Assembly: GCA_963764485.1 (NCBI GenBank)
Contig: CAVXSM010000002.1
Coordinates: 18,639 to 82,638, forward strand
Reading direction: 5' to 3'
DNA: 64,000 nt
DNA from: an uncultured Actinomycetota bacterium
GTDB taxonomy: Bacteria > Actinomycetota > Actinomycetes > Mycobacteriales > Jatrophihabitantaceae
Numbering within the stretch: position 1 is the stretch's first letter; the number at the start of each line of letters is the position of its first letter. The notes under the pieces were generated by a model. It saw nothing but the letters and a program-made list of their open reading frames with translations. It made no database searches and had not been told where the DNA came from. This document shows, in pieces, positions 1 through 64,000 of the stretch. The translations under genes and the position numbers were made by a program.

Positions 1-1
1 C

Positions 2-625
2 TGGAAGGCCCGCGAGGCGACGCACTGGTCGGTTCAGGCGCTTAATTCACGCGCCCTGTCGTCCGCGGCCATGACCGCGCGTGGTGCGTTCGAGGCCGCC
101 ACCGCGGCGATAGATCATGTCGCCCGCTTACAAAAGGTCAAAAGCGACTTGGCCGCGAGCACATCGTTGTCGCGTCAGATAGAAATCCTTTCGAGGTTCG
201 AGAGAACGTCGGTGCGCGGGATCTGGGGCCGCAAAGGCGGGCTGGTGACGTCGGAAACCAACGCCAACCACTTTCTTGATCATCAACGATCCGTGCTTGA
301 GTACGCGAAGGACGCCGTCGCCGGGCCGGAAATTGTCGCCATGCACTCAGTCGTGTACGCGACGCTTTGCAGCATGGCCCATCCCAGTGCCGACGGGCAC
401 CAGGTGTACTGGATCCCGCCGGCCGAGCATGACGTCGACGTCACGTGGCATATCGGGCTGTCCAGCACCCCCGATCTGCGAGAGCCGCATTCCAGCGCGA
501 TGCTCGAGGTCGTCCTTTGGGCCCTGGGCTGGGCCGCAACTCATTCTGTGCGGGCGGTCGAACTGCTCGAGGAGGAGCGCACGAAGGAACCGTTCCTGCG
601 TTCATCTAAGACTCAGAGATCGTAG
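2..625 (+). CDS. 5'-truncated hypothetical protein, DUF5677/HEPN-like
   Basis: Frame is open from the window edge (WKAREATHWSVQALNSRALSSAAMTARGAFE...). The AAxxARxxxE and YxxLCSxAHP motifs resemble DUF5677/HEPN-like proteins. Confidence 0.45.
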   Translation, partial: WKAREATHWSVQALNSRALSSAAMTARGAFEAATAAIDHVARLQKVKSDLAASTSLSRQIEILSRFERTSVRGIWGRKGGLVTSETNANHFLDHQRSVLEYAKDAVAGPEIVAMHSVVYATLCSMAHPSADGHQVYWIPPAEHDVDVTWHIGLSSTPDLREPHSSAMLEVVLWALGWAATHSVRAVELLEEERTKEPFLRSSKTQRS

Positions 626-932
626 GGCGGCTCCTCGCTCGACGTGATCAATCGAATGAAGCTGCGGCTCCCGAGGGGTTATCTGTCCGGGCAGCCTCGT
701 TTGAAACGGGGTCCCGGACATGCTCGGGGCATGCCGCCGCACTGCGCTGCAGCGGTTGACCCGTGTGCAGCGCGGACGGGCGACGTACGACGTACGACGT
801 GCAGAACCGCCGTCGGCAGTTAGCGACTTGTCGCAGTTTGCACCGCCGTTGGGTGCGAGTAGACATGCGCTACCGGTAGTTCCCCTTGCACGCCGCAACG
901 AAGTATTTGCCGGACGGAGAGGTGCTCAGGCC

Positions 933-2249
933 ATGAGCGTCGTTGCCGAGCTTCACCACAAGCTCAATCCCGCCGGTTCTTCAGATGCCAGCCGCATGGA
1001 AGACACGCTCACGGACGCCGTGTTCTCCGCGCTCAAGTATCTGCCCTGGGATCGGGGGCTTGCGCCTTTCCTGAGTCTCGCCGGTGGGCCTGCTGCGGGC
1101 ATGATCGATGATGGAGACGTCACCATCGACTTCTGGCCCAAGTTGCCGAGTCTTAGAACGGCGTCCGGATTTGTGGAACCCGACGTGCTCATCGCCGCCG
1201 CCGGCAAAGTGGTCTGCGTGGAAGCGAAGTTCAGGGCGACGTTCGGCAGGTACGCCGATCCGGGCGATGGCCTGGGACCGCTTCACCAACTTGCCGTGCA
1301 GGCGCAGGCCTTGGTGGACACTACGCACGTTGGCTCAGATGCTGTGGTGTTAGCCGTCACCGATGCTCCCGATTTTCCTGCTAAGGAGTTTGCGACGGCT
1401 CGGACGGATTTGGGTCGGCTGGGAGTCGACCCTCGAGGGGTGACTCTCGCCTGGATGGGCTGGCATCAGATCGGCGCTCTATTGAAGGACATGACCGGCT
1501 TGAGCCCGAATGAGCAGGCGTTGCGAGACGATGTCGTCGACTTTCTGACCTTGCGGAAGGTGCTATCGGTGTACAAGCCCATCGATCCGAAAGACTGGGC
1601 GGTAATCGGGCAGGCAACCGCCGTCGGCGCTGACCGAGTTTTTCCGGCGATTGCCGTCTTCCAACGAAATCTTGAACAGTCGTTGGTGCCTGACGGGATC
1701 GTTTGGGGTCACCCTCAGAAGGGGGTGCAGTTTAGCTCGACGACCTCACTCGACCGAGCGAGCGCATGGTTTCAGGGCCGCGTCCTTTTGCCTTGGTGGT
1801 TTACCGGGTGGGGGGAGCTGACGGACGCGGCCAAGTTCTGGCTGGGTCTCTACACCTGTTTCGACTTCACCGAGGCTGCTATCGAGGTGGGGTTCGCTGT
1901 CGCCCCGCCGAATGCCGCTGCAGCCACCAACGACTGGGTACCGGTGGCGGACGAGTTAGCCCGCGAACTTGCAGCGCTCCCCCTGCCTTCAGGTGAAGTG
2001 GCTGTCGCCGGGAATGTCATCAGCCCCTCGACGGCCAGTATCGCCTCGGATGAGATCAACACGGGCTGGCTCATTGACCGGTTCAATAACTTCAGCGGCT
2101 GCTTGATGCTGCGGAAGCGGCTTCCCGCCGATTCCAGCATCACCGCCGTTCGCGCCAATTTGCTTGAACTTCTCGACGTGATTTCGCAGTGCCCCACTCT
2201 GATGACCTTGTACGCCCGCGGACCTCGGGCACCCCGCGCTGTTCCTTGA
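933..2249 (+). CDS. PD-(D/E)XK nuclease family protein
   Basis: EDxLTDAVF ... FWP ... EPDVLI ... VCVEAKF ... QL motifs; start moved to ATG 933 (MSVVAELHHKL). Confidence 0.7.
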   Translation: MSVVAELHHKLNPAGSSDASRMEDTLTDAVFSALKYLPWDRGLAPFLSLAGGPAAGMIDDGDVTIDFWPKLPSLRTASGFVEPDVLIAAAGKVVCVEAKFRATFGRYADPGDGLGPLHQLAVQAQALVDTTHVGSDAVVLAVTDAPDFPAKEFATARTDLGRLGVDPRGVTLAWMGWHQIGALLKDMTGLSPNEQALRDDVVDFLTLRKVLSVYKPIDPKDWAVIGQATAVGADRVFPAIAVFQRNLEQSLVPDGIVWGHPQKGVQFSSTTSLDRASAWFQGRVLLPWWFTGWGELTDAAKFWLGLYTCFDFTEAAIEVGFAVAPPNAAAATNDWVPVADELARELAALPLPSGEVAVAGNVISPSTASIASDEINTGWLIDRFNNFSGCLMLRKRLPADSSITAVRANLLELLDVISQCPTLMTLYARGPRAPRAVP

Positions 2250-2358
2250 TGGTTGCATTCTGAACTGCCACAGGTCGGCCATGGCCGCCGGCGGGCCATG
2301 GGACGTATCACGGCAACGCGGTCGCGGAGGCAATTCGAAACTCAGGACCGACGCCCGC

Positions 2359-3530
2359 CTAGACAAGCGCCGGCCGACCCGATAGGTCCTCGATGAGTTC
2401 GCGCAGATCAGCGAGGGTGAACGGGTAACCCAATCTAGTTCCGTCCCGTCCCACGGACTTCGATGCCATCCGCCAGCAGATCGACATCTCCGTCGATCGC
2501 GAGGACACCCTCGATCGCGGCGGCGTCCTCGATCTCCAGCATCGCAAGTAGCCCAGGGCCGTCGTGTGCGACGTCGTCGGCATGGCGCAGGACATACTCC
2601 CGGGACGTGATCTCTGGGTCCAAGAACGTGGCGCTATCGACGGACACGAAGCTGTCGGGCCGGCGCAGAAGCTGCCCCCACACATCGCGTACCGTCTCGC
2701 CCAAGGCGCGGTGTTCGGGCCGCGCCGGCGAATGCTTGTATTCCTGATTGCCGTGGCTCAAGACGTGGACGATCCGCACTCGCGAGGCGCCCCCAGCGTC
2801 GTCTTGTTCCAGTGCGTGCGCGAGGAGTTGTTGGCGGACCAATTGATAGAACGGTTCATCCAGCAGCAGATCGAACGGGAGTAAATCGCCCCGGATCGGA
2901 CCGTCGGGTTCCGCGACAGCGGCGCCGTAACGGGCGAGGCGGATCTTGTCCTTCTGAGGGACCGGCGGGCGGATGCGGTAGGACTCGGTGTATTTCCGCT
3001 CGATTAACACGAGACTCGACGATCCCGTCGACCGTGCGGTGCTTGAACGCCGCATCGACACTTGTACAGGCGGCGCCGCGGATGCGCATGCCGCCCGGAA
3101 CTTCGCCGAAGTAATCCCTCGGCCCGATGTACTCGAAGGTCAAGTACCGTCCGGGCTCGATCTGCAGAACCTCGGCCGTGCCGAGAACGTCGCCAAAGGC
3201 TCGTACCAGGCGATCAGGGTCCGCCACCATCTGGCCGAGCGCATTCACGCATTGGACCTGTGAGCTGACGAGGTGATTGCTCGGCCCTGCACCGACACCG
3301 GCGTGCCACGGAATGTTGAGGGCAGTGAACAGCGCCAACGCCGTGTCGCGGACCTCAGGCATCAGGTTGTAGTTCGCGAATTCTGGCGGCACGCCGAAGC
3401 CGGACAACGCCGGTCGCGGACGACCGTCCTGTCCGATTTACGGCGCGGGGACCTTGGCCTCGATGGGCAGGGTCGTCGAGTGCATCTTCCAAGCGATTGC
3501 TCGGGCCTTTTCTTGCTCTGTGTAGGTCAT
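2359..3530 (-). pseudogene. Decayed PGN_0703-like putative restriction endonuclease
   Basis: Motifs IPWH, HLVSSQVQCVN, FEY, RGAACTSVDAAF, LIE(R)KYTE and YQLVRQQLLA are spread over three frames. In-frame TAA at 3438-3440; frameshifts near 3015 and 2450. Confidence 0.7.
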
Positions 3531-3700
3531 CTGACTTCACGGTAGAACCGGGGTCTGACATTTTCGGGCCATGCGGGGATCAGGCCGAGCTACGACTCAG
3601 ATCGGCGGGCGGTCGCGCTCCACACGACGCAGCGCTCATTTGCCGCGGGATGCGGCCTGCCTGGTCTGTACACGAGGCTCGCCGTCATCGGCCACCCAAA

Positions 3701-3964
3701 TCACCAGGTCGCCCTCGTCTGCCGACATGTTCGCGGCGAGTCCTGGAGCTCGACGACCCGGATCGGATACATCAGTGTCCCGGCCGTGTCGCCTCTAGAC
3801 ACCTCGACGCCGGCGCCCTCGAGCAAGCGGACTTCGCCGCCAGTATCGCCAAACAGCACCCTTGCGAGATTTTCCTCATTGTCGGCTCGGAGCACGGCCA
3901 TAAGCTCGCGGTCGTTGTGAGCCACGGTTTCGGTCGGTTCACCTGATGCAATTTCGTCGGGCAT
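3701..3964 (-). CDS. Small hypothetical protein similar to the C-terminal domain of the neighbouring nuclease
   Basis: VAHNDRELMAVL...GEVRLLEGAGVEV...LMYP aligns by eye with VAHDGPGLLAML...GDVDLLADGIEV...LGYP. Confidence 0.5.
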   Translation of the reverse strand: MPDEIASGEPTETVAHNDRELMAVLRADNEENLARVLFGDTGGEVRLLEGAGVEVSRGDTAGTLMYPIRVVELQDSPRTCRQTRATW

Positions 3965-4250
3965 GACCGACGAGTACGACGCCTAGACGCGCGCGAAGGC
4001 CGCCTAATGAAGGTTCATCCCCCGCGCGACTGAGCCGGAATTTGGGTAGCCGGGACCTCCGCCTCTGACACGGGTCGCCGCGAAGGGCTCTCCTGGCAGG
4101 TGGCCAGGTCCGGGCCGATGACAAACGAGCAAAACGTGCGAGGTCCTAGCAAGATCGCGGCGTCCAGGCTTGCGAGCCCGCCGTTGTTCTTGGTGTCGAG
4201 GTACGACGCGATTCAATTCCCTCGGTGAAGATGGCAGATCTGGAGCGCTC

Positions 4251-5096
4251 ATGAGGCGAATGTGTTCGAGAGCAACGGTGGGATTGTTTGCCATCGCTCT
4301 TGTGGCCTGCAGTGGCCCCAGCACATCGAAGGGCTCGTCCGCAAATTCGCGGGTGGGCGGTAGCTCGACCCCGACGTCGCCAGTTGCCTCGTCAAGTTCG
4401 CCCGCAGCCCCAGTGACCCCGCTGCGGGCATGGTTGGCGTCCGTACTTAAGGACTTTGAGCAGGTCGCGACGGTGTTCGGACGAGTTGGAGCCGATGCGG
4501 CCTTGACCGACTCGGATTGCCAGTCAATCCGGAATGTCGCCAACCCGTTAACGAGAGCGCCATCCGCTCCTGACGCCGCAGTCCGCGGGCAAATGAAGAG
4601 GGTTGTTTCGTCTCTTCGATCGTCGGTCAGCGAGTGTTCGAAAGCCAGATCGGTCGCGGCTTCCGCCTACCTGTATGACGCGCTTCTGTCAGTCGGATCG
4701 GTCATCCGCAATCCCGGACTGGAGGGTGCGGGCGGCTTTACAGTCCCGCCCATTCCAGACAAGCTCGCGGTGGGCTTCTGGCTCGCCAAGTTACAAGACA
4801 CCCTGACCACGCTGATGAAGGACGTCACCACCGTCTCGATCGATTTAACGACGCGCCAATACGGCGGCGGCAGCAGCCCGCCAGATTGCACGGAGCTGAC
4901 TGTTCTCCACAAGCGACTACAGAAGAGCCCGCCGCCGATCTACGTGTCGATCCAGAACGCCTTCAAATCGATACTCTCAAATTTGGCTACCGAAGCTCGG
5001 GCATGCACCGCCGGCAATTCGTCGACTGCCGCCACCGCAGCCGACAACATCACCCAAGAAGAGACCGATCTGGTCGCCGAGGTAGGTGCGCTGTAG
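4251..5096 (+). CDS. Lipoprotein with two repeated helical Cys-containing domains
   Basis: Signal peptide with lipobox LVAC, Ser/Pro linker, two WL...DC...P....C units. Confidence 0.65.
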   Translation: MRRMCSRATVGLFAIALVACSGPSTSKGSSANSRVGGSSTPTSPVASSSSPAAPVTPLRAWLASVLKDFEQVATVFGRVGADAALTDSDCQSIRNVANPLTRAPSAPDAAVRGQMKRVVSSLRSSVSECSKARSVAASAYLYDALLSVGSVIRNPGLEGAGGFTVPPIPDKLAVGFWLAKLQDTLTTLMKDVTTVSIDLTTRQYGGGSSPPDCTELTVLHKRLQKSPPPIYVSIQNAFKSILSNLATEARACTAGNSSTAATAADNITQEETDLVAEVGAL

Positions 5097-5345
5097 CAGC
5101 CGAAAGAGTCGGAGCTCGTCGCGAGCCACGTATAGGCAGGGATCAGTTCCTCTCTGGCGAGCCTGGCGGTGCCCAGTCGTGGGCTTCTTCGAGGACAACA
5201 GCCGCTGTGGAGCGACGTCATCGTGATCACATAAATCCGGCGGCAGCGGCAGCTACCAGATCTGCGCAGCTAACCCTCGTTTGTGAGGGCAGGCCGTGCC
5301 CTCGATACTCAAAACTTGAGCAGACGACCGCGGGAGGGGTAGGCA

Positions 5346-5582
5346 ATGACCGTGGAGATTTTTCCGTACGACCGCACGCGTCATGGGCCGAAGGACGTCA
5401 GCGCCCAGAATCGCTGCGGACAGGGCGGGCGCGACACCTGTGAAGTATCGCCGGTGTTTTCCGTGGTTGGGACGAACCCGAACTACAAAGTCGCCACATG
5501 TGACAGTCACGTGGCCGGCGCCCTTCGTCAGGCATTGGGCATGCCCGAGCGCAAGCCAACTGGGAGTGATCATCCGAGCTGA
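5346..5582 (+). CDS. Small Cys/His protein (possible zinc-binding)
   Basis: GGGAGG RBS upstream; C-x7-C...C-x2-H pattern. Confidence 0.45.
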   Translation: MTVEIFPYDRTRHGPKDVSAQNRCGQGGRDTCEVSPVFSVVGTNPNYKVATCDSHVAGALRQALGMPERKPTGSDHPS

Positions 5583-5609
5583 CAGCCGATTGGGGCGAGA
5601 GGAGCCGGC

Positions 5610-6416
5610 GTGAGCAGGTTGAACGACCGCATCGCAAATCAGCTGAGGCGTGTGCGCAGCCAAGGCGGCGTGCCGCAAGCTCAGCAGCCGCGGTCCGGGC
5701 AACGCCTCGTCTCGTTTTACGACATCAACCGCCGACGAACGTCGGAGGGCGTCGACCAAGTCTCAATTCGTGAAGCGGGCGAGTACACCGTCACAGGGCC
5801 GGTGATCACCAATGTTGTGTACGTGACTCACCCGGTTGACGAGATGCGGTTGATACCGTTCGCGGACTTCGATGAGACCCTGGCAAAGGACAGGCTCGAG
5901 GAAGCGCTTCGCGTGTTCACCGCCCTCGGCGCGTCTCGGGTAGTCGCCACTGCAAATCGGGTGGACGTCGCACGCGGGTCAGCCCGGATTGGTCGCCGCA
6001 AGACCGGACTAGCTGTGAGCGTAGGACGCGGGTCGTCTTGGCAACTCGCGGTTGACCAGCGCGGGAATGGTGGCTCGCCGATCGACCCGAGGCCGTTGCG
6101 CTACTCGGACATTTCGGGTCTGGAGTCGGCATGCGACGTCGTGCTGCGAAACGGCGGTTCTCATTTCAAGATCGAAATCGAGTCGAAGGCTCAGTTCGGC
6201 GTCGACAGTGAGCTCGCTGCCAAGCTGAAGAAGGCCGGCTTCACGGTGTCGCTGTCCGCCGAACGAACTCGACACAACCAATTCATCATCGAAGCGGTGT
6301 TCGGCAAGGATGCAGCGGCCACGCTCGATGCCGTCGTCGCTGCGGTACTGCCAGACCCGCTCGCTGAGGCAAGTCGGTTTGAGGCATGGCGTAAGCGTCG
6401 AAATCAGCGCGGCTAG
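5610..6416 (+). CDS. Hypothetical protein (YVxHP...LGA motif, beta-rich)
   Basis: 268-aa ORF with protein-like composition and a GAGGAG RBS upstream. Confidence 0.6.
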   Translation: MSRLNDRIANQLRRVRSQGGVPQAQQPRSGQRLVSFYDINRRRTSEGVDQVSIREAGEYTVTGPVITNVVYVTHPVDEMRLIPFADFDETLAKDRLEEALRVFTALGASRVVATANRVDVARGSARIGRRKTGLAVSVGRGSSWQLAVDQRGNGGSPIDPRPLRYSDISGLESACDVVLRNGGSHFKIEIESKAQFGVDSELAAKLKKAGFTVSLSAERTRHNQFIIEAVFGKDAAATLDAVVAAVLPDPLAEASRFEAWRKRRNQRG

Positions 6417-6716
6417 ACCCGCAGATTGCTTGGCCACACGACTCGTTTCGCGCGTGCAGCCCGACGCGATCGCGGATAGCCCTCGTTTCTGCGAGGAATG
6501 TTCTACCGGATGCGTATGCAGGCGCCTGCATGCCCACCCGTCACCGAGGCCGACCGATAAGCGCGCGACAGCGGCACGTCCGACATCATGTGGTGCTCCC
6601 GCGAGATCTCCGCACACAGAGTGCCCCTACCAAACCGCTGCGGCCGCCCGCGAACGAAATCCGCTACGTAAAACCCATGGCGATAGGAGCAGGTGCGCAC
6701 GCAGGAGGCATTCAGC

Positions 6717-6989
6717 ATGGACCACCAAGCCCGGGGATTGGAATCTCGGCTCTATCACGTGGAGGAGGCGGCGAAGATCCTCTCGATCGGCCGCACGAAG
6801 ACGTACGAGCTCATCGCCGACGGTGTACTGCACGCGATCCACCTCGGCCGAGCCACGCGAGTCAGCGGCAAGGAGATCGAGCGGTTCATCCGCAGCGTCG
6901 ACCGGCCCGAGCACATGTCACCCGGCCACCGCCAATCAAGGCGGGCGTCTGTGGACGAGCCGAGCCTATTCGACCCCGAGCCCGCGTAG
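6717..6989 (+). CDS. Excisionase / HTH_17 DNA-binding protein
   Basis: LYHVEEAAKILSIGRTKTYELIADG pattern; AGGAGG RBS; directly upstream of the integrase. Confidence 0.85.
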   Translation: MDHQARGLESRLYHVEEAAKILSIGRTKTYELIADGVLHAIHLGRATRVSGKEIERFIRSVDRPEHMSPGHRQSRRASVDEPSLFDPEPA

Positions 6990-7048
6990 GCAACCACGAT
7001 GCCGCACTGCGCGGCAGACTTGATCATGCGATCGAAAGGACGAGTTGC

Positions 7049-8312
7049 ATGAGCGAGAAGCGCAGCGCCGGCGAGGCCAGCATCTTCAAGGGCGACGACG
7101 GCCGCTGGCACGGCTGGATCACGGTCGGCACGCAAGGCGAACGGCAAACCGCGACCGCCGGCACCGCAGCGCCAAGACCCGCGCCGAGGTCGTCAAGAAG
7201 ATCCGCGAGCTCGAGGTGCGGCGCGAGACCGGCACCATCACCGGCGTCAACTCCGACACCGTCGAGGCGTGGCTCGACCACTGGCTGCCGAACATCGCGG
7301 CCCGCCGCGTACGGGAGCGGACGCTCGAGAGCTACGAGTCGATGATCCGCATGCACATCACGCCGCACATCGGCGGGCAGCGACTCGACAGGCTTCAGCC
7401 CGAGCACCTCGAGCAGCTCTACAACCTGCTGCTCGAGCAGGGCCTGTCCCCCACTACCGTGCTGCGCGTCCACCGGATCATCTCCCGCGCGCTGAAGGTC
7501 GCGATGCAGCGCCAGCGCATCCACCGCAACGTCGCGACGCTGGTCGACCCGCCGGCGCAGCGGATGAGCGAGGTCGCCACCGCGCTCACGCTCGAAGAGG
7601 CCACCGCCGTCCTGCACACCGCGCAGAGTCAGCGCAACGCCGCCCGCTGGACCGTCGCTCTCGCCCTCGGCCTGCGGCAGTCCGAGGCGCTGGCGCTGCA
7701 GTGGAAGGACATCGACCTGCTCAACGGCACGCTGACCGTTCGCCGCACCCTGCACCGGGTGAAGGGCAAGGGCCTGGTCTACGAGCCGCCGAAGACCAAG
7801 CGCAGCATGCGCACCCTCGCCCTGCCCGTGCCGCTCGTGCGCGCGCTGCACGAGCACAAGGCGCGGCAGACCGGCGAGCGGATGCTCGCCGGCCAACGAC
7901 TGGGCAGGACGAGGACCTCGTCTTCGCCCAGCCCAACGGCCGACCGATCGACAAGAAGGTCGACTACAAGCACTGGCGCAACCTGCTGCGCGAGGCCGGC
8001 GTCCGGCACGTGCGGCTGCACGACGGCCGGCACACCGCGGCGACGCTGCTGCTGTCCGAGGGCGTGCATCCCCGTGTGGTCATGGAGCTGCTCGGCCACT
8101 CGCAGATGCGCACCACGATGGACATCTACAGCCACGTCATGCCCGCCCTGGCCCGCGAAGCGGCCGACCGGATGGGCGCCGTCCTGCTCGGCGGAAGCGT
8201 GACAATCGCACCCGCACGGACGCCTGCGATCGAGGGCGAACTGCAACCACTTGCAACCAAAGATGCAACCAGGCGCAACCAGGATGATCTTGAGGAGGCT
8301 CTAGCCCTTTAG
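7049..8312 (+). CDS. Tyrosine recombinase/integrase (two apparent frameshifts, ~7135 and ~7900)
   Basis: N-terminal GEASIFKGDDGRW; catalytic LGLRQSEAL, PKT, LHDGRHTAAT and LLGHSQMRTTMDIYSH motifs all intact. Confidence 0.9.
8242..8281 (+). repeat. Four (T/C)GCAACCA direct repeats, putative integrase arm-type sites
   Basis: Copies at 8242, 8252, 8264 and 8274, about 40 bp from the tRNA 3' end. Confidence 0.6.
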
Positions 8313-8319
8313 AAATGGG

Positions 8320-8392
8320 TGGAGCTGAGGGGACTCGAACCCCTGACCCCCACACTGCCAGTGTGGTGCGCTACCAGCTGCGCCACAGCCCC
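8320..8392 (-). tRNA. tRNA-Ala (GGC)
   Basis: Reverse complement GGGGCTGTGGCGCAGCTGGTAGCGCA CCACA CTGGCAG TGTGG GGGTCAGGGGTTCGAGTCCCCTCAGCTCCA folds as a cloverleaf with anticodon GGC and a G3:U70 pair. Confidence 0.97.
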
Positions 8393-8577
8393 TTCCAGCG
8401 CCCGAACCGTAGCCCGGACGACCGAAGCGAAAGCCTACACGGCGCGCCGCGCCCGCCCGTCACCGGCCAGCGCCAAGAACGACACGCCGAACGCCCGGAC
8501 CCCCCTGATTACGGGGATTTCAGCGCCGCGGGCCATACTGGGGCCAGCAAGGACACCAACGACCAAGAGGAGACCTC

Positions 8578-8856
8578 GTGAACCGCAAGGAACTGGTGGC
8601 CGCCGTCGCCGACGGCGCCGACCTGGAGCAGAAGACGGTCGACGCCGTCCTGCGCTCCCTCCAGTCCACGCTCGAGGGCGCCGCCGCCAAGGGCGAGAAG
8701 GTCAGCGTCCCCGGATTCTTCGCACTCTCGGTCGGCGACCGCGCCGCCCGCGAGGGCCGCAACCCGGCCACCGGCGAGACCATCAAGATCCCGGCCGCCA
8801 AGACGGTCAAGTTCACCGCCGGCAGCGCCCTGAAGGACGCCGCCAACAACAAGTAG
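8578..8856 (+). CDS. hup: HU family DNA-binding protein
   Basis: MNRKELV...AAREGRNPATGETIKIPAAKTVKFTAG. Confidence 0.92.
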   Translation: MNRKELVAAVADGADLEQKTVDAVLRSLQSTLEGAAAKGEKVSVPGFFALSVGDRAAREGRNPATGETIKIPAAKTVKFTAGSALKDAANNK

Positions 8857-8871
8857 CCCCAGCAGCACGAC

Positions 8872-8914
8872 GAAGGCCCGGCCCCTCTCGCTCCAGAGAG
8901 GGGCCGGGCCTTTC
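8872..8914. terminator. Intrinsic, probably bidirectional terminator
   Basis: AAGGCCCGGCCCCTCTC-gctcca-GAGAGGGGCCGGGCCTT hairpin between convergent genes. Confidence 0.8.
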
Positions 8915-8918
8915 GTCG

Positions 8919-10321
8919 TCGAGCCTGACTTCTTCGGCGAGCGCCGACGTCGTCGGGCTCGCCTTCGTCGTCGGGGTCGTCACCAGACGCACGACGCGGA
9001 CGGCGTCGGGCGTCGGCGTCTTCGACGGCACCGGCGCCGGGCCCTTCATCAGCGCCGCGGCGATCGCCTTGTTCCACGCCGCGAGCGTCGGCGAGATCGT
9101 CTTGCCGTTCACCTTGATCGTCGGCGTCCCGTTGACGCCGTCCGGCCGAGGCCCGCTCGGTGATCGCCTGCGACCAGCGCCTTGTGGTCCTCGTTCTGCA
9201 CGCACGCGTCGAACGTGGTCAGCACCGCCCCGTTGAGCCCCGCCGCCTGGGCGTAGGACTCCAGCTTGGTGTTCGATGCGCCCGTGCGAGCCCTCGGCCG
9301 GCTGCACCTGCTTGCCGCTGATCGTCCCGTACAGGACGTTGTGGAACGCCACGAAGTCGTCGACCGACGATGTCGGACGCGCACAGCGCCGCGTTGGCCG
9401 CCCGCGAGGAGTACCGGTTGCCGTTCGAGGACGAGTCCAGGAACGACATCGATGTGGAAGCGCACCTGCGCCTTGTTCGCCCGGACGTCGGCGTCGAGTC
9501 GCTTGCCGACGGCCTTCTCGAAGTCGCAGGCAGTGCGGGCACTGGAAGTCCTCGTAGACGTCGACCGTGGCCGCCGCCTTCTTGCCGAAGACGACGCCGT
9601 TCGCGACCGACGCGTTCGTCGCGGTCAGCGCGCCCTCGATCTTGGCCCGGCCGGACTGCACGCCGATCCCGATCAGCGCGATCAGCACGATGACGACGCG
9701 CCAGCGACGCGTTCAGCCAGAGCGCCCGCTGCGCGCGCCGCCTTGCGCTTCTCCTCGAGCATCGCGTTGTACTTGCGCCGGCCCTGCTCGGTGCGCATCC
9801 GCTTGGCCGACGGCGGCTCGACGTAGTCGTGGCGGGCGAGGAACTCGTCGACCGAGAGCCGGGTGCAGCGACCACACGACGAGGTAGGCCGCAAGGACAG
9901 CAGCCCGAGGTCGCGCAGGATGTCCAGCGTGTAGTTGCGTGCCCGTCCGCGGTCGAGCGCCGCCGCCGCCGAAGCAGCCGCACTCGAGCTTGATGCCGCG
10001 CGCCGCGGCCTCGATGATCCCGATCAGGAACACCACGAACAGCACGCCGAGACGATCGCCGCCATCCGCACCGCGATGCCGAGGATCAGCAGGACGCCGA
10101 GGGAGAGCTCGAGCACCGGCAGCCCGTAGCCGATCGCCTTCGACAGCCACTCGGGCGTCGCGTCGTAGGCCCGCACGGCCTGGAGGAACGTCCGCGGCGA
10201 GCGCAGCTTCGACGCACGCGGCCCAGATCCAGACCACGCCGAGCACGAGCCGGACCAGCGGTGCCGAGCCAGGGACGGAGCGGTCAGCCATCTTCACGAG
10301 CGGCGATTCTGCCTCAGACAC
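8919..10321 (-). CDS. MauE/DoxX membrane protein apparently fused to a DsbA-like thioredoxin domain (several indels; 3' end approximate)
   Basis: AVRAY...LPVLELSLG...ARGIKLECGCFGGGG...ILRD (MauE), then a TM segment, DVYEDFQCPHC and GVNGTPT (DsbA). Confidence 0.7.
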
Positions 10322-10322
10322 G

Positions 10323-10960
10323 TCAGGACGATCCTTCGCCACGAGCGGCAGGTCGTGGGCCATCTGTTGTCTGCTCGGTGGTGCTCTGCAGGAACGTCAC
10401 GCGCGCGTAGTCGTCCGGGCCGTAGAGCAGCACCTGCGCCGAGTGCGTCTGGCCGCCGTCCTCGGCCACCGTGACGTGCGCCGCCGCCTGCGCCGCGTCG
10501 ATCTGCGCCTGCGTGCCGCGCAGCCCGACCCACGTCGCCCTCGAGCCGGCCGAGAAGTTCGCCAGCCACTGCTCGATCACCGGCGCGGTGTCGTGCTTGA
10601 CGTCGGTCGTCACGAACACGACGTAGGTCTGCGCCGCCACCGCCGCCGGCACCTTCTTCAGCGCGACCGCGATGTCGGCCATCGTCTCCGGGCAGACGTC
10701 CGGGCAGTGGGTGTAGCCGAAGTACAGCAGCGTCGGGTGCTCCGGCCGTCGCGCGTCCCGAACGCGAACGGTCTTGCCGCTGGTGTCGGTCAGCGTGAAG
10801 GACGGCCGCGGCTGCGGCGGCGTCAGCCCCGCGCCCTGGTACGGCCCGGCCTGGTTCTGCCCGATCAGCTCGGACGGCTTCGGCTTGCCGACGCCGCTGC
10901 TCGAGCAGCCGGCCACCAGCAGCGAGCGCGGCCAGCAGCGAGCAGCGAGCGGCGGATCAC
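10323..10960 (-). CDS. SCO1/SenC family copper lipoprotein (indels)
   Basis: Lipobox LVAGC; YFGYTHCPDVCP; conserved distal His (THSAQV). Confidence 0.88.
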
Positions 10961-11488
10961 GAGTGGGCTCCTGACGGTGTCGGCGGTCGGCGTTCGGCGC
11001 GCGGCGCACCGAGGGCGATCACCGGGGCGACGACGTCGATCGGCGCCGGCGGTCTCGAAGTCGAGTTCGATGTTGACGGTCTGCCCGGCCTTCAGCGTGC
11101 CGAACAGGTGCTCGATCATCACGTGCCCCTTGCCCGGTGGTCAGCACCAGGCTGCCGTGCGCCGGGATCACGCGCCGTCGGGGCTGGCGCTCATCGAGCC
11201 GTCCGGGTTCACCGTGTGCAGCACGGCCGTCGCGCCCGGCGCCGGTCTGGACGCCGATCAGCCGGTCGGCGGCGTCGGTGGTGTTGTAGACGGTGAAGTA
11301 CGCGGCGGCGATCTTCGGTCGGCGGGACGGGCGCGCGCACGTAGGCGCCGCTGACCACGATCGGCGCCGTGGTCGTGCTGCTCGGCCCGGCGGCGAGCGA
11401 CTGCGGCATCGCGCCGCGGATCAGCCCGGCCGCGCCGACCGCCGCGACCACCACTCCCGCCGGCGACGGCCGGCCAGGGCAGCCTCAC
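10957..11488 (-). CDS. Copper chaperone PCu(A)C family (indels)
   Basis: VSGAYVRAP...AAYFTVYN...D-L..., GHVMIEHL...LKAGQTVNIELDFE; overlaps its neighbours by GTGA. Confidence 0.75.
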
Positions 11489-12169
11489 GTGCTCCTCCGG
11501 GCGCGCGTGACGACGGCCAGCCCGAGCGCGCCGCGGCCAGCACCAGCGCGACGATCGACAGCACGACCGGCCCGGTGTTGCTGGACGAGTCGACGCCTTC
11601 GCCGTCGGACGCGTCGGTCAGCGGCGACTCGGCGGACGTCGGCGGCCAGCGTCAGCACCGGCGCCGGGTGCTCCGGCTCGGCCGACGAGCCCGGCGCGGC
11701 CATCTCGATCCAGCGCACCACCGTGCCGTCGCTGTAGGTCTGCAGCGCCTTGAACGTGAGCGACGACGCGTCCGGCAGCTGCCCGGCGATGATCGTGAAC
11801 TGCCGAACTCCCCCGGCTTGATCCGCCGCCGCGGCACGCGCCGTCCAGGTGATCTGGGAGACGGCCTCGGTGATGTCGCCGTCGTCGGTCGTGATCGGCT
11901 TGGCCAGCTTGCTGGTCTTCTCGGTGTGCGTCCAACCCGGCATCGGCTGCACGTCGACCGACGCGATCGGCGTGGCGGTCGGCAGCTGCACCGACGAGCC
12001 TGGTCGTCGACGACGTCTCCTCTCGACCGGCACCCGGAAGGTGATCACCTGGTCGCTGCCGCCCGGCGTCGCGCCGGGCGACGGTCACGGTGACGTGCGC
12101 CGACGCCGGCCCGGCCAGCGCGAGCAGCGCGACGAGCGCGGCGAGGACGAGCAGGGCGAGGCGTTTCAT
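11485..12169 (-). CDS. YcnI (DUF1775) copper-binding membrane protein (indels)
   Basis: ASAHVTV, ITFRVP, PMPGW, FKALQTYSDGTVVRWIE, PEHPAPVLTL. Confidence 0.88.
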
Positions 12170-12182
12170 CAGAGGCAGCCTT

Positions 12183-13899
12183 TCAGTGCAGGGTCGAGCG
12201 TGACGTCGGTGGTGGTGGCGTCGAAGGTGGACGTGGTGACGACGAGGTCGATCTCCCACGTGCCGGCGACGGGCAGGATGGCGCTGCCGTCGTAGGCGCC
12301 GGCGCCCTCGCGGGTGAGCTTGACCGGCAGCGGCCCGATCTGCTTGCGCTTCTGGGTGGCGGTGGCGGTGATCGACGTGGCGTCGGCGCCGTGGCTCAGC
12401 TCGACGGTGAGGTCGACCGGCCGTGCGTGCCCGGGTCGGCGGTGACGGTGACCGTGCGGCCGCCGCCGAGCGGCGCGGTGGCCGACGACCGGCTCGCGGT
12501 ACGTGCGCGGCCAGCGCCTCCGGCCCGCGCGGCTGGGCGACCAGCACGGCGGTCGAGCACCAGCACGACGCAGCGCCGACCAGCGCCTCGACGAGCACCG
12601 AGCGGCGCAGCCGCTCGGTCGCGACCGGGTCGTCGTCGTCGTCGGTCGGGTCCTCGTCTCGTCGATCAGCAGCGGCGTCGGTCATCGCGTACGCGACCGT
12701 CCGCCGGCGGCACCAGGCGGCGCGACAGGTTGCGCCAGCGCGAGCAGGCCGACGAACAGCACGACCTTGGCCACGCACGAGCAGCCCGTAGGTCGTGCCG
12801 AAGATCGCGTGCGACGGTGCCGATGCCGCGCCACGCCGCGTAGGTGCCGGTGACGCGCGAGGACGACCACCGCGGTGAACGCGACGCGCGAGAACACCGG
12901 CAGCACGGCGCGCAGCTCGTCCGGCTCGCGCCGCGGCAGCACCGCGGCGACGCAGCATGACCAGCCCGCCGACCCACGCCGCCATCGCGAGCAGGTGCAG
13001 CATGTCGAGCGGCGACGACAGCCAGCGCGGCGAGGTGGTGGCGGCGTGCCCGGCGGCGGAGAACGTGCCAGCGCGACGCCGAGCCCGAGCACGCCGGCGA
13101 GCGGCCTCCCACCGGGCCGGGCGGGCGTCGGGCTGCAGCGAGCGGGCGAACAGCAGCGCGAGCACGCCGAGCAGCACCAGCCGGAGGCAGTGCAGCTGCC
13201 CGTAGTCGGTGTGCAGCGTGGCGTCGAGCAGCGACGCGGTGAACAGCTTGACGGCCCGGCGCCGGCCGCGTACGGGCCCTGCAGCAGCAGCTCGAGCAGC
13301 CGCGCCGACGGCGCAGCCCCACCAGCCGGTCCAGACGATGCGGCGGGCGCGGCGGTCGTCGCGTCCGGCCGGCCAGACCGTCAGCAGCAGCCACGCGCCG
13401 CCGAGCAGGGCGAGGCCGGCGAAGGAGATCCAGCGCACGACGTCGAAGGCCGCGCTGGTGCTGCGGTTGCCGGCGCTGCACGCGCTGACGCTGCCGCGCA
13501 CCAGCGCGCCGTTGCCGACGACGAAGCGGATCGTGCCGGCCACCGGGTGCGAGTCGGCCGAGACGACGCGGAAGCTGGCCGTGTACGTGCCGTCGCCGAG
13601 CCCGCTGCGCAGGTGGTCGGCGACCTTCGTGCCGTCGCCGCCGGGGTGGATATGCGTGCGCCGGCGTCGACGCGGCGGCCGGTCTGGTCGGTGACGTGCA
13701 GGTAGCCGACGTCGCCGAGGCCGACGCTCTCGTCGAAGGTGATCGTGACCGTCGTGCGGCGCGGCTTGCAGCCGGGTGCCGTCGGCCGGGTCGGAGGTGA
13801 CGACGGTGGCGTGCGCCGACGCCGGCGCGGCGAGCAGCAGCGCCGCCGCCGAGCAGCCCGGCGAGCAGCACGGCGAGCAGCGCGCCCAGCGCGGATCAC
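12183..13899 (-). CDS. CopC-CopD fusion copper transport protein (indels)
   Basis: [28 protein letters not shown] (CopC); [22 protein letters not shown] (CopD). Confidence 0.88.
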
Positions 13900-14571
13900 G
13901 CGACACCCGCAGGTCGCGTCGGGCGCCGACTGCCCGCGTCCGTCGGCCGCGCGGCGCCCGCTCGCGACCCCGGACGCAGCCGGGCGGCAGCGCGCGCTCG
14001 GCGCGGTCGAGCGCGATCAGCAGCACCAGGCCGATCAGCGCGCCGACGTGCGTGGCCAGCCGGTCGGCGCCCGACCGCCCCGGCCGCGACGTCGCGCACC
14101 GACAGCGCGCCGAGCACGACCAGGAAGGTCGCCAGCAGCGGGATCAGCCCGGCCGCGCGGCGCGGCACCGACGCCGCGGCGACGAACGCGGCCCCGATCG
14201 CCAGGTTCCACGCCGCGGCCTCGTGCGCGGCGTGCGCCGACATCGCCATGCCGATGCTGTCGCCGGTCAGCGCCGGCAGCCCGATCGCGCAGCTGGACCA
14301 GCCCGGCCACGAGCAGCGCCACCGCAGCCAGTGCCGCCGGCGCAGCACCCGGCGGGCGGGCAGCGCGACGTGCGCGGTGATCGCCGTCGGACAGGTCGGG
14401 CACCGGCCGCACGTCCAGGCGGGCCAGCCGGGTGGCGCGGGCGGCGTCCTCGGCCCATCGGGCACAATCGGGGCAGGACGCGAGGTGGTGCGTCGAGCGC
14501 GATGCGGACAGGCCGAGCGGCTCGCCGTCCAGACGGGCCGACACCGCCTCCCGGAACCGGTCACACCTCAC
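13896..14571 (-). CDS. zf-HC2 membrane protein, putative anti-sigma factor (indels)
   Basis: [16 protein letters not shown]...[11 protein letters not shown], followed by TM helices with [14 protein letters not shown]. Confidence 0.8.
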
Positions 14572-14580
14572 GCATGTACT

Positions 14581-14609
14581 AGTCGGATGGACTGGGCGCG
14601 GAAGTTCCC
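14581..14609 (-). promoter_or_regulatory. ECF (SigC-type) promoter for the copper operon
   Basis: GGGAAC-N18-CGACT on the minus strand immediately upstream of the zf-HC2 gene. Confidence 0.55.
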
Positions 14610-14646
14610 GGCGTGGCCGCAGTTCACAGCGCACAGAGACGGGCGC

Positions 14647-15183
14647 ATGGACGACTACGACGAGCTCACCACGGTGGCGCTGCGCGCGCGCCGCGGTGAC
14701 GCCGCCGCGGCCACCGGCCTTCGTCCGGGCCACCCAGGCCGACGTGTGGCGGCTGTGCGCGCACCTCGGCAGCCCGGCCCAGGCCGACGACCTGACCCAG
14801 GAGACCTACGCGCGCGCGTTCGCGTCGCTGCACCGCTTCCTCGGCCGCTCGTCGGCGCGCACCTGGCTGCTGTCGATCGCGCGGCGCGTCTGCGCCGACG
14901 CCGTCCGCGCCGCGCAGCGCGACCGGCGCCTCGACCTGCCGGCCGCCGCGCCCGGTCGCCGACCCCGCCGGCGTCGGTGGCGATGCGCGCGCTGGTCGCC
15001 GGGCTCGAGCCCGAGCGGCGCGAGGCGTTCGTCCTCACCCAGGTGGTCGGGTTGTCCTACGCCGAGGCGGCCGACGTGTGCTCGTGCCCGGTGGGGACGA
15101 TCCGCTCGCGCGTCGCGCGGGCCCGCGCCGACCTGGTCGACGGGCTGGGCGGCGGCGCTCAGTCGCGGACGTCGGCCGGCTGA
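14647..15183 (+). CDS. sigC: ECF sigma factor, SigC-like (indels)
   Basis: [52 protein letters not shown]...[14 protein letters not shown]. Confidence 0.8.
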
Positions 15184-15578
15184 GCCGGCTGACCGCCGGC
15201 CGCGGCCCGGGTGGCGCGGGTGACGAAGTGCTCGGCGACGAACGACATCGTCGGGATCGTGCCGGCCAGCATGACCAGCACGTAGCGGGCCAGCGGCCAG
15301 CGCAGCTTGAAGCCCAGCATCGCCGGTGATGATCACGTAGACGAGGTACAGGTAGCCGTGCGCGACCCAGAGGTAGCCGGTGCCGGGCTCGACGTCCAAC
15401 GACGTCGCGTACTTCAGGATCAGCGCGACGGTGCCGGCGAGCAGGACGACGCCGGTGACGAAGGCCATGACCCGGTAGCGCAGCAGCGCGCCGGCCGCCG
15501 CGGCGACCGTCGGCCGCGGGCACCGGCGGCTGGCGGACGTCGAACGGGCCGCTGCCCGGTTGACCGCCGCTCACTCAT
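15159..15578 (-). CDS. DUF3817 family membrane protein (indels)
   Basis: [14 protein letters not shown]...AHGYLYLVY...LAGTIP..SFVAEH. Confidence 0.8.
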
Positions 15579-15977
15579 GCCGCGTCTCCTCGTCCTTGGC
15601 GGCCAGGCCGGCCAGGTAGTCGTTGTAGGCGGCGTGCACCGGGTCGGTCGGCGGCGGGCGCGGTCGGCATCACGTAGCGACGGTAGGCGACCGGCTCGTC
15701 GGGCGCGTCGGCCGGGCTCAGCGGGTGTCGGGGCGGCGCGCACGGCCGCGCCGGTGCGGCGTGGTCGCGCAGCAGCCGCGCCCCAGAAGAAGACGGCGAA
15801 CGCGCGAACAGCCACCACTGGATGGCGTAGCCGAAGTTCTGGATGCTGAAGTGCTTGCGCTCGGACACGTGCAGCTGCCAGCGGCCGAGCAGGACCATCG
15901 TCGACGACGGCGGCCACGATGAACAGGTGCAGCACGAACCAGCCCGGCCGGAGGGCGAAGCGGTACCTGCGCAACAC
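15575..15977 (-). CDS. Conserved membrane protein (GRWQL / QNFGYAIQWW motifs; indels)
   Basis: Motifs typical of the gene found upstream of DUF3817 in actinobacteria. Confidence 0.6.
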
Positions 15978-16007
15978 CCGACAACGGTACGTCGTAATCT
16001 GCAGCAC

Positions 16008-16460
16008 ATGACCCGCTACCAACTCGCGCAGGTCAACATCGGCCTGCCGCTCGAGCCGGTGGAGTCCGAACGGCTGCGCGGCTTCGTCGAGATGCTCGAG
16101 CCGATCAACGCGCTGGCTGACGTCGCCCCCGGCTTCGTCTGGCGGCTGCAGACCGAAGACGGCGACGCCACCGCCATCCGCGCCTTCGATGACGACCGGC
16201 TGATCATGAACATGAGCGTGTGGGAGTCGGTGGAGACGTTCGCGGCGTTCGTGTACGGGCCGGAGCACAGCGCGGTGATGCGCCAGCGCAAGCAGTGGTT
16301 CACCACGATGCGGGTCTACACCTGCGCGTGGTGGATCCCGGCCGGCACGCTGCCCACGCCGGCCGACGCGGTTTCGCGGTTGGACACGGTGCGCCGGCTC
16401 GGCCCGACGCCCGAGGCGTTCACCGTGGCCAAGCCGTTCCGCCGCCCGGCTCGACCGTGA
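16008..16460 (+). CDS. DUF3291 domain protein
   Basis: LAQVNI...INALADVAPGFVWRLQ...NMSVWES...WWIPAG. Confidence 0.85.
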   Translation: MTRYQLAQVNIGLPLEPVESERLRGFVEMLEPINALADVAPGFVWRLQTEDGDATAIRAFDDDRLIMNMSVWESVETFAAFVYGPEHSAVMRQRKQWFTTMRVYTCAWWIPAGTLPTPADAVSRLDTVRRLGPTPEAFTVAKPFRRPARP

Positions 16461-16538
16461 CGCCGGAGATCCGCGCGGCTGGTCCTGCCCCGTCTGAATC
16501 AGCGCGGCATTCGAACATTCGTTTGCTAGCGTGGGCGG

Positions 16539-17176
16539 ATGACGGCGGTGGCGTTCCAGGCCTCGCTGCTCGACGTGCGCCATCGGTCGAGGTCGGCGCG
16601 CTGGGCCCGTCGGTCCGGCGCACCGAGCTCACCGACGGCGCCTGGGTCGACGTCCGGCCGCGCTGGATCGCCGGCGCCGACACCCTGTTCGAGCGGCTGC
16701 ACGACGGCGTCCCCTGGCACGCCGAGCGGCGGCCGATGTACGACCGGGTGGTCGACGTCCCGCGGCTGCTGCAGCTTCTTCGACGAGGGCGAGCCGCTGC
16801 CCGATCCGGCCCTGCGCCGCGGCCAAGGCCGCGCTCGACGCGCACTACGCCGCCGAGCTGGGCGAGCGGTTCGCCACGGCCGGGTCTGTGCCTCTACCGC
16901 GACGGCCGCGACAGCGTCGCCTGGCACGGCGACCGCATCGGCCGCGGCAACACCCACGACACGATGGTCGCGATCATCGTGCTCGGCGCGCCGCGGGCGC
17001 TGCTGCTGCGCCCGCGCGGCGGCGGCGGGCCGACGATCCGGCACGACCTCGGCCACGGCGACCTGCTCGTGATGGGCGGCAGCTGCCAGCGCACGTGGGA
17101 GCACGCCGTGCCCAAGACCGCCCGGCCGGTCGGCCCGCGCATCAGCGTGCAGTTCCGCCCGCGCGGCGTCCGCTGA
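16539..17176 (+). CDS. AlkB family 2OG-Fe(II) dioxygenase (indels)
   Basis: MYDRVVDVPRL, YRDGRDSVAWHGD, HGDLLVMGGSCQRTWEHAVPK, RISVQFR. Confidence 0.88.
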
Positions 17177-17191
17177 CTCTCAAGGCTAGGC

Positions 17192-17237
17192 GTGCTTTCG
17201 AGGGTGTATTACGCGCGTAATACACCCTCGAAAGCAC
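17192..17237. repeat. Perfect 46-bp palindrome between convergent genes
   Basis: GTGCTTTCGAGGGTGTATTACGC|GCGTAATACACCCTCGAAAGCAC with no spacer. Confidence 0.95.
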
Positions 17238-17250
17238 CACACGTTCCCGG

Positions 17251-18144
17251 TCAGAGGTGCGCGGCGGGGCGGTCAGACCGGGTCATTGCGCCGCCGACGC
17301 GGGTGGCGGTCACCGCCCCGGACTCATCCACCAGCGCTTCTGCCGTGATCATGGACGGACGGCCCATGGCCCGGCCCTGCGCGATCCGCCAGCGCCGCCA
17401 TCCCGCGCCCCCGCCGTCCGGTGCAGCGCCGTCGAGCGCAGCCAGGTGGGCGCCGAGCGCGCAGGCCGCCACTCCGGTCGCCGGATCCTCCGCGTAGCCC
17501 GCCCGCACCGGGAACTGGCGAGCGGCGAGATCGGCGCCGGTGGCGTCGACCGTGAACGGGTAGCAGCCGGTGACGTCGAGGTCGTCGCACACCGTCCACA
17601 GCGCTTCGAAGTCCGGCGCCAAGGCGTCCAATAAGCCCTCGTCGCGCAGCGGGACCATCAGCTTGGGCCGGGCGGTCGACACCGAGCGGATCGGCCCAGC
17701 GCCGAGGGCGCCGTCGTCCACGCCGAGCGCGGCCAGCACCCGCGCCCGCTGCTCGGCCGTCAGCTCGGCCCCGAAGGTCGGCGCGAACTGCTGCACCGTC
17801 GCCGCCGTGCTGTCCCACCGCACGTCGAGCCGGCCGAGCGGCGTCTCGACCCGGGCCGGGTTGTTCGGCAGCCGCGCCTGCTGGCCGAGGAACACGGTCG
17901 CCGCCACCGTGGCGTGCACGCACATCTCCATCTCGTGGCGCGGGACGAAGTAGCGCAATCGCACGTCGCCGCCCGCCGCCGGCGGCAGCACGAACACCGT
18001 CTCGGCCCCGAACTCGGCGGCCGCGGCCTGCATTCGATCGAGCGGCCAGCCGTCGGCGCCGAAGACGATCGGGCACGGATTCCCGCCGTCCGGACCGTCG
18101 GCGAACACCGTCGTCCAGACGACATCGGGTTCGAAGCGGTCCAC
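17251..18144 (-). CDS. PhzF family isomerase
   Basis: GGNP, ETVFV, EMEMCVHAT, ARQF...EDPATG, QGRAMGRPS. Confidence 0.9.
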   Translation of the reverse strand: MDRFEPDVVWTTVFADGPDGGNPCPIVFGADGWPLDRMQAAAAEFGAETVFVLPPAAGGDVRLRYFVPRHEMEMCVHATVAATVFLGQQARLPNNPARVETPLGRLDVRWDSTAATVQQFAPTFGAELTAEQRARVLAALGVDDGALGAGPIRSVSTARPKLMVPLRDEGLLDALAPDFEALWTVCDDLDVTGCYPFTVDATGADLAARQFPVRAGYAEDPATGVAACALGAHLAALDGAAPDGGGAGWRRWRIAQGRAMGRPSMITAEALVDESGAVTATRVGGAMTRSDRPAAHL

Positions 18145-18197
18145 GTACGCAGAATATGACGGCGCGCTCAGGTCGGTCCGTGTGATACCCAGCAGGG

Positions 18198-18911
18198 GTG
18201 AGCATCGACGGCGCGCGCATCCGCCCCCGATTCGCGCAGCTTGTCGTCTCCTGCGTCGTGCTCGGCATCGGCGTCGGACTACTGCTGTCGGCCGCCCTCG
18301 GCTCGGACGGCTTCTCCACCCTCGTCAACGGCCTCGCCATCGCGACCTCGGTGCCCTTCGTCGCGGTCAACTGCGCGGTGGGGGCGGTCTTCGTCGTGCT
18401 GGCGTGGTCGCGCGGCGTCACGCCGGGCTGGGGCACGATCGTGCAACCGGTGGTCGTCGGCGCCACGATCACCGGCGCGCTGGCCGTGGTCGATGAGCCG
18501 CACGCGCTGCTGCTGCGGGCGCTGCTGCTGGTGGCAGCCGTCCCGGTGCTGGTCGTCGGCGTGGCCGGGTATCTCGGCAGCGGCGCCGGCGCCGGACCCA
18601 GCGAGGCGGTGGCGCTCGCCTTCGACCCGCCGGTGCCGTTCCGCTGGAGCTACTCGGTGCTGCAGGGCGGCGGGGCCGTCGCCGGATGGCTGTTGGGTGC
18701 AGCCATCGGTCCCGGCACGCTACTGGTGATCTTCCTGCTCGGCCCGGCCGTCGATCTGGTGTCGCGGCGGATTCGCTTCCTCGACATTCACGCCTCGTCC
18801 GGCGACCGCAGCCCGCGGTCGGCCGGCCCGGCCAGCCAGGCCCGCACCAGGTCGGTGTGCTCCCCCAGCGCTGGCGGTGGCGCGCCGACCGCCACCGGTG
18901 ACGTCTGGTAG
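18198..18911 (+). CDS. YczE/YyaS/YitT-like membrane protein
   Basis: Multi-TM; ALGSDG, PGWGT, GAGP and IGPGTL motifs. Confidence 0.75.
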   Translation: MSIDGARIRPRFAQLVVSCVVLGIGVGLLLSAALGSDGFSTLVNGLAIATSVPFVAVNCAVGAVFVVLAWSRGVTPGWGTIVQPVVVGATITGALAVVDEPHALLLRALLLVAAVPVLVVGVAGYLGSGAGAGPSEAVALAFDPPVPFRWSYSVLQGGGAVAGWLLGAAIGPGTLLVIFLLGPAVDLVSRRIRFLDIHASSGDRSPRSAGPASQARTRSVCSPSAGGGAPTATGDVW

Positions 18912-19939
18912 CGCACCGGATGCCGGACCTGGCGGCCCGCCCCCACGTCGATCACCGGCTCCAGCCCGTACTCGGTCGCCCGGGCGAAGGCCGACGCGAT
19001 GTCACCCACCGGCCCCGCGGCCACATCGGCCGCGGTAAGCCGCTCCTCCCAGGCCGCCGTCGTGTCGCCGCCGAGGCGTACCTCCAGCGCCGCCACCAGC
19101 GCGTCGCGGTTAACCACCCGCTGCGGGTTGGTGGCGAAGCGCGGATCGTCGGCCAGCGCGTCCGCCCCGAGCACCGCGACCAGCCGCCGGAACTGCCCGT
19201 CGTTCCCGCACGCCACCGCGAGCAGCCCGTCCGAGCAGTGCAACGTCTCGTACGGCGCGATCGACGGATGCCGATTGCCCATCGGCCGCGGCGACTCCCC
19301 CGTGGCCAGGTATCCCGCGGCCTGGTTCACCAGCCCGCCGAGCAGGCTGGACAGCAGATCGACCTGGACGTGCTCGCCCCGCCCGCGCCGGCCACGGGCG
19401 TGCAGCGCAGCCAGGATTCCAATGACGGCGTCCTTGCCGGTGAGCACGTCGACCAGCGCCACGCCGACCTTGCGCGGCTCGCCGCCGGCATCGCCGGTGA
19501 CGCTCATCAGCCCGCCCATCGCCTGCACGAGGAAGTCATACCCCGGGCGCTCGACCGCGGCGCCGAAGCCGGTGATCGAGCAGTAGACGACGCCCGGGTT
19601 GCCGGCGGCCACGGTGTCGTAATCGAGGCCGAAGCGGGCCAGGCCGCGCAGGTTATGGACGACCACGTCGGCCCGCCGGGCCAGCTCCTGCGCATGGGTG
19701 CGGTCGGCATCGTCGGCGAGATCCAGGGCCATCCCGAACTTGCCGCGGTTGACGCAGTCGAAGTACGACGACGACGTCGCCGTCCACGGCGGACCCCAGC
19801 TGCGGGTCTCGTCGCCGGCGCCGGGACGCTCGACCTTGACGACGGTCGCGCCGAGATCGGCGAGGGTCATCGTCGCGAGCGGGCCGGCGAGCACCCGGCT
19901 GAAGTCGGCGACGAGCAGTCCGTCCAACAGGCCAGTCAT
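18788..19939 (-). CDS. CaiB/BaiF family CoA transferase
   Basis: DFSRVLAGP...LADLGATVVKVERPGAGDETR, NRGK, PGYD. Confidence 0.93.
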   Translation of the reverse strand: MTGLLDGLLVADFSRVLAGPLATMTLADLGATVVKVERPGAGDETRSWGPPWTATSSSYFDCVNRGKFGMALDLADDADRTHAQELARRADVVVHNLRGLARFGLDYDTVAAGNPGVVYCSITGFGAAVERPGYDFLVQAMGGLMSVTGDAGGEPRKVGVALVDVLTGKDAVIGILAALHARGRRGRGEHVQVDLLSSLLGGLVNQAAGYLATGESPRPMGNRHPSIAPYETLHCSDGLLAVACGNDGQFRRLVAVLGADALADDPRFATNPQRVVNRDALVAALEVRLGGDTTAAWEERLTAADVAAGPVGDIASAFARATEYGLEPVIDVGAGRQVRHPVRYQTSPVAVGAPPPALGEHTDLVRAWLAGPADRGLRSPDEA

Positions 19940-19968
19940 CGCCCCATCAGATCAGGTAGGCCGCGCGG

Positions 19969-20691
19969 TCACGGCAGGGCGACGAAGGAATCCTTCAACA
20001 GATTGAACGCCGATCCGGACGGTGCGCTCAGGACGTAGATCCGCTGCGTGCCGTACACCGCCGCGAGGACATTGATCGAGTTGCCCTTGGCGTCGACGAG
20101 CCGGGCCTGCCGGGCCGGCCGCCCGTGGAAGGTGATCGCCTTGTTCTCGGCCACCGCAAGTCCGGTCGGGCCGGCCATCCCGGCCACCAGCCCGAGCAAC
20201 AGGGCCTCGGACTGCTGGGGTGGAATGCCGGGGTAGAGCTCGGCGCCGGCGACGAAGGCGTCGGCGTTGTCGTCGCCGGTCAGGTGGAAGGTGAACAGTT
20301 GCCCGTCGGCGGCGCCTGGTTTCGTCGTCTCGAGCGGCAGGCCGAGGAAGCGCGCCGCGTAGTGCCCGGCGGCGGAGCGGTAGACGGTGCCCAGGTCGCC
20401 GGGGGAATTGGTCGAGGCGCCGGAGGTGACTCCGCTACCGACCGGCACCGCGGCCGGCCGGGTCGCGCTCGCGCCGAAGTCGAGCTGCCAGGAGGCGATC
20501 GCCGCCGTGACGAGCAGCACGAGGGCCAGCAGGGTGAGCCGCACCCGCCGCTTGTGCCGGCGGGCCGGCAACACGACTTGCGCGACGTAGGTCTCGAGGC
20601 CGATAACGGTCGGGTCGGCCACCCGGGCGGCCGCCGTCCGGGGCTGGTACGGCTCCGGCACGTAGGCGGCCGGCGGCGGGGTCGAGCTCAT
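19969..20691 (-). CDS. Hypothetical single-pass membrane protein
   Basis: One TM segment after a basic stretch; AAGGAG RBS before ATG 20691. Confidence 0.6.
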   Translation of the reverse strand: MSSTPPPAAYVPEPYQPRTAAARVADPTVIGLETYVAQVVLPARRHKRRVRLTLLALVLLVTAAIASWQLDFGASATRPAAVPVGSGVTSGASTNSPGDLGTVYRSAAGHYAARFLGLPLETTKPGAADGQLFTFHLTGDDNADAFVAGAELYPGIPPQQSEALLLGLVAGMAGPTGLAVAENKAITFHGRPARQARLVDAKGNSINVLAAVYGTQRIYVLSAPSGSAFNLLKDSFVALP

Positions 20692-20786
20692 CGGGGCACT
20701 CCTTCGCGCCGCCCCCCGCAGCGAACAACTCACAGAAACTTCACGCAGGGTGTCACGCCGCCGCCGCCACGGTCAAGAACCGCAGG

Positions 20787-20936
20787 TCATTCCGAACCGG
20801 TGTCGAACTCGCGCTGCCCGAGCGACTCCTCCTCGTCCTCCTGCTCCTCGCGCTCGGCTCGGTTCTCGGCCGCGCCCGAGTCGGGCGTGTCTGGCTTGAC
20901 CTGCTGGGGCGCCTTCTCGTCGTCCGGTTCGCTCAT
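20787..20936 (-). CDS. Small acidic protein (49 aa)
   Basis: MSEPDDEKAPQQVKPDTPDSGAAENRAEREEQEDEEESLGQREFDTGSE; GGTGAGG RBS; GC-rich third positions. Confidence 0.5.
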   Translation of the reverse strand: MSEPDDEKAPQQVKPDTPDSGAAENRAEREEQEDEEESLGQREFDTGSE

Positions 20937-21025
20937 GCCCTCACCTTGCCCATTCGCGGCACCGCCAGAACGGACGGCCGGGGCTGCCCTTCGGGGCGAT
21001 ATCAGCCCCGCCGGCGCCGCTCGCG

Positions 21026-22468
21026 CTACCCGGCGACGGTCACGTCGTCGAGCTGGGCCCAGGTGTCGCCGCCGTTGGGCCACAGTCCGCCGTAGATGAC
21101 GAGCGTGGTGTTGCTTCCGCTGTTCACCGTCGTCGTGATCTTGGTGTAGTTGTCGAGCCGCGCGTAAGTCGTCTCGCCGACGACGGTGCCGCTGGTCGTC
21201 CGCAGACCGAAATAGCCGGCGTTGTTGTTCGCCGACGTCCGGACCCATGCCGACACCGTGTAGCTGTGGTTCGCCTGCACGGCGATCGTCTGGTGCACGT
21301 CGTTCCACCCGGACGTGTTGCGCACCCAGGCGTTGCCGGTGCCGCCGTGCGACAGACCCGCGCCGTGGTCGGCGCCGCACTGGCCGGTGCAGGCCCACGG
21401 GCCCAGGCCGGCGGCCTCGAAGTCGCCGTCGGCGAACGCCGGCGGTGGCGGGCCGGACCCACCACCCAGGGCGGCCATGATCTTGGGCATCGCATCGAGG
21501 AACGCGAAGTTCCAGCAACCGAAGTTGTGCCCGCCGTCGCAGCCGTACGGGGCGGACGGGCCGGGACGCCCGTACATCCAATAGGTGTGCGGGACCCCGG
21601 CGGCGGTGAGGGCGGCGTCGAAGCGGTCGGCCGACGCGCGCATCGTGCCCTCGAGGACGTCCTGGTCGTTGCTCCCGCCACCGGCGTAGAGCGCGACGCC
21701 GACTCCGGCGAGGCGGGCGGCGCGGTTCAGCGGGTTGACCGCGTTCCACGCGCCGTCGGCCGGCCAGAACGGGTTGCCGAACGGGCCGTAAGGGTTGAAG
21801 CCGTACTGCGTCGCCTGCTCGGTGACGACAGAGCGGGTACCCGAATCGCCCATGTCCACGGCACCGGAAAAGCTCGCGACGAAGGCGAAGAGGTCGGGGC
21901 GATCCTGGGCGTAGCGGACGGCGCCGAAGCCGCCCATCGACAGGCCGGCGATCGCGCGGCCGCTCTTCGACGCGATCGTGCGCAGGTTCGCGTCGACCCA
22001 CGGGATGAGCTGGTTGATGTGGAAGTCTTCCCAGTTCTGGGTCGTGCCCGACTGGTTGACCCAGTTGGTGAACCAGCCGACCTTGCCGCCGTCCGGCATC
22101 ACCGTGATCACGGGGTAGCCGGCGGTGATGTTCTCTTCATCGCCGCCGCCGGTCGTCCACTGCGCCGAGTTGCCGCCGGCACCGCCGTGGAGGAGGTACA
22201 GGACGGGGAAGCGAGTCGTGCCGCTCGTGAAGTAGTTGCCGGGCAGGGTGATCCGGACCCGGTTCGGGCCGATCACCGCGTTGGCCGAGACCTTCGCTGT
22301 GGTGATGTCGACCTCGAAGGTGCGGGAGGTGATCCAGCGCCAGCCGGTGACGGTGATCCCGTTGCTGGACACCATGTTCGGCGCGTCCGCGGCGGCGACC
22401 GGCATGCCGGTCGCGAGCCCGGCGACCACGACCAAGGACAGCAGGGCTACTCGGATCCGACTTGACAT
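21026..22468 (-). CDS. Secreted esterase (alpha/beta hydrolase) with C-terminal carbohydrate-binding module
   Basis: Signal peptide; PVLYLLHGG, AIAGLSMGGFGA; Pro linker; DGDFE...W...LDDV CBM-like domain. Confidence 0.8.
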   Translation of the reverse strand: MSSRIRVALLSLVVVAGLATGMPVAAADAPNMVSSNGITVTGWRWITSRTFEVDITTAKVSANAVIGPNRVRITLPGNYFTSGTTRFPVLYLLHGGAGGNSAQWTTGGGDEENITAGYPVITVMPDGGKVGWFTNWVNQSGTTQNWEDFHINQLIPWVDANLRTIASKSGRAIAGLSMGGFGAVRYAQDRPDLFAFVASFSGAVDMGDSGTRSVVTEQATQYGFNPYGPFGNPFWPADGAWNAVNPLNRAARLAGVGVALYAGGGSNDQDVLEGTMRASADRFDAALTAAGVPHTYWMYGRPGPSAPYGCDGGHNFGCWNFAFLDAMPKIMAALGGGSGPPPPAFADGDFEAAGLGPWACTGQCGADHGAGLSHGGTGNAWVRNTSGWNDVHQTIAVQANHSYTVSAWVRTSANNNAGYFGLRTTSGTVVGETTYARLDNYTKITTTVNSGSNTTLVIYGGLWPNGGDTWAQLDDVTVAG

Positions 22469-22528
22469 CCCATCGCCTCCGGAATGGTGTATCGCTGGCG
22501 TACATCACGTACGGTACCATCTGTGTAC

Positions 22529-23182
22529 ATGACTGTGGAAGAACGTATTGACCGGCTCCCGAAGGGCCCGCACGATCTGACCCGGGCCCAGGTCGAGGCA
22601 TCACAGCGGCAGCGCATCCTCGACGCGGTGCTCGACGTGGTCGGCGAGCAGGGGTACGCCGCCACGACCGTCGCGCACATCACGAGCGCCGCCGGCGTAT
22701 CGCGCACGACGTTCTACCAGCAGTTCGCCAACAAGCAGGTCGCGTTCCTCGTCGCCTACGACGAGTTCGGGCGCCAGTTCCTGGGCGGGCTGGGCTTTGC
22801 CCGTGGCGCATCGCCGGCCGACGTCCTGATCGATGCTGCTGATCGGCTCTCGAGCCTGGGGCGCACCCGGCCGCTGGCCTGCCGCGCGTTCCTCGTGGAG
22901 ATCCATGCGGCGGGCGAGGAGGGGCTCAAGCACCGCGACAAGATGATGCGGTTGGCCGAGAAACGCTTTCAGCGGGTGTCGGAGTGGCTGCGCGGCATCG
23001 ACCCGGAGCTACCGTCGCCGCCGAGGCTCGTGGGCCGCGGCGTGGTCGCCGCCTCATGGGAACTCACCGCGCAGGCCGTCCGGAAGACCGGCGACACGAG
23101 CGCAGAGACGCGCGAGGCGCTCGGCTACATCTGGCTGCTCGGGCTGACCGGACGCCCGGCCGAGCGCTACCTGGCGCCGTAG
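22529..23182 (+). CDS. TetR/AcrR family regulator
   Basis: GYAATTVAHITSAAGVSRTTFYQQFANK; divergent from the esterase. Confidence 0.92.
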   Translation: MTVEERIDRLPKGPHDLTRAQVEASQRQRILDAVLDVVGEQGYAATTVAHITSAAGVSRTTFYQQFANKQVAFLVAYDEFGRQFLGGLGFARGASPADVLIDAADRLSSLGRTRPLACRAFLVEIHAAGEEGLKHRDKMMRLAEKRFQRVSEWLRGIDPELPSPPRLVGRGVVAASWELTAQAVRKTGDTSAETREALGYIWLLGLTGRPAERYLAP

Positions 23183-23207
23183 CGCCGAGGCGGCCGCGCC
23201 CCAACGC

Positions 23208-23257
23208 GAGTTGTCCGCGCTAAACGGCGCTATATCGCCGTCTAGCGCGGACAACTT
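23208..23257. repeat. 50-bp REP-like palindromic element (copy 1)
   Basis: GAGTTGTCCGCGC-N24-GCGCGGACAACTT; the same arms recur at 60824 and 60887. Confidence 0.85.
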
Positions 23258-23270
23258 CGCCGCGTGGCGG

Positions 23271-23648
23271 TGGTGGAGGTGGCGGGAATCGAACCCGCGT
23301 CCTCCGTCGATTCATCAGGGCTTCTCCGGGCGCAGTGTGCAGCGTCTCTACTCGGCCCCGACGATCACGCACACGTGTCGTCAGTGACAGGCCCAGCCGC
23401 TGTGATTTGTCCCGTCCTCCCCCGCGACCGAGGAGGGCAGTGAGTCACCTAGCTGATGCCAGCATCCGGGCCGGTGACGAACCCGGGCTGACAGACTTGC
23501 TCAGGCTGTACTAGGCAGCGAGAGCGAAGTCAGCGCGATTGGAATCGGCGCTTGTTTTTTGTTGTGTCGCTAGTTTTACGAGGGCAGCAACACGTACCTC
23601 GGCCCGCTTCCCCTGACTCCACGAACGGAGTCGAGACCATTCACCCCC
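23271..23648 (-). ncRNA. ssrA: tmRNA
   Basis: 5' GGGGGTGAATGGTCTCGAC; 3' GGGTTCGATTCCCGCCACCTCCACCA; tag ORF ADSNRADFALAA* at 23549-23511; smpB nearby. Confidence 0.96.
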
Positions 23649-23680
23649 TCGACTGAACTTCTCCAGGGTAGCCGACGGGA

Positions 23681-24421
23681 CTAGTCGGCGTCGGGTCCGT
23701 AAAAGCCCTCGGGCAGCGGCGCCCCGGCGGCCGGCACCGAACCGGACGGCGCGGCCGGCGCCTTGACGGCCCGCACGAACGACGGCGTCGAAGCCAGGAA
23801 CCGGGCGGCGATGGCGTCCAGCCAGCCGATCACCTCGTCGTCGAGGGCGACCCCGTCGAAGGTGCGCAGCAGCAACTGCGAGTCGTTCAGGATCAGCCGC
23901 TGCACCGGCGCGCGCAGCAGCACGTCGCGCGCGGCCGGGCCGAGCACCCGCGGCACCGCGTCCGGCTCGTCGGTGCCAATCAGGTAGGTGGCGTCGAAGG
24001 GCGGGTCGTCGAGCGAGAGGCGATGTGCGGCCTCCATCGGCACCCCGGTGCGGCCGACGGCGGCCCGGTTGTCGGCCACCATGAACGGCACCCGGCCGGG
24101 CAGGTTGACCGTGAGGGTGCACCAGCGGCCCCCGCTGTCCTCGCTGAAGTACTCCTCGGCCACGCCGAGATAGCCGTAGGTGACGGTGTCGCGGCGCCGG
24201 CGGACCCGGGCCGACCAGGCGCCGCCGCCGAAGGCGGTCGCATCGGTGATGGGGGTGTCGACGAAGCGGGCCAGCGCCGGGACGCCGGGCTCGTGCGCGG
24301 CCGGGCGGCGCCGCATCCAGCGCACGGTCTGGACGCAGACGACGACGATCACGACCGCGAGGATGACGCCGCCCAGGACGCCCCCAGCGATCCGCTCGAT
24401 CTCGACCCCCGCCGATAGCAC
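23681..24421 (-). CDS. Hypothetical membrane-anchored protein
   Basis: N-terminal TM segment; DDPPFDATY...VLGP pattern. Confidence 0.6.
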   Translation of the reverse strand: MLSAGVEIERIAGGVLGGVILAVVIVVVCVQTVRWMRRRPAAHEPGVPALARFVDTPITDATAFGGGAWSARVRRRRDTVTYGYLGVAEEYFSEDSGGRWCTLTVNLPGRVPFMVADNRAAVGRTGVPMEAAHRLSLDDPPFDATYLIGTDEPDAVPRVLGPAARDVLLRAPVQRLILNDSQLLLRTFDGVALDDEVIGWLDAIAARFLASTPSFVRAVKAPAAPSGSVPAAGAPLPEGFYGPDAD

Positions 24422-24434
24422 CTCAATCCCCCAA

Positions 24435-25304
24435 TCACAGGCGAAGCAGACGCGCTCCGTTGTACCAGCAAACCGCCCGCAACCACTCGTCCCCGAGATC
24501 AAAACTCTCGAGGGCCGTCAGCTGCTCGGCGTACGCATATGGGATGTTCGGGAAATCCGTGCCCAAGACGACCTTGTCCTGCAGGTCGCCGAACCGTCGT
24601 ACGTCATCCGGACCGAACGGTGCAAGATCATTCATGAACGGCGTTCCGACCATCGTCGTGTCGAGGTACACGTTCTCATGGCGACGGGCCAAGTCGGCGT
24701 GCTCGGCGTATTCCGGCGAGCCGCCGTGGGCGATCACCGCGGTGAGCCGCGGATGGCGCGCCAATACCACCCCGAACGGCCCCGGGCCGGTGTGCGCCCC
24801 GGCAACCGGCCCGCTGCCGCAGTGCACCACCACCGGCGTCCCGGCCTCGGCGAGCAGACCCCACACCGGGTCGAGCAGCTCGTCGCGCGGGTCGTAGCCG
24901 CCGACCTGGACGTGGGCCTTGAACACGACCGTCCCGGCCTCGACCGCGGCCCGCACGTAACCGGCGGCCGACGGCTCGGGATAGAACGTGCCGGTCGCCG
25001 CGCAGCCCGGGGTGGCCGCGGCGAAGTCGCGAGCCCAGGCCGACAGCGACTCGGCCATCCCCGGCTTGTGCGGGTAAACCAGCGCGGTGAACGCCCGGAC
25101 GCCGAACCGCCCGAGCAGCGCCAGCCGCTCGGCGACCGGCACCCGGTAATGCACCGGCCACGCGCGGCCGTAGTGCTCCGCGGCGTCATCGAAGTAGCGC
25201 CAGACCGCGTCCATCACGGGCTGCGGCATGAAGTGGGTGTGGATGTCGACCAACCCGGGCAGCCCGAGCGCCTGCCACCACCCGGGGACGTCCTCGTCCT
25301 TCAA
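24435..25304 (-). CDS. Amidohydrolase family protein
   Basis: [35 protein letters not shown]. Confidence 0.9.
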
Positions 25305-25801
25305 TCCATGCCCTTGCCGCGGCGGCCGAGCGCGCGCTGCACCTCACGGTCGGCGTCGCGCTTGGCGAGATCCTGGCGCTTGTCGTACGAGCGCTTGCCC
25401 CGGGCCAGGGCCAGCTCGACCTTCACCTTGCCGGCGGTGAAGTACAGGGACAGCGGGACGAGGGTCAGCCCGCTCTCCTTGGTCTTGCCGATCAGGCGAT
25501 CGATCTCGGCCTTGTGCAGCAGCAGCTTGCGCACCCGGCGCGGCTCGTGGTTCGTCCAGCTGCCCTGCTCGTACTGCGGGATGTGGACGTTGCGCAGGAA
25601 CACTTCGCCGTCGTCGATGGTGGCGAAGCCATCGACCAGTGACGCGCGGCCCAGGCGCAGCGACTTCACCTCGGTCCCGGTGAGCATCACGCCGGCCTCG
25701 AAGACGTCGACCACGGCGTAGTCGTGGCGCGCCTTGCGGTTCTGCGCGATGATCTTGCGCCCGGTCTGCCGATTGCTCGACGCGGGTTGGGCTGCGGGCA
25801 T
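25301..25801 (-). CDS. smpB: SsrA-binding protein
   Basis: [39 protein letters not shown]. Confidence 0.98.
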
Positions 25802-25804
25802 GGG

Positions 25805-26707
25805 CTACAGCCTGACGTACAGACGCAACGTCGCAAAGGCAGTTGCCGCGGCCAGCACGATGCCGGCGATCAGTCCGATGCCGCCAGCCACGAGGATGTC
25901 GTTGGTCGACAGCGGCGGAATGATCCCCTTCTCGACCGGGATCTTGAAGATGCCGTCGAGGACGAAGTGCTTGCCGATCGCGATCATCACCATCGCGATC
26001 AAGCCGCCGATCGCGGCCGCCACGATCGTCTCGAGCATGAACGGCAGCTCGGTCATCCATCTGGACGCACCGACCAGCCGCATGATGCTGGTCTCGTTCT
26101 TGCGTTGGGCCGCTGCGACTTGGATGGTGTTGGCGATCAGCAGGATGGATGCGATGAGCACGACGAGGGCGATCAGGATCGCGAACAATCGCACGCCGTC
26201 GATCACGTTCAGCAGCGTCTTGAGGATCGCGCTCTCGTTCGTCGTCCCGGACACCCCGGTCTCGCTCTTGTACTTCTGGACGAACGGGCCGTAGTCCTTC
26301 TTGATGTCCTTGAGCTTGATCGTGAACGACGCCGGCAGGTCACCGACCTGCACCAGCTTCGCGACCTCGGGCGACACCGTCTCGGAGTAACGCCGCACGG
26401 CCTCGGCCGGCGACACGAAGCTCACCGAGGTGACGTTCGGATCGTCGTTGAGCTGCTCGCGTAGGGCATCGGTCTCGGGTTGGGTCGCCTTGTGGGCACA
26501 GCTGCCCTGCTTGGCCGAGCACAGATACAGCGAGACGTTGAGCTTGCCCTCGTAGGCGCTCTTGAACTTGATGATCTCGCGCTCGGCGAGGATCGCGGCG
26601 CCGACGAACGCGAGCGCGATCGCGGTGCTCAGCACGAGCGCGATCGTCATGGTCAGGTTGCGGCGGATGCCGGTGGCGACACCGGTCAGCACGAAGTTGG
26701 CCCGCAT
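25805..26707 (-). CDS. ftsX: Cell-division permease FtsX
   Basis: RRNLTMT, IANTIQVAA, IMRLVGAS..PFMLE; follows ftsE. Confidence 0.93.
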   Translation of the reverse strand: MRANFVLTGVATGIRRNLTMTIALVLSTAIALAFVGAAILAEREIIKFKSAYEGKLNVSLYLCSAKQGSCAHKATQPETDALREQLNDDPNVTSVSFVSPAEAVRRYSETVSPEVAKLVQVGDLPASFTIKLKDIKKDYGPFVQKYKSETGVSGTTNESAILKTLLNVIDGVRLFAILIALVVLIASILLIANTIQVAAAQRKNETSIMRLVGASRWMTELPFMLETIVAAAIGGLIAMVMIAIGKHFVLDGIFKIPVEKGIIPPLSTNDILVAGGIGLIAGIVLAAATAFATLRLYVRL

Positions 26708-27396
26708 CAGCGGCCGACCCCGTACACGCCGCGGTTCTGGTCGCGGATGACCTTGCCCATATCGAGCTCGATCACCCGGCGCCGCATCGCGTCGACGATG
26801 TTGTTGTCGTGAGTGGCCATGACGACCGTGGTGCCGGTGCGGTTGATCCGTTCGAGCAGGCTCATGATCCCCTGGCTGGTGTCGGGGTCGAGGTTGCCGG
26901 TGGGCTCGTCGGCGAGCAGCACCAGCGGGCGGTTGACGAAGGCCCGGGCGATGGCGACGCGCTGCTGCTCGCCGCCGGAGAGCTCGCCCGGCATCCGCTG
27001 GGCCTTGCCGGTGAGACCGACGAGCTCGAGGACCTCGGGGACGGTGCGGCGGATCGCCTTCGGCGACTTGTTGATCACCTCGAGGGCGAACGCGACGTTC
27101 TCGAAGACGTTCATCTTGGGCAGCAGCCGGAAGTCTTGGAAGACGCAACCGATCTTGCGCCGCAGATCCGGCACCTTGCGGTTGGGCATCTTGCCGACGT
27201 TGCGGCTGTCGACCATGACCGTGCCCCTCGTGGGCAGCTCCTCACGCAGCAGCATGCGCAGTACCGTCGACTTGCCCGAGCCGGACTGACCGATCAGGAA
27301 GACGAACTCGCCCTTGTCTATCTCGATCGAGACGCCGTCCAGAGCCGGACGCGCCCCGGCCGGGTAGATCTTGGAGACGCCCTCAAGCCGGATCAT
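26707..27396 (-). CDS. ftsE: Cell-division ATP-binding protein FtsE
   Basis: [34 protein letters not shown]. Confidence 0.96.
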
Positions 27397-27538
27397 CGGG
27401 TTGCCTTGCTGCGTTCAGTCACGGGATCCGAGGTTACCTGGCCGTTATCTGTTCCCCGGACAGGCGACTCGGCTCGGCTCAGGTAGCGCCCGCGCTCGGC
27501 GGAAACCCTGTCGGCGGCTGTTGCTAGCGTCACAGAAC

Positions 27539-28525
27539 GTGGAGGTCACCGTCGATCCAGACAAAGCGGGCGCACCGTCAGCCCCGGCCGCCCCTCCGCT
27601 GATCTCAGCCCGAGGCCTCACCAAGGTCTTCGGCGGCTTCACCGCGGTCGACGGCATCGACTTCGACGTCGAGCGCGGTGAAGCGTTCGGCTTCCTCGGC
27701 CCCAACGGCGCCGGCAAGAGCTCCACCATGCGGATGATCGGCTGCGTCGCCCCGATCACTGCCGGTTCGCTGCGCATCCTCGACATGGACCCAGCCACCC
27801 AAGGGCCGCAGATCCGGGCCCGGCTCGGGGTCGTGCCGCAACTCGACACGCTCGATCTCGAGATGACGGTGCGCGAGAACCTCTACATCTACGGGCGCTA
27901 CTTCGGTATGCCGCGCTCAGTGCTGCGCACCAAGGTCGACGAGCTGCTCGAGTTCGCGCAGCTGTCCGACCGCGGCAAGTCGAAGGTCGAGCCGCTCTCG
28001 GGTGGCATGAAGCGGCGCCTCACCATCGCCCGCTCGCTGATCAACGACCCCGAGATCCTGCTGCTCGACGAGCCGACCACCGGCCTCGACCCGCAGGCCC
28101 GGCACGTCCTGTGGGACCGCCTCTACCGGCTCAAGCAAGAGGGCGTCACCCTCGTGCTGACCACGCACTACATGGACGAGGCCGAGCAGCTGTGCGACCG
28201 CCTCGTCGTGATGGACGGCGGCCGCATCGTCGCCGAGGGCTCGCCGCGCAGCCTGATCGCCCAGCACTCCACCCGCGAGGTCGCCGAGCTGCGGTTCCGT
28301 CCGGGCACGAACGCCGAGGCGGCGACCAAGCTGGGGCAACTGCTCACCGGCGAGCGCGAGCGGGTCGAGGAACTGCCCGACCGCGTCCTGCTCTACGTCG
28401 CCGACGGCGAGGCCGCCCTCGGCCGGGCCCACGAGCTGGGACTGACCCCGGTGTCGTCGCTCGTCCGGCGCAGCACGCTCGAGGACGTCTTCCTCCGCCT
28501 AACCGGCCGCAGTTTGGTGGACTGA
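27539..28525 (+). CDS. ABC transporter ATP-binding protein (NodI/DrrA-like)
   Basis: GPNGAGKS, LSGGMKRR, LLDEPTTGLDP. Confidence 0.92.
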   Translation: MEVTVDPDKAGAPSAPAAPPLISARGLTKVFGGFTAVDGIDFDVERGEAFGFLGPNGAGKSSTMRMIGCVAPITAGSLRILDMDPATQGPQIRARLGVVPQLDTLDLEMTVRENLYIYGRYFGMPRSVLRTKVDELLEFAQLSDRGKSKVEPLSGGMKRRLTIARSLINDPEILLLDEPTTGLDPQARHVLWDRLYRLKQEGVTLVLTTHYMDEAEQLCDRLVVMDGGRIVAEGSPRSLIAQHSTREVAELRFRPGTNAEAATKLGQLLTGERERVEELPDRVLLYVADGEAALGRAHELGLTPVSSLVRRSTLEDVFLRLTGRSLVD

Positions 28526-28673
28526 CTCATGCGCCGTTCGCCGATCTCCTCAAGGACCCTCGCTCCGCTCGGGTCCATCGTCGATCAGCACCGCGCCTTC
28601 GGCGCTTGCCGAAGCGGCTTCGCCGCCGGCCGGCGCGCTCTTCGCGCGAGCGCTCATCGCCGGGTGGTCACCT

Positions 28674-29492
28674 GTGACTACTGACTTCCAGCGCCAACGC
28701 GCAGACGCGTTGGACAGCGGGCCTAGTCCCGGCGTAATGAGCATCGTTGAGCATGAACTCATTGATGCGCGACGGTACTGGCGCGGGGTTGTGGTGGCGG
28801 GGTTGCTCACGCCGCTGCTGTACGTCCTCGCGCTCGGCATCGGGCTGGGCACGGTGGTCAACAGCCACCACAACACGCTCGGCGTGCCGTACGTCCAGTT
28901 CGTCGCGCCGGCGTTCCTCGCCGCCGCCGCGCTGCAGACCGCGGCGGCGAGCGCGACCTTCCCGGTGATGGCCGGGTTCAAGTGGATCCGCTACTTCCAC
29001 GGCATGGCCGCCACGCCGCTGACCCCGAACCAGATCTGCGACGGCAAGGTGCTGTGGATCGGCCTGCGCACGTTGGCGAGTTCGACGGTGTACTTCGCGA
29101 TCATGCTCGGCGTCGGCGGGGTCCACCGCTGGCAGGGCGTGTTCGGCGTCCTGGCCGCCACCCTCACCGGGCTGGCCTTCGCCGCACCGGTGCTGGCGAT
29201 CTCGGCCTCCGTTTCGTCCGAGGGGCAGGCGTTCAACATCCTGTTCCGGTTCGTCGTCACGCCGATGTTCCTGTTCTCCGGCACCTTCTACCCGATCAAC
29301 CAGCTGCCGAGTTGGGGCCGCTGGGTAGCGCACATCTCGCCGCTGTGGCACGGCACCGAGCTCGCGCGCGGCGCGGCCATTGGCGGTATCTCCGATCTCG
29401 TCGCGCTCGGCCACCTCGCCTACCTGCTGCTGTGGCTGGTGGTCGGCGTCGGCCTGGCCCGCTGGCGCTTCCGGGTGAGGTTGACCGAATGA
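28674..29492 (+). CDS. ABC-2 type permease
   Basis: YVQFVAP, ATPL, PMFLFSGTFYP. Confidence 0.9.
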   Translation: MTTDFQRQRADALDSGPSPGVMSIVEHELIDARRYWRGVVVAGLLTPLLYVLALGIGLGTVVNSHHNTLGVPYVQFVAPAFLAAAALQTAAASATFPVMAGFKWIRYFHGMAATPLTPNQICDGKVLWIGLRTLASSTVYFAIMLGVGGVHRWQGVFGVLAATLTGLAFAAPVLAISASVSSEGQAFNILFRFVVTPMFLFSGTFYPINQLPSWGRWVAHISPLWHGTELARGAAIGGISDLVALGHLAYLLLWLVVGVGLARWRFRVRLTE

Positions 29493-30319
29493 CCATCGTC
29501 GCCACCGACGCGCGGCGGGCCAGCACCGCGCTGCGCATCCTGCCGCCCGGGCTCTACAGCCGGCGCGCGCACGTCGTGCTCGAGCGCGCGTTCCGGGTGT
29601 ACCGGCGCAGCTGGCTGGTGATCTTCTCCGGCTTCTTTGAGCCGCTGTTCTACCTGTTCGCGCTCGGCACCGGGCTGCACCGTCTGGTGGGCACGGTGGT
29701 CGGGCCGGGCGGGCACGTCATCAGCTACACCGCGTTCATCGCGCCGGCGCTGCTGGCGTCGTCGGCCATGAACGGCGCGATCTTCGACTCGACGATCAAC
29801 GTCTTCTTCAAGCTGAAGTTCGCCAAGCTCTACGACTCGATGCTGGCCACTTCGATCGGTCCGGTCGACATCGCCATCGGCGAGATCAGCTGGGCGTTGT
29901 TCCGGGGCGGGCTGTACTCGGCCGGGTTCCTGGTCGTCATGGTGGCGATGGGCTTGACCGTGTCGTGGTGGGCGGTGCTGCTGCTGCCGGCCGCGCTGCT
30001 GATCGCGCTGGCCTTCGCCGCCGTGGGCATGGCGCTGACGACATTCATGAAGGGCATCCAGGACCTCGATCTCGTCGAGGTGGCGATCCTGCCGCTGTTC
30101 CTGTTCAGCGGCACGTTCTACAGCCTGTCGGTCTACCCGGCCTGGCTGCGCGTCGTTGTCGAGTGCCTGCCGCTGCAGCACGGCATCGCCCTGCTGCGGG
30201 CGCTGAACGCCGGCGTGCTCGACTGGTCGCTGCTCGGGCACGCCGCGTACTTCGTGGTGATGGCGGGAATCGGCCTGGTCGTCACCGCGCGGCGCCTCGA
30301 GCGCCTGCTGCTGCACTGA
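29489..30319 (+). CDS. ABC-2 type permease
   Basis: SGFFEPLFYL, YTAFIAPALLASSAMNGA, PLFLFSGTFY; ATGA overlap with the previous gene. Confidence 0.9.
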   Translation: MTIVATDARRASTALRILPPGLYSRRAHVVLERAFRVYRRSWLVIFSGFFEPLFYLFALGTGLHRLVGTVVGPGGHVISYTAFIAPALLASSAMNGAIFDSTINVFFKLKFAKLYDSMLATSIGPVDIAIGEISWALFRGGLYSAGFLVVMVAMGLTVSWWAVLLLPAALLIALAFAAVGMALTTFMKGIQDLDLVEVAILPLFLFSGTFYSLSVYPAWLRVVVECLPLQHGIALLRALNAGVLDWSLLGHAAYFVVMAGIGLVVTARRLERLLLH

Positions 30320-30333
30320 CCGACCCGTCCGAC

Positions 30334-30445
30334 GATCACGTTCCTCCCCGTCCGGCGATCACGTTTCCTGCCGTCTGCCGAGCACGTTTTCCTGCCGTCT
30401 GCCGATCACGTTTTCCTGCCGCCTGCCGAGCACGTTTCCTGCCGT
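30334..30445 (+). repeat. Tandem 23-24 bp repeat, about 4.7 copies
   Basis: GA(T/G)CACGT(T)TTCCTGCCGTCTGCC units at 30334, 30357, 30380, 30404 and 30428. Confidence 0.9.
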
Positions 30446-30545
30446 AGGGACGCTGCCGCCGTCCCGAAACGTCCCCCAGGCAGGAAACCCTGATCCACCG
30501 GGCCGGGCCAACGTCCCCTCAGCAGGAAAACCCGATCCGCCGGCG

Positions 30546-31286
30546 TCAGAGGAGGTGGCGCAGGTAGAGCTCGGGACGGTCGAGGAACGCGCGCCAGTGA
30601 TCCACCAGCTCCAGCTCCGACCACTCCGCGCGGCGGATGCCGTGCTCGCCGAATTCCAGGATCGTCGCGCCTGGGAACGCGGCCAGCACCGGTGAATGCG
30701 TGGCCAGCAGCACCTGCGAGCCACCCTCGACCACCGCGCCGATGATCGAGAGCAGGCGCAGGCAGGAGGTGAATGACAGCGCCGCCTCGGGCTCGTCCAG
30801 CACGAACAACCCGCGTTCGGTCAGCCGGGATTCGAGGTAGGCGAGGAACGATTCACCGTGCGAGCGAACGTTGAGCGCGCCCCCGAACGCCGCCGTGGCG
30901 CCGTCGTGCTCGCCGACACCGGCGTCGATGTCGCCGAACAGCGCCTGCATCGACTCGGCCCGCAGGAAGCAGCCGCCCTGCGGCATCGGCCGCTCGCCGC
31001 TGAGCACCAGCGCGCGGTGCAGCGCCGCGTCCTCGGCCTTCGATTCCGGGCTCCAGTGCTTCACCTGCGCCGTAAGCCGATCGGCCCAGCGCCGGGCCAC
31101 GGCTTCGACGAAGGTCGACTTGCCCGAGCCGTTCTCGCCGACGATCACCGTCACCCGCGGGTCGAGCTCGACCCCGTCCCGACACAACTGGGCGATCGCC
31201 GCGACGTCGACGAACCACGGGTCAGGGACGAGGCCCGAATCGGCCAGGCGGCCCGGATCGACGGTGACCCGGTCGAGGACCCCCAC
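30546..31286 (-). CDS. AAA/ABC-like predicted ATPase
   Basis: GENGSGKST, FLRAE, SHGESF, LDEPEAALS, ATHSP. Confidence 0.88.
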   Translation of the reverse strand: MGVLDRVTVDPGRLADSGLVPDPWFVDVAAIAQLCRDGVELDPRVTVIVGENGSGKSTFVEAVARRWADRLTAQVKHWSPESKAEDAALHRALVLSGERPMPQGGCFLRAESMQALFGDIDAGVGEHDGATAAFGGALNVRSHGESFLAYLESRLTERGLFVLDEPEAALSFTSCLRLLSIIGAVVEGGSQVLLATHSPVLAAFPGATILEFGEHGIRRAEWSELELVDHWRAFLDRPELYLRHLL

Positions 31287-31290
31287 CGGC

Positions 31291-32394
<1,104 letters not shown>

Positions 32395-32469
32395 GTCGGT
32401 CGAGGGTACGCGAGCCGCGTCCGGCCGGGCGTGGCCGCGCTGCGGCGCGACTCGCCGCGGCTTGCGCCG

Positions 32470-32856
32470 CTACGGGGCCACGCCATCCAGGATCGCGATC
32501 AGGGTCTTCGGCGCGACCTGGCGATAGGCGTCGCGCACGATCTCGCCGATCTCGGCCCAGTCCGGCGCGGCCAGCCCGTCGGCGGCGAGCCGGACGCCGA
32601 GCCAGCCGCGGTGCCCCACATACGGGGGCCGGAAGAAGCGCGCGGGCGCCTCGGCCACCAGTTCCTCCTGCACGCCGGGCGGCGCCGCGCACCAGAAGGC
32701 CAGGTGCTCGGTTCCGTGGTGATGGTCGTCGACCGCGACGAACTGCTTCCTGCCCCGGACGAAGAACCCGGGCTCGCCGTGACTCGCCCGCTCGGCCACC
32801 TGGGGCAGCGCGAGGCACAGCGCCCGTAGCTGCTGCACCGGATCGGCTTCACCCAT
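32470..32856 (-). CDS. MmcQ/YjbR family protein
   Basis: LRALCLALP...SHGEP.F...FFRPPYVGHRGW...DAYR. Confidence 0.85.
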   Translation of the reverse strand: MGEADPVQQLRALCLALPQVAERASHGEPGFFVRGRKQFVAVDDHHHGTEHLAFWCAAPPGVQEELVAEAPARFFRPPYVGHRGWLGVRLAADGLAAPDWAEIGEIVRDAYRQVAPKTLIAILDGVAP

Positions 32857-33026
32857 TGCGTCCACCTATCGTCCGCGGCTGCGTCACACTCAGGAATCAG
32901 TTGGTTTGTCCTCGCGGCCGCGCGGGTAGCTCATCAGCATGACCGACCTGATCCTTGCCTTCGTCATCATGGCCGTGGCCGTGGGATCGGCCGAACTCGT
33001 GCGGCTGACCTGCCGTCGGCAGCTGC

Positions 33027-35534
33027 TCACGCCGGTCCGGCCGGGCGCCCCGACCGCCACCGGGACGTCCGCGGCGCGGTTGGAACTGTCGCACTAGGCG
33101 GCAGCAGCGCCACGAGTTCTTCCGCGAACGGCTCGACCTGGGGATCTGAGAACCAGTCCGAGTGCAGATGCATGGCCGGCGGGCTGGGATCCTTGTCGCC
33201 CCAGAGCACGGGCGGGTCGAGGATCACCCGATCGATGAGTTCCCCCACGGGCGCGCGGACATCGGGGTCGAAGGCCCGGCCGCCGATGTAGTCGCTGTGC
33301 CGGACGAGATTGCGCCAGCGCACCACCCCGTCGTCGGTCTGGTAGTCGGCCAGCCGGGTGAGCTGATCAGGCCCGAAGTACGCCGGGAAGGCCCGCCCGT
33401 AGAGCCGGCGGATCGGCGCGGCCAGGGTCAGCAACGACATCTTCATCCGCACCGCCTGCGGCAGCTGGGCCAGCACCGCGACCGAGATCGGCGTCCCCTG
33501 GCTGTATCCGGTCAAGAGCACCGCGCTGTGCTGCTCGACCGGGTCGTCGGCGCTCACGTCGCGGGCCTCGGCGTCCTGCTGGGCCGCGGCCGGATCGCCC
33601 ACCCCGCGCACGTCGTCGCCGACGATCCGGCGGATCCGGGTGACCACCTCGGGCACCGAGCGCTCGGCGTAGCACGGCGGCCCGAACGGGTGGCAGGCGC
33701 GCGGCCAGAACGTCCCGACGTCCCACAGCAGGCCGAACCGCTTGCGCTTGGACGCGTCGAGGAAGGCCGAGCGCAGCGTGACGAGGAAGTAGCCGATGAC
33801 GACGACGCCGATGGTGCCGCCGATCTGGGCGAGCCGCTGCAGGACCACGGCGTCGCCGCCGGCCTGCAGGCTGATCAGGTAGCCGGTGAGCAGGGCGCCG
33901 GTGGGCAGCGTCAGCACGGCGAGCGCGGTCGCGGCGTGGTCGGTGAGTTCCGAGCGCGACCACGTCTGGGCCACCGTCCGCAGCGCTCCGGGCTCACCGG
34001 GCTGCGGGTAGCTCGACTGCACCGAATCGTCGTCGCGCTCGGCGTCGTCGCGGGCCAGCCGGTTGGCCTCCCACCGCGACCAGGCAAGCAGGTAGCCGCC
34101 CACGCCGAGCAGCAGAAGCGCCGCCGCGATCATTCCGAGCCCGCCGTCGTACACGGTGGAGGGCAGCAGCAGCGTCTCGCCCCGGACCTTGCCGTCGGCG
34201 ACGATCACCCGCGGCGAGCCGATCAGGTTGGCCAGCGCCAAGGTCAGGGACGAACCGAAGATCGTCGCGATCACGCAGGCAAGGGCGGCGAGCAGCGGCG
34301 CCACCAAGCCGAAGCCCATTACCTGCTTGCCGGCCTTCCATGGCGCCTGCACCGCGACGACCACCGCGAGCACGGCCAGCGCGGCGAACTCGCCGACTAC
34401 CGACCACGTCTGCATCAACTGGTCGCCGGGCAGGGCGTGCGGACCGGGGTGCACCCGCCACCAGAACCGGGCGATGCTGGTCGCGGCGGCCAGCGCCACC
34501 GCGGCCCGGGCGAACCACTTGCAGACGGCGTCCGACCACTGCTCGTCGGTGCCGGCGACGCGCTGCCGGTCGGCCCAGGGCGAGGCGACGAGCGCCACGG
34601 CCGCGGCGCCGATGGCGATCGCCAGCGCAATGAGCAACCAGCGCAGGCCGTTGGCCGAGGACGCCGGCAACGCGGCGAACATCAGCACGATCGCCGCGGC
34701 GGCCAGGACGTGGCAGTTGCGCTGCCGGTTGACCCCGCGCTCGCCCCGCCAGAAGGTCGCCTGGGTGAGCGGCCATTCCGGATCGGCGTCCGGGGCGATG
34801 CCTGGCCCCCACCGCTCGTAGGAACGGACGGTGGTGATGCTCAGCGCGGTCAGGGCCCCGAGCACGCCGAGGACGACCAGTAGCGCCATGGCCAGGCGCG
34901 GGCCGGTGTCGCGACGCGAGTACCACCCCAACCAGTGCGGCAGGGCGCCGCGCGCCGGGGCCTGCCACGCGACGAGGTCAGCGACCAGGGTGACGGACGT
35001 GGCGACGAAGGCGATCGTCAGCGCCAGGCCGACGAGGCGCAGGCAGGCGCGGGCCACCTCGTTGGCGGCGGCCTGCCGCTTCACCGGCCGGGCCGGCAGC
35101 GCCCAGTGCGCCACGTTCACCAGCATGAAGGCGATCAGCAGCAGGTACAGCGCGCGGCTGCTGGCCCGGGTGTTCAGCCCGCCCCAGCAGTACGCCTCGC
35201 GCCGCGGCCGGTTCGTGGCCGTCCCGCCCGGGTACCAGGCCCGGAAGAAGCCGGCCGTGCCGTCGCCGGCCACCTGCACCGTGCTCGGAACCTGCAGGTT
35301 CTCCGTCGACGGCGCACCGCCCACGCCGTGGATGCGCAGCTCGAGCACGGCGTCGGCGTCCGGCGTACTGCCGTCGAGCGCGAGGTACGGCACCTCGCCG
35401 GCGAGCGTCGCGGTGCGCGGATTGGTGAGGTCGGCGCCCGAGTAGCCGGCCGGCGCCCCGACCCCGAGCGTGATCGGCGCGAGCTGCTCTGCGCGTGCGT
35501 CCACCGCGGCGCCCGCCGTGCCGTCTGCATCCAT
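33027..35534 (-). CDS. Large polytopic membrane protein with alpha/beta-hydrolase-like motifs
   Basis: ELRIHGVGG at the N-terminus, many TM helices, then WDVGTFWPR..HP..PPCY and LTGYSQG. Confidence 0.75.
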   Translation of the reverse strand: MDADGTAGAAVDARAEQLAPITLGVGAPAGYSGADLTNPRTATLAGEVPYLALDGSTPDADAVLELRIHGVGGAPSTENLQVPSTVQVAGDGTAGFFRAWYPGGTATNRPRREAYCWGGLNTRASSRALYLLLIAFMLVNVAHWALPARPVKRQAAANEVARACLRLVGLALTIAFVATSVTLVADLVAWQAPARGALPHWLGWYSRRDTGPRLAMALLVVLGVLGALTALSITTVRSYERWGPGIAPDADPEWPLTQATFWRGERGVNRQRNCHVLAAAAIVLMFAALPASSANGLRWLLIALAIAIGAAAVALVASPWADRQRVAGTDEQWSDAVCKWFARAAVALAAATSIARFWWRVHPGPHALPGDQLMQTWSVVGEFAALAVLAVVVAVQAPWKAGKQVMGFGLVAPLLAALACVIATIFGSSLTLALANLIGSPRVIVADGKVRGETLLLPSTVYDGGLGMIAAALLLLGVGGYLLAWSRWEANRLARDDAERDDDSVQSSYPQPGEPGALRTVAQTWSRSELTDHAATALAVLTLPTGALLTGYLISLQAGGDAVVLQRLAQIGGTIGVVVIGYFLVTLRSAFLDASKRKRFGLLWDVGTFWPRACHPFGPPCYAERSVPEVVTRIRRIVGDDVRGVGDPAAAQQDAEARDVSADDPVEQHSAVLLTGYSQGTPISVAVLAQLPQAVRMKMSLLTLAAPIRRLYGRAFPAYFGPDQLTRLADYQTDDGVVRWRNLVRHSDYIGGRAFDPDVRAPVGELIDRVILDPPVLWGDKDPSPPAMHLHSDWFSDPQVEPFAEELVALLPPSATVPTAPRTSRWRSGRPAGPA

Positions 35535-35620
35535 GCTCTGACCCCTTTGCGCAGGAGGGACCCTGCCGTCGCGTGATACAGGATGCTCCACCACGCGCGG
35601 CCTCTGACAGGCTTGATCCC

Positions 35621-36424
35621 GTGCGGATCGCAACGTGGAACGTGAACTCGGTCGTCGCCCGGTTGCCCCGGCTCATCGAGTGGCTGGGCGTCGTCGAGCC
35701 GGACGTCCTCTGCCTGCAGGAGTTGAAGACGGCCGAGTTCCCGATCGAGGCCGTGGCCGAGCTGGGATACGAGGTCGCCACGCACTCGACCGGGCGGTGG
35801 AACGGCGTGGCGATCCTGTCGCGGGTCGGCATCGCCGGCGAGCGTCCGGACCTGCTCGACGAACCGGGCTACCAACCCGAGGACGCCATGCTCGAGGCCA
35901 CCGAACCGCGGGCGGTCGGCGCGACGTGCGGCGGCGTCCGGTTCTGGTCGGTGTACGTGCCCAACGGCCGCGAGCTCGGGCACCCGCACTACGACTACAA
36001 GCTGCGCTGGCTGGAGTCGCTGCGGGCGACCGTGGCCGAGGAGCTGCCGGCGCACGAGCGGCTCGTCGTCACCGGCGACTTCAACATCGCGCCCACCGAC
36101 GCCGACGTGTGGGATCCGGCCGCGTTCGCGACGAGCACGCACGTGACCGCGCCCGAGCGCGACGCCCTGGCCGCGTTGCGGGGTCTCGGCCTGCGCGACG
36201 TCCGGCCGCGGGCGCTGAAGTACGACACTCCGTACACGTACTGGGATTACCGCGCCGGCATGTTCCACAAGAACATGGGTATGCGCATCGACCTGGTTTA
36301 CGCGACGCCGCCACTGGCCGACGCGGTGCGCGACGCCTACGTCGACCGGGACGCCCGGAAGGGAAAGCTGCCGTCCGACCATGCGCCGGTCGTCGTCGAT
36401 CTTGATATACCCGGTGCCGCATAG
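35621..36424 (+). CDS. xth: Exodeoxyribonuclease III
   Basis: IATWNVNS, LCLQELK, YVPNG, GDFNIAP, RID, SDHAPV. Confidence 0.95.
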   Translation: MRIATWNVNSVVARLPRLIEWLGVVEPDVLCLQELKTAEFPIEAVAELGYEVATHSTGRWNGVAILSRVGIAGERPDLLDEPGYQPEDAMLEATEPRAVGATCGGVRFWSVYVPNGRELGHPHYDYKLRWLESLRATVAEELPAHERLVVTGDFNIAPTDADVWDPAAFATSTHVTAPERDALAALRGLGLRDVRPRALKYDTPYTYWDYRAGMFHKNMGMRIDLVYATPPLADAVRDAYVDRDARKGKLPSDHAPVVVDLDIPGAA

Positions 36425-36437
36425 GGCATCCGCGCTA

Positions 36438-37178
36438 TCAAGAACGGCCGCGGGCCGCGCTCACCGCGGCCCGGATCGGTTGGCGCAGCGGGTCGCCGTG
36501 CCCGGGCAGGATGAGATCGGCGTCGAGAGCCTCGAGCGCGCCGAGCGCGGCCGCCGGGTCGCCGTGGTTGAAGAACGCGGGCAGCACCTGCGGGCCGGTG
36601 CGGCGCAGCACGGCGTGCGCGGTGACGAGCTCGTCGCCGGTGGCCACCGCGCCGACGCCGGGCAGGTGGTAGGCGGTGTGCCCGGACGTGTGCCCGCGGG
36701 TCGGCACCGGCACCGGCCGACCCGGTAGGTCGAGCGCGCCCGCGGTCGGGAACGGTTCGGCGCTGGGGATCGTGACGTTCTTCATCACCCCGACCCGCAT
36801 CACCCGGGTGAGCCATGGCAGCACGCCCGGACGCCAGACGTTGGCGGCGACATCGACCGGACGGGCCTGCTCGAGGTAGTCGCGATGCGCGTGCTTGACC
36901 TCAGTGGCGTCGGTGTAGACGGCGGCGCCGTAGCGGTCGTGGAAGTGGTTCACCGCGCCGATGTGGTCGACGTGGGCGTGGGTGATCAGCACCGCGCGGA
37001 CGTCGTCCGGGCGCCGGCCGATCGCCCGCAGCGAGGCCTCGACCCGGTCCAGGTCGCCGGGGTAGCCGGTGTCGATCAGGGTGACGTCATCGCCCTCGCG
37101 CAGCAGGTACCAGTTGACGTCCGTCCCCCGCGCGAAGAACACGTCCTGCGCAACTTCGTCCACCCGTACGGCTGCCAT
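36438..37178 (-). CDS. MBL-fold metallo-hydrolase
   Basis: THAHVDHIG, GHTSGH, TGD, PGHG. Confidence 0.92.
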   Translation of the reverse strand: MAAVRVDEVAQDVFFARGTDVNWYLLREGDDVTLIDTGYPGDLDRVEASLRAIGRRPDDVRAVLITHAHVDHIGAVNHFHDRYGAAVYTDATEVKHAHRDYLEQARPVDVAANVWRPGVLPWLTRVMRVGVMKNVTIPSAEPFPTAGALDLPGRPVPVPTRGHTSGHTAYHLPGVGAVATGDELVTAHAVLRRTGPQVLPAFFNHGDPAAALGALEALDADLILPGHGDPLRQPIRAAVSAARGRS

Positions 37179-37333
37179 GAAGCCCATCCTGCCGCGTCCT
37201 CGGTCGGCACAAGCGGGGCGGGCACAGCCCGTTCTGGCCGCTCAGCGGCGCGACACGCCGCCGCGAGCGCCGCACCGGGGCCACGCCGGGAACCGATCGG
37301 GCGCCTCACCAGTTGTCGAGGTAGGAGGTCACC

Positions 37334-37501
37334 ATGACCGTTGGCAAGGTTCTGCTCGCACTGCTCGCCGCGTGGGTCGTCATCGGCATCATCGGCTTCA
37401 TCATCAAGGGCCTGTTCTTCCTGTTCGTGATCGCCCTCATCGCCTTCGGGGTCACGGCGATCGCCGACGCGCGGCGCCGCGGCATCATCGGCCGCCGCTG
37501 A
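37334..37501 (+). CDS. Small 2-TM membrane protein (55 aa), below the ORF-track cutoff
   Basis: AGGAGG RBS; MTVGKVLLALLAAWVVIGIIGFIIKGLFFLFVIALIAFGVTAIADARRRGIIGRR. Confidence 0.75.
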   Translation: MTVGKVLLALLAAWVVIGIIGFIIKGLFFLFVIALIAFGVTAIADARRRGIIGRR

Positions 37502-37510
37502 CCGTTCAGC

Positions 37511-37933
37511 TCAGCCGAGCACGGCCGCTCGGGCCGAGGAGGTTACGGTGTGGCGCACCTGCGCCCGTCCGAAGAATGCGCCGAAGGCGAGCGACCGCGT
37601 CTCGTCGCAGGTGAGCGTGATCCGCCGCCGGTCGGCCGACAACGCCGCATGCACCTGCACGTCGTGGCGGTCGGGGTCACGGGCGAGATAGCGCTCGACC
37701 GCAGGCACGACGTCGGCGAAGCGCAGCGAGTCGGCCGCGCCGAGACCGTTGGTGCGATCGAGGTCGGCCGCACTCGCCGCCGCGGCGGCTGCGGCGCCGT
37801 CGCAGACGTCCTGCAGTTCACGCTCCTGGACGAACGCCGTCCCGAGCGCGATCGAGCCGGCCACCATGATCAGCGCGATCAGGAAGAAGCCCATGATCAG
37901 CGGGATGGTCGAGCCGCGGTCGTCGCGCCTCAT
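37511..37933 (-). CDS. TadG-related minor pilin
   Basis: DDRGS prepilin-like site plus a hydrophobic helix; last gene of the tad operon. Confidence 0.8.
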   Translation of the reverse strand: MRRDDRGSTIPLIMGFFLIALIMVAGSIALGTAFVQERELQDVCDGAAAAAAASAADLDRTNGLGAADSLRFADVVPAVERYLARDPDRHDVQVHAALSADRRRITLTCDETRSLAFGAFFGRAQVRHTVTSSARAAVLG

Positions 37934-38382
37934 CGGACTTGCCGGAAGTCGTCGACGTGGACGCGATACACGCCCACGGTGCGGATCCCCCGCCCGGCCA
38001 GCACCGACGGCACCGCCGGCAACCGCACCGCCCGGCTGACGCAGACGGTGAACTCGGCGCCCGGAGTGAGCCGCGGCGCGATGGCCCGGTCGGTGCACCC
38101 CGCACCGGCGGCGACGAACCGAACCGTCGCGTCGTCGGGCAAGCCCTGGTCGGCCAACGCGAGCCGGACGGCGGCCGCGACCCGGCGCGGGGCCGCCGCG
38201 GCCGAGTCGCTGGTGGCGAACGCGCGGCCGGCGTCGCGGGCCGCCTGGGTGACCGCGAGCGAGGTCCGCTGCACGGTCGCGACCGCCGCAATCAGGTAGA
38301 CGAGCGGCACCATTGCCACCAGCGCGACGAACACGAACTCGACGATCGCGCTGCCGCCGTCCTCGAGGCGACGATGGTTCAC
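37930..38382 (-). CDS. TadE-like pseudopilin
   Basis: DGGSAIVEF...AARDAGR. Confidence 0.85.
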   Translation of the reverse strand: MNHRRLEDGGSAIVEFVFVALVAMVPLVYLIAAVATVQRTSLAVTQAARDAGRAFATSDSAAAAPRRVAAAVRLALADQGLPDDATVRFVAAGAGCTDRAIAPRLTPGAEFTVCVSRAVRLPAVPSVLAGRGIRTVGVYRVHVDDFRQVR

Positions 38383-38786
38383 GGCGCACCTTCCTTCAGC
38401 ACCGACGAGGTCACGTCGATCGTGAGTGGGAGCTTGAGCGGCGAGAACAGCAGCCGGATCCGGCCGCGGCAATGAACGGTGATGACCGCCAATCCCGACC
38501 GGGCGTCGCGGCCGGCCGTCCCCGTGCAGCGCAGCGCCGACGCGTCGGCGGCATCGAGTCCGCGACCGATCAGCTCACCGGCGCGCACCGCGCCGGCCCG
38601 CGCGTCGATGCCCTCCGCGGCCGCGTAACGGGCGGCGTCGGCCGTCGAAGCCGCGGCGACGTTGCGGGCGTAGAAGTAGACCGTGACCTGCAGGACCCCG
38701 AACAGCAGCGCGATCAGCAACACCGAGATGAGGACGAAGTCGATCACCGCCGCTCCCGCATCGTCGCGACGCACCCGCGGCGGCAT
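38379..38786 (-). CDS. TadE-like pseudopilin
   Basis: DAGAAVIDF...ADAARYAA. Confidence 0.85.
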   Translation of the reverse strand: MPPRVRRDDAGAAVIDFVLISVLLIALLFGVLQVTVYFYARNVAAASTADAARYAAAEGIDARAGAVRAGELIGRGLDAADASALRCTGTAGRDARSGLAVITVHCRGRIRLLFSPLKLPLTIDVTSSVLKEGAP

Positions 38787-38788
38787 GG

Positions 38789-38986
38789 CTAGTTCTGGCC
38801 GCTGACCGAGTCGATGATCCCGGACAGCGCGTCCTTCATCTGGGGTTCGAAGATGCCGAGGATCGCCACCACGAGGATCGCCGTCATCACGGTGACCATC
38901 ACCCAGCCGGGCACGTCACCACGATCGCCCCCGACCCGCCGGCGGGCGGCGGCAAGCCGCGCGGCCAAGAATCCGAAGAACGTCAT
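38789..38986 (-). CDS. Flp-like pilin (actinobacterial GDVPGW type)
   Basis: DRGDVPGWVMVTVMTA; AAGGAG RBS; position after tadC. Confidence 0.8.
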   Translation of the reverse strand: MTFFGFLAARLAAARRRVGGDRGDVPGWVMVTVMTAILVVAILGIFEPQMKDALSGIIDSVSGQN

Positions 38987-39002
38987 GGGCACTCCTTGTT
39001 CG

Positions 39003-39950
39003 TCAGCGGGCAAGCGAGGTCAGCGTCATCAGGCCGGGGAACAGGGCGAACAGCACCGTGACGGGCAGGATCAGGAACACGACCGGCACCATCATCGAAA
39101 TCTCCTTGCGGCCGCCGGCCTCGAGCAACGCACGCTTGCCGACCTCGCGGACGTCGATCGCCTGGGCGCGAAGGACGTCGGCCAGCGGGGTGCCACGCTC
39201 GATCGCGACGACCAGGCCGTGCAGGAAACGGGCCAAGGGGTCAACCGTCGTCTGCTCGGCGAGCTCGCTGAGGGCGGTCGTGATCGGCGTGCCCGACCGA
39301 GCCCGGGCGAGGGCTTGCCCCAGATCGCGGGCCAGCTCGCCTCCGGTCAGGTGGCACACCCGCTGCAGGGCGTCGATGGGCGACTCGCCGGCGACCACGG
39401 CCAGCGCGAGCAGGTCGGCGACCACCGGGAACTCGGACAGCATCGCGCGCTCGCGGCGCTCGAGTTCGCGGGTGAGCCACCAATCGCGGGCGAGCAGACC
39501 ACCAAGCGACCCGCCCAGCGCCGCCAGCACGACCACGACCGGATCGACCGACCCCTGTGCCAGCCCGCCCACCGTGGTGAGCAGCGCCAGCAGCACCATC
39601 CCGGCCGCGGCCCACACGATCTGCTCGAGCCGGAATTCCTCGACCGTGGTGTGCGCGCCCAGCCCGCGCAGCCGCCGCCGCACCGACGCCGACCCGCCGA
39701 TCAATCGATCGAGGCCGGCCCCGGCCTCGCCGAGAACCGGCCCGAACAACCGGCGGGCCACGCCGAACGGCGTCGAACCGGCGACCGGCCGGGCCAGCAG
39801 CTTCGAGGGCGGCGGCACTTCGCCGAGATACGGGGCCAGCCGGTCGGCGAGCCGGACCGGACGCATCGGCGGCAGCGCCCGCGAGGCCATCAACGCGCCG
39901 ACGGCGACGCCCGCGCCCAGCCCGGCTCCGGCCCACCAGGCCGCAGTCAT
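39003..39950 (-). CDS. tadC: Tad pilus platform protein TadC (T2SS F family)
   Basis: EFPVVADLLALAVVAGES, ERGTPLADVLRAQA, MMVPVVFLILP. Confidence 0.88.
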   Translation of the reverse strand: MTAAWWAGAGLGAGVAVGALMASRALPPMRPVRLADRLAPYLGEVPPPSKLLARPVAGSTPFGVARRLFGPVLGEAGAGLDRLIGGSASVRRRLRGLGAHTTVEEFRLEQIVWAAAGMVLLALLTTVGGLAQGSVDPVVVVLAALGGSLGGLLARDWWLTRELERRERAMLSEFPVVADLLALAVVAGESPIDALQRVCHLTGGELARDLGQALARARSGTPITTALSELAEQTTVDPLARFLHGLVVAIERGTPLADVLRAQAIDVREVGKRALLEAGGRKEISMMVPVVFLILPVTVLFALFPGLMTLTSLAR

Positions 39951-40813
39951 CGCAGCACCCGCTGTTCCTCGGGCAACCGTCCGATGTGCAGCATGACGCG
40001 ATACGCGACGACGCAGACGGCCGCGCCGATGGCGAGCAGCAGGCTGCCGCCGGGCGAGTCGTAGGCCGACAACGTCTCGGACTGCGTGCCGAGCAACAGC
40101 AACACCGCCCACGGGGCGGCGACGGCGAGCCGGGCCGCGTTGACCACCCACCCCTGCCGGGTCTCGAGCTCAGCGCGGGTGCGGGCATCGGCGCGCAGCA
40201 GTTCCGACAACGTGCGCAGCACGGTGCCGAGATCGCTGCCGCCCACGTCGCGGGCCACCCGCACCGTCTCGCAGACCCGGTCGCCGACGGGATCACCGAC
40301 ATCGTCCTTCAGCCGGTCGAGGCACTCGCCGAACCGTCCGGTGACCCGATAGGCCGTGGCGAACCGGGCGAACGGCGGCCGCAGTTCGACCGGCCCACGC
40401 AGCGCGAGGGCCGCAAGACCCTCGGGCAACGACAGGCCGGCGCGCACGGCCGAGGCCAGGTTGTCGATCGCCTCGGGCCAGACCTCGCGCAGCGCAACCT
40501 GCCGCCGGTTGCGCAGCCGGCGGACCACCAGGGCCGGCAGAAAGCAGCCGAAACCGCCGAAGCAGATCGCCACGGTGACCGTCTGGGTAACGGCGATGAC
40601 GACGAGGAAGACGAGCGCGCCGCTCACCGCCTGGACGGCACCGAGTTGGACGACGCCGACGCCCTCGATGCCGGCCTGTCTCAGGGCGTCGTGCCGACGC
40701 GCGGCCCAGGTGCCCAGCAGTGACCGACCTCCGGACGGCACCGGAGCGCGCGACCCGCTGCGCCAGATCAGCATCAGGCCGAGACCGGCGACGAGTCCGA
40801 GCAGTGCCCCCAT
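39947..40813 (-). CDS. tadB: Tad pilus platform protein TadB (T2SS F family)
   Basis: WPEAIDNLASAVRAGLSLPE, GGSDLG. Confidence 0.88.
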   Translation of the reverse strand: MGALLGLVAGLGLMLIWRSGSRAPVPSGGRSLLGTWAARRHDALRQAGIEGVGVVQLGAVQAVSGALVFLVVIAVTQTVTVAICFGGFGCFLPALVVRRLRNRRQVALREVWPEAIDNLASAVRAGLSLPEGLAALALRGPVELRPPFARFATAYRVTGRFGECLDRLKDDVGDPVGDRVCETVRVARDVGGSDLGTVLRTLSELLRADARTRAELETRQGWVVNAARLAVAAPWAVLLLLGTQSETLSAYDSPGGSLLLAIGAAVCVVAYRVMLHIGRLPEEQRVLR

Positions 40814-40814
40814 G

Positions 40815-42068
40815 TCAGCGCCCGACACTTGAACGGTCGGCCGGGTGCCGGAGCAGGTCGGCCAGATCGAGACCGGCCGCCTCGAAGCGTTCGGCGTGCG
40901 GCGGGTAGCCGTCGCTGCGTTCGAGCCGACCGCGGCGCAGCGAGAACAACTCGGCAGCCTCGATCACGTCACCCTCGATCCGCCCGGTGACTCCGACGAT
41001 CTCGCGCACCCGGCGTGCGCCGGATGCGTCGAGCCCGAGGTGCACCACGAGGTCGACGCTCGCCGCCACGGTGGGCACCACGAAGGCGGCGGACACGTTC
41101 TCACCGGCGAGCAGCGGCAGCGTGCACATCTTGACCAGGGCCTCGCGGGCCGAGTTGGCGTGCAGGGTGCACATGCCGGGTAGTCCGCTGTTGAGGGCGA
41201 TCAACAGGTCGAGGCATTCCTCTTGCCGGACCTCGCCGACGATGAGGCGGGACGGACGCATCCGCAGGGCTTCCTTCACCAGCCGGCGCAGCGCGATCTC
41301 GCCGGTGCCCTCGAGGTTGGCCTGCCGGGTCTGCATGGCCACGACGTCGGGCCGGCGGACGGCGAGTTCGAACACTTCCTCGACGGTGACAACGCGCTCG
41401 CGAGCCGGGATGACACCGCACAAAGCGTTCAACATCGTGGTCTTGCCGGCCTGCGTGCCACCCGCGACCAGCACGTTGAGCCCGGCCACGACGGCCGCCT
41501 CTAGGAAACGGGCGGCGTGCTCGGTCAGCGTGGAGACTGCGACCAGTTCGTCGAGCGCGCGCAAGCCGACCGCGAACTTGCGGATGTTGACGGCCATGTG
41601 CTGACGGGTGATGTTGGGGATCACGACGTGCAGACGCGAGCCGTCCGGCAGCATCGCGTCGACGAAAGGCGTCGAGAGATCGATACGCCGCCCGGTTGGG
41701 CGCAGCATCCGTTCGACGAGTTCGGCGAGCTGGTCGGCGGTGAGGATCAGCGTGGTCAGCTCGGAGCGCCCGTGTCGGGCCACGAACACGCGGCCCGGCT
41801 CATTGATCCAGATCTCTTCGACCGTGGGATCGTCGAGCAGCGGCTGGAGCGGGCCGAAGCCGGCCACCGCGTCGAGGACGAGACGAGTCGCCCCGACGAC
41901 ATCGCCCAACGGCGGCAGCGTGGCCGTGATCGCGCGGTCGCGATAATCGCCGACAACCTCGTCGACCAGACGGGCGACGGTGTCGGGCTCGACGATCGGA
42001 TCGATCCCGCGCCGGCGCACCAGCTCGCGCACCTCGTCCTCGAGGATCGTCTGGGCCGAGGGCGCCAC
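40815..42068 (-). CDS. tadA: CpaF/TadA pilus assembly ATPase
   Basis: GGTQAGKTT, LRMRP, VGEVR, TLHANS. Confidence 0.93.
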   Translation of the reverse strand: MAPSAQTILEDEVRELVRRRGIDPIVEPDTVARLVDEVVGDYRDRAITATLPPLGDVVGATRLVLDAVAGFGPLQPLLDDPTVEEIWINEPGRVFVARHGRSELTTLILTADQLAELVERMLRPTGRRIDLSTPFVDAMLPDGSRLHVVIPNITRQHMAVNIRKFAVGLRALDELVAVSTLTEHAARFLEAAVVAGLNVLVAGGTQAGKTTMLNALCGVIPARERVVTVEEVFELAVRRPDVVAMQTRQANLEGTGEIALRRLVKEALRMRPSRLIVGEVRQEECLDLLIALNSGLPGMCTLHANSAREALVKMCTLPLLAGENVSAAFVVPTVAASVDLVVHLGLDASGARRVREIVGVTGRIEGDVIEAAELFSLRRGRLERSDGYPPHAERFEAAGLDLADLLRHPADRSSVGR

Positions 42069-42153
42069 CGTTCACTCTCCGTGCTCGTCGCAGGACACAA
42101 GCAAGCAGAGCGTAAGCGGCATATCCGGACAAAAGCTAGCGGGACACCGTGTC

Positions 42154-42201
42154 TGTGGATAGCCGGTCGTTACGCCGCGAAGTCGTGGTGAGTTATCCAC
42201 A
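42154..42201. promoter_or_regulatory. Inverted pair of DnaA-box-like sites
   Basis: TGTGGATAG (42154-42162) and TTATCCACA (42193-42201). Confidence 0.45.
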
Positions 42202-42285
42202 GTTCTATGACGGATAGATTGACAGACATCAGACATGTCGGATAAACCTGCCGCCACACCGATTCACGACGAAAGGCAGGCAGGA

Positions 42286-43182
42286 ATGACGAACACCGAC
42301 GACGACCCGCGGCGAACCCGCGGGCGTCGACTCATCGGGGCCGCGCTGATCGCTCCGCTCACCGCGGCGGTCGTGTGGCCGGCCCCGGCCGGGGCCAAGC
42401 CCCCGAAGCCGGGCGCGCCCGGTCTGACGATCGGCCAGTATGACCACAAGACCGCCCCGCCCCTGGCGCCGGCGGACGAGCGCCGCGATCACGCCAAGCA
42501 GGTGGCGGCGACCGCCCACATGCAGGCCAAGCTCCGGGCGCAGGCGGCGCTACGGACCAACGGCATGCGCGCCGACGCGGCCACGCAAGACCTCGCGGCG
42601 ACCACCCGGTCGCTCGGCGTGAGTTACCAGATCCAGCAGGAGCCGAGCTGGTGCGGGCCGACAACACTGGCCGTCATCCTCGGCTACAAGGGCTGGGGCT
42701 GGACCGGCAGCCAGTACACCCAGCAGTCCGCCGCGGCCAGCCTGCTCGGGGTCAGCGCCGACGGCGGCGGTACGCCGTGGGTCGGCAGCGACAACGTGCC
42801 GACCGGTGGCCCATGGGTGTCGTCCTACCCGATGCAGGACGCGCTGAACTACCAGGACTACCGGCACACGCACAACACCTTCTGGGCGCCGAACGCCGTG
42901 CCCGACTCGCCGTCCAGCGCCGACATCAGCGAGTACCAGCGCGACCTGGTAGCCGACATCGATGTCGGCTACCCGTTCGCCAACAACGAGTACGCCGCGC
43001 CCAGCGCCCACCTGCAGAAGCAGCCCTACGAGACGATCATGCACTGGTTCGCGTCGAGCGGTTACGCCAGCTCGGGCGCCACGACCTACTTCGCCGACCC
43101 CGGCTGGGGCGGCGGTACCCGCAGCCAGGACACGACGCACCGTGTGGTTGTCGCCATCGGTGGCCGCGGGTTCATCTGGTGA
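42286..43182 (+). CDS. Secreted C39-like cysteine peptidase
   Basis: Arg-rich signal peptide; QxQ...WCGP, HW...SGY, YFADP. Confidence 0.75.
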   Translation: MTNTDDDPRRTRGRRLIGAALIAPLTAAVVWPAPAGAKPPKPGAPGLTIGQYDHKTAPPLAPADERRDHAKQVAATAHMQAKLRAQAALRTNGMRADAATQDLAATTRSLGVSYQIQQEPSWCGPTTLAVILGYKGWGWTGSQYTQQSAAASLLGVSADGGGTPWVGSDNVPTGGPWVSSYPMQDALNYQDYRHTHNTFWAPNAVPDSPSSADISEYQRDLVADIDVGYPFANNEYAAPSAHLQKQPYETIMHWFASSGYASSGATTYFADPGWGGGTRSQDTTHRVVVAIGGRGFIW

Positions 43183-44522
43183 GAGCCCTAGTCCGATCGG
43201 CGGCGCTCGTCGCTGCAGTGTTCGCGGTGCTGATCGGCGCCGCGGCCTGCACGCAGGGCGGCGGGCGCGGCCGGTCCCACCGGACGGGAGCGAGTTCGGC
43301 TCCCCCGGGAAGCGGTTCGGGGCCGGCGTCTGCGCCGGCCCCGGCCGTGGGGGACCTGGGCGTCGACGGCGCGAGCGTGCCGCTGCACGACCCCCCGTGC
43401 CAACAATCCCTGCCCGCGACCTGGAAGGCCGCGTTGCGGCAGGGTCTGCTGTGGCCCTCCGCAAAGGATCAGCTGCCCACCAACCAGCCGGTCCGCACCC
43501 CCCGCGGCGTCGGTGTGTTGGCCCAGCATGCGTCGCCCGCGGGCGTCGAGTTCACCATCCTCGGTCGCGACCGTGCGGTGTTGTCCACCGTCGGCACCAT
43601 CCCGCTCACCGACCCGGCCCAGCAGGGCGGCATCGCCTACTCGTGGGCCGACGACACCCACCTCGTCTTCATCTACAACGTGCAGGGCGAGCAGGCCCAG
43701 GACGTGTGGTGGCTGTACTCCTGGCCGCTGGCCGGCGGCCCGCTCACCCTGATCTCCCGCAACCCCACCGGCCCCGGCGGCCGCCCGATCAACGGCGGCT
43801 GGGTGCATCCGTTCGTCGACGGCGACACGCTCTATTGGATCCAGGCCACCCTGCCGCCGAAGGGCTTTCCCACCCTGCCGGCCGGCAGCGAACTGATGCA
43901 GTACCACTACTCGACCAAGCGGACGCGGGTGCTCTACCGCGGCCTCACCACGGCGTTCGTCGTCTACCACGGCCGGATTCTGTTCACTGGGCTGCCATTG
44001 ACGGCCGGCGGCAAGATCGACCGGATGACCGGCAATCCGCTACTGATCATGCACGCCGTCGACACCCGCACCGGCCGGGCGGTACCGGTACCAGCCGGCA
44101 TCAGCGCCGGCACCGACTTCGCCTACTGGATCGTCACCAATGGCGACCTGATCGCGTGGGACACCGACGACAACAGCCTGCGGGCCTGGCGGCCGGAATG
44201 GGGCAAGTCGATCACGCTCTTCCCCGGCCTGTCGCACAAGCGGCCGAAGTCCTTCGCCGATATCGAAGGCGGCAATCCTCGGCTATGGGGGCCCTACCTG
44301 ATCTGGTCCGATCACTACGCCTGGGTCCTCGACCTGCGCACCGATGCCTTCGTCCAGCTGAACGTGCACCCGTCGGCGAGCGAGGTACACGGCAGCCTGG
44401 TCAGCATCTGGCAACAACTCGACGACATCGTCCAGCGACCGGGCAAGCTGTATCCCGAGCAAGCAATGGTGCTCGATCTGGCCACGCTGCCGGGCCTGCC
44501 GGCCTGTCCGGGCACCCGGTAA
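43179..44522 (+). CDS. Lipoprotein, probable beta-propeller
   Basis: GTGA coupling to the peptidase; lipobox AAAC; repeated Trp-containing beta units (DGDTLYW, NGDLIAW, WGPYLIW). Confidence 0.7.
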   Translation: MRALVRSAALVAAVFAVLIGAAACTQGGGRGRSHRTGASSAPPGSGSGPASAPAPAVGDLGVDGASVPLHDPPCQQSLPATWKAALRQGLLWPSAKDQLPTNQPVRTPRGVGVLAQHASPAGVEFTILGRDRAVLSTVGTIPLTDPAQQGGIAYSWADDTHLVFIYNVQGEQAQDVWWLYSWPLAGGPLTLISRNPTGPGGRPINGGWVHPFVDGDTLYWIQATLPPKGFPTLPAGSELMQYHYSTKRTRVLYRGLTTAFVVYHGRILFTGLPLTAGGKIDRMTGNPLLIMHAVDTRTGRAVPVPAGISAGTDFAYWIVTNGDLIAWDTDDNSLRAWRPEWGKSITLFPGLSHKRPKSFADIEGGNPRLWGPYLIWSDHYAWVLDLRTDAFVQLNVHPSASEVHGSLVSIWQQLDDIVQRPGKLYPEQAMVLDLATLPGLPACPGTR

Positions 44523-44798
44523 TCCGCCGTGCAGCTACCGACAATGTTGCTGCAAGGTCCCGGACCTAACCTCATCCGGACGAGACGCCACGGCGGCGGC
44601 TCCGGGATTAACACCGACCTCAGTTCGGTCGTCACGAACATCGCGGGCGAATCGGTTCGAAGCGCCCGCCCGACCTGACGGATCCGTGCCGATCCCGGTC
44701 GCCGAAGTCACCCTCGGGTGGGCGTCGAGTTATCGAAAGTAGTTCGACCAGACCACACCGGCGAGGACGATCCTCGCCCGATCCCCGGGGGGAGATCG

Positions 44799-45809
44799 AT
44801 GATGACGATCCAGCTGCGGACAATCCGCGCAAAAACGACGACGACCCGCGGCCTCACCCGGCTGATCGGCGTCGCCGCCCTCACCGCGTTGTCGATGTGG
44901 GCGGCGCCGGCCGCGCAGGCCACCGGGTCCCTGTCGACCACCACGACCCTCACCGCCTCGCCGGCCGCGTCGACGGCCGGCACACCGGTGACGCTGAGCG
45001 CCAACGTCAAGGTGCTGGAGCTACCCGGCCTCGGCATCCTGCCCACCGGCCCGGTCAGCTTCACCGCGACGAACGGCACCAAGACCGCCGCACTCGGCAC
45101 CGCCACGTTCGGTCCGTGTTTCCTTACCACCTGCACGGCGACGCTCACCACCACCGCGATCCCGGTCGGCACGACCTCGGTCAAGGCGAGCTACGCCGGC
45201 GACGGCCTCACCGCGCCGAGCTCGGCTTCGACCGCGGTGAGTGTCGCGCCCAACTCCAACCCGGGTAGCACCGCGGTGGTGACCTGCTACGCCGGCCAGC
45301 CCTGCGATTCCGGCAACGTCAAATCACCCGACAACACGACGACGCTCGACGTGAACTCCAGCGCCTCGGCCAACAACCAGACCGTCACCGCGTCGGCCGG
45401 CCCCGGTTCGCTGCACTGCGCGCCCGCCGGCGGTAGCCCGGACAACGACGGCGACGACGACGACGGCGTCTGGGTCGGCGCGCTGGCTACGTTCAGCAGC
45501 ACCGCTGCCGACTCGACCAAGACGGTCACCTACACCGGATCCGGCAGCGTCGGCGCGGTGATGAAGCACCAGTTCAGCGAGCACACCAAGTACGCCGGGT
45601 GCTACGGATCGCCCACACCGTTCAAGGGCTACACCACCGGCGTGTACGGCAACGCGCCGTTCAACGCCACGGACGGCCTGTACGAAGCCCAGCCCTCCAG
45701 CTGCTCCTACAACGGCGGGCAGAAGCCGTGCGTGACGACGGCCTCGACGTCCACGACGTTCAGCTACATCGTGCACACCCTGGCCGGTGATCCGAAGTTC
45801 GTCGGCTGA
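44799..45809 (+). CDS. Secreted Ig-like (Big_3) protein with Cys-rich C-terminal domain, paralog A
   Basis: Signal peptide ending AQA; TTTTL..SP....G.PVTL...PTG.VSF...A.YAGD; ends AGDPKFVG. Confidence 0.8.
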   Translation: MMTIQLRTIRAKTTTTRGLTRLIGVAALTALSMWAAPAAQATGSLSTTTTLTASPAASTAGTPVTLSANVKVLELPGLGILPTGPVSFTATNGTKTAALGTATFGPCFLTTCTATLTTTAIPVGTTSVKASYAGDGLTAPSSASTAVSVAPNSNPGSTAVVTCYAGQPCDSGNVKSPDNTTTLDVNSSASANNQTVTASAGPGSLHCAPAGGSPDNDGDDDDGVWVGALATFSSTAADSTKTVTYTGSGSVGAVMKHQFSEHTKYAGCYGSPTPFKGYTTGVYGNAPFNATDGLYEAQPSSCSYNGGQKPCVTTASTSTTFSYIVHTLAGDPKFVG

Positions 45810-45871
45810 CACCGGCCCGAGGCGGGGTCGCAAACAATGCGGCCGCAACGTTGGCGACCTAGCCTCGGCAC

Positions 45872-48800
45872 ATGTCCGCATTCGGCGACAGCGATCCGCT
45901 CGCGCCGTATGTGCCGCGCCTCGTGGCCGACTGGTTGGCCGACGAGTACGAGGTCACCCATCGCGGCGTGTCGGGCACTTTCGTCTTCGCCGACGTCTCC
46001 GGTTTTACCAAGCTGACCGAGCGGCTGGCCGCCCGTGGCAAGGCCGGCGCCGAGGAGATGGGCGGCCTGCTCAACGTCCTCTTCGAGGACCTGCTGACCG
46101 CCGCCTACGACTACGGCGCCAGCCTGCTGAAATGGGGCGGCGACGCGGTCCTGCTGCTCTTCGACGGCGACGAGCACCCGTTGCGGGGTACGCGGGGCGC
46201 ATGGGGAATGCAGCAGATCATGCGCCGGATTGGACGGGTGCAGACCTCGCGCGGAGCCGTCCGCCTCGGCATCTCGATCGGCGTGCACACCGGCGATGTC
46301 GACTTCCTGCTCGTCGGCCGGACGCACCGCGAGCTGATCGTCACCGGCCCGGACGCCACGACGACGGCCCGGATGGAAAAGGTCGCCGGCCGCGGCCAGG
46401 TGGTCGTCAGCCCATCCACCGCGGCCCTGCTGCCGGCCGGTTGCGTCGGTGCGGCGGTCGGGCCGGGCCTCCTGCTGACCCGCGCCCCGCAGGTCGTCAG
46501 CATCCCCAACCGCATGCCGAAACGCAGCGACGTCGACCTCGGCCAGGCAATGTGCGCGCACCTCCGCGATCACCTGCGCGGCGATGTCGAGGACGAGCAC
46601 CGCAGTACGACGATCGGGTTCATCCGCTTCGCGGGCGCCGACGACCTGCTCGCGAAGCACGGGCCGGAGGCGCTGAGTGACGCCGTCGCCGACATCGTCA
46701 TCCGGACCCAGGAGGCGGCCGACGCCAACGGCGTCACCTTCCTCGCGAGCGACCTGAATGAGAACGGCGGCAAGCTGATCCTTACCTCCGGCGTACCGAT
46801 CGCCACCGGGGACGCCGAGACCAGGATGCTGTCGACGCTGCACCGCGTGGTCCGCTCGGACGGCCCGCTCGCGCTCACCGGTGGCATCACGTCCGGCGGC
46901 GTGTTCGCGGGCGACTACGGACCGTTCTATCGCAAGACCTATTCGATCGCCGGCGACGCGGTGAACCTCGCCGCGCGGTTGATGGCGGCCGCCGAGCCCG
47001 GCCAGATCCTGGCCACGCCGACCGTCGTCGAGCGCTCGCGCAGCACGTTCGAGACGACGCCGCTGCCGCCCTTCTTCGTCAAGGGCAAGGCCGCGCCGGT
47101 CGAGGCAGTCCTCATCGGCGGGCCGCGACGCGCGAACGAACGGGCCGCAACGGACCGGCCGCCGCTGGTCGGCCGCGACGCCGAACTGGCGCACCTCCTC
47201 GCCGCGGCCGAACGAGCGGGCCGGGGCCGGGGCGGGGTGGTCGAGATCGTCGCCGATCCCGGCCTCGGTAAGTCCCGCCTCATCGAGGAGCTGGCCGACC
47301 GGGTCAGCGCACCGGTGATGTGGGTGGACGGCGACATCTACGGACGCGTGACTCCGTACCAACCGATGCAACGACTGCTGCGCAACAGCCTCGCCCTGCC
47401 GGCCGACGTCGACGACCTGACCCTCGCGGCGACGCTGACCGATCTCGTCGCCGCCGCGGCGCCGGACCTCGCCCCCTGGCTGCCGCTCGTCGGGATCGTG
47501 GCCGGCGTCGACCTTCCGGCGACCCCCGAGACCGCCATCCTCGACCCTGAGGTGCGCCGGGCCCGTTTGGAGGCCGCGATCAGCGAACTGCTGGGCCGGC
47601 TACTCACGACCCCGATCGTGCTCGTGTTCAACGACGTGCAGTTCATGGACGAGGCGACGACCGCGTTGATCGGCCGGCTCGCCGCCGATGTCGGGCCGCG
47701 ACCGTGGCTGATCATCGTCAGTCGCCGTCCGGACTGCCCCTCACCGGTGACCGCCGAGCACGTGTCGATAGCGCTCGCGCCGCTCGACGCCGACGCCGCC
47801 GCTCGGTTGTTCAGCGACGCGACCGACGAGGCGCCCCTGCCGTCGCACCAGATGCGCCGGCTGGTCGAGCGCGCGGACGGGAACCCGCTGTTCCTGCGCC
47901 AGCTGATCGCCGCGGCCCGATCGGGGGCCGATATCGATCATCTGCCCGACTCGATCGAGGGCACGATCGTCGCCCAGATCGACCAGCTTCCCCCCAGGCG
48001 CCGGCGCTGGCTGCGCGCCGTGTCCGTCCTGGGCATGACCGTCGAACCCGACCTGCTCGCCGCCGTGCTCGAAGGCACCGAACTGGCCGACGAGAGCTGC
48101 GCCGGCCTCGAAACGTTCATCTCGATGCGGGTTGATGGCCGGTTGCAGTTCGCCCATCACCTCGTTCGACTGACCGCGTACGAAAGCCTGCCCTACCGGC
48201 GCCGCATCGAGCTGCACGCTCGCGCGGCCGATGCGCTCGAAGTCGATCTCGGCGAGCGAGCGGAACACGCAGCCGAGCTGCTGTCGCTGCACTGCCTGCG
48301 CGGCGAGAAGTTTGCCTCGGCCTGGCACTACTCGCGGGTCGCCGGCGATGTGGCCCGTGAGGCCTTCGCGCCGGCGCAGGCCGTGGAGTGCTACCGCCGG
48401 GCCCTCGACGCGGCCCAGCATCTGCCCGACCTGTCCGAGCCTGAGCTCGCCGGCGTCTATGAAGTGCTCGCCCAATGCACCATGGATCTCGGCGAGACCG
48501 AGCAGGCCGAATGGGCGCTGCGTAGGGCTCGAGCCCGCGCCAAGGACGATCCGTACCAGCTGGCCCGGCTCATGCTGCACACGGCGCGACACCGCCAGCA
48601 CATCGGCCGGCACGCCGATGGCCTGCGCTGGGTGACGCGGGGCCGCCGACTCCTGCACGGAGCGGAGACGCCGGCCGCGGCCCGTAAACGCGCCGAGCTG
48701 GCCGAGGTCGGCGCCCTCATCCGGTACGACCAGGGCGCCTACCGCACGGCCGCGATCTGGGCCCGCCGCTGTGTCGCCGAAGCGCGCGCCGCCGCCGATC

Positions 48801-49645
48801 CGCTGACCGAGGCCCGCGGGCTCGGCGTCTCGGCCGTGCTGGCGGCGCTGACCGGACAGCGCGTCGACGATCGCGAGGTTCGCGAGGCGCTCGCCCGCTA
48901 CGACGAATCGCGTGACCTGCGCGGCAAGGCGCGTACCGCGAACGTGCTCGGCATGTGCGCGTATTTCGACGGCCGGTGGAACGAGGCCATGGACTACTAC
49001 GCGCTGGCCGAAGACGCCTTCACCCAGATCGGCTTCGACATCGGCACGGCTACGACGGCGGCTAACCGGGCCGAGATCCTGGTCCAGCAAGGCCGGGTCG
49101 ACGAGGCCGCGCCGGCGCTCGACGCCGCGATCCGCACCCTGCTGGCCGTCAATGCGACCAGTTTCGTCAGCTTCGCGTTGGTTCTGCGCGGCCGAGTCGC
49201 GCTCGGGCGGCGCGACTTCGACGCCGCCATGAACGACTTCGGCGAGGCACGCACCTTCGCGGTCGAGATGGGCGAGACCGACGAGGTGTTGACGATCGAC
49301 GCGCTGGCCGCGGAGTGCCTGCTCCGCTCCGGTGACCCGGCGGCCGCGATGAGCTTCGTCGACGACGCGCTCGTGCGGGCCGGACGGGCCGAGACCGAGG
49401 CGTCGGCCACGCCCCTGCTGTATCGGGTTCGGGGCGAGGCGCTCGTGATGCTCGGCCAGATCGACGACGGCCACACGCAACTGCGTCGCGCGCTGGCCGA
49501 GGCCAGGCGGCGCGACGCCCAGCATGACGTGGAGGCCACCTTGGCGACGCTCGCGCGGCTGGCGGCCGGCGACGCGACCGAGGTCCGGGGCTGGGCCGAC
49601 GAGCGGGCTCGACTGGCCGACCGGCTCGGCATAGTCCGCCCTTGA
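45872..49645 (+). CDS. Double class III nucleotide cyclase - STAND NTPase - TPR protein
   Basis: FADVSGFT and KWGGDA (domain 1); GDAVNLAARLM and VKGK (domain 2); LVGR..E, PGLGKS, LVFNDVQ, GNPLF; TPR-like tail. Confidence 0.9.
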   Translation: MSAFGDSDPLAPYVPRLVADWLADEYEVTHRGVSGTFVFADVSGFTKLTERLAARGKAGAEEMGGLLNVLFEDLLTAAYDYGASLLKWGGDAVLLLFDGDEHPLRGTRGAWGMQQIMRRIGRVQTSRGAVRLGISIGVHTGDVDFLLVGRTHRELIVTGPDATTTARMEKVAGRGQVVVSPSTAALLPAGCVGAAVGPGLLLTRAPQVVSIPNRMPKRSDVDLGQAMCAHLRDHLRGDVEDEHRSTTIGFIRFAGADDLLAKHGPEALSDAVADIVIRTQEAADANGVTFLASDLNENGGKLILTSGVPIATGDAETRMLSTLHRVVRSDGPLALTGGITSGGVFAGDYGPFYRKTYSIAGDAVNLAARLMAAAEPGQILATPTVVERSRSTFETTPLPPFFVKGKAAPVEAVLIGGPRRANERAATDRPPLVGRDAELAHLLAAAERAGRGRGGVVEIVADPGLGKSRLIEELADRVSAPVMWVDGDIYGRVTPYQPMQRLLRNSLALPADVDDLTLAATLTDLVAAAAPDLAPWLPLVGIVAGVDLPATPETAILDPEVRRARLEAAISELLGRLLTTPIVLVFNDVQFMDEATTALIGRLAADVGPRPWLIIVSRRPDCPSPVTAEHVSIALAPLDADAAARLFSDATDEAPLPSHQMRRLVERADGNPLFLRQLIAAARSGADIDHLPDSIEGTIVAQIDQLPPRRRRWLRAVSVLGMTVEPDLLAAVLEGTELADESCAGLETFISMRVDGRLQFAHHLVRLTAYESLPYRRRIELHARAADALEVDLGERAEHAAELLSLHCLRGEKFASAWHYSRVAGDVAREAFAPAQAVECYRRALDAAQHLPDLSEPELAGVYEVLAQCTMDLGETEQAEWALRRARARAKDDPYQLARLMLHTARHRQHIGRHADGLRWVTRGRRLLHGAETPAAARKRAELAEVGALIRYDQGAYRTAAIWARRCVAEARAAADPLTEARGLGVSAVLAALTGQRVDDREVREALARYDESRDLRGKARTANVLGMCAYFDGRWNEAMDYYALAEDAFTQIGFDIGTATTAANRAEILVQQGRVDEAAPALDAAIRTLLAVNATSFVSFALVLRGRVALGRRDFDAAMNDFGEARTFAVEMGETDEVLTIDALAAECLLRSGDPAAAMSFVDDALVRAGRAETEASATPLLYRVRGEALVMLGQIDDGHTQLRRALAEARRRDAQHDVEATLATLARLAAGDATEVRGWADERARLADRLGIVRP

Positions 49646-49651
49646 GCGCGG

Positions 49652-49684
49652 CTGTGGCGCCCGCGCGGTGCGCGGGCGCCACAG
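49652..49684. terminator. Hairpin between convergent genes
   Basis: CTGTGGCGCCCGCGC-ggt-GCGCGGGCGCCACAG, 15-bp perfect stem. Confidence 0.75.
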
Positions 49685-49700
49685 ACCACTCGCGATTTGG

Positions 49701-50765
49701 CTAGCCGACGAACTTCGGGTCGCCGGCCTGGGTGTAGATGACCAGCGTGTAGTAGCGCTGATCGGTCGGCGATGACGGCAGACCCGAACCGTCGATCGAA
49801 CCCGAACCGATGCACGGCGGCGGCAGCTGACTGGGGTTTCCGCTGATCAAGCTGTTCCCGCCGTTGACGCACTGGCGCAGCTGGGCCTCGTAGTAGGTGT
49901 TGCCATACGCATCGGTCACCTGTTGGGCCGGTCCGTAGAGCCCGTTCGTGTAGCCCTGGAACGGGTTGGGGGATGCGAAGCAACCTTCGTACGTGCTGTG
50001 GCTGGCGTAGTTGTTGTGCATGATGACCGCGTCGGGACCGCGCACCGTGTAGGTGATCGTCTTGTACGCGTCACTGGCCGAGTTGGTGAAGGTCGCCAGC
50101 GCGCCACCAGAGACCGCGTCGGTGTCGCCCGGGCAGTTGAGCAACTGCCCGCTCGTCAGAGATCCGGACACCGACTGCGAGCCGCTCGACGCCGACGCCG
50201 TCACCTGCAGCTTGGTCTCGCCGTCGGACGACGTGACCGTGGTGGTGGAACACGGGTTGTTCGCGGTGCAGTTCTGCGTGGTGCTCGCCCCCGGATCCGG
50301 CGGCGGCGGGGGCGGGAAGGCGACGGTCACCGCTGCGGCACCCTGGCTCGCCGCGGAGACGAAATCGCCGGCATACGCCGCGCGGACCGAGGACGTACCG
50401 GCCGGCATGGCGCTGGTCGTCAGTCGCGCGGTGCACGTCGTCAGCAAGCACGTTCCGAGGCTCGCCGAACCGAGCGCGGTGGTCGTGCTGCCCTTCACGG
50501 CGGTGAAGCTCACCGGCCCGGTGGGCGTCACGAGCAGGCCGGGCAGCACGCCCAGGATCGAGACCGTTGCCGTGAGCGTGACCGGAGTTCCCACGATCGA
50601 CGACGAGGGCGACGCCGACACCGTGGTCGTCGTCGGTAGCAACCCCCCTGCGGCCGCGGACCCCGCCATCGCGGTGGCGCCCCCCGCGAGCGCGATCGCC
50701 GAGACTGCGACGACGGCGAAGCGGCCTACACCGAGTCGCTCTCGCAATTGACTGTGCCCTGCCAT
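49701..50765 (-). CDS. Secreted Ig-like (Big_3) protein with Cys-rich C-terminal domain, paralog B
   Basis: Collinear with 44799..45809, same cysteine pattern, ends AGDPKFVG. Confidence 0.8.
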   Translation of the reverse strand: MAGHSQLRERLGVGRFAVVAVSAIALAGGATAMAGSAAAGGLLPTTTTVSASPSSSIVGTPVTLTATVSILGVLPGLLVTPTGPVSFTAVKGSTTTALGSASLGTCLLTTCTARLTTSAMPAGTSSVRAAYAGDFVSAASQGAAAVTVAFPPPPPPDPGASTTQNCTANNPCSTTTVTSSDGETKLQVTASASSGSQSVSGSLTSGQLLNCPGDTDAVSGGALATFTNSASDAYKTITYTVRGPDAVIMHNNYASHSTYEGCFASPNPFQGYTNGLYGPAQQVTDAYGNTYYEAQLRQCVNGGNSLISGNPSQLPPPCIGSGSIDGSGLPSSPTDQRYYTLVIYTQAGDPKFVG

Positions 50766-50913
50766 GGATCCCCCTGTGCGTGTCGGTCGACGGTGTCGAC
50801 CCCCCGTACCGCGCCGTTGCACGATGGCCGCGACTCTAGGTACACGCTGTTGCACCTAGGTTGCTCGAATTCCGTTGCCGGACATGTCCGGTCATTACCG
50901 GCAACACGCAGAG

Positions 50914-51405
50914 TCAGACGAACCGTGACGAGTTGGACGACTGTGCGAGCACGACCGGATGTTCGACGTCGCGCAGCCGGTTCGACAGGCTCGTCGCGAT
51001 CCACATCGCGGTGCGCGGGTCGCTCAGCAGGGTCGCGAATTCGCCCGGATCCATGACCAGAATCGTCATCGGGGTCAGCGCGACCACGGTCGCCGAGCGG
51101 GGATGCGCGTCAAGCAGTGCCATTTCCCCGACCATGTCGCCGGCCGACGCGTAGGCGATCACCTCGCCGCCCACCCGGATCTCGGCCGTCCCGGACACGA
51201 CGATGAAGGCCTCCCGCCCGGGTTGCCCCTCGGACATGACGACCGCGCCCGGCGCCAGATCCCGATCGCAGAGCAGCGCATCGACCGCCTCGAGGTCGGC
51301 ATCGCCGTAGTGCGCGAAGATCGACAACGAGCGCAGGAGGTCGAGCCGCTCCTCCGACACCCTGGTCGAGCGGGGCCGCCGATGCCACAAGAGATGTCTC
51401 GTCAC
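50914..51405 (-). CDS. Stand-alone cyclic nucleotide-binding domain protein
   Basis: EG..G...FIVVSG...GDMVGEMALLDAHPRSATV; no HTH follows. Confidence 0.88.
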   Translation of the reverse strand: MTRHLLWHRRPRSTRVSEERLDLLRSLSIFAHYGDADLEAVDALLCDRDLAPGAVVMSEGQPGREAFIVVSGTAEIRVGGEVIAYASAGDMVGEMALLDAHPRSATVVALTPMTILVMDPGEFATLLSDPRTAMWIATSLSNRLRDVEHPVVLAQSSNSSRFV

Positions 51406-51525
51406 GTCACCGACTGTGCCTCCCGCTCGTTAACTGGCCGCAGCGACTTGATAGCGCGGGGCTCTGGGGCGGGCCGGCTGTGGTGGTCCGCGGCCGGGGG
51501 ATGTCGAGTGCCGAGGGGGCCGCGG

Positions 51526-51918
51526 ATGGACGCGACCACCGTCCTCGTGGTCGAAGACAACGACAAAAGCCTCAAGCTGGTCTGCACGCTGCTCGAATTG
51601 CGGGGATATGTACCGCTTGAGGCGCGTTCGGCGCAAGAAGGCATCCGCCAGGCCAACAAACACCAGCCCGCGCTGATCCTGATGGACGTCCAGCTCCCCG
51701 ACCTCTCCGGCACCGAGGCGCTGGCCCGGCTGCGGGCCAACCCGCGAACCCGATCGATCCCGGTCGTGGCGGTGACGGCGCTGGCCATGAAGGGCGACCG
51801 TGAGCAGCTGCTCGCGCTGGGCTTCGACGATTACTACTCCAAGCCGATCGATGTGCGCACATTCGTCGATTCGTTGCTACCGCTGCTCGACCGCGGAAAC
51901 GGATATGTCCGTCCATAA
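51526..51918 (+). CDS. Single-domain response regulator (DivK/CheY-like)
   Basis: LVVEDN, ILMDVQLP, VVAVTALAMKGD, SKPID. Confidence 0.92.
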   Translation: MDATTVLVVEDNDKSLKLVCTLLELRGYVPLEARSAQEGIRQANKHQPALILMDVQLPDLSGTEALARLRANPRTRSIPVVAVTALAMKGDREQLLALGFDDYYSKPIDVRTFVDSLLPLLDRGNGYVRP

Positions 51919-54712
51919 GCCGCGAACGCACCGCCCACGCCCGCTATCGCTGCGCAATCAATGGCGGCCACGATTGCCCTCCCTACGGCTCACCATCGAC
52001 GGGAGCGGCGGCATGCGGTCCGGACCGGTCGGCGCCGCGAAGGGGCGCGCACCCGACCGTCAGGAGGCCCGCGGCGACGAGCTGTCGCGCATGGCCGGCT
52101 CGGCGTCGCCGTCCGAGTTCACCAGTGGTCTGGGGGGCCGGGCCGCGCTGGCTCTGGGCCTGTTGCTGCCGAGCATCCTGCTGCTCGAGCCCGGCGAGGC
52201 GCGGTCGACGGTGTTCATCACCGGCTGCGGGATCTTCGCGATCTCGGCCGGCGCGGTGCTGCTCCGCTTCCCCCGGGCACTGCCGATGTGGCTGCTCGAC
52301 GGGTTGCTCATCGTCGCCGACGCGTTGCTCGCGGCGCTGGGCATCTTCGAGGACTCACTGCAGCCGGCGCTGCCGGGCACCTTCGTCCTCATCGGGACGA
52401 TCCTGTTCGCGGTGCGGGCGTGGTGGATCGCCTGCGTGCACGTCGGGCTGCTCGGCACGAGCTACGCCCTGGTCCTGGGCTTCGCCGATACCGGTCCGGG
52501 TCCGGTGCTGCGCTGGGTCACCGTCATGGCCGCAATCACCTGCGCCGGCCTGTTCCTCCGCTGGCTGGTCGATCAGGTGCTCGCACTCGCGCGGGACGAG
52601 AGCGCATTCCGCTCCGCCGCCGAGGCCGCCACCGACGAGTTGCAGCGAGTCAGCGAAATGCGCAGCGCCTTCCTGGCCCGGATGAGCCACGAGTTGCGCA
52701 CGCCGCTGAACGTCGTGCTCGGCTTCAGCGACCTGCTGGCCGAGCAGGTCGTCGGCCCGCTCAACGACAAGCAACTCGAGTACACCCGCGACATCAGCTC
52801 GTCGGCGCGGCATCAGGTCGAACTGGTCGACGAGGTGCTCGACCTGGCCAAGGTGGAATCGGGCCGCAGCTTCCTGCGGACGGACGAGGTCGATCTCCGG
52901 TCGATCCTCGGCGAGGCCGTGCGGATGGTCCGCGACAGCGCCGAGCGCAAGGGCCTGCAGCTCGTGCTGTCGGTGGAACCTGGGCTCGGCCTCGTCCTCG
53001 CCGACCGGCTAAAGATCCGCCAGGTCGTGGTGAACCTGCTGGCCAACGCGGTGAAGTTCACCCCGGCCGCCGGGCACATCCGGATCAACGCCCGGCCCAC
53101 CGGCGACCGGGTCGAGGTCACCGTGACCGATTCCGGCGTCGGCATGTCCTCGAGCGAGCTGGCGGGAGCCTTCGACGAATTCACCACCGCAGCGCGCATG
53201 GAGGAAGGCACCGGGCTGGGGCTGCCGCTCGCCCGCCGGCTGATCGAACTGCACGGCGGCTCGCTCACGGCCACCAGTACCCCGAACGGGGGCAGCGTCT
53301 TCCGCTTCGATCTGCCGCTGCGCAGCCCGGCGGCGATGGCCGCCGAGGCCGAGATGTTGGGCGAGGCGATCGGCACCGACCCGCTCACCCACGCTGATCA
53401 CTCGGCGTTCACCCAGCCGGGCTCGGTCGCCAACCGGGCCCTGATCGCCGTCATCGCCGGGCGGTTCCTGATCGCCGGCGCGGTGCTGTTCACGGTGCTG
53501 TCGATCGTCACGACCGGACCGCCGAGCACCCGGCTCACCCTCTTCGGGGCCGCCGTGATGCACGGTCTGCTCTCGGTGCTGGTGCGGCGCCGCATTCGCA
53601 CGGCCCCGAGCTGGCAGATCGAGACCCTGGCGTGGGTCGGCATCGCGACCGTCACCGCAATGGCCTACTTCGCCGACTCCTACATTTCGATCACCGCGCT
53701 CGCGTACGGCTGCGTCACCACGACCGGGTTCGCGCTGTGGCCCCGCAGACGGGCGATCATGCATCTGATCGGGATCGCCGGGGCGTACGCCGGCGTCCTG
53801 GTGATCACCTCGGTGCCCGAGGCGGCCACACAGTGGCTGGCCGTCCTCATCCTGCTGGCGTTCCAGGGCGAGATCGTGAGCTGGATCGCCGAACGGCTGC
53901 GCCGCCTCGTCGTCGAGGAGCAGTCGGCCCACCGCACCGCGGCCCGGGTGCGGGCCGAGCTGGAGGCCACCAGCCGGCACAAGAGCGTCTTTCTCGCCAA
54001 CATGTCGCACGAGCTGCGGACGCCGCTGAACGCGATCATCGGGTTCGCCGACCTGCTCGACTCCCAGCTCGGCGGACCGCTGAACCAGACGCAGCGCGAG
54101 TTCGTGCAGGACATCCAGCTTTCGGCCCGGCACCTGCTCTCGCTCATCAACCTGGTGCTGGACGTGGCCAAGCTCGACGCTGGTCGGATGACCCTTGACC
54201 TCGACGTCGTCTCGGTGCGGGGGCTGGTCGAGCGCGCGGTCAGCACCGCCCAGCAGACCGATCCGGAAACGACGCCGCCGATCGCGTTCACGATCAACCC
54301 CGGCGCGGACTTCGTCGTCGGCGATCATCACCTGCTCGAGAAGGCCCTGGCCCAGCTCATCTCGAACGCGCTGCGCTTCACCCCCGACGCCGGCCGGATC
54401 AGCGTCGTCGCCTCGCCGGCCGATCAGGACATCCTCGAGATCGCCGTCAACGACTCCGGCGTCGGCATCGCGGCCAGCCAGCACGCCGCGATCTTCGAAC
54501 CGTTCCACCACGGCAAGCCGCTGCACGTCGAGAACACGCCGCACGGCACCGGACTCGGGCTGGCGTTGGTGCGGGGGCTAGCCGAATTGCACGGTGGGCA
54601 CGTCTGGCTGACCAGCACCCCGCTGAAGGGGAGCACCTTCACGCTCGTCCTGCCGCGCCGGGTCTCGAGCCCCGAGGCTCTCGAATCGGCGATTCGCGTG
54701 CGCGCAGTATGA
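51905..54712 (+). CDS. Membrane histidine kinase with two complete TM-HisKA-HATPase modules (start uncertain: 51905, 52013 or 52091)
   Basis: SHELRTPLN occurs twice; NLLANAVKF/QLISNALRF, DSGVG and GTGLGL each occur twice. Confidence 0.88.
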   Translation: MSVHKPRTHRPRPLSLRNQWRPRLPSLRLTIDGSGGMRSGPVGAAKGRAPDRQEARGDELSRMAGSASPSEFTSGLGGRAALALGLLLPSILLLEPGEARSTVFITGCGIFAISAGAVLLRFPRALPMWLLDGLLIVADALLAALGIFEDSLQPALPGTFVLIGTILFAVRAWWIACVHVGLLGTSYALVLGFADTGPGPVLRWVTVMAAITCAGLFLRWLVDQVLALARDESAFRSAAEAATDELQRVSEMRSAFLARMSHELRTPLNVVLGFSDLLAEQVVGPLNDKQLEYTRDISSSARHQVELVDEVLDLAKVESGRSFLRTDEVDLRSILGEAVRMVRDSAERKGLQLVLSVEPGLGLVLADRLKIRQVVVNLLANAVKFTPAAGHIRINARPTGDRVEVTVTDSGVGMSSSELAGAFDEFTTAARMEEGTGLGLPLARRLIELHGGSLTATSTPNGGSVFRFDLPLRSPAAMAAEAEMLGEAIGTDPLTHADHSAFTQPGSVANRALIAVIAGRFLIAGAVLFTVLSIVTTGPPSTRLTLFGAAVMHGLLSVLVRRRIRTAPSWQIETLAWVGIATVTAMAYFADSYISITALAYGCVTTTGFALWPRRRAIMHLIGIAGAYAGVLVITSVPEAATQWLAVLILLAFQGEIVSWIAERLRRLVVEEQSAHRTAARVRAELEATSRHKSVFLANMSHELRTPLNAIIGFADLLDSQLGGPLNQTQREFVQDIQLSARHLLSLINLVLDVAKLDAGRMTLDLDVVSVRGLVERAVSTAQQTDPETTPPIAFTINPGADFVVGDHHLLEKALAQLISNALRFTPDAGRISVVASPADQDILEIAVNDSGVGIAASQHAAIFEPFHHGKPLHVENTPHGTGLGLALVRGLAELHGGHVWLTSTPLKGSTFTLVLPRRVSSPEALESAIRVRAV

Positions 54713-56667
54713 ACGGCGAGGTGCTGATCGTCGACGACACCCCGGCGAACATCCGGCTGCTGGAGGCCATCCTCACAACGCATGGCCACCAGGTGCGCAG
54801 CGCCGGCTCGGGCGAGGCCGCCCTGGCCCTGATCGCCAGCGAGAACCCGCCCGATCTCGTCCTGCTCGACGTTCAGATGCCGGGATTGGACGGCTACGAG
54901 GTGTGCCGCCGCATTCGGGCCGATCCCGCCACCGCGCAGATCCCGGTCGTGATGATCACGGCGTCCGGATCCGAGGACAAGGCGACCGCGCTCGAGTGCG
55001 GAGCCGACGACTTCATCCCGCGGCCGTTCGACCAGGCCGAGCTGCTGGCCCGGGTGCGGTCGTCGCTGCGGGTCAAGCAGTACCAGGACACGGTCGTCGC
55101 GCAGGCCGCCGAGCTCGGCGCGTGGAACCGCGTGCTCGAGGAACAGGTCAACGAGCAGGTCGAGGAACTGCACCGGCTGCAGCGGCTGCGCCGGTTCCTG
55201 TCCGATCACGTCGCCGACGCCGTCCTCAGTTCGGGCAACGAAGCCCTGCTGCAGCCGCACCGGCGCGAGATCTCGCTGATGTTCTGCGACCTGCGCGGGT
55301 TCACGCACTTCGCGGCGGCGTCCGAGCCGGAAGAAGTGCTCACCGCGCTGCAGGAGTTCCACGCACTGGTCGGCGCTACGGTCGCCCGGCACGCGGCGAC
55401 GGTCGGCTACTTCGCCGGTGACGGCGTGATGATGTTCTTCAACGATCCGATCGCGTGCGACAACCCGGCCCTGCGCGCGATCAGCGCCGCGATCGAACTG
55501 CGGGACGCGATGGCCCCGCTGGCCGAGCGCTGGCACGAGCGCGGCCACGCGCTGAGCATCGGTATCGGGGTGGCCTACGGCTTCGCGACGATCGGGCTGA
55601 TCGGCTTCGAGGGCCGCTACGAGTACACCGCCATCGGCTCGGTCGCCAACATCGCGAGCCGGCTGTGCGACTGCGCGGGGCCGGGCGAGATCCTGATCAC
55701 GCAGCGGGCGCACTTGGCGGCCGGTGACCGGGTGGTGGCGAGCAGTCGCGGCGAGCTGACCCTCAGCGGGGTCGACGCGCCGGTCGGGGTGTGGGAGGTC
55801 AGCTCGGCCACCGAGTTGCTGCAACCGTTGCGCGAGCGGGCGCCGGCCCGAGTCGAGAACGCCGTCGTCATGCCGGCCCCGGGCCCCAATCACGCCGCGG
55901 GGGCGAGCGGCGTCGAGATCCGGGTGCTCGGCCCGACCGAATTGCTGGTCGACGGTGCCGACGTGCCGCTGCGCTCGTTCAAGGTGCGGCAGCTGCTGTG
56001 TCTGCTGGCGGCGCAGCGCGACCAGGTGCTGTCCGTCGATCGGCTCACCGATCAGCTCTGGGACGGCGAGCCGCCGGACTCGGCGACGCCCACGTTGCGG
56101 GTGTACATCTCGCGGCTGCGCAAGTTGCTGTCCGGCGTCGGCCGGCAGTCGGTTCTCGTCACCCGGCCGACCGGCTACCAACTCGCGGTGGGCGACGGCG
56201 AGCTGGACTCGGTCCGCTTCGACCAGCTGGTCGCCCGCGGCCGGGCGGCCCTGCAGCAGGGCGACCCGGAGACGGCGGCCGCGCTGCTGCGCGAGAGCCT
56301 CGACCTGTGGCGGGGCACGCCGTACTCCGACATCACGAACTCACCGGCCGTGGTCACCGAGTGCGCGCGGTTGGGGCAGGAGCGGCTGTCGGTGCAGGAG
56401 GATTTCCTCGACGCCGAGCTCGCCTGCGGCCGGCACCGAATGGCCATCGGGCTGCTCGAGGCGCTCGTCGCCGAGAACCCGCTGCGCGAGCGGTTGTGGG
56501 CACAGCGCATGATCGCGCTCTACCGATCCGGACGTCAGCCGGAGGCGCTCGCCTCGTTCCAGGACCTGCGCCGCCACCTGAGCGACGAGCTCGGCCTCGA
56601 TCCGTCGCCTGAGCTCGCCGATCTGCACGGCGCGATCCTCAACCGCTCCAGCAGTCTCGATCTCTAG
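54709..56667 (+). CDS. REC - class III cyclase - SARP (wHTH + BTAD) fusion regulator
   Basis: LIVDD/LLDVQMP; FCDLRGFT, FAGDG, NIASRL; IRVLGP...YISRLRK, LWRG, PLRERLW...ALYRSGRQ.EAL...ELGLDP. Confidence 0.9.
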   Translation: MNGEVLIVDDTPANIRLLEAILTTHGHQVRSAGSGEAALALIASENPPDLVLLDVQMPGLDGYEVCRRIRADPATAQIPVVMITASGSEDKATALECGADDFIPRPFDQAELLARVRSSLRVKQYQDTVVAQAAELGAWNRVLEEQVNEQVEELHRLQRLRRFLSDHVADAVLSSGNEALLQPHRREISLMFCDLRGFTHFAAASEPEEVLTALQEFHALVGATVARHAATVGYFAGDGVMMFFNDPIACDNPALRAISAAIELRDAMAPLAERWHERGHALSIGIGVAYGFATIGLIGFEGRYEYTAIGSVANIASRLCDCAGPGEILITQRAHLAAGDRVVASSRGELTLSGVDAPVGVWEVSSATELLQPLRERAPARVENAVVMPAPGPNHAAGASGVEIRVLGPTELLVDGADVPLRSFKVRQLLCLLAAQRDQVLSVDRLTDQLWDGEPPDSATPTLRVYISRLRKLLSGVGRQSVLVTRPTGYQLAVGDGELDSVRFDQLVARGRAALQQGDPETAAALLRESLDLWRGTPYSDITNSPAVVTECARLGQERLSVQEDFLDAELACGRHRMAIGLLEALVAENPLRERLWAQRMIALYRSGRQPEALASFQDLRRHLSDELGLDPSPELADLHGAILNRSSSLDL

Positions 56668-56684
56668 GCGCGGCAGCTGACCGG

Positions 56685-57551
56685 TCAGCCCGAAAGCCTG
56701 CGGGCGTGGACCGCCGCGCCGATCAGCGGTGCGCGGTCGGAATCGGCGGCGATGCGCACCTCGGGCAGCCCGTTGCCCAGAGCGCCGGCCCGGAAAGCCG
56801 GCTCGAACAGGTCCCACGACGCCGACATCGAACCGCCGATCACGAGCACATCGGCGCGGAAGCCGGCGGTGCAGCGGCCGACCACGCGGCCCAGCACGGT
56901 CATCGCCCGTTCGAGCACCCGCCGCGCGATCGGCGAGCCGGCCCGGGCCGCCTCGGCGATCTCGCGCACGTCGGCCTCGGGATCGCCACCGGCCGCCGTG
57001 AACGCCCGGCGGATCGCGCGGCGCGAGACCGTGTCCTCGAGCGGTGCGCCGTCGACCGACAGTCGGTGGATCCGCCCGCCGGCCGGCACCCCGGGATCGA
57101 CCACCCGGCCGCCGACGAGCCACGCTGAGCCGACGCCCGTCCCGAGGGTGATGCCGGCGCAGCGCTGTGTCCCGGCCGCGGCTCCGGCGGCCCATTCGCC
57201 GAGCAGGAACGCGTCGGCGTCGTTGAGGAACGCCGGCTCGCCGCGCAGCCGCGACCGCAACGCGTCACCGACGTCGACACCGCGCAGGGCGGCGAGCTTG
57301 CCTACGCCTTCGAACTGCCCGATCCCGCGCTCGTAGTCGAACGGGTCGGGCATGGCCACGCCCCACACCGCACCGCCGGGGGCCGACAGCGAGGCGCCCG
57401 CGCGCTGGAAGCGATCCAGCAGCGCGCCGGCCGACGCGTCGGCGTCGAGAGACATGCGGGTCGTCGACGTCACTTGCCAGCCGGACGGCTCGACCAGGGC
57501 GGCGCTGACGTGCGTGCCGCCGACTTCGAGCACCGGGACGAGAGAAGCCAT
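56685..57551 (-). CDS. ROK family protein
   Basis: EVGGTH, NDADAF, ITLGTGVGS. Confidence 0.88.
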   Translation of the reverse strand: MASLVPVLEVGGTHVSAALVEPSGWQVTSTTRMSLDADASAGALLDRFQRAGASLSAPGGAVWGVAMPDPFDYERGIGQFEGVGKLAALRGVDVGDALRSRLRGEPAFLNDADAFLLGEWAAGAAAGTQRCAGITLGTGVGSAWLVGGRVVDPGVPAGGRIHRLSVDGAPLEDTVSRRAIRRAFTAAGGDPEADVREIAEAARAGSPIARRVLERAMTVLGRVVGRCTAGFRADVLVIGGSMSASWDLFEPAFRAGALGNGLPEVRIAADSDRAPLIGAAVHARRLSG

Positions 57552-57607
57552 GCCGCCGTTCTACCGGACCGGCCCGGGCCTGGGGGCGGCGAGGCCGCCC
57601 GGATCGG

Positions 57608-58810
57608 CTACTGGGCGATCTTGTACTCGCGGAGCAGGCCGCGGCTGATGATCGTCTTCTGGATCTCGGAGGTGCCTTCACCGATCAGCAGGAACGGCGC
57701 CTCACGCATGAGCCGCTCGATCTCGTACTCCTTGGAGTAGCCGTAGCCGCCGTGGATGCGGAAGGACTCCTGGGTGACCTCGGCGCAGTACTCCGACGCG
57801 AGGTACTTGGCCATGCCGGCCTCGACGTCGTTGCGCTCGCCGGCGTCCTTGAGCCGGGCGGCGTTGACCATCATCAGGTGCGCGGCCTCGACCTTGGTGG
57901 CCATCTCGGCCAGCTTGAAAGCAATGGCCTGGTGCTCGGCGATCTGCTTGCCGAACGTCTTGCGTTGCTGGGCGTACTGGACGGCCAGCTCGAAGGCGCG
58001 GATCGAGATGCCGCAGGCGCGGGCGGCCACGTTCACGCGACCCACCTCGACGCCGTCCATCATCTGATAGAAGCCGCGACCGCGACCGGCCTCGCCGCCG
58101 AGGATCGCCTCGCCTGGCACGCGCACCCCGTCGAGCACCATCTCGGTGGTCTCGACGCCCTTGTATCCCATCTTGTCGATCTTGCCGGGAATGGTCAGGC
58201 CCGGGCGGGTCTCGCCGAAGCCCGGCTCCTTCTCGATGAGGAAGGTGGTCATGTTCTTGTAGACCGAATCGCCGCCGAGATCGTCCTTGACCAGCGTGGC
58301 GACGACGCCGGCCCGGGCGCCGTTGGTCAGCCACATCTTCTGGCCGTTGAGGACGTACTCGTCGCCCTCCTTCGTGGCCCGTGACTTGATGGCCGCGACG
58401 TCGGAACCGCACTCCGGCTCGGACATCGAGAACGCGCCCCGGACCTCGCCAGTGGCCATCTTCGGCAGCAGCCGCTGCTTCTGCTCGTCGGTGCCGTGCT
58501 GCGCGATCATGTAGGCGACGATGAAGTGGGTGTTGATGACGCCGGAGATCGACATCCAGCCGCGCGCGATCTGTTCGACCACGAGCGCGTAGGTGAGAAG
58601 TGACTCGCCGAGACCGCCGTACTCCTCGGAGATCATCAGCCCGAAGAGGCCCATCTCCTTCATGCCTTCGACGATCGCCTCAGGGAACTCGTCCTTGTGC
58701 TCGAGCTCGGTGGCGTAGGGAATGATCTCCTTGTCCACGAACGTCTTCACCGCCGACAGGATCTCGGTCTGGATCTCGGTGAGTCCGGCGGTCTGGGCGA
58801 GGCGGGCCAT
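57608..58810 (-). CDS. Acyl-CoA dehydrogenase
   Basis: FSMSEPECGSDV, LNGQKMWLTN, RKTFGK, HGGYGY, GEGTSEIQ. Confidence 0.95.
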   Translation of the reverse strand: MARLAQTAGLTEIQTEILSAVKTFVDKEIIPYATELEHKDEFPEAIVEGMKEMGLFGLMISEEYGGLGESLLTYALVVEQIARGWMSISGVINTHFIVAYMIAQHGTDEQKQRLLPKMATGEVRGAFSMSEPECGSDVAAIKSRATKEGDEYVLNGQKMWLTNGARAGVVATLVKDDLGGDSVYKNMTTFLIEKEPGFGETRPGLTIPGKIDKMGYKGVETTEMVLDGVRVPGEAILGGEAGRGRGFYQMMDGVEVGRVNVAARACGISIRAFELAVQYAQQRKTFGKQIAEHQAIAFKLAEMATKVEAAHLMMVNAARLKDAGERNDVEAGMAKYLASEYCAEVTQESFRIHGGYGYSKEYEIERLMREAPFLLIGEGTSEIQKTIISRGLLREYKIAQ

Positions 58811-59010
58811 GCGGATCCTCCACGGCTGCGCACGCGCCCGGTGGACGGCGCGTGTCTCGGGGATTTCGGCAAAGTATCCCCCGCGGGTGCCGCGCACTCC
58901 CAACGCAGGCCCGGTGAGATGACTCTCAGCGGCGGCCGCGGGCCTACCGCGCAGCGTTGCGGGCGGCCCACGCATCTAAGCGGTGACCCGACACCGATGA
59001 GGAGTCACCC

Positions 59011-59670
59011 ATGCTTGATCTTCAGGACATTCCCGCCCTCACCCCACCACGACGCCGGCGGGCCCTGCTGGCGCTCGCTGCCGCCGTCGCGATCGCGGCC
59101 GTGGCCGTCGTCGCGGCCAACCTCGGCGCAAGTGCGAAGCACCCCAGCGGCCCCGCGAAGGCGGTAGCCGCGGCCGGGCCTCGCCATGCGACGGCACCGG
59201 CGTGGACGACGCTGCCGACCGGGCACTACCTCGAGGCGATCGACGGCATCCCGGGCGCGACGTTCACCTCCGTCATCGGCGTCGGCAACGCCAAGACGTC
59301 GTGCGCGTGCGCGGCGCCGGGCGCCCCGTTCGGGGACCTCACCTACCAAGAGGTCCAGATCAAGAGTGATGAGGGCGGCCTCGTCTTCAAGATCAACGAG
59401 GCCGGCGGCTGGCGCCCGACCAGTGGCACCCCCGTCACGGTGAACGGAACCACGGGCTACTACGGCCGGTTCCTGCTGCACCCCGAGATCCCCCGCCATC
59501 CGGTGCCCCCGCGCGTCGCCCTCGCGTGGGAATACGCGCCGAACAGCTGGGCCACGGTCGGCAGCTTTACCGAGACGCCGATCCCGCTCGCGACCGCGCA
59601 GCGGATGGCCAAGCTGATCCGCATCGAGGTCGGCGCCGCGCTGCCGGATCCCCTGCCGCAGGACCGCTAA
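59011..59670 (+). CDS. Hypothetical membrane-anchored/secreted protein
   Basis: GAGGAG RBS; RRRR followed by a TM segment; PVTVNG..G...LAWEYAP pattern. Confidence 0.6.
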   Translation: MLDLQDIPALTPPRRRRALLALAAAVAIAAVAVVAANLGASAKHPSGPAKAVAAAGPRHATAPAWTTLPTGHYLEAIDGIPGATFTSVIGVGNAKTSCACAAPGAPFGDLTYQEVQIKSDEGGLVFKINEAGGWRPTSGTPVTVNGTTGYYGRFLLHPEIPRHPVPPRVALAWEYAPNSWATVGSFTETPIPLATAQRMAKLIRIEVGAALPDPLPQDR

Positions 59671-59675
59671 GGGGG

Positions 59676-60743
59676 TCAACCGGCGACGGCGACCTTGTCG
59701 AGGAATTCAGCCACGTACTCCCAGGTGGTGCCCGCGGCCTCGGGGCCGGTGAGCACGCCGAGATGGCTGCCCGGCGCGGTCTCGAAGCGCAGTGAGCGCG
59801 CGCCGGTGAGCACGCCACCGGCGCGCTGGACGCAGGCGACCGGCGCGATGACGTCGGAGGTCCCGCCGACGACGAGTACGTCCTGGCGGACGTCGGCCAG
59901 GTGCAGCACCCGGCCGGCGCCGAGGTCGAGCACACCGTCGTTGAGCGAGTTGTTCTGCACGATGTGGTGATAGAGCTGGCCGTAGAGGCGACCCGGGTAG
60001 CCCGGCATCAGGCCGATGAAGCGGTCGACCGCCTCCATCCGGCCGAGGGTGTCGGCGTCGTGCAGGTTGCGCAGTACGAACCACGGCTTGGTGATCTCGC
60101 GCTGCAGCGCGGTGGCCTTGAAGCTCGCCCGCACCGCCCAGCTCGGCAGCCCGCCGGCGGCCCGGAACGCGGTCGACAGGACCCGCCCGCCGGTGATCCG
60201 CCCGATCGCCCGCAGAGGGGCGAGGTAGGGGATCTTGCTGTAGTCGATCGGTGTCCCGATCGCCGCGACTGAGCGCAGGGGGAGGTCGTCGTGCGCGGCG
60301 GCGGTCAGCAGGGTCAGCGTGCCGCCGAGGCTCCAGGTGACGACGTCGACCGGCCGGCCGCCGTGCCGGGCTGACACCCGGCGCAGGGTGGCCGGCAGGA
60401 TCCGGTCGATCCAGTCCTCGAAGCCCATCGCCCGGTCGGCGAAGGTGATCTCGCCGAAGTCGACGACGTACACCGGTCGGCCGGTGGCGACGAGGAACGC
60501 GGCCAGGCTCTGGTTTTCGCGCAGGTCGAAGCAGGTGACGTGCACGGCGAGTGGCGGGACGAGCAGTATCGGATCACCGGTGACGTCGACCGCTTCGTAG
60601 CGGCGCAGCACCGCGTGCGCCTCGTCGTGGACCACGCGCGACCGCGTCCGCACGTGCGGCTCGACCCCGCCGCCGAGGTAGTGCGACCACGCGTTGCCGG
60701 CGGCGTGCGTGGCGGTGTCGAGCAGCGACCGGGCAGCGGGCAT
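59676..60743 (-). CDS. PhaC-like alpha/beta hydrolase
   Basis: PILLVPPL, FDLR, YVVDFG, WSLGG, D.IAP, SHLG. Confidence 0.8.
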   Translation of the reverse strand: MPAARSLLDTATHAAGNAWSHYLGGGVEPHVRTRSRVVHDEAHAVLRRYEAVDVTGDPILLVPPLAVHVTCFDLRENQSLAAFLVATGRPVYVVDFGEITFADRAMGFEDWIDRILPATLRRVSARHGGRPVDVVTWSLGGTLTLLTAAAHDDLPLRSVAAIGTPIDYSKIPYLAPLRAIGRITGGRVLSTAFRAAGGLPSWAVRASFKATALQREITKPWFVLRNLHDADTLGRMEAVDRFIGLMPGYPGRLYGQLYHHIVQNNSLNDGVLDLGAGRVLHLADVRQDVLVVGGTSDVIAPVACVQRAGGVLTGARSLRFETAPGSHLGVLTGPEAAGTTWEYVAEFLDKVAVAG

Positions 60744-60820
60744 GCCGTCGATTAGGCCACGCGGGCCGCCGAATTCCGAAGCCGGCGACCGCAGATGTGA
60801 CCGTTCTGACCCCGCCCGCC

Positions 60821-60948
60821 CGCGAGTTGTCCGCGCCAAACGGGGCCATGGCGCCGGGTAGCGCGGACAACTCCAGGAAGATGCGCGAGTTGTCCGCGCC
60901 AAGCGGGGCCATGGCGCCGGGAAGCGCGGACAACTCCAGGAGGATGCG
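60821..60948. repeat. Two tandem 50-bp REP-like elements (63-bp period)
   Basis: GAGTTGTCCGCGC-N24-GCGCGGACAACTC at 60824-60873 and 60887-60936. Confidence 0.9.
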
Positions 60949-61908
60949 TCAGCTCTCGGGCGGGGTGAAGGTCGAGGTGCGCTTCATGCCGGCGGCCCGG
61001 CCTTTGGCCGAGATGACGAGCGCCATCTTGCGCGACGCCTCGTCGATCATCTCGTCGCCGAGCATCGCCGAACCCTTCGCGCCACCGGCCTCGGACGTGT
61101 AGTAGTCGTACGCGTCCAGGATCAGCTCGGCGTGGTCGTAGTCCTCCTGCGACGGCGCGTAGACCTCGTTGGCGATGCCGACCTGGTCCGGGTGCAGCAC
61201 CCACTTGCCGTCGAAACCGAGGGCGGCGCTGCGCGCGGCCACCCGGCGGTAGCCGCCGGAGTCGCGGATCTGCAGGTACGGGCCGTCGATGGCCTGCTTG
61301 TTGTTCGCCCGGGCCGCCATCAGGATCGACATCAGGATGTGGTGGTACGCATCGCCGACGTCGTAGCCAGGCGGCTGCTCGCCGACCACCAGGCTCTTCA
61401 TGTTGATGCTCGCCATGAAGTCGGCCGGGCCGAAGATCAGCGTCTCGACCCGCGGGCTGGCCTTGGCGATCGCGTCGATGGCGATGAGTCCCTGCGCGTT
61501 CTCGATCTGCGCCTCGATGCCGATCTTGCCGACCTCGTAGCCCATCGTCTTCTCGATCTGGGTGATCAGGATGTCGAGCGCGACGACCTGATCGGCGCTC
61601 TGCACCTTCGGCAGCATGATGCAGTCGAGGTTGGGTCCGGCGCCCTCGACCACCTCAACGACGTCACGGTAGGTCCAGTGGGTGGTCCAGTCGTTCACCC
61701 GGACGACGCGGATCTTGTCGCCCCAGCCGCCCTCGTTCAGCGCGGCCACGATGTTCTTGCGGGCGCCGGGCTTGGCCAGCGGCGCGCAGGCGTCCTCGAG
61801 GTCGAGGAAGACCTGGTCGGCGTTGAGACCCTTCGCCTTCTCGAGGAAGCGCGGGTTGCTGCCGGGGACGGCGAGACAGGAACGGCGGGGGCGCAGGGTT
61901 TCAGTCAC
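60949..61908 (-). CDS. CoA ester lyase (CitE/HpcH family)
   Basis: RPRRSCLAVPGS, FLDLEDA, VRVN, GPADF, GFDGKWVLHP. Confidence 0.92.
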   Translation of the reverse strand: MTETLRPRRSCLAVPGSNPRFLEKAKGLNADQVFLDLEDACAPLAKPGARKNIVAALNEGGWGDKIRVVRVNDWTTHWTYRDVVEVVEGAGPNLDCIMLPKVQSADQVVALDILITQIEKTMGYEVGKIGIEAQIENAQGLIAIDAIAKASPRVETLIFGPADFMASINMKSLVVGEQPPGYDVGDAYHHILMSILMAARANNKQAIDGPYLQIRDSGGYRRVAARSAALGFDGKWVLHPDQVGIANEVYAPSQEDYDHAELILDAYDYYTSEAGGAKGSAMLGDEMIDEASRKMALVISAKGRAAGMKRTSTFTPPES

Positions 61909-62067
61909 CACGGCAGCATGCCCACCGGCGGCGCCTACAGCCAAACCGGTGTCGGAGGATTCACACGGCGGCACGGCCGTTCGGACGAGGGCTGAGGCGC
62001 CCGGCATCCCCGGCAACCACGTCCGCGGCGACTAATCTGCTGAGGTGCGCACCACCCGGGGTACGAG

Positions 62068-63321
62068 ATGAGCACCGGGGCCCGGATCTTCCTCGCCCGG
62101 CTCGCCGGCATCGACGTTTTCGACCCCGGCGGCGATCAGCTCGGCAAGGTCCGCGATGCGGTGACGATGCTGCGGGTCGACCGGCAGCCGCCGCGGGTGT
62201 TCGGGCTCGTGATCGAGCTCGTGCACCGGCACCGGATCTTCGTGCCGATGGGGCGGGTGACCCGGATCGAGCCGGACCAGGTCGTGCTGTCCTCGGGCAC
62301 GGTGAACATGAAGCGCTTCGAGCGCCGCGCCAACGAGGTGCTCGTGCTCGCCGAGTTGCTCGACCGGACGGTCACGGTGCGCGAGACCGGAGCGCCGGCC
62401 AGCATCGTCGACGCCGCGATCGAGCCGAACCGCAACCGGGACTGGGTGATCAGCCGGCTGGCCGTCCGCACTCAGACCGGCCGGATCCGCCGGCGCGGCC
62501 AACTGTTCCAGGTCGAGTGGAACGAGGTCGACGGCCTCGGCCTCACCGAATCGCATCAGGGCACCGACGCGTTGCTCGCTATGTTCGCCGACCTGCGCCC
62601 GGCCGACGTCGCCGCCGCGCTGCAGGACATGACCGAGAAGCGCCGCATCGAGGTTGCGGCCGGTCTCGACGACGAGCGCCTCGCCGACGTGCTGCAGGAG
62701 ATGGACGAGGACGACCAGATCAACCTGCTGGGGTCACTCGCCGACGAGCGGGCCGCCGACGTGCTCGAGGCGATGGACGACGACGATGCCGCCGACCTGC
62801 TGGGCGAGATGCCGGCGGCCGACCAGGAGCGGCTGCTCGAGCTGATGGAGCCCGAAGAGGCCGCGCCGGTGCGGCGGCTGATGACCTACGCCGATTACAC
62901 CGCCGGCGGTCTGATGACGTCCGAGCCGGTGATCATGCTGCCGGACGCGACCGTCGCCGAGGCCCTGGCGCGGGTGCGCAATCCCGAACTCTCCCCCGCA
63001 ATAGCCGCGCAGGTCTACGTCGTGCGGCCGCCGCAGGCGACGCCCACCGGCCGGTTCCTCGGCACCGCGCACATCCAGCGGCTGCTGCGCGAGCCTCCGT
63101 CGGCCCTGGTCAGCGGAATCTGCGAGAGGGACACCGGCGGGCTGCGGCCGGATGCCTCGCTGGCCGAGGTGACCCGGCACCTCGCCACCTACAACCTCGT
63201 CGCGGCCCCGGTGGTCGACGATCACGACCGGCTGCTCGGCGCGGTGTCGGTCGACGACGTCCTCGACCACCTGCTGCCCGAGGGCTGGCGCGACGCCGAC
63301 CGGACCGAAGCCCATGGCTGA
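62068..63321 (+). CDS. MgtE N-terminal / CBS domain protein with PRC-like N-terminus
   Basis: LADVLQEM, DDAADLLGE, TAGGLMT, YNLVAAPVVD, GAVSVDDVLDHLLP. Confidence 0.88.
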   Translation: MSTGARIFLARLAGIDVFDPGGDQLGKVRDAVTMLRVDRQPPRVFGLVIELVHRHRIFVPMGRVTRIEPDQVVLSSGTVNMKRFERRANEVLVLAELLDRTVTVRETGAPASIVDAAIEPNRNRDWVISRLAVRTQTGRIRRRGQLFQVEWNEVDGLGLTESHQGTDALLAMFADLRPADVAAALQDMTEKRRIEVAAGLDDERLADVLQEMDEDDQINLLGSLADERAADVLEAMDDDDAADLLGEMPAADQERLLELMEPEEAAPVRRLMTYADYTAGGLMTSEPVIMLPDATVAEALARVRNPELSPAIAAQVYVVRPPQATPTGRFLGTAHIQRLLREPPSALVSGICERDTGGLRPDASLAEVTRHLATYNLVAAPVVDDHDRLLGAVSVDDVLDHLLPEGWRDADRTEAHG

Positions 63322-63802
63322 CCCGCGCCTGCGCCTGGATCAGCCGCGGGTCGAACGCCGCGGGCCTCGGTTCCGCTACGACGCCGAGGCCTTCGGCCGC
63401 TCCACCGAGCGCATCGCTCGCTTCCTCGGCACCGGGCGCTACCTGGTCTACCAGAGCGTGTTCATCCTCGTCTGGATCCTGATCAACGCGATCCCCGGCA
63501 TCGTCCACTTCGACCCGTACACGTTCACCTTCCTCACCCTGATCCTGTCGCTGCAGGCCGCCTACGCCGCGCCGCTGATCCTGCTGGCGCAGAACCGGCA
63601 GGACGATCGTGATCGCGTCAATCTGGAGGCCGACCGGGCCGAGGCGCGCGAGTCCAAGGCCGACCTGGACTATCTGGCCCGCGAGATCGCGGCGATCCGG
63701 ATGGCCCTGGGTGAGGTGGCTACCCGCGACTTCCTGCGCTCGGAACTGGCCCGGGCCGAGGCGAGCCGCGACCGGGACGTCGACGTCGTCGAGCACGACT
63801 GA
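63314..63802 (+). CDS. DUF1003 membrane protein
   Basis: FDPY.F.FLTLILSLQAAYAAPLILLAQNRQ. Confidence 0.9.
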   Translation: MADPRLRLDQPRVERRGPRFRYDAEAFGRSTERIARFLGTGRYLVYQSVFILVWILINAIPGIVHFDPYTFTFLTLILSLQAAYAAPLILLAQNRQDDRDRVNLEADRAEARESKADLDYLAREIAAIRMALGEVATRDFLRSELARAEASRDRDVDVVEHD

Positions 63803-63839
63803 CGCTCGGCGCCGGCCGCTTCGGGGCCCGTCGGGCCGT

Positions 63840-64000
63840 TCAGTCGATGAGGGGTCGGTGGCGTTCGTTGTAGCGGGGTTTCTGTTCGGGGTCGATCCAG
63901 CGCGGTGGGATCCACGCGGCCCGGCTAGTCCGCCTCCCCGAATCCTTTCTGTTGTTGTTCCCTTCCAGCGCCCCTGGGCGGACCGTTGTTGTTCCCGGCT
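63840..64000 (-). CDS. 3' fragment of a DUF222/HNH (13E12-repeat-like) gene, possibly a remnant
   Basis: Frame is open to the window edge and ends WIPPRWIDPEQKPRYNERHRPLID*. Confidence 0.5.
   Translation of the reverse strand, partial: PGTTTVRPGALEGNNNRKDSGRRTSRAAWIPPRWIDPEQKPRYNERHRPLID

Follow-up and report, generated by a model that had tools for sequence, protein, structure and literature searches.

Among proteins of solved structure, mammalian soluble adenylyl cyclase (sAC; full-length ADCY10) comes closest to the cyclase at this locus, and, in common with the SWACOS STAND NTPases and the present protein, it has tandem cyclase domains, C1 and C2, ahead of a P-loop STAND region. The proteins differ in that two residues of sAC, K334 (the Lys that selects the base in C2) and R176 (the Arg of the bicarbonate switch), appear not to be conserved here, and we know of no secreted partner of sAC of the kind described below. 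The available part of PMC12802110 identifies neither a nucleotide regulator of the C-terminal regulatory region of sAC nor a ligand of this half of the protein.

The RRNPP systems (Rap-Phr, PlcR-PapR, NprR-NprX, AimR-AimP) are also similar, since the gene of a precursor exported through Sec lies next to that of a cytoplasmic receptor with TPRs. According to the accessible sections of PMC10075063, the RRNPP signal consists of the last 4-10 residues of the product of the adjacent secreted gene, precursors have 10-100 aa and receptors 250-500 aa. Gene adjacency (23/24 loci) and receptor TPRs are found here as well, whereas the sizes fall outside these ranges, with folded secreted proteins of 300-800 aa (336 and 354 aa in the window) and a STAND cyclase of 1257 aa. 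In addition, RRNPP hosts are Bacillota rather than Actinomycetota, and processing would here be autocatalytic.

A further parallel is offered by the FxSxx-COOH/RxD systems (Kaur et al., 2020; PMC7159879), themselves predicted, in which, going by the available part of that description, a short conserved C-terminal peptide on a variable precursor is genetically coupled to an AP-ATPase-TPR protein of the STAND-TPR kind and sometimes to a CRP-like gene. These systems comprise a small precursor and a zincin peptidase, often with a radical SAM enzyme, none of which was noticed in the window cluster; here, in contrast, the effector is a cyclase, and the putative precursor is a secreted, predicted Ig-ZU5-like protein with another tail and size. 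ZU5, GAIN and FIIND domains (adhesion GPCRs, NLRP1, CARD8, UNC5, ankyrin) give the best fold matches to the modelled C-terminal domain of this secreted protein, and in both cases a conserved motif occupies the turn that leads into the last strand, but it is an H-x-S/T nucleophile in the former and D-P-[RKH] in the latter. The likeness to the GDPH sites of VWD domains, where Asp-Pro self-cleavage occurs in a turn between strands (PMC10880436), is partial: D-P is also placed in a strand turn here, but His follows it in only 26 of 131 tails and the fold is not VWD.

As in Pycsar, a class III cyclase lies near a cNMP-binding domain, but the reader is a lone cNMP domain with no TIR or TM effector fused to it, and the architectures differ. 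A defence label was not adopted, since PADLOC matched generic domains only and no defence-island context was seen. A uridylyl or cytidylyl cyclase reading, based on PMC11224242, was considered but not adopted. Finally, the wHTH-BTAD output resembles SARP activators (AfsR family); unlike in known SARPs and REC-adenylate cyclases, the two are fused here, behind a tandem double kinase, with a Lys-to-Arg/Gln change in the receiver and frequent loss of cyclase catalysis. In line with the original description, in which the combination was not recognised as a named system, no published account of either module was found in the open-access literature, though the neighbourhood data of PMC7159879 and PMC8195603 could list these loci.

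Gene content of the window

The window is a stretch of 64,000 nucleotides from an uncultured member of the Actinomycetota. The seven contiguous genes that had been proposed within it were confirmed by ORF and domain analysis as intact, on the expected strands and with the expected architectures (Table 1). The STAND gene (45872-49645) matched two Guanylate_cyc stretches, AAA_16 and TPR; the kinase gene, two HisKA and two HATPase_c domains; and the fusion gene, Response_reg, Guanylate_cyc, Trans_reg_C and BTAD. The overlaps of the predicted receiver/kinase/fusion operon are present in the sequence: the receiver stop (51918) lies beyond the kinase ATG (51905), and the kinase stop overlaps the fusion ATG at 54709. 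The two secreted proteins are indeed Ig-like paralogs, as Big_3_5 matched both (E 2.8e-12 and 2.5e-10) and they share 44% identity over 321 columns (E 2e-66). They are the sole two copies in the genome, and both end in AGDPKFVG, encoded by codons that differ synonymously. A look-up of sequencing runs listed none for this stretch, a result that carries no information about expression.

Table 1. Features of positions 44799..56667 of the window.
Feature	Position	Strand	Description
Secreted partner A, 336 aa	44799..45809	+	Likely signal peptide, Big_3_5 Ig domain, unnamed six-Cys C-terminal domain (modelled as ZU5/GAIN-like), tail GDPKFVG
Tail of partner A, G330-D331-P332-K-F-V-G	45786..45806	+	D-P predicted at the turn preceding the last modelled strand (from sequence, model and fold alignment)
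sAC-like STAND cyclase, 1257 aa	45872..49645	+	C1 and C2 cyclase domains, P-loop NTPase, TPRs; no transmembrane segment evident
Secreted partner B, 354 aa	49701..50765	-	Convergent with the STAND gene; AGDPKFVG tail at 49704-49727
Stand-alone cNMP-binding protein	50914..51405	-	Intact-looking phosphate-binding motif GEMALLDAHPRSATV; module 2 member; start codon may be 51360
Single-domain receiver	51526..51918	+	Optional in module 2: present in 7/12 other loci
Tandem double histidine kinase	51905..54712	+	Two units, each with membrane sensor, HisKA (H-box MSHELRTPLN intact) and HATPase
REC-cyclase-wHTH-BTAD (SARP) fusion	54709..56667	+	Receiver Lys replaced by Arg105; cyclase with D194/D238/N314/R318 and Tyr234 at the base-selecting site

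A secreted protein paired with a STAND cyclase

The window joins two separately conserved modules, the first of which is the pair formed by the secreted partner and the STAND cyclase (module 1). The partner gene is the immediate neighbour of the STAND gene in 23 of 24 STAND-selected GTDB loci across Actinomycetota, the contig of the 24th ending inside the STAND gene, so that the link originally drawn between the secreted proteins and this cyclase was borne out. Twelve of these 23 pairs are convergent, 8 divergent and 3 tandem, the convergent arrangement of partner B being the commonest; given these three orientations, the link between the two genes is not co-transcription. Among more distant STAND genes (36-42% identity), a convergent secreted-type gene ending in D-x-[RK]-x3-4 was found in all 10 stretches fetched. 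The converse search detected the partner domain in 4 of 400 phylum genomes, where it abuts a cyclase-STAND-TPR gene in every case. Of 15 further genes with a DP tail in a second family, 14 either adjoin a double-cyclase STAND gene or are separated from it by one paralog, the 15th being at a contig edge. Relatives lacking DP had no STAND gene in the fetched stretch (5/5). Module 1 loci lie among housekeeping genes. A metagenome scan with the partner alignment found nothing, and one with the STAND alignment gave three loci, none of which was counted (L045 appears to duplicate L033, and contig ends truncate two). Because related MAGs supply many of the loci, one could invoke synteny that is inherited and implies no functional coupling, but adjacency is kept at 37-64% identity, in several classes and at many places in the genome, whichever of the three orientations the genes have and in both cyclase-STAND architectures, by which this very improbable explanation is largely refuted.

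The cyclase and NTPase motifs of the STAND protein are intact. Its top PDB match is human sAC (E 1.4e-27 with a profile), and the metal-binding Asp pair of C1 (D41, D91), the transition-state residues of C2 (N365, R369), the P-loop GK[ST] and D593 (Walker A/B) are conserved in 43 of 43 sequences, with TPR helical repeats following. K87 is invariant and S/T occupies position 358 in 41/43, while the bicarbonate Arg switch position appears not to be conserved in the alignment. The base-selecting position of C2 (292) reads E, A or S, with invariant D294 and K301 nearby, in a stretch that HMMER gaps against sAC and that aligns ambiguously; since this position appears not to hold Lys, the product may not be cAMP. 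Within the TPRs, Asn1065 is invariant (43/43) and Asn1024 is present in 37/43, and the PDB matches of this region include the peptide-binding LGN/Pins and kinesin light chain. The genome encodes three near-full-length SBP_bac_5 binding proteins of peptide ABC transporters, although inspection by eye of the gene lists of the loci revealed no peptide transporter gene beside the STAND/partner pair.

The Asp-Pro tail and its possible role as a signal

Ig and fn3 domains are stacked in varying ways in the N-terminal parts of the partners, whose total length reaches 795 aa; they are preceded by putative signal peptides, called by eye from the alignment and from the low-confidence N-terminus of the structure model. 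Beyond the original description, both paralogs contain a second, unnamed domain of about 185 aa after the Ig domain. Its family comprises 471 clusters at 50% identity; matches to any one Pfam or NCBIfam family were confined to at most 1 of 27 members, and none was significant. Five Cys are invariant in the alignment, suggesting that the domain probably folds only after export.

The model of this domain (pLDDT 91) was aligned by VIA-align with ankyrin ZU5 (Z 7.0, rmsd 3.7, 119 aligned residues), BAI3 GAIN (Z 6.9), CD97 (6.8), UNC5b (6.1) and the FIIND of NLRP1/CARD8 (5.3), Z values of 7.0 or less being in the range where the tool warns that a match may reflect no more than a common arrangement. 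The five best rows, all of them ZU5 or GAIN, had Z 7.0-6.6 with an rmsd of 3.3-4.0 over 118-128 aligned residues, which is short of the Z 8 that the tool sets as its caution line, and GH98 domains scored Z 6.5-6.0 among the matches. Foldseek gave nothing significant for the C-terminal domain, whole-partner fold searches returned Ig matches only, a PDB sequence search with the domain profile yielded nothing below E 0.1, and the ESM Atlas contained no usable match for the partner. A ZU5/GAIN-like fold is a prediction from modelling. In five chains the fold alignment ends at model G179, immediately before D-P; in NLRP1 (1212) and GPR110 (566) this end point is the residue preceding the scissile bond (PMC7370280; PMC9046087); for uncleaved CD97, the register is off by one residue between two entries. 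Asp-Pro is therefore predicted to sit at the kink where ZU5/GAIN folds self-cleave. No H-x-S/T autoproteolysis motif was found at that turn, which carries G-D-P-[RKH] instead.

DP occurs near the C-terminal end in 131 of 150 family members, its distance from the end being 5-8 residues in 117 of these, compared with 1.8% of the genome's likely coding ORFs. Twelve members have D-G and seven neither, Asp alone being near-universal. One whole STAND subclade has partners with D-M/D-F tails, for which we know of no self-cleavage precedent; these partners showed no detectable sequence homology to the DP domain (hhalign, 141-sequence HMM) and gave a single ZU5 lead (0.82). Tails are highly diverse, with 124 kinds among 177, and some extend to 15-22 residues. 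Nevertheless, of four DP pairs whose members come from the same locus and share 39-50% domain identity, three have the same tail in both members, whereas only 1-4% of comparably similar pairs from elsewhere do; the fourth pair (L064) has different tails. Two of the three matching pairs differ at synonymous sites, whereas tail DNA is identical in the third (L027), where gene conversion is accordingly possible.

The reading that we tentatively prefer, while holding it to be well short of probable, is that the secreted Ig and ZU5/GAIN-like partner would be exported and cleave itself at Asp-Pro, that the tail (PKFVG in partners A and B) would be released and imported into the cytoplasm, and that its RRNPP-style recognition by the TPRs of the STAND protein would gate cyclic-nucleotide synthesis, raising or lowering it. 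Because the protein ends with this strand, cleavage would yield a free peptide of 4-7 residues and not a tethered agonist. However, the modelled tail is the well-ordered last strand of the sandwich (pLDDT ~90); its role may therefore be structural, and even a cut tail might not detach, as is the case for the first strand in FCGBP.

This folded tail is in keeping with a possible, though not probable, alternative in which the secreted protein is the output. It would act as an adhesin at the surface or in the matrix, and its gene would stay together with that of the cyclase by which it is controlled or accompanied; the Asp turn would be structural or a clip-and-link covalent anchor outside the cell. 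The variable Ig/fn3 stacks are adhesin-like, bacterial surface proteins carry ZU5 domains (PMC3482391), and Asp-Pro clip-and-link is described in RTX proteins in the accessible part of PMC7078468. An adhesin leaves unexplained, however, the absence of STAND genes beside DP-less paralogs, the within-locus matching of tails and the adjacency across three orientations, and no upstream repeat in common was found. One-to-one pairing and tail matching are also consistent with the STAND protein guarding its partner in the cytoplasm: failed export or oxidative folding (envelope stress, phage) would expose the D-x-R/K tail to the TPRs and cNMP would rise, making cleavage and import unnecessary. Exposure alone would accommodate the D-M/D-F tails, and the invariant Cys of a domain that probably folds only after export fit this role as well. 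Yet guarding does not need the Pro that follows Asp in most of the family, and it lacks a defence context, PADLOC matches being generic and the loci lying among housekeeping genes; we consider it unlikely.

Returning to self-cleavage and peptide re-entry, a more specific version can be formulated that we regard as doubtful: a GAIN/ZU5-like protein would clip off its last strand at Asp-Pro, possibly when it binds a ligand, meets acid or has its Ig stalk put under force, the peptide would enter the cell and switch an NLR-like, sAC-like cyclase through its TPRs, and more than 100 tail variants would act as private channels. If so, this would be a free-peptide counterpart of the adhesion-GPCR tethered agonist, signalling from eukaryote-style parts, and, to our knowledge, the first peptide ligand of an sAC-type STAND cyclase. 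RRNPP-style communication would then extend to Actinomycetota, with a second-messenger output. In any case, a bacterial family of sAC architecture has here a near-obligate genetic partner and a candidate ligand of five residues that is readily synthesised, and the unnamed partner domain family may be a bacterial GAIN/ZU5 relative with Asp-Pro chemistry. Should the peptide model fail, the obligate pair and the REC-pseudocyclase-SARP relay would still be undescribed units of soil actinomycetes.

The kinase relay and its relation to the pair

The block of cNMP reader, receiver, double kinase and REC-cyclase-SARP (module 2) was found at 12 other loci, confirming it as a conserved unit, and is best explained as a relay that starts from a double kinase in the membrane and has a SARP activator as its last component. 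Both an OmpR-type wHTH and a BTAD are present in the fusion. The receiver Lys is replaced by Arg or Gln in 114 of 120 fusion homologs, none of which has the base-selecting Lys of the cyclase, and at least one catalytic residue is missing in 45. These absences make the fusion doubtful as a second cNMP source, and with it the proposal of two independent sources; its cyclase domain likely serves mainly dimerisation or nucleotide sensing.

The seven genes had been interpreted as one circuit, in which cNMP from two active sources would be sensed by the reader and the SARP would drive the secreted genes. The full cluster was found nowhere else among 24 STAND and 12 fusion loci: neither double kinase nor fusion lies near any of the 24 STAND genes (flanks of up to 10 kb), and neither STAND nor partner near any of the 12 fusions, so a single seven-gene system is not supported. 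Nevertheless, the two blocks share genomes above background, as full-length fusions occur in 9 of 24 STAND-pair genomes against 0 of 400 phylum genomes. Likewise, in a 36-genome family the seven fusion genomes are the seven with the strongest partner matches (six of them reached via the STAND search), the STAND-module and fusion protein trees are largely congruent over 10 genomes, and the fusion in the window retains all four catalytic residues. Kinship can, however, account for both the co-occurrence and the congruent trees. Moreover, in one genome (G024) the modules are on different megabase contigs, at least ~180 kb apart, and another, 93% complete (G011), has module 1 and no full-length fusion match, while five Mycobacteriales fusions have a dead-looking cyclase. 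SARP heptamer repeats were not enriched upstream of 11 partner genes from fusion-bearing genomes relative to shuffles or 9 controls, which lends no support to SARP control of the secreted genes, although the true targets may differ. A single circuit is thus improbable, and module 2 may respond to the same cNMP pool as module 1 while being no fixed part of it. The REC-cyclase front end of the fusion is 50-57% identical to unfused REC-cyclases located behind a kinase and a receiver in 10 of 400 phylum genomes.

Seven genes, two modules

All seven open reading frames were found intact, with the domains named in the original prediction, and the GC content of the cluster region (0.68-0.72) was in line with that of the genome (0.70). 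The proposal that they form a single cNMP-signalling system was not borne out, since module 1 (the STAND cyclase and its secreted partners) and module 2 (cNMP reader, lone receiver, double histidine kinase and REC-cyclase-SARP fusion) were unlinked at 24 STAND loci and 12 fusion loci. Indeed, the double kinase and fusion were absent from all 24 STAND loci from GTDB (flanks up to 10 kb), the STAND cyclase and secreted partner from all 12 fusion loci (stretches of 6-20 kb), and among the loci compared the seven-gene order was found in the window alone. Within the window's family (142 genomes), the secreted protein and the full-length fusion were each detected in six genomes, not counting four further matches to the REC-cyclase part only. 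In the relatives, the secreted gene was convergent with a STAND cyclase 57-64% identical to that of the window (5/5), and the double kinase lay directly upstream of the fusion (5/5). Three genomes (G064, G075 and G024) carried both modules on different contigs, at least about 180 kb apart in G024. The proposed seven-gene system contains a tighter, more testable two-gene finding, the STAND cyclase and its partner.

The full fusion was present in 9 of 24 genomes with the STAND pair, compared with none of 400 phylum genomes (best three candidates per genome scored). In the family of genome G150, the seven fusion genomes were the seven with the strongest partner matches, six of them having come via the STAND search, and module protein trees were largely congruent (10 genomes). 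Both co-occurrence and congruence are explicable by shared descent. Module 1 occurred without a full-length fusion match in G011, G124 and G148, and the fusion without module 1 in G068 (81% complete) and G045 (63% complete). No enrichment of SARP repeats was found upstream of partner genes. The modules could plausibly share a cNMP pool that the lone reader senses. Genes for cNMP-binding proteins (MFS-cNMP, cNMP-patatin, Crp, lone readers) were frequent near STANDs.

The STAND cyclase and its secreted partner

Scanning GTDB with the STAND alignment yielded the 24 loci (41-65% identity), with titles including Jatrophihabitans, Microthrixaceae, Mycobacteriales, Frankiaceae, Nocardioides, Marmoricola, Spongisporangium and Solirubrobacteraceae. 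A partner adjoined the STAND gene at 22 of them by profile and at one more (L042) by eye, aligning with the family; at the last (L023) the contig stops inside the STAND gene. The 23 pairs were convergent (12), divergent (8) or tandem (3). Twenty more distant STANDs (36-42% identity) were found in the window's family, and each of the 10 examined faced a secreted-type gene in convergent orientation whose product ends in D-x-[RK] followed by 3-4 residues (frameshifted in three cases). The domain profile failed to detect these 10 partners, which are only putative homologs of the Asp-Pro-tail family, although their STANDs nest among Asp-Pro-tail clades. Against 400 phylum genomes the profile found the domain in four, each time in a gene directly next to a cyclase-STAND-TPR gene (of single-cyclase type in three cases).

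Within the G150 family (36 genomes), the partner profile matched 22 genomes, and neighbours were counted for 20 partner genes not previously found via the STAND search. Fifteen carried the Asp-Pro tail, of which 14 lay beside, or one paralog from, a double-cyclase STAND and one at a contig edge. The other five ended in SH[LF]AG or VRIGG, with no STAND within the stretch examined, and four of them occupy the position at which the chromosomes of relatives have the pair. These genomes being kin, the counts are not independent events.

The closest solved relative of the STAND cyclase is human soluble adenylyl cyclase (sAC). Residues D41, K87, D91, D294, K301, N365, R369, Walker A GK[ST] and D593 were invariant in 43 aligned relatives, so that, judged by sequence, both enzymatic activity and a functional switch are very likely. 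At the register of the adenine-selecting Lys of sAC, K334, the alignment is gapped and the residue is E, A or S; the product is therefore left unassigned. The architecture itself is already known, and PMC12802110 describes full-length sAC as having a predicted STAND/P-loop region, which the nucleotides tested did not regulate.

Partners start with a likely signal peptide, continue with Ig or fn3 domains that vary in number, and end in a domain of about 185 aa. This C-terminal domain has five invariant Cys and had no family match in Pfam or NCBIfam. Its profile retrieved 471 clusters at 50% identity, and in all 150 listed of these the domain was C-terminal. Asp-Pro fell in the last 22 residues of 131 of these 150 members (5-8 residues from the end in 117), and the next residue is usually R, K or H. 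Twelve members had Asp-Gly and seven neither. A comparable Asp-Pro ending was found in 42 of 2330 ORFs of the window's genome.

Among partner-family genes, endings SH[LF]AG, SHLVG or VRIGG without Asp-Pro were seen at L061, L063, L066, L068 and L032; four of these loci have no STAND, and in three of the four the gene sits where the pair is found in relatives. A second partner type (L083-L086, L088, L091, L092) ends in D-[MF]-R-G-S-T or DFRLSI/DFRASL and has its own Cys pattern, no Pfam match and a weak ZU5 lead (0.82) from the ESM Atlas. At L079, L080 and L082, Asp-Pro-tail partners are paired also with a zinc-ribbon single-cyclase STAND-TPR, L082 having two partners with tails DPKGRV and DPKGRI. 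By eye, a C[GC]C[CG]TTT[AT]-like word lies about 40-70 nt 5' of partner start codons at L021, L025, L029, L030, L032, L033 and L034, and is missing 5' of the window's two partner genes.

The Asp-Pro tail as a candidate signal

The domain alone was modelled at pLDDT 91 and compared with 48,161 structure chains. Ankyrin ZU5 (Z 7.0, 6.8 and 6.6) and two GAIN domains, those of BAI3 (6.9) and CD97 (6.8), made up the top five matches; next came GH98 domains (6.5-6.0), UNC5b, CELSR1, GPR110, GPR126, NLRP1 and CARD8. These ZU5/GAIN scores are middling and none is proof alone; the weight of the predicted likeness comes from many independent superfamily members heading the list. For GPR110, GPR126, latrophilin-3, GPR97 and NLRP1 the alignment stopped at model residue 179, the Gly preceding Asp-Pro. 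We take the ends in GPR126, latrophilin-3 and GPR97 to lie at their cleavage sites. Likewise, the aligned chain ends 1212 (NLRP1) and 566 (GPR110) agree with published positions, namely cleavage between F1212 and S1213 (PMC7370280) and a stalk beginning at T567 (PMC9046087). As the alignments end at cleavage sites, the model places the conserved Asp-Pro no more than one residue from the self-cleavage kink, and K-F-V, the last strand, after it. GDPH sites are an established example of self-cleavage at Asp-Pro within a strand turn (PMC10880436), and Zhang et al. grouped ZU5 and GPS domains and reported them from bacterial surface proteins (PMC3482391).

Tails were varied, with 124 kinds among 177. 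At the five loci with two partners, both had Asp-Pro in four pairs, and in three of the four, whose domains are 39-50% identical, the two tails are the same (PKFVG in the window, PRFT at L027, PRITN at L037); the tails differ at L064, and one partner lacks Asp-Pro at L032. Identical tails occurred in 1-4% of other partner pairs at 30-60% identity. Within the tail, synonymous codon differences separate the two genes in the window and at L037, but not at L027. In the TPR region of the STAND cyclase, Asn1065 was kept in 43/43 and Asn1024 in 37/43 relatives; such Asn residues grip peptide backbones in TPR grooves.

A secreted disulfide protein and a cytoplasmic enzyme normally cannot touch, and their genes are still found together, whatever the orientation, which would make an imported peptide the simplest bridge. 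The tail would be released outside the cell and the peptide imported to reach the STAND cyclase, much as released peptides of RRNPP systems are imported to reach cytoplasmic receptors (PMC10075063). Family 5 ABC binding proteins are encoded in the window's genome. We tentatively suggest that the tail peptide is the signal to the cyclase; evidence that weighs the other way is the folded state of the tail in the model, the existence of D-G and D-M/D-F variants, the long tails of some members and the few within-locus pairs. That the partner is instead an output, an adhesin or anchor, is only slightly less likely, and a cytoplasmic guard, the STAND watching its partner, seems improbable. Closest among published ideas is a predicted link between C-terminal FxSxx peptides and AP-ATPase-TPR proteins of actinobacteria (PMC7159879), from which the pair differs in precursor, processing and effector. 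Neither module was found described in the open-access literature searched; SWACOS and ZU5 are named in PMC8195603, whose consulted passages do not include the pairing. Within that literature, no description was found of the obligate partner, of its domain or of its tail.

The REC-cyclase-SARP fusion and neighbouring features

At the 12 other fusion loci, the double kinase lay immediately 5' of the fusion in every case, a divergent cNMP reader was present at nine (two loci end at contig edges and one has no reader) and the lone receiver at seven. Across the fusion's 120 best homologs, the phospho-acceptor Asp was kept in 111 (8 gaps), the receiver Lys was replaced by Arg or Gln in 114, and the base-selecting site of the cyclase was never Lys. 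In unfused REC-cyclases the receiver Lys was kept and the cyclase Lys missing in 10/10, so the latter loss is family-wide. The prediction that the fusion is a second cNMP source is doubtful: the window's copy keeps the four catalytic residues and may be active, but only 75 of the 120 homologs keep all four, and residue conservation indicates that the family can do without catalysis. The fusion is likely a phosphorylation-gated activator whose cyclase domain would serve dimerisation or nucleotide sensing. The acidic-repeat gene sets at L020 and L085 are possibly a second peptide-linked cNMP module.

Coordinates of the two modules and of further features in the window and in related loci
Feature	Position	Observation
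Partner A	window 44799..45809	
STAND cyclase	window 45872..49645	Double-cyclase-NTPase-TPR
Partner B	window 49701..50765	
Module 2	window 50914..56667	
Peptidase and lipoprotein-like genes	window 42235-44522	Secreted-looking C39-like peptidase (PF13529) and overlapping lipoprotein-like gene without Pfam match, immediately 5' of partner A; one copy in genome; not seen in related loci L001-L047
Tad/Flp pilus-like run	window 37511-42068	CpaF-type ATPase, TadB/C-like and pilin-like small genes (translations, by eye)
Possible integrated element	window 1-8200	Lower GC (0.62-0.67); excisionase-like and integrase-like ORFs adjoining HU-like gene
DP-less partner-family gene	L032:7475-8383	
DP-less partner-family gene	L068 / L053 (G153:C13)	About 31 kb from module 2, same contig
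Unfused REC-cyclase and SARP-STAND gene	L054 (G148:C2:204719-207076)	Divergent neighbours, resembling two halves of the fusion
Acidic-repeat gene set, window's genome	L020 (G000:C1:1120000-1137400)	Small acidic protein built of DDVEGH...RPRA repeats, plus GAF-like, subtilisin-like and MFS-cNMP genes; surrounded by cNMP readers, a Crp and two single-cyclase STANDs (by eye)
Same acidic-repeat gene set	L085 (4021-4203)	Flanks double-cyclase STAND (by eye)
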